From contig NZ_CP011041.1 of assembly GCF_002310835.1 (NCBI RefSeq), positions 2,880,001 to 2,912,000 of the forward strand: a stretch of DNA of 32,000 bases. The letters run 5' to 3'. A program made the translations under genes and the position numbers. Within the stretch, counting starts at the first letter, position 1. The number at the start of each line of letters is the position of its first letter. This stretch comes from Pseudoalteromonas tetraodonis (GTDB taxonomy: Bacteria > Pseudomonadota > Gammaproteobacteria > Enterobacterales > Alteromonadaceae). Shown here one piece after another: positions 1-32,000 of this stretch. Under the pieces are notes generated by a model that made no database searches, was not told the origin of the DNA, and was given only the letters and a program-made list of their open reading frames with translations.

Positions 1-1
1 A

Positions 2-685
2 GTTTTTCATGATGAAAATTTAGATGAGATAACAAAAAAGTTACAACAACTTAAACTCGGTGCAGAGTTAGAGTCAACTAAACAAAGTTGCAGTACAGAA
101 GCTGCAAAAGCAAAAGACTTAGCCCAAAAAAATGAGATGAAAGAAGCATCAACCCTAAAATGGTTGTTAGCCATTAATGGAGTCATGTTTTTTATAGAAG
201 TAATTGCTGGGATTATTGCACAGTCTGCTGGCCTAATTGCAGACTCATTAGATATGTTTGCTGATGCTGCTGTGTATGGTTTAGCTATTTATGCCGTAGG
301 TAAAAGTATTAGCATGAAACTTAGAGCAGCACATATATCTGGTGTGCTTCAAGTTATTCTAGCGCTAGGTGCTTTGAGCGAAGTCGTAAGACGCTTTGTT
401 TACGGTAGTGAACCGATCTCTTCTTTAATGATGATATTTGGTGGAATAGCACTAATCGCTAACGTTGCTTGTCTGTTTTTGATATTTGGCAACAAAGAAG
501 ACGGCGCTCATATGAAAGCGAGTTGGATTTTTTCCGCAAATGACGTTATCGCAAACGTTGGTGTAATTTTAGCTGGCTTATTAGTTACAGCAACAAGCAG
601 TCGTTATCCAGATTTAGTGATTGGTTTGATAATTGCTCTTGTCGTTTTAAACGGTGCTCGCCGCATCTTACAGCTAAAGTATTAA
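2..685 (+). CDS. CDF-like cation efflux membrane protein, 5'-partial. The frame is open to the window edge, and the N-terminal part looks like the end of an HMA domain.
   Basis: There is no stop in this frame from nt 2 to the TAA at 683-685. Residues before the first Met (VFHDENLDEITKKLQQLKLGAEL) resemble the C-terminal end of a heavy-metal-associated fold. The following ~180 aa are hydrophobic helices with CDF-type acidic motifs (IADSLDMFADA, SANDVIANVG). No soluble C-terminal CDF domain is present. Confidence 0.6.
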   Translation, partial: VFHDENLDEITKKLQQLKLGAELESTKQSCSTEAAKAKDLAQKNEMKEASTLKWLLAINGVMFFIEVIAGIIAQSAGLIADSLDMFADAAVYGLAIYAVGKSISMKLRAAHISGVLQVILALGALSEVVRRFVYGSEPISSLMMIFGGIALIANVACLFLIFGNKEDGAHMKASWIFSANDVIANVGVILAGLLVTATSSRYPDLVIGLIIALVVLNGARRILQLKY

Positions 686-693
686 GCAGAGAA

Positions 694-1065
694 ATGAAAA
701 TAATGCACTCATCGTATATCAAATCAAATATATCATACGTGATAATGATTTTAATCGCGGTGCAGTCTGTGTTTTTTTCGCTAGAAGAGCTTGAAATAAA
801 CTTAAGTGAAAGTTCTTTTAGTTCATCACTAACTAAGTCTATTACCCCGCTAAAAGCTCCAGAAGACTCCAATATGCTTGAGGTGAATAATAGCAACTCT
901 TCAATTGATAATTGTAATTTTTGTTGCTGTTGTCACTTATTTTTAAATGCTGATTCTTCCTGTAACATTTTCCAAGCAATAGAATATTTCCTTACCTACG
1001 CCTTAGTTTCTCCTGAGCTAAAAGGCTATATCTCGGTGCCATTCCGCCCACCTAAATACGCCTAA
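694..1065 (+). CDS. CzcI-like small membrane-anchored or periplasmic Cys/His protein
   Basis: This 123-aa ORF sits directly upstream of czcC. It has an N-terminal hydrophobic anchor, a Ser-rich linker, the Cys cluster CNFCCCCHLFL and the C-terminal tail FRPPKYA. Its position and motifs recall CzcI of czcICBA operons; this is from memory and was not searched. A paralog lies at 17104-17526. Confidence 0.5.
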   Translation: MKIMHSSYIKSNISYVIMILIAVQSVFFSLEELEINLSESSFSSSLTKSITPLKAPEDSNMLEVNNSNSSIDNCNFCCCCHLFLNADSSCNIFQAIEYFLTYALVSPELKGYISVPFRPPKYA

Positions 1066-1137
1066 ATTTTATAGAAAATTATGAAAGGTCAAATGTTAAT
1101 GACCGAAAAAAACATATAAATTTATAGGAAAGTATAC

Positions 1138-2430
1138 ATGGCACTTAATACCTGTGTGCATCGCAAGATAGCAATTTTGAGGTGTGTAACACCTCGGCTT
1201 AAATATATCGCGTTTCTCGCGTTGTCACTTTTTACATTTAATGTTTATGCCTTTGAAAAGCAGTTAAATCTTCAAGAGGCAATTCAGTGGACGCTTAAAC
1301 AAAATCCTGAACTCAAAATATTTGATTTCAAACAAACCGCATTAACAGGACAAGAACAAACAGCAAGTTTAAATCCTGCTTATGAACTAGAAGTTGAAGC
1401 TGAGAACTTTGCAGGCTCAGGTGAATTTAATGCATTCGACAGTGCTGAATTAACAGTCGCTCTATCTTCGGTTATCGAAATGGGAGATAAACGCTCAGCG
1501 CGGATTGGACTTGTTTCAAAATCAAGAGCACAACTCAATGCTGAGAAAGAAGTCTCTGCGCTTAATTTAATGGCTCAAGTCACTGAGAAGTACGTGGAAG
1601 TACTTGCAGCCCAACAAAGAGTTATATTGGCAGAAAATGCTTTGAGCTTAGCACAAGAAACGTTAGAGATTGTATCTCAGCGTAACCGCGCAGGTGCTAC
1701 TCCTGAGGCTGAAGTGAAACGCTCAAAAGCAGTTATTGCTCAGGCTAACCTCACCCTTCAATCTGAACAAAAGCGCTTGGAATATTTGAAGCTCTCATTA
1801 GCAGCCTACTGGGGGGAAAACTCTGTAACCTTCTCTGAAGTACAAGGGGATCTTTTTCAGTTTGGCAATGATAGTGACTTTAACAGCCTTTTTGCGAAGT
1901 TAGAGAAGAACCCTGCTATTCAAATCTATGCAAGTGAACAGCGACTAAAAGAGGCTGAAATACAGTTAGCTAAAACAGAGTCAACGGCCAATATCAAATG
2001 GTCTGTTGGTGTTAGGCGCTCTCAAGAAGCCAATGATACGGCACTGGTCGCTGGCTTTAGCTTACCTTTGTTTGCTGAAAAGCGAAATTCTGGTGCAATC
2101 GCTAGTGCGCTAGCAGAGCGTGACCAAGTTGCCATAGAGAAAGAGGCGACTAAGTTGAGGTTTAGAAATCACTTACTACGAGCATACTCCAATAGAAAAC
2201 AAGCCATATTAACAGCTAATTCATTAAAGCAGTCGGTTATCCCAATGCTTGAAGATGCACTGGAAGATACTCAAGACGCCTATCAAAAAGGTCGATATGG
2301 ATATCTTGATTATGTATCGGCTAGACAAGAGCTGTTAAATGCTCGGCGAACCCTCATTGATGCGGCATCTGCTGCCCTAATTTATGGCGCAGAGATAGAA
2401 AAACTAACAAACGAAGCGCTGTCACTCTAA
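1138..2430 (+). CDS. czcC: Outer membrane efflux protein (TolC/OMF family), CzcC-like
   Basis: The 430-aa protein has a signal-like hydrophobic N-terminus (IAFLALSLFTFNVYA) and OMF-type repeated coiled segments. It lies immediately upstream of the adaptor and RND genes. An AGGAAA sequence lies 7 nt upstream of the ATG. Confidence 0.85.
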   Translation: MALNTCVHRKIAILRCVTPRLKYIAFLALSLFTFNVYAFEKQLNLQEAIQWTLKQNPELKIFDFKQTALTGQEQTASLNPAYELEVEAENFAGSGEFNAFDSAELTVALSSVIEMGDKRSARIGLVSKSRAQLNAEKEVSALNLMAQVTEKYVEVLAAQQRVILAENALSLAQETLEIVSQRNRAGATPEAEVKRSKAVIAQANLTLQSEQKRLEYLKLSLAAYWGENSVTFSEVQGDLFQFGNDSDFNSLFAKLEKNPAIQIYASEQRLKEAEIQLAKTESTANIKWSVGVRRSQEANDTALVAGFSLPLFAEKRNSGAIASALAERDQVAIEKEATKLRFRNHLLRAYSNRKQAILTANSLKQSVIPMLEDALEDTQDAYQKGRYGYLDYVSARQELLNARRTLIDAASAALIYGAEIEKLTNEALSL

Positions 2431-2465
2431 AAAAAGCATCACTTTAAGCTTAATAACAATTTATT

Positions 2466-2486
2466 GATTCAGTTATTAACTGAATC
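2466..2486. repeat. Perfect 10-1-10 inverted repeat (gattcagtta t taactgaatc) in the czcC-czcB intergenic spacer
   Basis: The repeat was read directly from the sequence. It lies 36 nt after the czcC stop and 16 nt before the czcB ATG. Its function is unknown; it could be an mRNA hairpin or a protein-binding palindrome. Confidence 0.5.
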
Positions 2487-2501
2487 GTTTAGGAATTAAA
2501 A

Positions 2502-6522
<4,021 letters not shown>

Positions 6523-6542
6523 TCTGACGAAATTTAAAGCCC

Positions 6543-6588
6543 AAAAAGCAGCTTAATTAATAGGTTATGCCTAATTAAGCTGCTTTTT
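6543..6588. terminator. Bidirectional rho-independent terminator between the convergent czcA and czcD
   Basis: A perfect 17-bp inverted repeat is present: aaaaagcagcttaatta (6543-6559) and taattaagctgcttttt (6572-6588), with a 12-nt loop. The A5 and T5 flanks give a U-tract on both strands. Confidence 0.8.
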
Positions 6589-6620
6589 ATATTGTATGCC
6601 CAACATTTTATTGATAAAGC

Positions 6621-7508
6621 TTACTGCGCTTCATCCCGACAATTTTCATTTAAAAACTCAAACTCTATCGTTGTATGCGATAAATGATAGGAAGATAATT
6701 TAGCTGCAACTTCTTGTTTAAGCCTAATTAATTCTTTAACGTCAAAGTTGTCACTCAGCTCAAGGTGCGCTGTTAAAACGTGACTTTCACCATCTAGTGA
6801 CCAAAAGTGCATGTGGTGGATACCATTAACTTCAGGAAATTCCATTAGTGATAGTTTAATACGCTTTTGAGTCTCTTTATCGGGTGCAGCTTGAAGAAAT
6901 AAAACGAGTGTTGATTTCAGGTTTTTGAAAACATTAAACAAGATGAACAGCGTGAACCCTATTGATAAAAGGGGATCTAATATCGGCAGTTCAGCGAACA
7001 ACAGTACGATAGAGACTATAAGAACGGCAACCCATCCAAGTACATCTTCAAGAAGGTGCCATGTCAGCACTTTCTCATTTAATGTTTCACCCGCTTTTAA
7101 TTTTAATACCGCATATCCGTTAACGGCAACGCCGAGTATCGCTAGCCCTAACATCCCCTCGACTACAGGCATTTCAGGATTGGACAGCCTTGGAATTGCT
7201 TCAAATAAAATCCAAATTGAGCCAATGATTAAAACAATACTGTTTATCAATGCGCCAAAGAGAGTAAGTCTACGATAACCATAACTAAACTTATCTGATG
7301 CTTCTTTATCTGAAAAACGACTTAAAATCCACGCAAAACCTATTGAAAGACTATCACCAAGATCGTGAACTGCATCTGCCATTATCGCAGTACTGTTAGT
7401 GAGCCAACCACCTATAAATTCGATAATAGTAAATGTCACATTCAGAAAAAATGCCCAACCAATACGATCATCTTTAGAATGCTGATGACTGTGACTATGG
7501 TTGTGCAT
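6621..7508 (-). CDS. czcD: Cation diffusion facilitator Zn/Cd/Co efflux protein (CzcD/ZitB-like)
   Basis: The N-terminus is His-rich (MHNHSHSHQHSKDD). HxxxD motifs occur in TM2 (HDLGD) and TM5 (HLLED), and a C-terminal CDF cytoplasmic domain is present. I place the start at ATG 7508-7506, with GGAGG at 7519-7515 six nt upstream. The ORF-track start at 7550 would add 14 residues with no RBS. Confidence 0.88.
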   Translation of the reverse strand: MHNHSHSHQHSKDDRIGWAFFLNVTFTIIEFIGGWLTNSTAIMADAVHDLGDSLSIGFAWILSRFSDKEASDKFSYGYRRLTLFGALINSIVLIIGSIWILFEAIPRLSNPEMPVVEGMLGLAILGVAVNGYAVLKLKAGETLNEKVLTWHLLEDVLGWVAVLIVSIVLLFAELPILDPLLSIGFTLFILFNVFKNLKSTLVLFLQAAPDKETQKRIKLSLMEFPEVNGIHHMHFWSLDGESHVLTAHLELSDNFDVKELIRLKQEVAAKLSSYHLSHTTIEFEFLNENCRDEAQ

Positions 7509-8226
7509 TTTGTACCTCCAGTGCTTTTGTATTTCTAATTTTTGATACATTCATATTAATCAAATGGCGAATCACACCTTGATACATCCAACGTTTTACT
7601 CCCGACAAATTAGTACCCTTTTCAAGATAAAACTCATCAGGGGAATCATAAAGCCCAAAGTCGTCATGAATACCTTCTTTTTGAATATAGGTATCTTGGC
7701 CGCACCAATTTGTGTTTGGTGAAGAGAAACACTTTGTTGCAACACCATAGACACAAAAGTCATCTTTTGCTTGGCTAAATTTCTGCTGTAGTGAGCTTAA
7801 GTATTGCTCATCCAATATAAAGCCCTCTAAGTTTATCCAGCGTCCATCGAAATAAACTTCTACCCAACTATGAATGATGTATTTAGGTGCTAACCAAAAT
7901 ACATAGCTAGGTATAGCCCCTTTTTGTAATTGCTGATCAATGGTAAAACCATGGAAACGACACTGGATACCTAGTCCACGCAATAGCGCCATTAACAGAT
8001 TACCCTTAGTATTACATTGCCCATAACCATCTGCTAGTACATCGCTTGCTGCTATATCATCACTCTTGTTATAGCCAAACATTATTTCATCTTTCACAAA
8101 TTGGTATGCTGCTCCAATTTTGTTGAAATCGTCTAAGCTTTGCCATCCTCGCTGATCGATCAGGGATTGGATATCTTTGTGTTCAAAATTAACGATATTC
8201 GTATTGTTTAAATATTTCTCGGTCAT
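7495..8226 (-). CDS. Transglutaminase-like (cysteine-protease fold) superfamily protein
   Basis: A core Cys context GYGQCNTKGNLLMALLRGLGIQCRFHGF is followed by HSWVEVYFDGRWINLEG. This matches the Cys...His...acid layout of the transglutaminase core. No signal peptide is visible. The 3' end overlaps the czcD start by 14 nt. Confidence 0.7.
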   Translation of the reverse strand: MTEKYLNNTNIVNFEHKDIQSLIDQRGWQSLDDFNKIGAAYQFVKDEIMFGYNKSDDIAASDVLADGYGQCNTKGNLLMALLRGLGIQCRFHGFTIDQQLQKGAIPSYVFWLAPKYIIHSWVEVYFDGRWINLEGFILDEQYLSSLQQKFSQAKDDFCVYGVATKCFSSPNTNWCGQDTYIQKEGIHDDFGLYDSPDEFYLEKGTNLSGVKRWMYQGVIRHLINMNVSKIRNTKALEVQNAQP

Positions 8227-8245
8227 TTTTTATATATCCTTTTCG

Positions 8246-8288
8246 TTGCATACTTATACTACAGACTCTATAGTAACTATAGAATCAA
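8246..8288. promoter_or_regulatory. Divergent promoter region with a MerR-type (CadR/ZntR-like) operator dyad
   Basis: A perfect dyad tctatagt-a-actataga occupies 8267-8283. On the minus strand the layout is -35 TTGATT (8288-8283), a 19-nt spacer containing the dyad, then TGTAGT (8263-8258), upstream of the transglutaminase-czcD operon. On the plus strand TTGCAT (8246-8251), a 19-nt spacer and TAGTAA (8271-8276) lie upstream of cadR. Confidence 0.6.
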
Positions 8289-8305
8289 ATGTCTGGGGGA
8301 AATTG

Positions 8306-8695
8306 ATGAAAATAGGCGAATTGTCTAAAAAATCGGGCTGTTCTATACAAACAATTAGATATTATGAAAGAGAAGGATTACTGTTAAATCCAAACCGTTC
8401 AGAAGGTAATTTCAGGCTGTATGATAGTAAAGCACTTAAACAATTGGAGTTCGTAAAACATTGTCGCAGCCTAGATATATCACTCAATGATATTAAACGT
8501 CTTATCGAATTAAAAAATAAGCCAGAAGAAAGCTGCTCTAGCGTTAATGCATTAATTGATCAGCAACTTGCACTAGTGAATAAACGCATGAAAGAATTAA
8601 GGGCGCTTAAAGCTGAATTACAACAGATGGCTAGTGCTTGTGGTTCGAACAATACTATTGAAGCATGCGGGATCATTAAGTCACTAGATAGTTAA
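8306..8695 (+). CDS. cadR: MerR-family Cd(II)/Zn(II)/Pb(II)-responsive regulator, CadR-like
   Basis: The sequence MKIGELSKKSGCSIQTIRYYEREGLL is a MerR HTH. Cys occurs in PEESCSSVNALID, and a C-terminal pair in ASACGSNNTIEACG, which is the CadR/ZntR ligand pattern. The start is set at ATG 8306 (GGGGGA upstream). The ORF-track extension to 8177 overlaps the divergent gene and was rejected. Confidence 0.85.
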   Translation: MKIGELSKKSGCSIQTIRYYEREGLLLNPNRSEGNFRLYDSKALKQLEFVKHCRSLDISLNDIKRLIELKNKPEESCSSVNALIDQQLALVNKRMKELRALKAELQQMASACGSNNTIEACGIIKSLDS

Positions 8696-8715
8696 CTCTG
8701 TTAGAGGCATACGGG

Positions 8716-8900
8716 CAGAATATAGAACATTAATCGACTATTGCATGTCCTAAATGTGGACAGATAAAAACGGAAGAAATGCTGACAAATTCATGTCAGC
8801 GGTATCACAAGTATGAGTCACACAAGGTTTTGCCAAACTATTGAATGGTGACTGGTGTGTTTACTTCTCATATGGAACAGCAAAATTCCGCCAATTCTAG
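8716..8900 (+). pseudogene. Degraded GDCCVxC-domain small metal-binding protein gene
   Basis: One frame reads ...NIEH*STIACPKCGQIKTEEMLTNSCQRYHKYESHKVLPNY*. A second frame reads LLNGDWCVYFSYGTAKFRQF*. Together they resemble the pattern ...CPxCG...EEM...C...GDCCVxCSYG..KCPP. The gene has no start codon, a TAA at 8731, a frameshift near 8835-8846, and several conserved Cys replaced (GDWCVYF). Confidence 0.5.
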
Positions 8901-9221
8901 AACGACAAAATTAGTTGCAGCCGTTAATGCACTAGAGTGTTTAAATTGAAGTTTATTATTGACTCTTCAACGTCTGCTTTACACTCTGAATTTTCGTTAA
9001 TAACTCAAAAGCTAACTTCCGCTTTTGGCTAAGTGAAGTCATAAGGTATTCATTGATGCTAATGTCCGCAATGTCGGAGGAGCTGCCGTTAGCAAATAGC
9101 ATCAAATTATCGTAATATAACTGATTGAGTCTCAGATATTATGATTAAAAAATCATACTTTCATAAAAAGAGAGATTGGCGGCATCCCTTTAAAACCTTT
9201 CAGTCTAAAATGAGATCAATC

Positions 9222-9584
9222 TCAATCATTATGCACAGTCACAAATACTCCACATAGGTTGATCATGGCAGTGGCAAACGGATTATCATTTTTGGTATTG
9301 AGAGAGCCGTCGATAATATTCAAACAAGCACCTTTCTTATGGATGCTTTCAATTGCCTCAAGAATAGATTTTAACGACCGTCCCAAACGGTCGAGGCGAG
9401 TAACAATAACTTCATCACCTTCCCTGATAAAGTCGATGAGTTCCTAAAGCTTTTCTTCATTTCGAATCGAAGCACCAGACTGTTTGCCTTGGAATATTTT
9501 TTCACAGCCCTGAGCGTCCAACTTGGACAGTTGAACATTTAAATCTTGTTCTTTAGTTGAAACTCTTGCAAAACCAACTTTCAT
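9222..9584 (-). pseudogene. Serine recombinase (resolvase/invertase) pseudogene with an in-frame TAG and a 3' truncation
   Basis: The minus-strand translation is MKVGFARVSTKEQDLNVQLSKLDAQGCEKIFQGKQSGASIRNEEKL*ELIDFIREGDEVIVTRLDRLGRSLKSILEAIESIHKKGACLNIIDGSLNTKNDNPFATAMINL... This is the classic resolvase catalytic domain (ARVST, DRLGRS). The TAG is at 9446-9444. The frame ends after ~120 codons, so the C-terminal HTH domain is missing. Confidence 0.8.
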
Positions 9585-9587
9585 ATA

Positions 9588-9685
9588 TACGAAACCTGTA
9601 ACTTTCGCACACCTTAACAATTAAATGAACGAAAGTATATTAAATAAATTTCGTACATGAACGTAATAAAAAATAGAAATTCGTA
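9588..9685 (-). promoter_or_regulatory. res-like array: three imperfect inverted pairs of a TTTCGTA-type half-site directly upstream of the resolvase pseudogene
   Basis: Pair I is tacgaaa (9588-9594) with tttcgca (9603-9609). Pair II is aacgaaa (9628-9634) with tttcgta (9649-9655). Pair III is aacgtaa (9660-9666) with attcgta (9679-9685). Three subsites next to the resolvase start match the classical res organisation. Confidence 0.4.
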
Positions 9686-9713
9686 CACTACGGATAGAAA
9701 ATGAATGACAATT

Positions 9714-9842
9714 CTAACTATAAAGTGACTTAATTATTTCACACGCTTCACTTGTACACGAGCTTGCCATTTGTTGAAGCTCAGCTTGTAGTGCTTTGAG
9801 TTCTCCCATTAGATTGTTAACTAAAGCCAATTTAGCCTGTGT
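9714..9842 (-). pseudogene. 5'-truncated fragment of a second CadR-like MerR regulator (C-terminal ~42 codons only)
   Basis: The minus-strand translation TQAKLALVNNLMGELKALQAELQQMASSCTSEACEIIKSLYS* aligns with the C-terminus of the intact CadR (QQLALVNKRMKELRALKAELQQMASACGSNNTIEACGIIKSLDS*). The frame is closed by TAG/TGA just upstream. The nucleotide sequences are clearly diverged, so this is not a recent duplicate. Confidence 0.7.
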
Positions 9843-10017
9843 CTATCATAAGTTCAAAACTTAAACTTTAGATATAAGCTGAAATTGAGTCAATCGTATT
9901 ACAAATACTCTTATTGATACTGGCTCATTACTTGCACTTTTTCGAGAACATGACCACATGTAGAGAATAATAGGCTAACAGTGGGAAATATTTACACTAT
10001 CAATGTAAGGATTACTT

Positions 10018-10539
10018 ATGAAATACTCAAGATTTGCTGCAATGATCATCACCTCAACCATTGCTATGTTTGTCATGATGTATCTCAACACTTACGCAGT
10101 ATCACATATATGGTTTAGTGAAACGCGTATCTATATGGCGTTGTATATGGGAGCAGGTATGGCAATGATCATGCTGGCCTTTATGCTTGGCATGTACAGT
10201 AACAAGAAGCTCAACATGGCTATTTTTCTATTGGCGACAATACTGTTTGCCATATGTCTTTATCTTGTTCGCTCTCAAAGCACAATTTCTGACACTGCTT
10301 ACATGAAAGCGATGATTCCTCATCACTCCATTGCTATTCTTACTAGTGAGCATTCAACTTTGGAGGATGTACGCGTGCGTGAATTGGCAAATGGTATTAT
10401 TAAAGCCCAACGAAAAGAAATAAAAGAAATGGAATGGCTGATTAAAGATATTTCTGAAAATGGAAAGGTCAGCTCACAAGCTCAGGCTGAGCAACGACCG
10501 CTCCCAAAGTTTGAAGGCACACTGAACAAAGGAGACTAA
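10018..10539 (+). CDS. Membrane protein with three N-terminal TM helices and a C-terminal DUF305-type (CopM-like) repeat
   Basis: The motif MKAMIPHHSIAILTSEH...ELANGIIKAQRKEIKEMEWLI matches the DUF305 signature (PHH ... Q..EI..M..W). Three hydrophobic helices are present, and the second is strikingly Met-rich (YMALYMGAGMAMIMLAFMLGMY). Confidence 0.7.
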   Translation: MKYSRFAAMIITSTIAMFVMMYLNTYAVSHIWFSETRIYMALYMGAGMAMIMLAFMLGMYSNKKLNMAIFLLATILFAICLYLVRSQSTISDTAYMKAMIPHHSIAILTSEHSTLEDVRVRELANGIIKAQRKEIKEMEWLIKDISENGKVSSQAQAEQRPLPKFEGTLNKGD

Positions 10540-10540
10540 G

Positions 10541-11272
10541 ATGACTAAGACAGCTACCCTGTACAGAATGGTCACTGACGAACATATCTGCCCCTATGGT
10601 TTAAGGTCGAAAGATTTGCTGGAGAGGCAAGGGTATGATGTAGAAGATCATAAGCTCACGTCAAGACAACAAGCTGATGACTTCAAAGCTAAGCATGATG
10701 TCAAAACTACGCCACAAACCTTTATTGAAGGAAAGCGTGTCGGAGGATACGATGACTTAAGAGAGTATTTTGGTAAAGATGAAGCAGGTCAAACTGGCAC
10801 AACCTACACGCCCGTTGTAGCCATTTTCTCGATAGCTGCACTTCTTGCTGTCGCATCTCAACATTTTGCTTCCGGCTCATTTATCTCCATCAGAACACTG
10901 ATGCTATTTATAGCTTTTTCAATGACGCTCTTAGCGGTGCAAAAACTGAAAGACCTATACAGTTTCACAAATTCGTTTATTACTTATGATTTACTAGCGA
11001 TGAGATGGATAAGATATGGTTATATTTATCCCTTCATTGAAGCATATGCAGGTATTGGTATGGTTGCCCAACTACAGCCTCTCGCAGTGGCACCATTTTC
11101 ATTGTTTATCGGCACAGTTGGAGCAATTTCAGTTTTCAAAGCCGTTTACATCGACAAACGCCAGTTAAAGTGTGCCTGTGTAGGCGGCGATAGCAGTGTG
11201 CCACTTGGATTTGTATCGCTATCTGAAAACTTATTTATGATCGCGGGAGCATTGATTATGCTGCTGATGTAA
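10541..11272 (+). CDS. Glutaredoxin-like domain fused to a MauE/DoxX-like integral membrane domain
   Basis: The N-terminal ~80 aa have a glutaredoxin fold (ICPYG...TTPQTFIEGKRVGGYDDL) with a monothiol CPYG site. The C-terminal part is a multi-TM domain with a MauE-type CACVGG motif. The start lies 1 nt after the preceding stop (taagATG). Confidence 0.7.
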   Translation: MTKTATLYRMVTDEHICPYGLRSKDLLERQGYDVEDHKLTSRQQADDFKAKHDVKTTPQTFIEGKRVGGYDDLREYFGKDEAGQTGTTYTPVVAIFSIAALLAVASQHFASGSFISIRTLMLFIAFSMTLLAVQKLKDLYSFTNSFITYDLLAMRWIRYGYIYPFIEAYAGIGMVAQLQPLAVAPFSLFIGTVGAISVFKAVYIDKRQLKCACVGGDSSVPLGFVSLSENLFMIAGALIMLLM

Positions 11273-11464
11273 AGGTATAGCTCTATTCGGCGGCCCCTTA
11301 ACTGTTAAGATTAGACCTAGGATGCCAGCCCACACCTTTCTAATTCATATGTAACATTTTTTCTGTCGTACTGGCATCAAGATAACCAGAACTGAGCAAA
11401 CAATCTCAAAGGTTGTACAAAATAACACTAAAGTTTTTTCATTAAGTTTTATTGTTATGCTCTT

Positions 11465-11484
11465 GTGGTGGCTTTCGCCACCAC
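11465..11484. terminator. GC-rich stem-loop (gtggtggc-tttc-gccaccac)
   Basis: A perfect 8-bp GC-rich stem carries a tetraloop. It lies 4 nt beyond the stop of the minus-strand lipoprotein gene. A T-tract (tttatt) follows on the plus strand only, so its strand of action is uncertain. Confidence 0.5.
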
Positions 11485-11488
11485 TTTA

Positions 11489-11839
11489 TTAGTTTTCAAG
11501 TTCCACCATATCTTTCGCTGCAATGTCACCAGACACTAGCTTTACAGTTGCGAAATGATCATTCACAATTTTAGTAATTTGTACCGTTCCTACCTTTTCG
11601 ATAGTGTAGGGATCTTCACCTTCACTCAATACTATTCTTTCATGGAATCTAATAACACTGTATTTTTGCCCAACCTCTGCGCCATGCTTAGCACCAATAC
11701 AGATTAGAGTTCGATTATCAGAACTTTCTACTACCTGACCTCTCATCATGTATTTATGATAAAAAGTGGTATTGGAACAACCCACTAAATATAAACCGAA
11801 TGTAAGCAATAAAAGAGCTTTTATATAGGGTGTTTTCAT
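11489..11839 (-). CDS. Hypothetical lipoprotein
   Basis: A lipobox is present (LLLLTFGLYLVG/CSN). GAGG lies 8 nt upstream of ATG 11839; the ORF-track start at 11842 is a GTG one codon earlier. I do not recognise any family. Confidence 0.55.
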   Translation of the reverse strand: MKTPYIKALLLLTFGLYLVGCSNTTFYHKYMMRGQVVESSDNRTLICIGAKHGAEVGQKYSVIRFHERIVLSEGEDPYTIEKVGTVQITKIVNDHFATVKLVSGDIAAKDMVELEN

Positions 11840-11889
11840 CACTGTTACCTCATTTGACTAACTAATTATCTATACACTTTTTTATGAAT

Positions 11890-12261
11890 TCATTTGTTTT
11901 TCCGGCCAGCCCCCGAAGGTGCTTGATGACAACTCCAAGGCTTATGAACAGAGTTATCTTTGATGTTCTGATCAACAAATTTATAGTAACTTTCTTTAGT
12001 ATGTGTCCACCAATCATCATGAACATCTGCGCCATACTTACGGATTACCTCCTCAATCCCATCAAGGCTTACGTTTGCGGCATCATAGGCAAGGTGTATT
12101 TCACCTTCTTTGATGTTGTAACTAACTTCATCTATACCAAAAAGCTGATCTATTTCTTTTACTAACTCGTCACAGCTTTCTTCTGTGACATTGCTAAGCT
12201 TTAGGTTTCGAACAACTAAATTTTGCTCTTTAACGCCAACTCTATGATTTAAATCGCTCAT
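11890..12261 (-). CDS. Small cytoplasmic protein with an HMA-like (ferredoxin-fold) N-terminal half that lacks the CxxC site
   Basis: The pattern VVRNLKLSNVTEESCDELVKEIDQLFGIDEVSYNIKEGEIHLAYDAANVSLDGIEEVIRKYG resembles a beta-alpha-beta-beta-alpha-beta HMA fold without CxxC. The C-terminal part (HDDWWTHTKESYYKF...PWSCHQAP) is unrecognised. GGAG lies upstream, and the gene starts 10 nt after the preceding stop. Confidence 0.45.
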   Translation of the reverse strand: MSDLNHRVGVKEQNLVVRNLKLSNVTEESCDELVKEIDQLFGIDEVSYNIKEGEIHLAYDAANVSLDGIEEVIRKYGADVHDDWWTHTKESYYKFVDQNIKDNSVHKPWSCHQAPSGAGRKNK

Positions 12262-12271
12262 AATTTTTCTC

Positions 12272-12694
12272 CTAATGTTTGTGTGAATGCTGTTGATTGC
12301 TATCTTTCATTTCTTCCATTTTACGGTTCATCTGCGGCATCATGTTCCCCATCATTTCTAAATGATGTTCAGCCATCTTGATTTGTTGATGCATTGGCAT
12401 TTCTTCCATGTTTTTGTGCATGGATTGCATCATCTTCATCATTGAACGGTGATGTTCAACCATCATCTGCTGTTGCTTTTCAGGATCTTTTTCAGTTTTA
12501 ATGGCATGGACTTCCTTTTTCATTTCCATCATCTTTTTGTGCATTTCTCCCATGTTCTCATGTGGTATTGCCATGCCTTGATGCATATCAGCTTTGTTCG
12601 CACCTTCATGCTTATGCTCATTGTTTTGGGCAAATGAGCTAGTGGTTATAAGTAGTGAACTAATAAATAAAATTGATTTAGTTAACGTTTTCAT
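12272..12694 (-). CDS. Secreted Met/His-rich protein (putative periplasmic Cu(I)/Ag(I) binder)
   Basis: A signal peptide is present (…TTSSFA/QNNEHKHEG). The mature part is dominated by MxxM, HxxM and MM motifs (MHKKMMEMKKE, HHRSMMKMMQSMHKNMEEMPMHQQ, HHLEMMGNMMPQM). The start overlaps the upstream ICMT gene by 17 nt. Confidence 0.6.
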   Translation of the reverse strand: MKTLTKSILFISSLLITTSSFAQNNEHKHEGANKADMHQGMAIPHENMGEMHKKMMEMKKEVHAIKTEKDPEKQQQMMVEHHRSMMKMMQSMHKNMEEMPMHQQIKMAEHHLEMMGNMMPQMNRKMEEMKDSNQQHSHKH

Positions 12695-13343
12695 GATTTT
12701 TACCTTCTACACTTTTATTAAAATTTGGGATCCAACTTGGTGTCGATTCCATATACCTGTGGTACTCCGAACCAAACTCAGCAATCGCTTGTGCTTCTTC
12801 GCGTTTCGCTAGCTTGACGTAAACAACGACTAAGATCGGAAACATCGCAAGTGTTGGGATTGTCGGCCACTGCAATAAAAAGCCGAACATGATTAGAATG
12901 AAAGCTACATACTGTGGGTGGCGACACCTTGCATACCATCCAGTTGTAGCCAATTGATGATGTTTTTGCGCGTGATGCAATACATTCCATGCTGAAGACA
13001 ACATAAAGAAACCTGCAACAATTAACACCATACTCACTATATGAAATGGGTCCCAATGGGCATCACCTTGAAATCCAAAGAAAGTATGTAATAAATGCCC
13101 ATTTTCATGCGCAAAGAAATTTACTTCTGGATAGGTCTCCGTCAGCCACCCCGACAGAAAATAGATAGTTAAAGGAAAGCCATACATTTCAGTAAATAGG
13201 GCAACAATAAAGGCAGAGAACGCGCTTAGACTTCTCCAATCAGTTGATGTTTTTGGTTTGACAAAACTAAAGGCAAAAAAGATAAAAATTGCTGAGTTCA
13301 GTATCACCATTGACCATAAGTCATAATCATATGTTTCATTCAT
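12678..13343 (-). CDS. Isoprenylcysteine carboxyl methyltransferase (ICMT/PEMT-like) family integral membrane methyltransferase
   Basis: The protein is multi-TM and carries the family signature GWYARCRHPQYVAFILIMFGFLLQWPT...REE...EFGSEYHRY. The likely start is ATG 13343 (ATGAATGA overlap with the DUF2933 stop). The ORF track begins one codon earlier at a GTG. Confidence 0.8.
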   Translation of the reverse strand: MNETYDYDLWSMVILNSAIFIFFAFSFVKPKTSTDWRSLSAFSAFIVALFTEMYGFPLTIYFLSGWLTETYPEVNFFAHENGHLLHTFFGFQGDAHWDPFHIVSMVLIVAGFFMLSSAWNVLHHAQKHHQLATTGWYARCRHPQYVAFILIMFGFLLQWPTIPTLAMFPILVVVYVKLAKREEAQAIAEFGSEYHRYMESTPSWIPNFNKSVEGKNHENVN

Positions 13344-13671
13344 CACTGCTCTCCTTTTTATGTGATTCCTTACGTGCCTTTTCTAACCCTTGTATGTAGC
13401 CATCGCGATAGGCTGCATTTTTATCCGTGAGTTCTTGAAAGCTCTCTTCCTTTTTTTCATCAGGCGCATGTGAATGATCGTGACCATGTTTACCATGACT
13501 GCCATGCATAAATACGTGCATCAAGGGGCATAGCAATAAAATCAAGTAGGGAAGAAATTGCAGCATATGTTGACCATGCTCAAGCACTAAGAAGTAGGTC
13601 ACTGCGGCAATAAGTGCCAGTGCAGCCCAGCCTGTAGGTGTTGACCAAAAATTAGGGTGTTGATTTTTCAT
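13336..13671 (-). CDS. DUF2933-family small membrane protein with a His-rich segment
   Basis: Two TM helices are followed by LLLCPLMHVFMHGSHGKHGHDHSH, which is the pattern I associate with DUF2933. A charged C-terminal tail follows. Confidence 0.65.
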   Translation of the reverse strand: MKNQHPNFWSTPTGWAALALIAAVTYFLVLEHGQHMLQFLPYLILLLCPLMHVFMHGSHGKHGHDHSHAPDEKKEESFQELTDKNAAYRDGYIQGLEKARKESHKKESSDE

Positions 13672-13680
13672 ATTGCCCTC

Positions 13681-14034
13681 CTAAACGACTTTTAAGACAC
13701 CGCGATACATTTGCATCTGACAGTGAAACTCATGCTCTCCCGGTGATAAGTTCAATAGGGTAATTTGAGTAATTTCATTTAATTTAAGCTGTTCGCTTAT
13801 ATCCAATGAAGGAATAAGCATTGTTTCAGCGCAGGGGGATTGATCTTTGCGCATAAACTTCAGAGTGACAGGTTGGCTAGCAGACACCTGAATTGAGGAT
13901 GGGGAATACACACCATCCCTCACTTCAATGAGTACTTCATTACCTTGAACGATTGTTTTATTGGGTTTATATAGCCAAAACCACCAAACAATCAGCGCGA
14001 TTAACATTAAGCCTAATAAGTTAATAACCATCAT
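13681..14034 (-). CDS. Membrane-anchored cupredoxin-like domain protein
   Basis: An N-terminal TM anchor (LLGLMLIALIVWWFWLY) is followed by a ~90-aa beta-rich domain ending in PGEHEFHCQMQMYRGVLKVV. This is the H...C..M..M pattern of small cupredoxin-like proteins found next to copper ATPases. Confidence 0.7.
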   Translation of the reverse strand: MMVINLLGLMLIALIVWWFWLYKPNKTIVQGNEVLIEVRDGVYSPSSIQVSASQPVTLKFMRKDQSPCAETMLIPSLDISEQLKLNEITQITLLNLSPGEHEFHCQMQMYRGVLKVV

Positions 14035-14045
14035 TGTGATTCTCC

Positions 14046-16379
14046 TTAATGCTCTTTTGCTTTAAAAAAGCGAAGTCGATTTGCATTTGACACTACAGTC
14101 AATGACGAAAACGCCATTGCAGCACCTGCAATTACAGGGCTAAGCAGAATGCCAAAGAAGGGATATAGAACCCCCGCAGCAAAAGGAATCCCGGCTACGT
14201 TATAGACAAACGCGCCAAACAAGTTTTGTTTGATATTTCGTAAAGTAGCTTTGCTTACCGCTATGGCATCAGCAAGGCCATGAAGTGAACCACGCATTAG
14301 GGTAATGTCAGCACTTTCGATAGCTACATCAGTCCCTGTGCCTATGGCGAAGCCAACATCGGCTAACGCTAGCGCAGGAGCATCGTTGATGCCATCTCCT
14401 GTCATACCAACAATTTCGCCGCCTTCTTGTAGCTCTTTCACCTTGTTGGCTTTATCTTCTGGCAGCACTTCAGCAAGAAACTCACTAATACCCACTTTTT
14501 TAGCTACGGCGGCAGCGGTTTCCTTGTTATCACCCGTTAACATGATGACGCGTATACCATTAGCCTGAAGCCGTTTGATAGCAGAGATTGAGTCTGACTT
14601 GATAGGATCTGCAACAGCAATGATTGCTGCAAGTTCACCATCTACAGCAAAGTACATAGGTGTTTTGGCTTCTTTGGCTAAAGACTGTGCTTGTTCAACA
14701 AAGCCTGTGAGGTCTATGCCTTTTAACTTCATTAGTTTATCGTTTCCGAAAAGCAGGGCTTTGTTGTTGCAGCTTGCTTCTACACCAAAACCCGTAATGG
14801 CGTTAAAGGCTTCAATTTTTAGTAACTCAATATCCTGATCTAACGCACTTTCAACAATCGCTTGCGCTAAAGGATGCTCTGAGCCGCTTTCTAAACTTGC
14901 TGCAAGCTGTAGTACGTCTTTTTCGTCAGTAGCTTTTGCTAAAATAATATCGGTTACCTTAGGTGCCCCTTCAGTAATAGTGCCCGTTTTATCTAAAATC
15001 ATGGCAGTGATTTTAGAGGCGGTTTGCAGTGCCTCACCGTTGCGAATAAGCACTCCGGCTTCTGCTGCTTTTCCTACTCCCACCATGACAGACATGGGTG
15101 TTGCCAAGCCTAAAGCACACGGGCAGGCAATAATAAGCACAGTAGTTGCTGAAACGATGGCAAAAGCAATGGCTGGCTCAGGTCCAAAGTTAAGCCATGC
15201 TAGCGCACTTAACACAGAGGTGATCATCACGACAGGTACGAAAAAAGCTGAAATAACATCGGCCAAACGGCCAATCGGCGGTTTCGAATTTTGTGCTCGT
15301 TTCACCATATTGATGATCTGTGCAAGCGCCGTGTCTTTACCAACGCGTGTGGCTCTAAATAAAATCATGCCTGATTTGTTCAAAGTACCTGCGACAACCT
15401 CATCTTCTTCAGCTTTTTCAGCAGGCATAGGTTCGCCTGTCAGCATGGACTCATCAATAGAGGTGTGTCCTTCCAATACCACGCCATCGACGGGAATTTT
15501 TTCACCCGGTTTTACCTTCACAATATCGTTAAATAAAACCTGCTCAATACCTATCTGAACTTCTTTGTTGTCACGAACCACGGTTGCTGTTTTGGCTTGC
15601 AAGCCGATAAGACGTTTAATGGCCTCAGAGGTTTTACCTCTGGCTTTGATTTCTAATGCTAAACCTAAATCAATTAAGCCAATGATCATGGCGGTAGCTT
15701 CAAAATAAACATGCCGTGCCATCAATGGAACAGCGTCAGGTGCAAACACGACAACCATCGAATACAACCAAGCCGTGCCTGTTCCTAAAGCAATTAGGGT
15801 GTCCATATTGGCTGAATGATTTTTGAAGCTCTTCCATGCTCCTACATAGAAATGCTTGCCTGAAAAATACATAACACCAAAAGTTAAAATGCCTACAACC
15901 AACCAAGAAATTCGTTCAAGGTTTGTTTCAACCGTCATTTCTCCAACTACAATGCTGTAGATCATCAAAGGAACGCCGAGTGAAAGGGCAATAAACGTAT
16001 CGCGCATTAGCTTTTTGTAATATGCAAAATCCGCAGCCTCTTTCTCATCAAGCGCATCTGTTGCTGAGCTATCATCAATTGGCTTCGCGTTATACCCCAC
16101 TGACTCAACAGCTTTGATCAACTCTTTTGTTTTAGCTGTCCCATAAACTGTTACTGTCCTATCAGCAAAATTCATTTCCGCACTGACGACTCCAAGAGTT
16201 GCCTTCAACGCCCCTTCAATTTTGCCTACACAGCTAGCACACCCAGCACCTTCAATGATAAGCTGTTGGTTATGTGATACTTTCTCCAACGTATTCTCCT
16301 TACTTTTACACGAAGAGGATTGAGCTTTTGCCTGACAGCAACAGCCTGATTCAGTTTTTATATTTGTGTTAGTAGCCAC
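14046..16379 (-). CDS. copA: Cu(I)/Ag(I)-translocating P1B-1-type ATPase
   Basis: One HMA domain (GAGCASCVGKIE) is present, together with TM6 CPC (ACPCALGLATP), DKTGT and GDGINDAP. TM7 has N-x6-YN-x4-P (NLFGAFVYNVAGIP) and TM8 has M-x2-SS-x5-N (MAFSSLTVVSN), which together diagnose the Cu(I) subclass. The start is GTG 16379, with AGGAGG 7 nt upstream. Confidence 0.93.
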   Translation of the reverse strand: MATNTNIKTESGCCCQAKAQSSSCKSKENTLEKVSHNQQLIIEGAGCASCVGKIEGALKATLGVVSAEMNFADRTVTVYGTAKTKELIKAVESVGYNAKPIDDSSATDALDEKEAADFAYYKKLMRDTFIALSLGVPLMIYSIVVGEMTVETNLERISWLVVGILTFGVMYFSGKHFYVGAWKSFKNHSANMDTLIALGTGTAWLYSMVVVFAPDAVPLMARHVYFEATAMIIGLIDLGLALEIKARGKTSEAIKRLIGLQAKTATVVRDNKEVQIGIEQVLFNDIVKVKPGEKIPVDGVVLEGHTSIDESMLTGEPMPAEKAEEDEVVAGTLNKSGMILFRATRVGKDTALAQIINMVKRAQNSKPPIGRLADVISAFFVPVVMITSVLSALAWLNFGPEPAIAFAIVSATTVLIIACPCALGLATPMSVMVGVGKAAEAGVLIRNGEALQTASKITAMILDKTGTITEGAPKVTDIILAKATDEKDVLQLAASLESGSEHPLAQAIVESALDQDIELLKIEAFNAITGFGVEASCNNKALLFGNDKLMKLKGIDLTGFVEQAQSLAKEAKTPMYFAVDGELAAIIAVADPIKSDSISAIKRLQANGIRVIMLTGDNKETAAAVAKKVGISEFLAEVLPEDKANKVKELQEGGEIVGMTGDGINDAPALALADVGFAIGTGTDVAIESADITLMRGSLHGLADAIAVSKATLRNIKQNLFGAFVYNVAGIPFAAGVLYPFFGILLSPVIAGAAMAFSSLTVVSNANRLRFFKAKEH

Positions 16380-16390
16380 CCTTTTTCCTC

Positions 16391-16804
16391 CTATGCTTTT
16401 TTAATTTGCTCAAAGTTTTCGATGAGATGACAAACCATGTTTGCAGTCGGTGCTTTGTCTTCCATTTCTTCCCATCGAGAAAGCGCAGAAGACATTTTTC
16501 CTCGAAGTGCCAACATTGCTTGAAACTGCTTTTCTGTTTCTTCAAGCCGCTCTTTGATCAGGCTTCTGACTAATGGGCACGCACTTTTACCATCTTCAGA
16601 TTCATTAATAATTTCCTTGATATCTGCAACGGAAAAACCAAGGTTTCTGGCACTTAAAATGAATTTAAGTCTCGATACTTCTTTATTCGAGTATGACTTG
16701 TAGCCGTTCACTGACTTAGCAGGTTTTAACAATCCTAATCTGGTGTAATAGCGCACCGTATCAGCAGTCGTTCCAAGGCTTTTTGCCAGCTCCGCAACTT
16801 TCAT
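16391..16804 (-). CDS. MerR-family metal-responsive transcriptional regulator (atypical ligand pattern)
   Basis: The HTH is MKVAELAKSLGTTADTVRYYTRLGLL. A Cys occurs in GKSACPLVRSLI and a Cys-His pair in TANMVCHLIE, instead of a CueR-type C-x7-C loop. The start is set at ATG 16804 (GAGGAG upstream); the ORF track starts two codons earlier at a GTG. Confidence 0.8.
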   Translation of the reverse strand: MKVAELAKSLGTTADTVRYYTRLGLLKPAKSVNGYKSYSNKEVSRLKFILSARNLGFSVADIKEIINESEDGKSACPLVRSLIKERLEETEKQFQAMLALRGKMSSALSRWEEMEDKAPTANMVCHLIENFEQIKKA

Positions 16805-16847
16805 ATTCACTCCTCAGTTTTTTAGCTAAGTTTGTACTCTCATCTTC

Positions 16848-16878
16848 AGCTTAGACCTGTGTCTAAGACACAGGTCAA
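16848..16878 (-). promoter_or_regulatory. MerR-type promoter with a 19-bp spacer and a perfect 10-3-10 dyad
   Basis: The minus strand reads TTGACC (16878-16873), then tgtgtcttagacacaggtc (19 nt), then TAAGCT (16853-16848). The dyad gacctgtgtc-taa-gacacaggtc spans 16854-16876. The promoter lies ~45 nt upstream of the MerR start. Confidence 0.7.
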
Positions 16879-17103
16879 GTACTAATTCTAGTGAATAAGC
16901 TAAAAACTAATTTTTTGGTAAAAGAGAAATCTCGGTCAAAATCGACAGCATTAAGTACTGTAAATAGCAATAGTTTGAGCATGTTCATCATGCCTCCAAA
17001 AAATATTGTGCTAATTGTTCAAAACGGTTGGTAATTTAAACCAATCAGTAAATCGTTTTATTTTTGATGGGACTGGCGAAAAAAAGGCGCACTGATCCCG
17101 TGA

Positions 17104-17526
17104 TTAGCCAATAATTGGTGGACGATAAAGTAAGAGATGGATACCAGATTTTGGTAGGGGTATACGCTGTAGAATTAGCTCAGAATGAATATTGCAAATA
17201 CCTTCCTCTTGCGCTTGCACAAGATAGGCATTTAAATGAAAGCTTGTACAAAAACCGCCTTCACAACAAACACAATCACCAGCTTTACATTTTTCACAGT
17301 CTTCATCACCATGACGGTTTTTAGAATCTTGCGAATTTTCAGTGTGATAGTGACTATTGTCATTCATTGATTGATGATGCATATTTTTGCTTGGTTGTAT
17401 AATATGCGTGTCGGAAGATCCATTTTGATGTTCTTCACAATTCATTGGTTTAGCAATAGCAAAGCCATGCTGCGTAAGCAACAGAGTAATTACCACTATT
17501 TTAAACCACTTGAAAAGTCCAAACAT
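17104..17526 (-). CDS. CzcI-like paralog: secreted or anchored His-rich, Cys-cluster protein
   Basis: The 140-aa protein has a signal or anchor (IVVITLLLTQHGFA) and a His-rich stretch (NMHHQSMNDNSHYHTEN...RHGDED). Its Cys cluster is CEKCKAGDCVCCEGGFCTSFHLNAYL, and its C-terminal tail is LLYRPPIIG. The Cys cluster, H-L and RPP tail are the same layout as the ORF at 694-1065. Confidence 0.5.
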   Translation of the reverse strand: MFGLFKWFKIVVITLLLTQHGFAIAKPMNCEEHQNGSSDTHIIQPSKNMHHQSMNDNSHYHTENSQDSKNRHGDEDCEKCKAGDCVCCEGGFCTSFHLNAYLVQAQEEGICNIHSELILQRIPLPKSGIHLLLYRPPIIG

Positions 17527-17613
17527 TTTAATTCCTTATTTATCACCTACAATATTAGCCACTTTATAAAAATAATTTTATGATCTTGATCAACCTTTGA
17601 ACTAAAACCTAAA

Positions 17614-17670
17614 CTTTTTACTTTTTACTTTTTACTTTTTACTTTTTACTTTTTACTTTTTACTTTTTTA
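17614..17670. repeat. Heptanucleotide tandem repeat (CTTTTTA) with 7 perfect units plus one 8-nt variant
   Basis: Counted directly: units start at 17614, 17621, 17628, 17635, 17642, 17649 and 17656, and a final ctttttta occupies 17663-17670. The repeat lies 88-144 nt upstream of the ATG of the 17104-17526 gene. Confidence 0.95.
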
Positions 17671-18110
17671 AACAGCTTTAACTTCACAAGTATAAAAGGG
17701 GTGTCTAATTTATACTCATGAGATTGAAGCCAAGCATGAGCACCATTAAAAGAAATAAAAACCCTACGCTCATAACTAGGTATTGAGTAATGGATCATTT
17801 TTCCAATTGTTCAGCTTTAAGCGCAGTACTTTGCAACAATCGGTTCTATCCCGGGCACATCCAATTCCCGTTCATCAAAAGTGATAAAATGGCCTATTGT
17901 ACGTCTTTCAATGGCGATGTTTTTTGCCTTGACTCTTTAACCTTAACCATTCGCCAACTTTACTTCTTAGCTGATATTCCACCTTGATAGGTATACACCA
18001 GACTGGCACCGATTGAAAACAAGAAGTAGCTTACTATTACTGCTCTTAGTTCTTTCCAAAAAAACTATTAGCTAGGCCTTTCCTAACATAACTAAAATGG
18101 TTTAAATCCC

Positions 18111-18148
18111 AAAAAACGAAAGCTACCATCAATATAGTTGCGGTAGCT
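18111..18148 (-). terminator. Possible weak rho-independent terminator after pcoB
   Basis: The minus strand reads agctacc, a 14-nt loop, ggtagct, then ttcgtttttt, about 30 nt after the pcoB stop. The stem is short and the loop is long, so this is tentative. Confidence 0.35.
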
Positions 18149-18178
18149 CTCATCAAGTCAATATAGTATTTCTTCATA

Positions 18179-19039
18179 TCAGAGCCAGAACTTGATACCT
18201 GCAACAAAAGCAGTATCACGAGTACTTTGCCCATTTAACTTCGCAAAGTCGGCTGTATTACCAAATTTATTTGTCCACTCAACGCCAACATAGGGAGCAA
18301 ACTGGCGGGTAAACTCATAACGAACCCGAAAACCAATAGCACTGCTAGACAAGCCACTACCAAGGTTATTTTGGACGTCATCCTTACCGTAAAGCGTCAA
18401 CTCTGCTCGTGGTTGAACAATTAACTTTTGAGTAAGTAATAGCTCATACTCAGCTTCGATCGAAAATGCACTATTACCTTGCTCTCCTAAATACGCAGTC
18501 ATATCAATTTCAAACCAGTAGGGGGCTAGACCTTGTAAACCAAAAGCTAGCCATTTGCGGTTTTCACCTTCGTTATTGTAATCAAGTCGAATACCGACTT
18601 GTGTATCCCAATAAGCAGATATTGCGTGGCCCCATAGAAAATCTGTTTGGTTCTCCTCTAAATTACCTTCGCTAAAATCTCCTTCAGTTTTGATGACTAA
18701 TCTATCAAAAGTAGTGCCATACCATGCCTGAAAGTCAAAAACACCTGCGTTTGTTTGCTCATTATATTCAAGACGATCCCCTAGTAGCGCGTAAAATGAA
18801 TGCTCATCTGCCAAAGTCAGTCGTTTGTCGCTACTGAGTGCATAAGGACCTTCAGTCAAAGTTGTACCTGCTGCATAAGCATGGGGGTCTCTAGCATCTT
18901 TAGGTGCATCTCCACCTTGTGCTTGCATTTTAGAATCACCCATCTCAGTCATCTCATCTTTTGCAGATACAGATACACTTATAAGGGGCAAACCTATTAA
19001 TAATAGTCTTAACGTATTGGTTAGTATTAATTTTTTCAT
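18179..19039 (-). CDS. pcoB: Copper resistance outer membrane protein CopB/PcoB
   Basis: A signal peptide and an N-terminal Met/Asp region are followed by beta-barrel sequence typical of the family (LGDRLEYNEQ..., FDFQAWYGTTFDRLVIKTEGD, C-terminal F-W-L). An ATGA overlap links it to the pcoA stop. Confidence 0.88.
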   Translation of the reverse strand: MKKLILTNTLRLLLIGLPLISVSVSAKDEMTEMGDSKMQAQGGDAPKDARDPHAYAAGTTLTEGPYALSSDKRLTLADEHSFYALLGDRLEYNEQTNAGVFDFQAWYGTTFDRLVIKTEGDFSEGNLEENQTDFLWGHAISAYWDTQVGIRLDYNNEGENRKWLAFGLQGLAPYWFEIDMTAYLGEQGNSAFSIEAEYELLLTQKLIVQPRAELTLYGKDDVQNNLGSGLSSSAIGFRVRYEFTRQFAPYVGVEWTNKFGNTADFAKLNGQSTRDTAFVAGIKFWL

Positions 19040-20859
19040 GATACAACTACCTCTCTAAACATACCTGCATCCATGTGGAATAATAAATGGCAATGCCATG
19101 CCCAGCGACCTACGTCATGAGGTGTTGTTAAAAAACTAATTCTTTGCGCTGGTTGTACAGGGATAGTATGGCGACGAACCTGTACATCACCTTTTTCATT
19201 CTCCAAATCGCTCCACATACCATGCAGGTGCATGGGATGTGTCATCATTGTATCGTTTTGTAAAATAACTCTTAAACGTTGATTATGCTTCATGTGAACT
19301 GGCGTGCTTTTTCCAAATTCCAAGCCATCAAATGACCAGCTATAACGCTCCATGTTTCCAGTTAAATGTAATTCAATTTCAGCCTCTGGCTCTTGCTGGT
19401 TTGTAATTCCCTCAAGAGAATGTAAATCTGCAAGTGTTAAAACACGGCGTCCATTTTTACGTAAACCTATACCGGGATCATCAAGGTTTGTTCTAGGCAT
19501 ATCAACACGCATATCAACAGAAGCTCCATACTCTGTTTTTGCATGACGCACTTTAGTGCTAGCAACAGCTAATGGGTTTTTAGTCATTCCATGTTTACTA
19601 TGATCCATTGCCATCGCTCCATGACCCATTGCACTATGATCCATTTTATTAGAATTCATGCCCGACATGTCTGCCATACCTGCCATCGCGGAATGCTCAC
19701 CACCTTGGGCCATATTCCCCATCATATCTGTCATCGTTAACCATTCAACGGGATCTAGAGCAGGTACTGGTGCATCAATATTAGGTGCCATTGATAAAGT
19801 ACCTTTAGCATAACCTGAGCGATCCATGCTTTGTGCAAAAATCGTATATGCATCATTTTTTGGCTCGACAAGTACATCATAAGTTTCACCGGGACCAAAT
19901 CTAAATTCATCTACTGTCACAGGTTCAACATTTTGTCCATCAGCTTGTACAACTGTTAACTTCAGCTCAGGTATTCTTACATCAAAAAACGTATTGCTAG
20001 AACCGTTAATAAATCTAAGCCTAACCTTTTCGCCAGCTTTAAACATTCCACGCCAGTTTGTCAAAGGCGCACAACCATTCATTAAAAAAGTCATTGCAGA
20101 TGCTGATAAGTCTGCAAGATCTGTAGGGTTCATTCTCATTTTATTCCACATTTCCCGGCGTTGTAGCGCATTTGAAACGCTGCTATTTGAAATGTCATCA
20201 AAAAACTCTGGAACAGTAGGTTGATTAAAGTTAAATACATCGCTCTGTACTTTTAACTTGCGGAACAAATCCATTGGGTCATCATCAGTCCAATCAGACA
20301 ATTGGATAACATGCTCATTGTCAGCACTAATAATATCCTTTTCTCTTGGCTCAATAATTAATGCGCCGTACATACCTGTCATTTCTTGAAAGCCACTGTG
20401 TGAGTGATACCAATATGTGCCGCTTTGTTGCAGCTTAAATTTATAAACAAAGGTTTCACCCGGCATTATACCTTTAAAGCTAATACCCGGTACGCCATCC
20501 ATTTGATACGGAAGAATGATCCCATGCCAATGAATTGAACTCGGCACTGATAATTTATTAGTTACCCTGATAGTAACGTCATCACCTTCTCTGAGGCGCA
20601 AGGTAGGAGCTGGTATTGAGCCATTGATTGTTGTAGCCATTCTTACAACACCTGTGAAGTTTACGGGTGACTCATCTATCACCAGATCTATTATTTCTCC
20701 ACTTAGTTCGGGCACAGTACCTGTTATTGTTCCAGCCACTAAAGATGAAGCAGCATGAAGAATGCTTGGAAAAGCAGCTAATATACCGCCAGCAGCTAAA
20801 CCTTGTACAAAGCGTCTACGCGGTGTAGAAATTTGATGTAATGGATCTTTAATTCTCAT
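19036..20859 (-). CDS. pcoA: Copper resistance multicopper oxidase CopA/PcoA (Tat-exported)
   Basis: A twin-arginine signal is present (TPRRRFVQGLAAGG). MCO copper-site motifs are HWHG, YWYHSH, HPMHLHG and HCHLLFHMDAGM. A Met/His-rich insert is also present (MMGNMAQGGEHSAMAGMADMSGM...). Confidence 0.93.
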   Translation of the reverse strand: MRIKDPLHQISTPRRRFVQGLAAGGILAAFPSILHAASSLVAGTITGTVPELSGEIIDLVIDESPVNFTGVVRMATTINGSIPAPTLRLREGDDVTIRVTNKLSVPSSIHWHGIILPYQMDGVPGISFKGIMPGETFVYKFKLQQSGTYWYHSHSGFQEMTGMYGALIIEPREKDIISADNEHVIQLSDWTDDDPMDLFRKLKVQSDVFNFNQPTVPEFFDDISNSSVSNALQRREMWNKMRMNPTDLADLSASAMTFLMNGCAPLTNWRGMFKAGEKVRLRFINGSSNTFFDVRIPELKLTVVQADGQNVEPVTVDEFRFGPGETYDVLVEPKNDAYTIFAQSMDRSGYAKGTLSMAPNIDAPVPALDPVEWLTMTDMMGNMAQGGEHSAMAGMADMSGMNSNKMDHSAMGHGAMAMDHSKHGMTKNPLAVASTKVRHAKTEYGASVDMRVDMPRTNLDDPGIGLRKNGRRVLTLADLHSLEGITNQQEPEAEIELHLTGNMERYSWSFDGLEFGKSTPVHMKHNQRLRVILQNDTMMTHPMHLHGMWSDLENEKGDVQVRRHTIPVQPAQRISFLTTPHDVGRWAWHCHLLFHMDAGMFREVVVS

Positions 20860-20886
20860 TTTACTCTCCGAGGTTTGACCAATAAA

Positions 20887-21357
20887 TTAGTGTGACCAAT
20901 GAATGTGCTTAATTTTCCATTCACCGTTTTGCTTTTCGAGAACCATTGTTTCCATCCCTTGATAATCACGTTCTTCACCATTGTAAGTACCTTTAGTTTG
21001 ACTACGCGAGGCAGAGATAGCTGTATTTCCAAGTATCGTCACTTGATGTTCAAGTGTGTCGCTCTTCATCGCTGCTAAATACTTCATATCCGACAACATA
21101 TGATGATGAGCATATTCATCAGCGCTCCTTTCAACGCGGCCTCCCTCGAAAATGGTGACATCATCCGCTAACTGCGCTCTAGCCTGTTTTTGATTGCCAG
21201 TTTCAAGTGCTTGATGAAATGCCAAAACAACTTTTGCGGCTGGTGTATCTACACCTTTAAACAATCCTTTGTCTTTATTCTTATCACCATGAGCGTTTGC
21301 TGCGAAACTAAACGTCATTAATAAAACGAGTAGGATATTTATTGTTTTCATTTTCAT
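20887..21357 (-). CDS. Secreted NTF2/SnoaL-like (DUF4440-like) protein
   Basis: A signal peptide (LLMTFSFAANA/HGDKNKDKG) precedes a ~130-aa alpha+beta cone-like pattern ending in EKQNGEWKIKHIHWSH. The family assignment is by resemblance only. Confidence 0.5.
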   Translation of the reverse strand: MKMKTINILLVLLMTFSFAANAHGDKNKDKGLFKGVDTPAAKVVLAFHQALETGNQKQARAQLADDVTIFEGGRVERSADEYAHHHMLSDMKYLAAMKSDTLEHQVTILGNTAISASRSQTKGTYNGEERDYQGMETMVLEKQNGEWKIKHIHWSH

Positions 21358-21372
21358 TTTCTCTTTTAGGTT

Positions 21373-22269
21373 TTAATTTGCAGGGCCAACAACACTAGTA
21401 AGCCCAGCCGTTACAGATAAAATGGCAAAAGCTACTACCATTTCTATCGAGATAGATTTAGATAAAGCCTCTCTGCCTTGACTATTTTTAAGTTGTGGAA
21501 CGAGTATTAGTTTATGTTTAGCAGCAAGTGCCAAAATAGACACTACAAGGGCCAATTTAAACAACAGTGTTTGTCCGTAACTTGAGCTTATTAGTGCATC
21601 AAGACTTCCGACCAATTGAATCACGAGCCAGAGGCCTGCTACCAACAATAGGCTCAATGTAAAACTTGCTTGTTTGCCAAAGCTTTCCATCAGCAAATGA
21701 AGTTCTGCATAACTTAGCTGATGGCAAGCCTGTTTTAGTGGCAATAACGCCCCAAACCACCATGCCATAACGAGCACATGCAAAATAAGCAAGCCTTTTT
21801 CAATTGTGCCTAACTCAGAAATATGACCCAGTAACGTGAATGAGTATGCAAGGATTAATAAACTCAACATTAAAGCGCTTTGTTTTAAGTACGAGTTCAC
21901 AGCGAGTTTGAACCTTAAAGCTAAAGCGATTATTGCGGTAACTAGCCCAAGCGCTCGAAGCAAAGCTCCAGTGCCGACAGAGGAGTCCCACATAATAGCC
22001 AATATATCAGCGTCTATCGCCCCCTGAATTCCCTCTTCTGCCATTGCACCAGTACTGGCAAAGAACCAAGTAATATTAGCGATCAAAGCCATAACTATAT
22101 AAGTTCTTGTCCACGTTAAATTCGCTATTACAGCATTAGTATGAGATTCATTATTCTCAAATATTTGCCTGAAAAATGTATAACCAGCAATACAGGCAAA
22201 GCCGACGTAAAATACAATTTTTGACAGTACAATGACTGTATTCCAGATATACATTTCCATATCAATCAC
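21373..22269 (-). CDS. copD: Copper resistance inner membrane protein CopD/PcoD family
   Basis: The ~8-TM hydrophobic protein lies directly downstream of copC. The ORF-track start is a GTG, and ATG codons lie 3 and 5 codons downstream, so the start is uncertain by a few codons. Confidence 0.8.
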   Translation of the reverse strand: MIDMEMYIWNTVIVLSKIVFYVGFACIAGYTFFRQIFENNESHTNAVIANLTWTRTYIVMALIANITWFFASTGAMAEEGIQGAIDADILAIMWDSSVGTGALLRALGLVTAIIALALRFKLAVNSYLKQSALMLSLLILAYSFTLLGHISELGTIEKGLLILHVLVMAWWFGALLPLKQACHQLSYAELHLLMESFGKQASFTLSLLLVAGLWLVIQLVGSLDALISSSYGQTLLFKLALVVSILALAAKHKLILVPQLKNSQGREALSKSISIEMVVAFAILSVTAGLTSVVGPAN

Positions 22270-22279
22270 ACCGCCTATT

Positions 22280-22627
22280 TTAGTGAACCATAAAGCCGAA
22301 GCTATGTTTCATTTTATGACCATCGTTACCTAAGAAGGTTACATCCACAGCATAGTTTGCAGGAGCTAATTTAGGTAGTTTCCATGTAAATTTGCTAGTA
22401 GCGACTTTAGAAGGCTCGAATCCAAATTTAAATTCTTCGCCTTGTTTATTGGCCAATGAAACTTTTACAACCCGTACCTCTTTGGTGAACACCAAAGTTA
22501 ACTCTTCTGGAGGATTCATTAGCATTGCATTATCAGCAGGCACACTTTTTTCAAGATGCACATGCGCAAATACCGCACTACTAAAAACGACACTGATTAC
22601 GGTTAAAAATTTAATTAATGTTTTCAT
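22280..22627 (-). CDS. copC: Periplasmic copper-binding protein CopC/PcoC family
   Basis: A signal peptide ends in ...AVFA, followed by the mature N-terminus HVHLEKSVPADNAML. This is the His1-x-His Cu(II) site pattern of CopC/YobA domains. The protein is 115 aa and beta-rich. Confidence 0.85.
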   Translation of the reverse strand: MKTLIKFLTVISVVFSSAVFAHVHLEKSVPADNAMLMNPPEELTLVFTKEVRVVKVSLANKQGEEFKFGFEPSKVATSKFTWKLPKLAPANYAVDVTFLGNDGHKMKHSFGFMVH

Positions 22628-22651
22628 ATATACCTCTATTTATTTAATGGA

Positions 22652-24484
22652 TTAACGACTAAATTTATCTTTGAAAATTTGATTACTTGGAATCCCAGCA
22701 TCTGTAATTATTTTTTCCACTTCACTCATCATTGCTTCTGGACCGCACAAGTAAAACTCAGCCAAAAGCAGTTCTGATTTTTGGTTCATATACGGCAGAA
22801 GTACTTTTTGAACATAGCCTGAGTGCCCTTGCCATTCTTCTGAAGGATTAGAAAGAGTAGGAATATAAGAGAAGTTTTTATGCTTCTCACTCAGTGACTT
22901 CAATTCATTATGGTATAGCAAGTCATCTTCAGTTCGCGCACCATAGATAAGAGTCAAACCACTTTTATCTTTATGCTTTTTCAACTGTTCAAAAATAATA
23001 GACCTCAGTGGTGCAAGTCCTGAACCCGCACCAATAAACACGCGACTAACTTTTTTATTTGAAGTGGCATAAAAATCAGAAAAAGGGCCTTTTGCAGTTA
23101 TCGTTTCACCTACTTGGAGTGAACCTAAATAACTTGAACCTATTCCTGCTTTAAAACCATTCTTTGCGGTCTGCCAACGGATATTAAACATTAACTCATC
23201 AGACTCCTCGTCAAAGTTAACTAATGAGTAGTGGCGAGTTACACCGTTATGAGAAAATTTTCCATGATAGTAGCTATCCCAGTATTTTTCATAGCACTCT
23301 GGCATATCATCTGGACGTAAGCTATTCATCCCTGCTGGCACATCAAATTGCATATATGCACCAGCTTTAAATGCCAACTGTTTGCCTGATTTCAGCTTAA
23401 ATTTCACTTCCTTGATAAAAGGAGTAATGAAATTAGTCGCAACCACAACTAGCTCATGATTTTCAATATTGCGATCAGTATTAACTTCAATCGAACTAAT
23501 TTCAGAGAACCTATGCTGACATCCAAGCCGATAACCTTCCTTAAGTTGCTCCTGAGATAAATGTTCCTGTTCAGATAGTGTGATAGGTAATTTAGTTGAA
23601 CTTAAGAACACGCATTTGCCACAAGTACCGCCACCACCGCAACCTGAAGGAAGGTATACATGTGAACTAGCTAGCCCTTCTAGTACAGTTGAGCGACCAA
23701 CTGCTGAGATGTCAGTAATAGTATTTTCATTGGAAAACGTCACTGCCACTTTTTGCCTGTTAGTGCCCCAACCTAGCTTCAGTAAACCACTTCGATACTG
23801 TTGTATCAGCCAAGTAACACCAGTAATTGAAAGGAATAGCGTTGCAAAAGCAAATGCAATGATCAACCAATGGTTAAATCCTCCAGAATTGCCATAGTCC
23901 ATAAAGTGAAGCTTCATCATCAGATCTTTCAATCTGAAATCATCATTGGCATGGCGAAGTACTTGACCTGTAATACTATCTAAATAAATAGTTGTATTGT
24001 TCTCATCCTCAACGGCAACTTGCCACATAGGATTTTGCTGCCTTACGTGATCAGAAAACGGAGGTTGAGATAACACTGGAGTAGTTAACTTACCCTGTCC
24101 TGAGTAGGAGTTTTTTGCCAAAGTTAGTACTTGTTCTTCAGACAAATTAAATGGCTTTCCTGTTACAGCATCAAATAGCTTTGAGTGGCGTTCTTGATAG
24201 CTATGCTGCCCCTTATCGAACACAAAATGATAGTAAGGCTGATGTAAAACCCATATAAGGTTTACTTCCTGCGGAGCATTACTAGTAATGTCTTTAATAG
24301 GGAATAGGTCAAAGCCTGTAATGCTACCTTCATGATGAGAATGAACTCTAAGTTCATTACCACTGGCTTTACTGTGATCCATCAAATTGAAGTAAAGGCC
24401 CGTTCCCAACCAAATAAGCAGTTGTAAACCAACAAATAAAGAAAGCCACTTGTGTATCGTTGTATTTAACTTAAATAGTCGCAT
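22652..24484 (-). CDS. Fusion protein: N-terminal PepSY-TM module (TM, periplasmic PepSY-like domain, TM) joined to an NqrF-like 2Fe-2S ferredoxin and an FAD/NAD(P)H oxidoreductase
   Basis: TM1 carries IHKWLSLFVGLQLLIW. A ~170-aa loop is followed by LHFMDYGNSGGFNHW and TM2. The ferredoxin motif is LPSGCGGGGTCGKC...RLGCQ, the FAD site is RHYS, the NAD(P)H site is GAGSGLAPLRS, and the C-terminal motif is YLCGPEAMM. All of these parallel NqrF. The likely start is ATG 24484 (TGATG overlap with the upstream stop); the ORF track starts one codon earlier at a TTG. Confidence 0.8.
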   Translation of the reverse strand: MRLFKLNTTIHKWLSLFVGLQLLIWLGTGLYFNLMDHSKASGNELRVHSHHEGSITGFDLFPIKDITSNAPQEVNLIWVLHQPYYHFVFDKGQHSYQERHSKLFDAVTGKPFNLSEEQVLTLAKNSYSGQGKLTTPVLSQPPFSDHVRQQNPMWQVAVEDENNTTIYLDSITGQVLRHANDDFRLKDLMMKLHFMDYGNSGGFNHWLIIAFAFATLFLSITGVTWLIQQYRSGLLKLGWGTNRQKVAVTFSNENTITDISAVGRSTVLEGLASSHVYLPSGCGGGGTCGKCVFLSSTKLPITLSEQEHLSQEQLKEGYRLGCQHRFSEISSIEVNTDRNIENHELVVVATNFITPFIKEVKFKLKSGKQLAFKAGAYMQFDVPAGMNSLRPDDMPECYEKYWDSYYHGKFSHNGVTRHYSLVNFDEESDELMFNIRWQTAKNGFKAGIGSSYLGSLQVGETITAKGPFSDFYATSNKKVSRVFIGAGSGLAPLRSIIFEQLKKHKDKSGLTLIYGARTEDDLLYHNELKSLSEKHKNFSYIPTLSNPSEEWQGHSGYVQKVLLPYMNQKSELLLAEFYLCGPEAMMSEVEKIITDAGIPSNQIFKDKFSR

Positions 24485-25191
24485 CAAATGACTCCCTTTT
24501 TATTTGGGGAAAGCACTCGGTAATAAGTCAATACTGCGCCAGTAATTGCTCCCATTAGACCTAGAGTTGCGACCAAGAACAAAAACCAGTTAGATACGTT
24601 TTCTCCATCATAGTAATCCATAATGTGGAACCGCCACATCCAATCAAACAATCGCCAGTAATCATGACGCTTGGCAACAAGTGATCCTGTTTGTTGACTT
24701 ATATAAAATGTCGGTGTGGAGAATTGCTCAAACGTCACTCTCCAAACAGGTAAATGCCTTGGGGACAACTCAGCAGGCAAGTTTGTCGCTGACTTAATCA
24801 ACCTTACGCTGTCGATTTGATGATTCAGCGCATAATGGTATTGTGCGATTTCTTTAGCCTTGATTTCATCTACAAGTGCCTGAACAGCTCCAGTTTTAGC
24901 ATCTATTGCTACTTTTCCATTTTCTCCATTAATAAAAGAATACAAAGGACGGCCCATACTTTGAGTAAGTGTAACTTGGCTAGCTTTAGGATAATCCGCA
25001 GCTAGCTTTACAATGGAGTAATCCATACTTGCTAAATCTATTTTGGCTTCCTCACTCTTAGCCAAGGTTTCGCCGTGTATATAGTGAATATCCATAGTCA
25101 CCATATACACGCCTGTAATAGACCAGAAGAGGAATTGTATTCCGACAAATGCCATTAGCCATTTGTGATATTTTCTAGCCGTGCTAAGCAT
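24484..25191 (-). CDS. PepSY-associated two-TM protein with a periplasmic PepSY-like domain
   Basis: TM1 carries YHKWLMAFVGIQFLFW. A ~150-aa loop is followed by RFHIMDYYDGENVSNW and TM2. This is the same architecture and the same two His-containing motifs as the N-terminal third of the downstream reductase. The start overlaps the cusA stop by 8 nt. Confidence 0.75.
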   Translation of the reverse strand: MLSTARKYHKWLMAFVGIQFLFWSITGVYMVTMDIHYIHGETLAKSEEAKIDLASMDYSIVKLAADYPKASQVTLTQSMGRPLYSFINGENGKVAIDAKTGAVQALVDEIKAKEIAQYHYALNHQIDSVRLIKSATNLPAELSPRHLPVWRVTFEQFSTPTFYISQQTGSLVAKRHDYWRLFDWMWRFHIMDYYDGENVSNWFLFLVATLGLMGAITGAVLTYYRVLSPNKKGVI

Positions 25192-28100
25192 TACTTTTTA
25201 GCTCCGCCTTAGAAAGCTCCTTGTTAAAGGCGTTTAATTCTGGCTTTTTAACGATTGAGTAAATTACTGGGAGCACAATAAGAGTGAGTAGCACAGCACT
25301 TGTCATTCCGCCTACCATAGGTGCAGCAATACGACTCATAATCTCCGAACCTGTTCCTGTACCATATAAAATGGGCATCAAGCCGATAATGATTGTTGCA
25401 ACTGTCATCATTACTGGACGAACTCGTAAGCCTGCACCGTGCAATAATGCATCTTGATATGCATCATCAGAGATAGGTTCAGCTCGCTCTTCAGCTTTTT
25501 CCTTAAGCTCAGCAAGTGCCTGATTGAGATAGACCAACATTATCACACCAATCTCAACCGCTACCCCAGCTAGAGCAATAAAGCCCACGCCAACAGCCAC
25601 AGAGAAGTTAAACCCTTCCAGATACATCAACCATAAGCCACCAATCATCGCCATCGGCAAGGTAACGATAATGATAGCCACCTCACTAAACGCTCTGAAG
25701 TTTAAGTAAAGTAGAATAACAATAATGGCGAGTGTTAAAGGCAATACATAGGTGAGCTTTTCTTTCGCTCTTTCCATATATTCGTATTGCCCAGCCCAAG
25801 TAATTGAATAACCTGCTGGTAGTTTTAGATTATTAGCCAAGTGTATTTTTGCACTTTCAACATAAGTACCTACGTCAACACCGTCTATATCGATAAACGT
25901 CCAGCCATTTAAACGAGCATTTTCACTCTTAATTCCCGGCGGACCGTTCTCAACTCGAATATCTGCGACATCACCTAGTGCAATGCGTTGACCACTTGGT
26001 GTTACAACAGGTAATCGTGATAGCTGCTCAGGAGAGTCTCGATAGTCTTGCGGATAGCGTAAGTTAACAGGGTAACGCTCTTGACCTTCTACCGTTTGGG
26101 TAACGTTCATACCACCAATAGCTGTAGAAACCACTTGTTGAACATCTTCGATGTTTAACCCAAAGCGACTTGCCTTATCGCGTGAAATATCAACCTTGAT
26201 ATATCGTCCACCTGCAACTCGCTCTGAGTAAACTGATGCTGTGCCTGTAACTTCGGGTAAAATTTGCTCTATTTGTTGGCCGATTTCCTGAATCACATCA
26301 AGCTCTGGTCCGGCGACTTTAATACCCACAGGCGTTTTTATGCCTGTTGCTAACATGTCGATTCGGGTCTTGATTGGCATAACCCAAGCATTCGTTAAGC
26401 CCGGAAACTTAACCAATTTATCAAACTCAGCTTTTAACGATTCAGTAGTCACACCCTCTCGCCACTGCTCTCGTGGCTTCAATTGAATAAAGGTTTCAAT
26501 CATGGTTAAAGGTGCAGGATCGGTTGCAGTTTCAGCTCTTCCTACTTTACCAAATACAGTTTCAACTTCTGGCACAGTGCGAATAAGCTTGTCTGTTTGC
26601 TGCAATAACTCCCTTGCTTTACCAATTGAAATACCGGGATAGGTAGTAGGCATATACATGAGATCGCCTTCATCCAATGGCGGAATGAATTCACTACCAA
26701 TTTTATCGACAGGCCAAAAGCCAACGATAGTCACTAATATTGCTGCTACTATTGTCGATTTTGGAAACTTCATGACTTGCTTTAAAACAGGCATGTAGAT
26801 AGCAATCAATAATCGGTTTAACGGGTTTTTCTTTTCAGAAACAACTTTGCCTCGAATAAAGTAGCCCATCAAAACAGGCACCAATGTGATCGCCAAACCT
26901 GCTGATGCCGCCATTGCATAGGTTTTTGTATAGGCGAGCGGAGAGAACATTCTTCCTTCTTGCGCTTCCAAGATAAATACAGGTAAGAATGAGACTGTAA
27001 TGATCAGTAAGCTAAAAAATAGTGCAGGGCCTACTTCACTCGCAGCCTTAGCAACAATTTGCCAGCGATTTTCATCTGTTAGTGGTGTTTTCTCCATATG
27101 CTTGTGCATATTTTCAATCATCACTATTGCACCATCAGTCATCGCACCAATCGCAATAGCGATACCGCCTAAAGACATAATGTTGGCATTGATGCCTTGC
27201 ATATACATGATAATGAACGACACCAAGATACCTAATGGCAGAGTAACAACTGCCACAATAGATGAGCGAAGATGAAATAGGAAAGCCACACAGACAATAG
27301 CAACGACTGCAAGCTCCTCTAGCAACTTGCTCCAAAGATTATCAACAGCACGATCTATTAACTTCGATCTGTCATAAACAGGGACAATCTCCACCCCCTC
27401 TGGTAGAGAAGATTTAAGCGATTCAAGTTTTTCTTTTACCCCGTTTATGGTTTGTTGAGCGTTTTCACCAAAGCGCATAACGACAACACCACCAACAACT
27501 TCGCCTTCACCATTAAGCTCTGCGATACCACGGCGCATTTGAGGCCCTAAATTAACGGTAGCAACATCACCAATACGCAATGGCGTGCCTTGTTCGTTAA
27601 TACCAAGTGGGATTTTCTCTATATCACTAACTGATTGAATATACCCCGTTGCGGTAACCATATATTCAGCTTCAGCCATTTCCACAACGGATGCGCCAGT
27701 TTCTTTGTTCCCTTTTTGTAAGGCTATTTGTATTAAACTTAGAGGAATATCGTAAGCTCTCAATTTATCAGGATCTACTTGCACTTGATACTGCTTAACC
27801 ATACCACCAACGGCGGCAACTTCGGACACGCCCGGAACAGTTTGTAGTTCATACTTTAAGAACCAGTCTTGAATGCTTCTTAATTGGCTTAGATCATGGT
27901 TTCCAGACTTATCTGTTAAAGCGTAAATGTATACCCAACCCACACCTGTTGCATCAGGTCCTAATTGAGGTTTTGCCGAATCAGGCAGGCTTGATGCTAC
28001 TTGGCTTAAGTATTCAAGTACTCTGCTTCTAGCCCAATACAAATCAGTATCGTCATCAAAAATAATGTAGACGTAGGAATCACCAAAAAATGAGTAACCA

Positions 28101-28348
28101 CGAACAGTTTGCGCCCCCGGCACTGATAACATCGCTGTAGTAAGAGGAAATGTCACTTGATCCTGCACTACTTGTGGTGCCTGTCCCGGATAGCTCGTCT
28201 TAATTATCACCTGCACATCAGAAAGATCGGGGAGTGCATCTACTGGTGTTTTTTGTAATGAATACAAACCACCAAACGCGATAATTAAGGTAATCAACAA
28301 AACAAAGAAACGATTGCCGATAGACCATCTAATAATTGATTCAATCAT
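25184..28348 (-). CDS. cusA: Cu(I)/Ag(I) efflux RND pump CusA
   Basis: The 1054-aa protein has the 12-TM RND architecture. Its TM4 motif is AIAIGAMTDGAIVMIEN (monovalent HME class). Its periplasmic Met-containing segment is PLDEGDLMYMPTTYPGISI, as in CusA. Confidence 0.92.
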   Translation of the reverse strand: MIESIIRWSIGNRFFVLLITLIIAFGGLYSLQKTPVDALPDLSDVQVIIKTSYPGQAPQVVQDQVTFPLTTAMLSVPGAQTVRGYSFFGDSYVYIIFDDDTDLYWARSRVLEYLSQVASSLPDSAKPQLGPDATGVGWVYIYALTDKSGNHDLSQLRSIQDWFLKYELQTVPGVSEVAAVGGMVKQYQVQVDPDKLRAYDIPLSLIQIALQKGNKETGASVVEMAEAEYMVTATGYIQSVSDIEKIPLGINEQGTPLRIGDVATVNLGPQMRRGIAELNGEGEVVGGVVVMRFGENAQQTINGVKEKLESLKSSLPEGVEIVPVYDRSKLIDRAVDNLWSKLLEELAVVAIVCVAFLFHLRSSIVAVVTLPLGILVSFIIMYMQGINANIMSLGGIAIAIGAMTDGAIVMIENMHKHMEKTPLTDENRWQIVAKAASEVGPALFFSLLIITVSFLPVFILEAQEGRMFSPLAYTKTYAMAASAGLAITLVPVLMGYFIRGKVVSEKKNPLNRLLIAIYMPVLKQVMKFPKSTIVAAILVTIVGFWPVDKIGSEFIPPLDEGDLMYMPTTYPGISIGKARELLQQTDKLIRTVPEVETVFGKVGRAETATDPAPLTMIETFIQLKPREQWREGVTTESLKAEFDKLVKFPGLTNAWVMPIKTRIDMLATGIKTPVGIKVAGPELDVIQEIGQQIEQILPEVTGTASVYSERVAGGRYIKVDISRDKASRFGLNIEDVQQVVSTAIGGMNVTQTVEGQERYPVNLRYPQDYRDSPEQLSRLPVVTPSGQRIALGDVADIRVENGPPGIKSENARLNGWTFIDIDGVDVGTYVESAKIHLANNLKLPAGYSITWAGQYEYMERAKEKLTYVLPLTLAIIVILLYLNFRAFSEVAIIIVTLPMAMIGGLWLMYLEGFNFSVAVGVGFIALAGVAVEIGVIMLVYLNQALAELKEKAEERAEPISDDAYQDALLHGAGLRVRPVMMTVATIIIGLMPILYGTGTGSEIMSRIAAPMVGGMTSAVLLTLIVLPVIYSIVKKPELNAFNKELSKAELKSNA

Positions 28349-28362
28349 TATTTTTCTCCCAC

Positions 28363-30105
28363 TTAATGATTAGAATGATCAACAGCAGCTTTATTTTCCT
28401 TGCCGTGTTGTTCATCTGATTCAAGAGAAATGTCAGTGATAACTAAGTCATCTCTAACCTCAAAAGTGAAAGTGACATTATCACCGACATTGAAATCAAC
28501 CATTTCTATATTGTCCGCGACGATAAAATCCATCGTCGCAGCAGGTCTATCCCATTTCTCTATTGGGCCTCTGCTAATATTTAGAATCCGTGTATCAATA
28601 TCAATCGCATTAATCAAACCAGATACTGTTGCTGATGATACTTCAGGCTCACTCATGATATGAATTCCAGTAATTTCATATCCACCGTCTTCGGTTTTGC
28701 TCACTTCAAAGTGCAAAGATTGACCTGACTTTAATGAGTCAATATCGACTTTTTCAGCCACAGTAAAATCCATAACCATTTCAGGCCAATCCCAAGCTTC
28801 AGCAGGGCCATGTGAAATATTAACCATGCGGTGCCCTGCCATAACACTATTAACATCCCCTTGCATCCAAACAGAGTTAGGCACTTCATCATGAGTCATT
28901 CGTTTAAAGTCAGAGCTTTTACTTGATTCAGAATCAATCAAGAATTGGGCAGATGTCACCACAACGTCATCTTCATTTAAGCCGTCTAATATTTCGATGC
29001 TGTCGATATCAACCCGGCCAATAGTCACTTCAATAGATTTAAATTGCCCATCACCTAACGCAAGTACTACTCTGTCCTGTTTACCTGTTCTAATAACGGC
29101 TTCTTTAGGCACGAGGATGGTGCTATCAGCTTGATTAGCGTGAATAGAGACTTGTGCAAACATATTTGGTTTTAATTGATAGTCTGTGTTATCAAATTTC
29201 AATCTCACTCGGAGTGTGCGTGTTTTACTGTTCAATGTTGGATAAACATAATCAACGACACCAGCCCAGTCCTCACCGGGTAAATAATCCAGTGTCATTG
29301 ATACAGGAAGTCCTTTTTTAATTAAGGCTGCGTCACGTTCAAACACTTCTGCTTCAACCCAAACTTGATCTAGCTGGCCAATGCTTAATAAGGTGTTTCC
29401 CGGCTTTACATAAAAACCTTCTCTAACCTTCAAACCATCGACAACACCTGCTTGTGGTGAATAAAAGGTAATTGCTTGCTGAACCTTTCGTGTCTTTTCT
29501 AGCTTTTGAACAAAGTCTGCTGAAAGCTGTAACGCTTTTAGGCGATCTTTGGCTGCTGAAATTAAAGAACTATTGTTGCGCTTTAACGCTATTAACAGCT
29601 CTTCCTGAGCATTAACTAACTGAGGAGAATATAGTGTATAAAGAGGCTGCCCTTTCTCTACAGGGTTACCTGCTGCTTTGATGTAAAGTTTATCAATCCA
29701 GCCATCAACCCGTGGGTGGATATGAATTAGCTTATCTTCATCATATTGAACATAACCTACCGTTGAGATTTCAGTATGCATATTTTTCAGTTCAACAGGT
29801 GCAGTGCGAACCCCAAGGTTATTCACTACATGAGGCGCAATTTTTACTGCTCCGGGGCCAAAGTCATCACCAGATGATCCTTCCTCATACACTGGAATTA
29901 GATCCATCCCCATAGGCGACTTACCGGGCTTGTCCCGGCGGTAATTAGAATCCATCGGTGCAACCCAATACAGAGGCTTTTTTTCTCCTGATGTTGCTTC
30001 ATTACTATTACTGTTTGAGCCAGTACCTTGATATAAACTCAATGCTCCAGCACCAAGTGCTGCCCCAATGATGATGGCAATAATTGTTTTTGTATTCGTT
30101 GACAT
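28363..30105 (-). CDS. cusB: CusB-type periplasmic adaptor fused to two C-terminal CusF-like domains
   Basis: The N-terminus has an anchor and YWVAPMDSNYRRDKPGKSPMGMDLIP. An MFP core covers aa ~90-395. Two ~70-aa CusF-like repeats follow: ...NISHGPAEAWDWPEMVMDF... (aa ~412-484) and ...NISRGPIEKWDRPAATMDF... (aa ~491-561). The tail is His-rich. Confidence 0.88.
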   Translation of the reverse strand: MSTNTKTIIAIIIGAALGAGALSLYQGTGSNSNSNEATSGEKKPLYWVAPMDSNYRRDKPGKSPMGMDLIPVYEEGSSGDDFGPGAVKIAPHVVNNLGVRTAPVELKNMHTEISTVGYVQYDEDKLIHIHPRVDGWIDKLYIKAAGNPVEKGQPLYTLYSPQLVNAQEELLIALKRNNSSLISAAKDRLKALQLSADFVQKLEKTRKVQQAITFYSPQAGVVDGLKVREGFYVKPGNTLLSIGQLDQVWVEAEVFERDAALIKKGLPVSMTLDYLPGEDWAGVVDYVYPTLNSKTRTLRVRLKFDNTDYQLKPNMFAQVSIHANQADSTILVPKEAVIRTGKQDRVVLALGDGQFKSIEVTIGRVDIDSIEILDGLNEDDVVVTSAQFLIDSESSKSSDFKRMTHDEVPNSVWMQGDVNSVMAGHRMVNISHGPAEAWDWPEMVMDFTVAEKVDIDSLKSGQSLHFEVSKTEDGGYEITGIHIMSEPEVSSATVSGLINAIDIDTRILNISRGPIEKWDRPAATMDFIVADNIEMVDFNVGDNVTFTFEVRDDLVITDISLESDEQHGKENKAAVDHSNH

Positions 30106-31532
30106 TATTTTTCTCCAAATTGCTGACTGGATAAGTGCTGATTAGTTTTGTGTGAAGTTTGCATCGACTTATGTTCAGCATTTGAGTTAGATTGAGAATG
30201 CGCAAAGAAATAGTTGATACGAGCAACTGTTTTAAGTGCGTCAACATCAATTCTTAAAGCTGATATTCTGGTATTTAATTCGGCAATTCTTGCTCGAACA
30301 ACTTCGGCAAAATCGCCATCATCATTTGTGTAGGCTGTCAATGACGCTTCTGCTTGGTCATGAGTTTGTTTAAGGAGTTGTTCTTGATAGATAGATTGTC
30401 TATCTGATAAGCGTTTAAGCTGTCTTAGTTCTTTTTCTAAAACACTGATCATTTGCTTTGTCAGTAATAGTTTCTCGGTTTTAATAGTCTCTGAATCTGC
30501 AATAGAAGCTGCAACTTGCTTATCTTGTCTGTTCTCGGTAAACAAGGGTAAATCAAACGTTACCCCAACAGAAAATAAATCAGCTCGGCTATCACCAGAG
30601 GGCATATTGTCGCGATAGGCATAACTAGCATTAACACCCCATTGCGGCTCATATTGCTGTTTGGCTAACTCAATTCCTTTTTCTGAAGCTTTGCGTTTTA
30701 TATCAATCGCAAGTATGGCTGGGTGATTCGAAAGCTCCTGAGCCAATAGATTTCTTGAGTAATTAGATGCTTTTAGGACTGTTGGATTATTCAATTGAAT
30801 CGAAGGCAATTCTTTTGAGACGCTAAACTCTAATGGTTGCGCGTCAAAGTTGAATGATTCATTCAAACGATCCGCATCGTAAATATGAAGCCACTCATTG
30901 AGACGAGCGATTGTCGTTTCTAGTTTCTGCTTTTGCGAAGTTAATCTGTCATCTAACTGCACGATTTCCAACTGAGCACGAATAACATCTTGCTGTCTAG
31001 TTTTACCAACAACGTTTGAATAGCTAGCTTTAGCCACTTCCGCCATCTGCTCAAAGAGAGACCAATCATCTTCAATCAATTTAATAGTTTGTTGGGCTAA
31101 GTAAGCATCTAACCAAAGTTGTGACACTTGGCTTTTCAACTTAGCTTTACGATCCTCTCGTAACAGTGGAAATTTCGTGGACTCAATTTGTAACTGGTCT
31201 TTCTTGATCTCTAGACTGTCGCCTCTCGGAAACATTTGAGAGACGCCAACCTTTAGCTGAGTCATTCCTTCCTGATCTAAATCCCAAGTATCTGTTGGTA
31301 AATTCATTATCCCTAGCGATACTTTCGGATCAGGCAAAGTACCTGAAGCAATACTTCTATTTTCAACTGCACTTTGTTTCAATCGGCTACCATGAAGCCA
31401 AGGATCATTTTGCTGAGCTAAGGTGATAGCTTGTTCAAGCGACACTACTTTCTCAGCTTGAGCTGAGAATACAGATAAGCCGAGTATTAATGCAGTTGAA
31501 AGTGAAGTAAGGTTTGAAGAGTTCAATTTCAT
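30105..31532 (-). CDS. cusC: Outer membrane efflux protein CusC (TolC/OMF family)
   Basis: The 475-aa protein has a signal peptide (…LGLSVFSAQA/EK) and OMF two-repeat sequence. TAATG one-nt overlaps occur at both ends, with copG and with cusB. Confidence 0.85.
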   Translation of the reverse strand: MKLNSSNLTSLSTALILGLSVFSAQAEKVVSLEQAITLAQQNDPWLHGSRLKQSAVENRSIASGTLPDPKVSLGIMNLPTDTWDLDQEGMTQLKVGVSQMFPRGDSLEIKKDQLQIESTKFPLLREDRKAKLKSQVSQLWLDAYLAQQTIKLIEDDWSLFEQMAEVAKASYSNVVGKTRQQDVIRAQLEIVQLDDRLTSQKQKLETTIARLNEWLHIYDADRLNESFNFDAQPLEFSVSKELPSIQLNNPTVLKASNYSRNLLAQELSNHPAILAIDIKRKASEKGIELAKQQYEPQWGVNASYAYRDNMPSGDSRADLFSVGVTFDLPLFTENRQDKQVAASIADSETIKTEKLLLTKQMISVLEKELRQLKRLSDRQSIYQEQLLKQTHDQAEASLTAYTNDDGDFAEVVRARIAELNTRISALRIDVDALKTVARINYFFAHSQSNSNAEHKSMQTSHKTNQHLSSQQFGEK

Positions 31533-32000
31533 TAGAATTGCTCCTCGTATGTCTTAACTTTTGCATAGACTTTGCTCGTTCCATCTTTAAATAGAATTAA
31601 CACGTTGTATGGCATAAAGCGGTCATCGACTTCCATACCGGGAGAGCCAACTGGCATTGCTGGAACTGAAAGCCCAATCGCATTGGGATGTTCTTCTGAT
31701 AAGAACTGCTGAATAAATTTAGCAGGTATATGACCTTCAAAGGCAAATCCATTTCTACTCACTGCCGTGTGGCATGAACGGTAATTAGGTTTGATACCAT
31801 ACTTAGTTTTGATGTTGCCGATGTTTCGGAAATCTTTGGAATGCGCAACGATCCCTTTGTCTTCAATATGAGTTATCCATTTTTTACAACACCCACAAGT
31901 AGGGGTTTTATAAACGATTAACTCCAAAGGTGTTACGTCGTTATTGTGTGCATGGTTATGTTCGTTGGCGTTTGCAAACGCAGGTGAAAGCAGCATTACT
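31532..32000 (-). CDS. copG: DUF411 (CopG-family) periplasmic metal-binding protein, 5'-partial at the window edge
   Basis: The motif YKTPTCGCCKKWITHIE is the CxCC motif of DUF411/CopG, followed by ...SVPAMPVGSPGME. The frame remains open to nt 32000, and the visible N-terminus (LLSPAFANA) looks like the end of a signal peptide, so the true start lies outside the window. Confidence 0.8.
   Translation of the reverse strand, partial: VMLLSPAFANANEHNHAHNNDVTPLELIVYKTPTCGCCKKWITHIEDKGIVAHSKDFRNIGNIKTKYGIKPNYRSCHTAVSRNGFAFEGHIPAKFIQQFLSEEHPNAIGLSVPAMPVGSPGMEVDDRFMPYNVLILFKDGTSKVYAKVKTYEEQF

Follow-up and report, generated by a model that had tools for sequence, protein, structure and literature searches.

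The window, a stretch of 32,000 nt from Pseudoalteromonas tetraodonis, carries on its minus strand a MerR-type promoter followed by merR and by genes for a P1B-1 Cu(I) ATPase (copA), a cupredoxin, a DUF2933 protein, an ICMT-like protein, a Met/His-rich protein, an HMA-like protein and a lipoprotein. The locus is the Pseudoalteromonas copy of a widespread merR–copA–cupredoxin–DUF2933–ICMT copper-efflux operon, and the window is 96.5–97% identical to Pseudoalteromonas shioyasakiensis. From merR onwards, the junctions between successive genes are +11, +11, +9, −8, −17, +10 and +50 nt. These are the distances originally noted for seven tightly coupled genes (gaps of 11, 11 and 9 nt, overlaps of 8 and 17 nt and a gap of 10 nt) with a lipoprotein gene 50 nt downstream; alternative GTG starts would give −11 instead of −8 before the ICMT-like gene and +47 instead of +50 before the lipoprotein. 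There is a GGAG-type Shine–Dalgarno sequence 5–10 nt 5' of each operon gene, that of merR being gaggag. A standard sigma-70 scan, which misses the 19-nt-spacer promoter, as expected, gave no convincing internal promoter, and an Rfam scan of the window returned 0 matches. A GC-rich hairpin (GTGGTGGC-tttc-GCCACCAC; positions 11465–11484), located by a terminator scan and in the sequence, starts 4 nt past the lipoprotein stop codon, with a T-run only on the plus strand. It is the likely end of the operon, and the lipoprotein gene is probably the last of the transcription unit.

The promoter/operator (16848–16878, minus strand; TTGACCTGTGTCTTAGACACAGGTCTAAGCT) consists of TTGACC (−35) and TAAGCT (−10) with a 19-nt spacer, in which GACCTGTGTC and GACACAGGTC form a perfect dyad of 10+10 bp with 3 nt (tta) between the arms. 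Hexamers 19–20 bp apart whose spacer contains a dyad operator are characteristic of MerR-type metal-activated promoters. The pattern has a single match in the window, where 0 were expected (100 shuffles), in agreement with the one promoter of this kind that had been predicted. It has 13 exact matches in the fetched loci, and of 29 related loci 25 have the same TTGACCTGTG-N7-CACAGGT-N-TAnnnT architecture 5' of merR. Since the promoter precedes merR itself (16391–16804, minus strand; 137 aa from the ATG, in an ORF that opens at GTG 16810), the operon begins with the gene for its own regulator, and the predicted promoter is seen to read into merR and the seven genes downstream. By its domains, Pfam MerR_1 (65 bits) and MerR-DNA-bind, the merR product is a MerR-family heavy-metal regulator, and metal binding to it would switch the operon on. 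It scores far below every cut-off of the NCBIfam equivalogs ZntR, MerR, CadR and CueR. Identity with CueR was rejected: the TIGR02044 score is 67 bits against a cut-off of 147, and the protein has a conserved C76-P and a single C125-H126 without the Cys112-x7-Cys120 loop of CueR.

The copA gene (14046–16379, minus strand; GTG start) encodes 777 aa that match the TIGR01511 Cu-ATPase model at 613 bits (cut-off 397), as well as E1-E2_ATPase, Hydrolase and HMA (45.9 bits). There is one N-terminal HMA domain with a CxxC motif (GCASC), and the translation contains DKTGT and the motifs CPC-x6-P in TM6, N-x6-YN-x4-P in TM7 and P-x6-M-xx-SS-x5-N in TM8. All of the P1B-1 Cu(I) signatures that had been claimed are therefore present, and together with the model score they show CopA to belong to the P1B-1 P-type ATPases, predicted exporters of Cu(I)/Ag(I).

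The cupredoxin gene (13681–14034, minus strand; 117 aa) encodes an N-terminal TM helix followed by a domain (Cupredoxin_1, 90 bits) with C68, C105, M107 and M109 (SPC ... CQMQM). In a single-sequence search of the PDB it matched CupA (2MRY/4F2E) at E 3.6e-8 and the CopA MBD (4F2F) at 3e-5, with the ligand motifs aligned, and a profile of 21 orthologues, in all of which the four ligand residues are invariant, gave E-values of 9e-23 (CupA 2MRY/4F2E) and 5e-16. A cupredoxin-like fold with Cys...Cys-x-Met-x-Met ligands is the mark of CupA, and on this evidence the protein is a homologue of that membrane-anchored Cu(I) chaperone of Streptococcus pneumoniae. The orthologues share a hydrophobic N-terminus followed by YKPNK, which fits an N-out/C-in arrangement, so that the CupA-like domain probably faces the cytoplasm. 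A role of the cupredoxin as a periplasmic redox partner was not upheld. Instead, the tethered domain may collect cytoplasmic Cu(I) at the membrane and pass it to CopA, in which a cupredoxin-like N-terminal metal-binding domain is absent and an HMA (ferredoxin-like) CxxC domain is found in its place.

The next gene (13336–13671, minus strand; 111 aa) encodes a member of the DUF2933 family (PF11666, 77.4 bits against a threshold of 21). The AF2 model is a two-TM hairpin (helices 12–31 and 33–56; pLDDT 73), and from the K+R counts the N-terminus and the tail are predicted to be inside, with the EH..H loop on the outside. Across 80 loci E31, H32 and H35 in the short loop, P41, C48-P49, M51, H52, M55, H56, H59 and H62 are near-invariant, and E31, H32, H35, C48, P49, H52, H56 and H59 are invariant; the last set are putative metal ligands of a kind typical of copper. 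The tail that follows the hairpin is variable, charged and His-rich.

The ICMT-like gene (12678–13343 from the ATG, or from a GTG at 13346; minus strand) encodes 221–222 aa with five predicted TM segments, N-out by K+R counts. The protein matches PF04140 at 29.1 bits (gathering threshold 24) and PEMT at 27.9 bits, matches Ma-ICMT (4A2N) at E 8e-6 over residues 116–207, and has an ICMT/sterol-reductase fold as the top Foldseek matches of its model. With its several TM segments and the RHPxY ... EE ... FG..Y..Y cofactor motif typical of the PF04140 family, it is a predicted ICMT-fold membrane methyltransferase. The motif is intact (RHPQY / EE), with R142, H143, P144, Y146, E183 and E184 invariant in the 80 loci, as are N17, S18, D36, W37, R38, the TM2 motif T52-E53-M54-Y55, and a His cluster (H80, H84, H97 and H102) in a predicted periplasmic loop, which may provide metal ligands. 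The most conserved part is the N-terminal, non-catalytic half. In the AF2 model, built with 16 close homologues, this half has a pLDDT of <50, and only the C-terminal half of the model was used, to judge the fold; the periplasmic position of the His cluster is therefore taken solely from the positive-inside rule. Identity as a true ICMT/Ste14 equivalog was rejected (NF040696, 54.7 bits against a cut-off of 160). The model of LmtA, which methylates a phosphate of lipid A, is matched weakly (29 bits, cut-off 325). H143 and E183/184 are the counterparts of the His and Glu that contact SAM in RhlM, Ma-MTase and Tc-ICMT, and RhlM of Paraburkholderia, a bacterial ICMT-family enzyme, methylates a rhamnolipid carboxylate (PMC11069360). 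The fungal LPMO N-terminal His methyltransferase was dropped as an ICMT-fold precedent, its source paper giving no ICMT-likeness.

Three further genes follow. The Met/His-rich protein (12272–12694, minus strand; 140 aa) has a signal peptide ending SFA↓Q and a core motif DPxx(R/Q)xx(L/M)(L/M)xxHxxxMxxxM, and is a predicted periplasmic Cu(I)/Ag(I) binder. It has no match in Pfam, NCBIfam or the PDB, and membership of the SilE/PcoE type was rejected, as the likeness is compositional only, with no homology. Its homologues adjoin the DUF2933 and ICMT-like genes in about 33 of 79 loci (~40%), following them in Gammaproteobacteria and preceding DUF2933 in Acinetobacter and Betaproteobacteria. The HMA-like protein (11890–12261, minus strand; 123 aa) is cytoplasmic and lacks CxxC; it has a conserved C-terminal D-x-N-xxx-N ... 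P-W-S-C-H, with C111 invariant. Its family profile finds the CopZ/ATP7B HMA domains at E 1e-4 to 1e-3, so that it may at best be called HMA-like in fold; identity as an HMA/CopZ metallochaperone was rejected, as there is no GMxCxxC loop and CopZ models score 27.6 bits against 91. The lipoprotein (11489–11839 from the ATG, or from a GTG at 11842; minus strand; lipobox LVG↓C) is poorly conserved and has no family match in Pfam or NCBIfam.

In 79 of the 80 independent loci compared, the ICMT-like gene is immediately preceded by DUF2933 in the same orientation, commonly with overlaps of −4, −8 or −11 nt. By gene order, the two are shown to form a near-obligate, translationally coupled pair. The sole ICMT-like gene without DUF2933 is at locus L064, while DUF2933 without an ICMT-like gene occurs at L091, beside CopA, and in the CHASRI island. 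In reverse look-ups anchored on DUF2933, an ICMT/PEMT gene was directly downstream in five of six DUF2933 families. The pair is found in Gamma-, Beta- and Alphaproteobacteria, Nitrospirota, Acidobacteriota, Chloroflexota, Gemmatimonadota, Bacteroidota and Actinobacteria, and over at least eight phyla it retains 58–98% identity and stays next to Cu ATPases. Of 81 loci, 68 have a P1B ATPase, and 62 of the 66 full-length ATPases adjoining the pair have the P1B-1 signature; where the ATPase is missing, CusCBA-like or MCO/CopB genes often flank the pair. Most loci are resistance islands in which MCO/CopB, CopCD, Cus and DUF411 genes occur, and many of these islands are plasmid-borne. Matches to the ICMT-like subfamily came from 274 plasmid records, including 70 of Acinetobacter; tblastn with the short DUF2933 domain found 12 plasmid records, a search too insensitive to count DUF2933 without an ICMT partner. 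At two loci (L052 and L073) no metal genes lie within 9 kb of the pair, and no SAM synthetase gene lies beside the pair in the 80 loci. There were no natural DUF2933–ICMT fusions among 120 DUF2933 homologues, nor among the N-terminally extended ICMT-like representatives, whose extensions are mis-called starts or, in a sister clade (~40% identity), an unrelated extra TM helix.

These comparisons support the original prediction of one conserved copper-linked unit, in that gene order and Cu-ATPase adjacency are kept across loci and the ICMT-like gene is conserved beside Cu ATPases in related islands. They also define the unit more narrowly. Its functional core, as judged from conservation, consists of DUF2933 and the ICMT-like gene, with the Met-rich (about 36 of 81 loci), HMA-like (42), cupredoxin (38) and lipoprotein (10) genes as lineage-variable add-ons. 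New here, from sequence comparison, are this near-invariant DUF2933-then-ICMT unit beside P1B-1 ATPases in most loci, the invariant putative metal ligands of both its proteins, the lack of a conserved C-terminus in the operon proteins, the distance from CzcN, and the CupA homology of the operon cupredoxin with its invariant ligands.

Our best reading of the whole, to which we would give about even chances, is a copper-efflux operon with a copper-binding, two-subunit DUF2933/ICMT membrane methyltransferase acting on a membrane amphiphile. The secreted Met-rich protein would buffer or receive periplasmic Cu(I). The N-in/C-in DUF2933 hairpin and the N-out ICMT-like protein, whose association is suggested solely by synteny, could form one copper-binding membrane complex with a His/Glu-rich site on its periplasmic face (EH..H plus H80/H84/H97/H102) and a Cys-Pro/Met/His ladder beside the cytoplasmic SAM site. 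Copper occupancy may then gate or enable SAM-dependent methylation. By analogy with RhlM and LmtA, we guess that the acceptor is a membrane-resident amphiphile, i.e. a lipid or a lipid-linked carboxylate or phosphate, methylation of which would rid the membrane of an anionic group that binds copper. We put forward more tentatively the specific proposal that DUF2933 and its ICMT partner are a copper-dependent methyltransferase of two subunits in which copper on the Cys-Pro/Met/His ladder and the periplasmic His cluster gates catalysis or activates the nucleophile; a copper-bound thiolate, a copper-bound imidazole and an anionic lipid head group are candidates for the latter.

Alternatively, DUF2933 and the Met-rich protein could form a MerF/MerT–MerP-like relay that carries periplasmic copper across or into the membrane toward a sensor, a chaperone or CopA, with the ICMT fold mainly structural or metal-binding and methyl transfer secondary or lost. 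This would account for the two TM helices of DUF2933, with ligands on either face and a Cys-Pro inside the membrane, for a secreted Met-rich partner next to the pair in ~40% of loci, for the stronger conservation of the non-catalytic half of the ICMT-like protein, and for the one lineage in which DUF2933 stands beside CopA without it. However, the invariance of the six cofactor residues in all 80 loci is hard to explain without catalysis, and an importer within an efflux operon needs a rationale; we consider a relay rather doubtful.

The pair might also serve delivery of copper to cuproenzymes, or another membrane process, rather than resistance, and travel with Cu ATPases since these also feed cuproprotein assembly. 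In Bradyrhizobium diazoefficiens, bsl7992 (DUF2933), bll7991 (ICMT) and bll7990 form an operon that is a direct target of FixK2 (microoxic) and has a SAM synthetase gene, rather than a copper island, as its neighbour (PMC9104804), and the two loci in our set where the pair has no metal genes nearby point the same way. Most loci are nevertheless plainly resistance islands, often plasmid-borne, and we regard this explanation as quite unlikely.

The methyl-esterification step originally predicted fared unevenly. The intact SAM motif agrees with it, and RhlM offers the precedent of a lipid carboxylate; to take the ICMT type as meaning esterification of a protein C-terminus is too narrow, and the C-terminus suggested as target finds no support. 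Methyl-esterification of the C-terminus of DUF2933 or the Met-rich protein by the ICMT-like enzyme, within a membrane and periplasmic machine, would be in keeping with the ICMT family membership, the translational coupling of the three genes and a DUF2933 TM2 and tail that emerge on the predicted active-site side. Nevertheless, the C-termini of the DUF2933, Met-rich and HMA-like proteins are conserved in neither length nor sequence, the Met-rich protein is exported, away from the cytoplasm-facing SAM site, and the cupredoxin is CupA-like and probably cytoplasmic. In addition, to our knowledge bacteria lack a CaaX prenylation pathway. The lack of a conserved C-terminus in any operon protein argues against such esterification, which we hold to be improbable; we do not think that the acceptor would be a protein C-terminus. 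That the accessory genes are co-transcribed hitch-hikers irrelevant to copper would suit the patchy lipoprotein, Met-rich and HMA-like genes, but is very improbable for a pair that has kept its identity and its Cu-ATPase neighbour over so many phyla and whose invariant residues are typical copper ligands.

Plasmids spread copper/silver resistance islands among marine, soil and clinical bacteria, and these islands repeatedly carry a methyltransferase-like membrane gene. One ICMT-like subfamily is now shown to be locked to a small hairpin protein rich in copper ligands and to Cu(I) pumps, so that what was a vague annotation becomes a defined pair of genes open to genetic and biochemical study. 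A literature search for mutant phenotypes of ICMT-like or DUF2933 genes under copper found none. If the methyltransferase reading is true, bacteria of at least eight phyla would use SAM-dependent methylation as an enzymatic step in detoxifying copper, and the ICMT-like genes of metal operons, known since CzcN/NccN, would gain a first functional handle. The CupA homology extends a Streptococcus chaperone to Gram-negative Cu ATPases with ordinary HMA domains.

Among known systems, czcN and nccN of Cupriavidus metallidurans, described in the 1990s, also encode ICMT-family membrane proteins inside metal-resistance operons. They are linked to an RND Zn/Co/Cd system (czc/ncc) and lack the His-cluster N-terminal half found here. 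CzcN is only distantly related, and membership of the same subfamily was rejected, as identity is 27% over 123 residues, in the C-terminal cofactor half only, with no DUF2933 upstream. RhlM and LmtA share with the predicted enzyme the ICMT fold, a membrane location, a bacterial host and the His/Glu that contact SAM, and their substrates are membrane amphiphiles; in contrast, this locus has no biosynthetic gene context, the DUF2933 partner and metal-ligand clusters are unique to the present subfamily, and the LmtA match is weak.

The E. coli CueR–copA regulon shares a MerR-family activator, a 19-bp-spacer promoter with an internal dyad and a P1B-1 Cu(I) ATPase. Here, however, the regulator is co-transcribed with its target, lacks the Cys112/Cys120 loop and has Cys where CueR has Ser77, and the operator half-site is ACCTGTG rather than CCTTCC. 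In the S. pneumoniae CupA–CopA system (4F2E/2MRY, 4F2F), as here, a membrane-anchored cupredoxin-fold protein with a Cys...Cys-x-Met-x-Met Cu(I) site is encoded next to a P1B-1 copA. CopA there has a cupredoxin-like N-terminal domain, whereas that of the present Gram-negative host has a classical HMA CxxC domain, and the regulator is MerR-type instead of CopY.

The closest relative is the merR–copA–cupredoxin–(DUF2933)–ICMT 'core cluster' published from Alteromonas macleodii CUKW and KCC02 and other marine Gammaproteobacteria, in which copper induces the orthologous Alteromonas copA genes (Cusick et al., 2021; PMC8478169). This confirms the earlier expectation that similar gene strings exist in other metal islands. 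The view that they have no described function still holds, in that the study assigns none to the accessory genes, and it mentions neither CupA homology nor obligate DUF2933/ICMT pairing. Gene order is the same in both genera, DNA identity with the A. macleodii plasmids is 75% from copA to ICMT, and the same two extra genes follow downstream (136 aa, with a 17-nt overlap, and 123 aa). The present locus differs in belonging to Pseudoalteromonas and in carrying an extra lipoprotein gene.

The minus-strand operon at 11489–16878 is real, and the original prediction had described it correctly in its ORFs, junctions, promoter and family matches. ORF listing and translation of the window place merR at 16391–16804, followed on the minus strand by genes encoding a 777-aa ATPase (14046–16379), a 117-aa cupredoxin (13681–14034), a 111-aa DUF2933 protein (13336–13671), a 222-aa ICMT-like methyltransferase (12678–13346), a 140-aa secreted Met/His-rich protein (12272–12694), a 123-aa HMA-like protein (11890–12261) and a 117-aa lipoprotein (11489–11842). 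The junctions between them are +11, +11, +9, −8, −17, +10 and about +50 nt; the ORF coordinates thus bear out the predicted spacings. Every gene is preceded by a GGAG-type ribosome-binding site of its own. The promoter at 16848–16878 (minus strand) reads TTGACC-19 nt-TAAGCT, includes the perfect dyad GACCTGTGTC/GACACAGGTC and occurs once in the window, with 0 occurrences expected by chance; the same TTGACCTGTG-N7-CACAGGT architecture lies upstream of merR in 25/29 related loci. A terminator scan located a GC-rich hairpin just past the lipoprotein stop codon. All family assignments were upheld by Pfam and NCBIfam, the ATPase falling in the Cu subfamily (TIGR01511, 613 bits).

The accessory genes of this operon had been predicted to form a membrane and periplasmic copper-handling machine. 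There is indeed one operon, but its accessory core is the DUF2933 gene with the directly downstream ICMT-like gene, and the remaining genes are less constant. A scan of one genome per species yielded at least 541 loci with an ICMT-like gene. Eighty of these (58–98% identity) were fetched, from Gamma-, Beta- and Alphaproteobacteria, Nitrospirota, Acidobacteriota, Chloroflexota, Gemmatimonadota, Bacteroidota and Actinobacteria, and their neighbourhoods were mapped by iterated HMM searches with the eight window proteins. The synteny of the translationally coupled pair is near-obligate: in 79 of the 80 independent loci, DUF2933 is the co-oriented gene immediately upstream of the ICMT-like gene; in the sole exception (locus L064), six-frame reading revealed no upstream DUF2933. 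Of 81 loci with the ICMT-like gene, 68 also have a P1B ATPase; 62 of their 66 full-length ATPases carry the P1B-1 signature, and two are CPH-type. Loci without a nearby ATPase often have CusCBA-like or MCO/CopB genes close by. The less constant genes encode MerR (38 loci), cupredoxin (38), the Met-rich protein (approx. 36), the HMA-like protein (42) and the lipoprotein (10). Gene order also varies, for example with DUF2933-ICMT-ATPase-MgtC on Acinetobacter plasmid pALWED2.1 and Met-rich-DUF2933-ICMT-ATPase in Betaproteobacteria. The ICMT-like protein is unusually conserved (69–98% identity among the best 120 database matches), and matches to its subfamily came from 274 plasmid records, Acinetobacter accounting for 70.

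In a look-up anchored on DUF2933, an ICMT/PEMT gene was directly downstream in five of six DUF2933 families; in the sixth, DUF2933 is followed by a 152-aa Cys/His protein and then CopA. Helical Cys/His-containing proteins of approx. 152 aa (L091:5326–5784; L013:14000–14464), which lack a Pfam match, occur in 16 loci, and in one lineage replace the ICMT-like gene between DUF2933 and CopA. In loci L088–L090 a dedicated FtsH paralogue (L088:5883–7769) is directly downstream of the pair, followed by MCO and CopB genes, and a putatively FtsH-like 669-aa protein is near the pair in seven scanned loci (e.g. L045:2691–4700). These neighbours hint that copper stress may call on membrane-protein quality control. 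Resistance islands are not the only setting of the pair: in Bradyrhizobium diazoefficiens, FixK2 directly controls a DUF2933-ICMT-hypothetical operon that lies next to a SAM synthetase gene (PMC9104804). The Salmonella CHASRI island has a DUF2933 annotation close to pcoG, with no mention of an ICMT gene (PMC12582456).

The DUF2933 protein is modelled by AF2 as a two-helix hairpin (H12–31 and H33–56), with the consensus YFL-x-EH-R-x-H-...-LP-YLLLL-x-CP-L-MH-x-FMHG-x-HG-x-H before a variable charged tail. Counts of K+R predict an N-in/C-in orientation that puts EH..H outside. In the ICMT-like protein, the cofactor motif R142-H143-P144-x-Y146 with E183-E184 is kept in 80/80 loci; N17, S18, D36-W37-R38, T52-E53-M54-Y55 and four histidines (H80, H84, H97 and H102) are also invariant. 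By the same counts, loops 29–38 and 121–146 and the C-terminus are predicted inside, and the acidic, His-rich loop 68–102 outside. The archaeal Ma-ICMT has an N-out, five-TM arrangement, with which this predicted topology agrees. In its C-terminal half the ICMT-like protein is similar to Ma-ICMT (4A2N, E 8e-6) and has the shared ICMT/sterol-reductase fold. The pair combines invariant putative copper-type ligands on both predicted membrane faces with an intact SAM motif. A sister clade (representatives P0363, P0382, P0357 and P0351), approx. 36–42% identical to the ICMT-like protein, keeps the motif TEMFG(F/I)PLT, with one more TM helix at the N-terminus and no His cluster.

The two proteins may form one copper-binding membrane complex, a reading to which we give about an even chance, and this complex would still transfer a methyl group. 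The acceptor that we favour, with less than even confidence, would be a membrane amphiphile, copper gating or enabling the reaction. This preference follows from a precedent and a sequence match: RhlM, which methyl-esterifies rhamnolipids, is in the searched literature the sole bacterial member of the ICMT family whose substrate has genetic support (PMC11069360), and the ICMT-like protein gives a weak match to the model of LmtA, a lipid A phosphate methyltransferase. A protein C-terminus, one of the acceptors put forward in the original prediction, is unlikely to be methyl-esterified, because C-terminal conservation is lacking in every protein of the operon and because the Met-rich one is exported.

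The Met-rich family is marked by a signal peptide together with the core (D/N)PxxRxxLLxxHxxxMxxxM, and its gene is found on either side of the pair across loci. No CxxC occurs in the HMA-like protein, whose C-terminal PWSCH/PHCCN motif holds an invariant Cys; the family profile of this protein reaches HMA domains only weakly. The MerR regulator has C76 and C125-H126 in place of the CueR loop.

Among solved structures, the cupredoxin is closest to CupA of Streptococcus pneumoniae (2MRY/4F2E) and to the N-terminal, cupredoxin-like domain of the pneumococcal CopA (4F2F); a 21-orthologue profile strengthens these matches to E 9e-23 and 5e-16, respectively. The CupA ligand set (Cys of SPC, Cys-x-Met-x-Met) is invariant. 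An N-out/C-in anchor would suit its conserved hydrophobic N-terminal helix, after which comes YKPNK, and we therefore read the domain as a cytoplasm-facing CupA-like Cu(I) chaperone for CopA rather than as a periplasmic electron carrier. In contrast to its pneumococcal counterpart, the CopA of this operon carries an ordinary HMA domain with CxxC. In 17 related loci (e.g. L015:8306–8680), but not in the window, a P-II-like gene (PF00543, E 3.5e-11) separates the cupredoxin gene from the DUF2933 gene. At the same junction, Pseudoalteromonas rubra (L003) has an insertion of approx. 330 nt. The two closest Pseudoalteromonas genomes (L002 and L003) carry, at 13177–13344, a 168-nt partial second copy of the cupredoxin gene 3' end, 93% identical to window 13681–13848 and approx. 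2.3 kb beyond the lipoprotein gene; the window sequence differs at that place.

The window is a multi-metal island. In order, it contains CDF transporters, a czcCBA-like RND system, a second MerR, a decayed serine recombinase, DUF305 and Grx-MauE genes, the copper operon, a CopL-like gene, copB/multicopper oxidase, copCD, a PepSY/ferredoxin-reductase protein, cusCBA and DUF411. The second MerR-family regulator (8177–8695, likely start near 8306; Cys-rich C-terminus CGSNNTIEAC) is transcribed away from the genes for a CDF transporter and a transglutaminase-like protein, and is probably a Zn/Cd-type sensor. The serine recombinase (resolvase/invertase) gene (8956–9830, minus strand; N-terminal piece MKVGFARVSTKEQDL...) is broken across at least three frames. 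A 38-aa fragment beside it (9714–9830) duplicates the C-terminus of the MerR gene at approx. 8306–8695, and together they resemble a scar left by recombination at the border of the copper module. Nearby, at 9878, begins the identity to a Pseudoalteromonas shioyasakiensis contig (96.5–97% over 9878–22390). At 10018–11272, convergent with the operon, a membrane DUF305 protein gene (stop 10539) adjoins a glutaredoxin-MauE fusion gene (start 10541); homologues of each are near the operon in seven related loci. Between the operon promoter region and copB, 17104–17526 encodes a 140-aa protein rich in Cys and His that weakly matches the CopL family (E 0.006); a similar protein occurs in five related loci. 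Between copC and cusA (22652–25191) are a PepSY-TM/2Fe-2S/FAD/NAD-binding membrane reductase (611 aa), possibly a cupric or ferric reductase, and a PepSY-TM partner. A 607-aa protein with the same FAD/NAD/2Fe-2S domain set adjoins a DUF2933/ICMT pair on an unrelated metagenome contig (L088:1149–2972).

ICMT-like genes in metal operons have been on record since czcN/nccN, and in Pseudomonas putida one lies between cusF and copF. Assignment of CzcN to the same subfamily as the ICMT-like protein was rejected on direct comparison. Neither DUF2933 nor this ICMT-like subfamily turned up with mutant or biochemical data in full-text literature searches. By megablast, a matching gene string is present on Alteromonas macleodii plasmids (75% identity), both unnamed downstream genes included. 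Cusick et al. (2021; PMC8478169) described merR-copA-cupredoxin-hypothetical(DUF2933)-ICMT as a core cluster on genomic islands of Alteromonas, Pseudoalteromonas, Vibrio, Simiduia, Salinimonas, Cycloclasticus and others, in which the copA genes were copper-induced and the accessory genes were given no function. The window operon is a new member of this published cluster type, and its remaining value lies in the sharply defined and widespread DUF2933/ICMT-like module.

Follow-up and report, generated by a model that had tools for sequence, protein, structure and literature searches.

We analysed a window of 32,000 nucleotides of Pseudoalteromonas tetraodonis DNA, in which two adjoining genes, here called PepA and PepB, lie within a copper resistance operon. 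The genes of this operon are the following.

31532-31996, minus strand: DUF411/CopG-like gene (Pfam, NCBIfam)
30105-31532, minus strand: cusC, coding for an OEP protein (Pfam, NCBIfam)
28363-30105, minus strand: cusB, its product having an HMBD and, at the C-terminus, two CusF domains (Pfam, NCBIfam)
25184-28348, minus strand: cusA, Cu(I)/Ag(I)-type RND pump (TIGR00914, 1276 bits)
24484-25191, minus strand: PepA, half-size PepSY_TM protein of 235 aa (ORF list, Pfam)
22652-24484, minus strand: PepB, half-size PepSY_TM module plus NqrF-like 2Fe-2S/FAD/NAD(P)H module, 610 aa
22280-22627, minus strand: copC (profile searches)
21373-22269, minus strand: copD (profile searches)
20887-21357, minus strand: periplasmic DUF4440/SnoaL-like gene (profile searches)
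19036-20859, minus strand: multicopper oxidase of the CopA/PcoA type (profile searches)
18179-19039, minus strand: copB (profile searches)

Profile searches bore out the copper neighbours named in the preliminary description, that is, CopC, CopD, a CusA/CzcA-family RND protein, CusB, an OEP protein, a multicopper oxidase and CopB. The upstream genes (28363-31996) share a transcription unit with cusA and PepA-PepB, and a search between those genes and the pair for a terminator or promoter yielded none that was convincing. The window CusA keeps the methionine triad (aligned to M573/M623/M672 of E. coli CusA), and the DUF411/CopG-like protein at the head of the operon bears a Cys motif. We found no ApbE or FMN-binding gene among the window ORFs scanned against Pfam, and no nqrA-E genes nearby PepB.

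Re-reading the sequence gave the junctions as first described: the cusA stop and the PepA start overlap by 8 nt (ATGCTTAG), PepA and PepB overlap in TGATG, and an interval of 24 nt follows the PepB TAA before the copC ATG. The ORF listed for PepB spans 22652-24487 (minus strand) and has a TTG at 24487 as its 5' end; since it is the ATG at 24484 that overlaps the PepA stop in TGATG, this ATG is the likely start. The motifs reported earlier were all present in the translations, YHKWLMAF and FHIMDY in PepA, IHKWLSLF and LHFMDY in PepB, together with CGGGGTCGKC...C, RHYS and GAGSGLAPLRS. Homologue searches returned 194 PepA homologues of ~235-255 aa and a family of full-length, ~610-aa PepB proteins. 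The C-terminal part of PepB is a dehydrogenase module with these features.

23450-23737, minus strand: 2Fe-2S ferredoxin domain, aa ~250-345 (Pfam Fer2)
23612-23641, minus strand: Cys282/Cys288/Cys291, conserved in 69/69
23519-23521, minus strand: Cys322, the fourth Cys, aligned with NqrF 'rlaCQ'
23060-23449, minus strand: FAD-binding domain, aa ~346-475 (Pfam FAD_binding_6)
23225-23236, minus strand: RHYS motif, with R417, Y419 and S420 conserved in 62/62
22652-23059, minus strand: NAD(P)H-binding domain, aa ~476-610, and stop codon (Pfam NAD_binding_1, E = 7e-24)
23009-23032, minus strand: GAGSGLAP (translation)

Fer2, FAD_binding_6 and NAD_binding_1 all exceeded their Pfam thresholds in PepB, and the ferric-reductase NAD-binding domain NAD_binding_6 gave a weak match. 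Within the NAD(P)H domain, CGP is kept in 62/63 homologues and the C-terminal Phe608 in 62/62. The NCBIfam nqrF model (TIGR01941) covered residues 248-609 of PepB with E = 4e-71, at 240 bits against an equivalog cut-off of 295. V. cholerae NqrF was the top PDB sequence match (E = 3e-57, ~30% identity), and NqrF was also the top PDB match by fold, its FAD domains giving a Foldseek TM-score of 0.83-0.84 on the target. The Pfam and NCBIfam searches thus agree with the NqrF domain order initially read in PepB. PepB and NqrF, subunit F of the Na+-translocating NADH:quinone reductase, share the order 2Fe-2S, FAD, NADH and the same motifs, and the ferredoxin domain of PepB is proposed to hand electrons to a membrane partner, as that of NqrF does; PepB differs in having a PepSY_TM half-module where NqrF has a single N-terminal TM helix.

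Both proteins carry the membrane module that had been described, a TM helix, a PepSY-like loop and a second TM helix, as judged from hydrophobic segments and the structural model. PepA consists of TM1, a ~170-aa periplasmic PepSY-like domain, an amphipathic helix and TM2, with hydrophobic segments at about 10-32 and 202-227 and model helices at 2-32, 177-190 and 202-227; the hydrophobic segments of PepB lie at about 12-34 and 206-231. Each protein scored 27.1 bits against Pfam PepSY_TM, slightly below the 28.8-bit cut-off. The PepB module and the conserved histidines of both proteins are located as follows.

23750-24484, minus strand: PepB membrane module, aa 1-245, with TM1, PepSY-like domain, amphipathic helix and TM2 (alignment, model)
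25165-25167, minus strand: PepA His9 (HKW), cytoplasmic end of TM1, 81/81; proposed ligand of the cytoplasmic heme
24452-24454, minus strand: PepB His11 (HKW), cytoplasmic end of TM1, 91/91; proposed ligand of the cytoplasmic heme
24625-24627, minus strand: PepA His189 (FHIMDY), periplasmic interface before TM2, 88/89; proposed ligand of the periplasmic heme
23906-23908, minus strand: PepB His193 (LHFMDY), periplasmic interface, 91/91; proposed ligand of the periplasmic heme
25075-25077, minus strand: PepA His39, periplasmic side, conserved 100%
24664-24666, minus strand: PepA His176, periplasmic side, conserved 99%
24374-24376, minus strand: PepB His37, counterpart of PepA His39, conserved 85%
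23951-23953, minus strand: PepB His178, counterpart of PepA His176, conserved 99%

The first four of these histidines are those singled out from the beginning, and they proved to be 99-100% conserved across homologues. By analogy with FoxB, a di-heme periplasmic siderophore/metal reductase of known structure (7ABW; 10.1101/2021.01.28.428567), we infer that they would be heme ligands and that PepA-PepB would bind heme; the cytoplasmic-side His of FoxB is analogous in position to PepA His9, and a His tetrad near the periplasmic heme bound Zn. It is tempting to speculate that His39 and His176 of PepA, with His37 and His178 of PepB, might form a metal site beside the outer heme. Three independent arguments uphold the cytoplasmic placement of the flavin module. 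The termini of both membrane modules are net positive (K+R versus D+E of 3/0, 2/0, 3/0 and 4/0), natural single-chain PepA-PepB fusions require an in-out-in-out-in path, and six genomes have PepA attached to CusA at the latter's C-terminus, which is cytoplasmic.

The loci examined were the best 80 of 282 genome matches. Across 79 genome loci the pair keeps the same order with practically no exception, a recurrence which argues that the arrangement is not due to chance. Furthermore, relatives exist in which the pieces are joined: PepA-PepB in one chain (P0241-P0264), PepA-PepB plus Fer2 (P0254, P0268, P0274 and others), and PepA-PepB plus Fer2 and FNR (P0297, 836 aa; P0307-P0350, ~800-846 aa). 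P0241 is 46% identical to the joined PepA-PepB query over 98% of its length and matches Pfam PepSY_TM with 78.4 bits over profile positions 2-292 of 295, and P0297 exceeds the thresholds for PepSY_TM, Fer2, FAD_binding_6 and NAD_binding_1 at once. Joined into one core, the two membrane modules gave a confident AlphaFold model (pLDDT 91.8, pTM 0.88), and the placement of Fer2/FNR relative to this core came from a low-confidence model (pTM 0.63). The natural fusions and the joined-core model support the heterodimer that had been suggested, and with it the view that PepA and PepB are one enzyme in two pieces.

The predicted fold of the membrane core is FoxB-like. In Foldseek, FoxB (7abw_B) was the only PDB match with E < 0.001 (E = 2.3e-6, probability 1.00), at a poor global superposition (TM-score 0.34 on the query and 0.42 on the target, rmsd 13.8 A), and sequence profiles did not find FoxB, the similarity being undetectable by HMM. 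With the PepSY_TM di-heme ferric-siderophore reductases FoxB, FpvG, FsrB and HiuB the pair shares a four-helix bundle, two periplasmic PepSY-type caps, conserved histidines at the cytoplasmic and periplasmic faces and mid-membrane Trp residues, and its single-chain relatives span the whole Pfam PepSY_TM model. It differs from them in that the bundle is split over two genes (2 TM + 2 TM), the periplasmic domains are ~2x larger, and the context is cus/cop instead of siderophore uptake. Furthermore, PepB has a fused NqrF-type NAD(P)H/FAD/2Fe-2S input, and none is described for FoxB in the available text of its report.

The next Foldseek matches after FoxB were the PepSY-domain proteins YpeB and YpmB, and PepSY was first described as a peptidase-regulating domain (cited in PMC8238504). 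Both points would fit a non-redox role, in which the PepSY domains would serve the pump as periplasmic sensors or inhibitors, or help in its assembly, and the NqrF-like module would be a relic or be employed in a cytoplasmic job. We regard this as very improbable, since the cofactor motifs and membrane His are invariant in a family diverged to 30-40% identity, which makes the module unlike a relic, and variants that have no FNR retain Fer2, giving a graded series of electron-input modules.

The survey of neighbourhoods showed that the homologues are strongly linked to copper and not to iron. At least one copper gene lies within 10 kb in 65 of 73 well-flanked loci (89%), a Cus-type cusA in 43 of these 73, and copC, copD or an oxidase in 36. 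At least six distinct arrangements tie the pair to copper genes; about 24 of the 80 loci represent a single island that has spread horizontally, and the loci are therefore not independent. Copper context is absent around Shewanella sp. AS1 and S. canadensis relatives, the fully fused P0297 and P0241, and loci L060, L069 and L078; dedication to copper is thus not general in the family. These relatives leave some room for a PepSY_TM reductase of the usual kind, acting on ferric iron or ferric siderophores and riding in a copper island, where it could be present because copper stress causes iron starvation or Fe-S damage. All biochemically characterised PepSY_TM members are iron reductases, some sources annotate relatives as 'iron-regulated membrane protein', and TonB-dependent receptors flank several variants. 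However, one flanking receptor family has a PDB match only to the copper importer OprC, the best 80 of 282 matches showed no gene for siderophores, Feo or a Fur-type protein adjoining the pair, and a fusion to CusA, described below, would be senseless for iron uptake. Given this and the frequency of copper genes, an iron reductase appears improbable.

Regarding the copper partner, the proposed copper link was borne out, and the partner most tightly tied to the pair is CusA and not CopC. In the same best 80 of 282 matches, cusA is directly upstream of the pair in 44/81 loci and copC directly downstream in 27/81; all 27 of the latter also have cusA upstream, and 17 loci have cusA without an adjacent copC. 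Furthermore, six genomes from several genera, plus two metagenomic fragments, carry CusA::PepA fusions, the in-frame single ORFs of ~1280 aa being L025, L026, L064, L065, L068 and L090. In the data examined PepA was thus found fused to CusA and never to CopC or CopD. CusA is a likely physical partner of PepA-PepB, which would be in direct contact with it.

The same enzyme and electron path could have CopC/CopD import as its client, CopC-bound Cu(II) being reduced for CopD uptake and delivery to cuproenzymes, in which case the system would be a bacterial analogue of yeast Fre1 plus Ctr1. The short spacing and frequent adjacency of copC, other arrangements in which CopC/CopD or CopC-DUF4440/CopD flank the pair, and an OprC-like copper TonB-dependent importer adjoining some variants are in accord with this idea, as is the other copper-linked PepSY_TM protein, CrpH, which is tied to oxidase copper supply. 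We consider it unlikely, though the foremost of the alternatives: cusA accompanies the pair in every copC locus and also where copC is not adjacent, the fusions seen join PepA to CusA and not to CopC or CopD, and the operon (oxidase, CopB, Cus) is of the resistance and not of the acquisition type.

The CusA fusion would fit equally well a local protection of the Met-rich copper path, in which the electrons would serve periplasmic proteins instead of metal, keeping Met/Cys ligands of CusA, CusB, CusF or CopG reduced, or restoring by reduction a redox protein of the periplasm, CopG or another, once copper and oxidative stress have damaged it, as MsrQ does for MsrP. The Cys-motif protein at the operon head and the cytochrome c genes that follow the pair in Colwellia could be read in this way. 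This possibility ranks next and seems rather unlikely, as the loci examined have no conserved methionine-sulfoxide-reductase or thiol-oxidoreductase neighbour, characterised PepSY_TM enzymes act on metal chelates and not on proteins, and the conserved periplasmic His cluster suggests a metal site. Redox control of the multicopper oxidase, offered earlier as another possibility, found no support in the analysis.

Our preferred reading, to which we assign a probability of roughly 0.55, is that PepA-PepB is a FoxB-like transmembrane cytochrome of the PepSY_TM type, made of two separate 2-TM halves and equipped with its own NqrF-type dehydrogenase, which reduces Cu(II) to Cu(I) for CusA. Cytoplasmic NAD(P)H would reduce FAD, and FAD the [2Fe-2S] cluster, both cofactor sites lying in the C-terminal part of PepB; the cluster would pass electrons to a heme b near the cytoplasmic face, held by PepA His9 and PepB His11. 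From there, by way of the mid-membrane residues Trp23 of PepA and Trp25 of PepB, electrons would travel to a second heme b on the periplasmic side, with PepA His189 and PepB His193 as its ligands, and reach an acceptor bound beneath the two PepSY-like domains. We infer the direction and end point of this flow, with periplasmic Cu(II), free or CopC-bound, as the most likely substrate; the enzyme would be located beside, and probably on, the CusA trimer. Periplasmic Cu(I) production would oppose the multicopper oxidase of the same operon, giving a futile cycle unless the Cu(I) is channelled to the pump.

Reduction of Cu(II) is known from other systems. In yeast, Fre1 reduces Cu(II) before it is transported, and the NOX/FRE and STEAP proteins likewise pass electrons from cytoplasmic NAD(P)H through flavin and two stacked bis-His hemes to extracytoplasmic Fe(III), Cu(II) or O2. 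They are analogues of PepA-PepB and not homologues: their 6-TM ferric reductase domain is unrelated to the 4-TM PepSY_TM, and PepA-PepB adds a 2Fe-2S step. CcoG, a 4Fe-4S protein, and E. coli Ndh-2, a respiratory flavoprotein, are membrane-associated and credited with reducing Cu(II) to Cu(I), but neither is a transmembrane heme relay to the periplasm, and to our knowledge neither has been tied to an RND pump. CcoG acts after import to the cytoplasm, on the route of cbb3 oxidase assembly (PMC13038864).

We found no paper describing a split reductase with an NADH module beside cusA, and novelty needs tempering in view of two reports. PMC8238504 surveyed 1077 PepSY-like genes with a PF00175 domain and proposed that PepSY-NAD fusions use cytosolic NADH for transmembrane electron transfer; its clusters are iron-linked and were delimited by ApbE together with flavinylated partners (DUF2271, DUF4198), unlike the PepA-PepB locus, and the available text of the survey makes no mention of the split architecture, the Fer2 step or the cus/cop link. 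CrpH of Bordetella pertussis is a proposed periplasmic copper reductase of putative function, by description a PepSY_TM protein from a copper-regulated operon with conserved His needed for function (PMC13038864). Copper starvation induces CrpH, which, along with a TonB-dependent copper importer, serves the heme-copper oxidases (PMC13038864), whereas the PepA-PepB pair belongs to a resistance island, where the exporter CusA is its neighbour or fusion partner. For the Met-triad CusA, as for the CusF domains in CusB, Cu(I) is the sole form handled, so that copper in an oxic periplasm could become pumpable once reduced, and the reduction performed by PepA-PepB, in contrast to that of the NOX/FRE and STEAP proteins, would feed an exporter and not an importer.

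The pair is part of one long, closely packed run of minus-strand genes in the order DUF411/CopG-like, cusC, cusB, cusA, PepA, PepB, copC, copD, DUF4440, multicopper oxidase and copB; beyond copB lie a MerR regulator and a P1B ATPase. The preliminary description placed two overlapping genes between cusA and copC, and its coordinates, both overlaps and the gap before copC were as claimed; all the motifs it quoted were found, with coordinates verified by translation.

24484-25191, minus strand: PepA ORF, 235 aa
22652-24487, minus strand: PepB ORF, with a likely start at 24484 giving 610 aa
28363-30105, minus strand: cusB, 580 aa, with a heavy-metal-binding domain at the N-terminus and a pair of CusF-type domains at the C-terminus, replacing a separate cusF gene
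31532-31996, minus strand: DUF411 gene heading the cus operon, with a CGCCKKW motif

The ATG of PepA overlaps the cusA stop by 8 nt in ATGCTTAG. The PepA TGA and the PepB ATG are joined as TGATG, a junction that makes 24484 the most likely PepB start, and 24 nt separate the PepB TAA from the copC ATG. Scanning for promoters and terminators within the operon gave no signal above chance. The CusA of the window belongs to the Cu(I)/Ag(I) type: one of its segments, 250 aa long, aligns with residues 481-730 of the E. coli CusA chain (E = 1e-91), and in this alignment the Met residues of the E. coli Cu(I) site (M573, M623 and M672) are all kept. A role in interconverting Cu(I) and Cu(II) has been proposed for CopG; should this hold, the operon may encode two redox-active copper proteins in addition to the oxidase. 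The name CopG is given to the DUF411 family in the gene table of PMC12341060.

PepA and PepB each have two hydrophobic helices on either side of a loop of about 170 residues, and their membrane modules are homologous, with about 26% identity. Against PepSY_TM (PF03929) each protein scores 27.1 bits, compared with a gathering cut-off of 28.8 bits, PepB aligning to the N-terminal half of the profile and PepA to the C-terminal half. A search with the two membrane modules joined end to end recovered natural single-chain forms. The database homologue P0241 is a single chain of 482 aa with 46% identity over 98% of the joined query, and about 25 more proteins of 465-530 aa are fused cores; some fused cores also bear a ferredoxin domain (P0254, P0268, P0271, P0272, P0274 and P0280), and P0297 (836 aa) combines a fused core with Fer2, FAD and NAD domains. 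PepSY_TM is found in fused proteins as a single match spanning the whole 295-position model (P0241, 78.4 bits, profile positions 2-292; P0274, 65.4 bits; P0297, 47.6 bits). Since these proteins match it end to end, the Pfam domain corresponds to PepA plus PepB, and the window holds the split version; by sequence comparison the two proteins together probably amount to one full PepSY_TM domain. A PepA orthologue lies directly upstream of a PepB orthologue in essentially all 79 genome loci recovered. Chance adjacency was ruled out: the pair turns up again in several independent arrangements, and fused forms exist.

The range of forms was surveyed by searching exhaustively with HMMER for PepA among 1.84 billion cluster representatives, which gave 1183 matches at E ≤ 1e-3 and 610 at E ≤ 1e-10. 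Length and motif classes assigned to the best 150 of the 1183 matches included 97 half-size proteins, 27 fused cores, 12 fused proteins of 536-700 aa (the Fer2 Cys motif in 11) and 8 fully fused proteins of about 800-846 aa, with the Fer2 Cys motif in 8/8, RxYS in 7 and GxGxGxxP in 6. The existence of forms that have Fer2 alone, or lack a cytoplasmic module, implies that this membrane core can also draw electrons from other donors in the cytoplasm.

Beyond its membrane half, PepB matches Fer2, FAD_binding_6 and NAD_binding_1, each above threshold, and the order first claimed for it (PepSY-TM, then 2Fe-2S, FAD and NAD(P)H domains as in NqrF) agrees with the Pfam and NCBIfam profile searches. 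Its best solved relative by sequence is V. cholerae NqrF (E = 3e-57), and NqrF is the best by fold too. PepB shares the 2Fe-2S, FAD and NADH domain order of NqrF with the cofactor motifs intact; however, NqrF is encoded in an nqrABCDEF operon and has a single N-terminal TM anchor, whereas PepB is adjoined by PepA/cusA and copC and carries a 245-aa PepSY_TM half-module. We ruled out that PepB is a true NqrF, given this gene context and a score below the equivalog cut-off of NCBIfam nqrF (TIGR01941; residues 248-609, E = 4e-71, 240 bits against 295 bits). The six-TM ferric reductase domain of the NOX/FRE family (PF01794) gave no match in the Pfam search, and the NAD_binding_6 match was weak (E = 8.7e-4 in PepB, 25 bits in P0297). 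By analogy, PepA/PepB resembles the NOX/FRE ferric-cupric reductases in its working only and is not a member of that family. Within the family, the three clustered 2Fe-2S Cys are kept in 69/69, RxYS in 62/62, CGP in 62/63 and the C-terminal aromatic residue, which in this family stacks on FAD, in 62/62.

For structure prediction, PepA and PepB of the window were joined end to end, mimicking the short cytoplasmic loop of the natural fusions, and natural PepA-PepB fusions served as anchor rows of an alignment covering both halves. The full 845-residue construct was predicted with pLDDT 87.2 and pTM 0.63, and the 480-residue membrane core, with four long helices and two alpha/beta domains, with pLDDT 91.8 and pTM 0.88, so that the two halves are confidently placed relative to each other. 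The core model is a four-TM bundle with two periplasmic PepSY domains, built from two polypeptides. When it was searched by fold against the PDB, a single match had E < 0.001, that to the di-heme siderophore reductase FoxB (7abw_B, E = 2.3e-6, probability 1.00), followed by the PepSY-domain proteins YpeB and YpmB. The four-helix heterodimer put forward earlier is thus backed both by the natural single-chain fusions and by this model. The global TM-score of the core against FoxB is low (0.34 by query, 0.42 by target), and the periplasmic domains of PepA/PepB are about twice the size of those of FoxB. FoxB was not reached by sequence profiles of the membrane module searched against PDB sequences; the fold search with the full 845-aa model was dominated by NqrF/FNR matches, and the profile search with the alignment A7 by NqrF. 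As modelled, the core is a distant branch of the FoxB fold and not closely related to FoxB itself.

Three independent lines put the N- and C-termini of both modules on the cytoplasmic side, and with them the flavin and Fe-S module, as originally assigned: the charge at the four termini (K+R against D+E of 3/0, 2/0, 3/0 and 4/0), the PepA-PepB fusions with their short connecting loop, and the fusion of PepA to the CusA C-terminus described below.

The FoxB report (10.1101/2021.01.28.428567) describes two b hemes at the two membrane edges of the bundle, bound by conserved His of the TM helices with all four helices involved, H198 on TM3a being a ligand of the cytoplasmic heme; each heme is axially chelated by two conserved His (PMC13038864). 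The four His singled out in the preliminary description are 99-100% conserved in an alignment of 149 sequences (A5). PepA His9 (81/81) and PepB His11 (91/91) lie on the cytoplasmic side and PepA His189 (88/89) and PepB His193 (91/91) on the periplasmic side, and by their position they are the putative bis-His ligands of two b hemes, His9/His11 of one and His189/His193 of the other. TM1 is conserved along both halves (Q19, W23 and G27 in PepA; Q21, W25 and G29 in PepB), its Trp recalling the inter-heme Trp pair described for FoxB. Further His are conserved on the periplasmic side (PepA His39, 100%, and His176, 99%; PepB His37, 85%, and His178, 99%). A His tetrad beside the outer heme of FoxB bound Zn in the crystal, according to the same report (10.1101/2021.01.28.428567), and we speculate that the extra His of PepA/PepB may form a comparable metal site.

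Scanning 185,579 species, each represented by one genome, gave 282 relatives, of which the best 79 loci were examined; the named organisms among these 79 are all Gammaproteobacteria from marine or aquatic settings, most of them Alteromonadales sensu lato. Well-flanked loci were those with at least 5 kb upstream and at least 6 kb downstream of the pair. A copper-homeostasis gene lay within 10 kb of the pair in 65 of these 73, with Cus-type cusA in 43 of the 65 and copC, copD or oxidase in 36; the loci are not independent, since about 24 are copies of one island with 86-100% protein identity across several genera. The immediate upstream neighbour was cusA in 44/81 loci and the immediate downstream neighbour copC in 27/81, with cusA upstream in 27/27. 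A minority had no copper neighbours (two Shewanella genomes; the loci L060, L069 and L078; the fused P0241 and P0297). The reading as a siderophore reductase was set aside, since no siderophore or Fur/Feo genes were seen around the pair in the examined loci. The neighbourhood survey came down on the copper side of the question that the preliminary description had posed.

The arrangements are diverse: cusCBA, the pair and copCD; cusCBA followed by a pair whose second protein has Fer2 but lacks FNR; D-lactate dehydrogenase, a short pair and a TonB-dependent receptor that matches nothing in the PDB but the copper importer OprC; GntR, TonB-dependent receptor, pair, cusS/cusR, oxidase, copB, copC and copD (Rheinheimera and Arsukibacterium); a widespread metagenomic form that has oxidase and CopB to one side of the pair and, to the opposite side, CopD, CopC fused to DUF4440, CusF, another oxidase and an outer-membrane factor; a form from Colwellia that is followed by cytochrome c genes; and a Ferrimonas fused form beside convergent cusA-cusB. 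In Alteromonas and Aestuariibacter (L044-L049, L053, L052, L056, L058 and L062) the short pair sits between a membrane D-lactate dehydrogenase and the OprC-like receptor, with a histidine kinase and a response regulator also present; the dehydrogenase could be an alternative electron source or a mere neighbour. A GntR/UTRA regulator and a TonB-dependent receptor of about 890-930 aa are found ahead of or alongside the pair in L070-L077 and L087-L090 (Rheinheimera, Arsukibacterium, Thalassotalea piscium and the widespread metagenomic lineage); PDB matches of this receptor are limited to generic plug domains.

Near-identical island copies (L001-L024 and L030) occur in Pseudoalteromonas, Glaciecola, Parashewanella, Opacimonas, Thalassotalea, Colwellia, Planctobacterium and Aestuariibacter, which indicates, at the level of sequence, that the cus-pepAB-cop island spread horizontally and recently. 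In these otherwise near-identical copies it is CopC that consistently diverges most (about 79-83%). A search of PLSDB with the pair showed no sign of a plasmid-borne pair, the sole match being 135 bp on a Salinimonas plasmid: window 25057-25191, the first 135 nt of PepA, is 99.3% identical to NZ_CP039853.1 118507-118641 (Salinimonas iocasae, 348 kb), after which the match ends. A recombination scar might explain this, as might a truncated copy beside cusA on NZ_CP039853.1.

The remainder of the window is a general metal-resistance island, with a second metal-resistance block at 1-13700, which also contains a transglutaminase-like gene. Directly downstream of the P1B ATPase lie an ICMT-like methyltransferase, DUF2933 and a cupredoxin; the same merR-copA-cupredoxin-hypothetical-ICMT cluster has been described in Alteromonas (PMC8478169).

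1138-6522: truncated CDF gene, then an OEP/MFP/RND (czc-like) system
6621-7550: full CDF gene
10018-11272: DUF305 and MauE-like genes
17104-17526, minus strand: protein of 140 aa, with a hydrophobic segment at the N-terminus and a body rich in His and Cys that includes CEKCKAGDCVCCEGGFC
20887-21357, minus strand: secreted DUF4440/SnoaL-like protein

The ORF listing of the window has no ORF of at least 110 aa between 8695 and 10018, and the G+C minimum lies at 8700-10000 (0.354-0.356). The 140-aa protein gave no match in a Pfam search; its homologues occur in 44 related loci, usually just upstream of DUF411/cusC and sometimes two per island, and possibly it is a periplasmic protein, as yet uncharacterised, with a copper-binding or regulatory role. 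The DUF4440/SnoaL-like gene follows copD in 26 loci, and in the widespread metagenomic form its product is fused to CopC (264 aa; L087 9885-10679), which suggests that it is a functional partner of CopC; we are aware of no report that gives it a function in copper handling.

The pair is also tied to the pump by a fusion. CusA and PepA form a single ORF of about 1280-1294 aa in six genomes, namely Thalassomonas (L025), Alteromonas salexigens (L026), an uncultured Alteromonas (L064), a gammaproteobacterial MAG (L065), Alteromonas aquimaris (L068) and Thalassotalea piscium (L090, complete genome). Their linkers differ in sequence, and the metagenomic proteins P0259 and P0265 have the same junction. 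The L026 protein matches ACR_tran, PepSY_TM and PepSY in Pfam. The fusion is topologically sound, PepA being joined to the cytoplasmic C-terminus of CusA, and by sequence the 8-nt overlap in the window is the unfused state of this junction. As classic 'Rosetta stone' evidence, the fusion argues that the reductase works on the pump. As would suit an accessory subunit of CusCBA, the pair is adjacent (44/81) or fused to CusA, which in the window keeps the Met triad, and the model best supported by these gene arrangements is one of putative physical association with CusA.

CusCBA, CusF and CusB are restricted to Cu(I) and Ag(I), and aerobic bacteria, marine ones above all, encounter copper mainly as Cu(II); we know of no established answer to how Cu(II) becomes a Cus substrate in the oxidising periplasm. 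In the mechanism we propose, electrons would pass from NAD(P)H to FAD, the 2Fe-2S cluster, the inner heme, the outer heme and finally a periplasmic acceptor, in an enzyme attached to CusA. The potential of NADH is about -320 mV, and since by established potentials electrons flow downhill from NADH to Cu(II)/Cu(I) and not in reverse, PepA/PepB would be a reductase. Cu(II) is the most economical acceptor because the partner pump accepts Cu(I) alone, Cu(II) is what CopC-type proteins bind, the hosts live in oxic sea water and the closest functional precedents are metal reductases (FoxB; CrpH of Bordetella pertussis, by proposal; yeast Fre1, by analogy). Since the operon also encodes a Cu(I) oxidase, the Cu(I) would have to be handed on directly, to CusB at its CusF domains or to the Met triad of CusA, not released. 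In the 845-residue model the ferredoxin domain is not confidently docked on the membrane core (pTM 0.63). The earlier reading of a transmembrane NAD(P)H-driven metal reductase is supported computationally, by sequence and model, and strengthened by the natural fusions and the CusA link. To the more specific reading, that PepA-PepB is a dedicated NAD(P)H:Cu(II) oxidoreductase and a physical subunit of CusCBA, one per CusA protomer, converting Cu(II) of the periplasm to Cu(I) at the pump entrance, we give a probability of roughly 0.4.

The di-heme periplasmic metal reductase role of PepSY_TM proteins is established for iron (10.1101/2021.01.28.428567; PMC13038864). PMC8238504 reports 1077 PepSY-like genes fused to an NAD-binding domain, read as NADH-driven, in flavinylation- and iron-linked clusters, and in 2026 CrpH was described as a copper-linked PepSY_TM protein and proposed copper reductase supporting heme-copper oxidases (PMC13038864). 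For comparison with CrpH, some PepA/PepB relatives adjoin TonB-dependent receptors, one family of which matches OprC. Given the 2021 (PMC8238504) and 2026 reports, the novelty first claimed for this architecture was somewhat overstated; the split pair in cus/cop operons and the CusA fusions are in no paper found. A full-text literature search, in which subscription journals were thinly covered, returned nothing on the split PepSY_TM pair, its NqrF-type module in cus/cop operons or CusA fusions, and the description of the Alteromonas copper island (PMC8478169) makes no mention of the PepA/PepB genes.

The locus is a concrete candidate for a self-powered transmembrane reductase in a pump operon, covalently fused to the pump in six genomes. 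It opens to direct testing the way in which Cus pumps specific for Cu(I) cope with Cu(II), and the graded variants (no cytoplasmic module, Fer2 only, Fer2 plus FNR, split or fused) are natural constructs for dissecting the electron path. A pump-attached, NADH-powered cupric reductase acting in the periplasm would be surprising to specialists in copper homeostasis. Its confirmation would bring a redox step into the model of RND-mediated metal efflux, widen the reach of PepSY_TM proteins from iron acquisition to copper resistance, and supply the first bacterial enzyme laid out functionally like the eukaryotic Fre/NOX/STEAP metalloreductases. Copper efflux from the oxic periplasm would then be redox-coupled, the metal being first reduced, then captured and finally expelled. 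RND transport of this mode, with an attached enzyme producing the substrate at the pump itself, would give bacteria their first counterpart of the 'reduce before transport' principle of eukaryotic Fre/STEAP.
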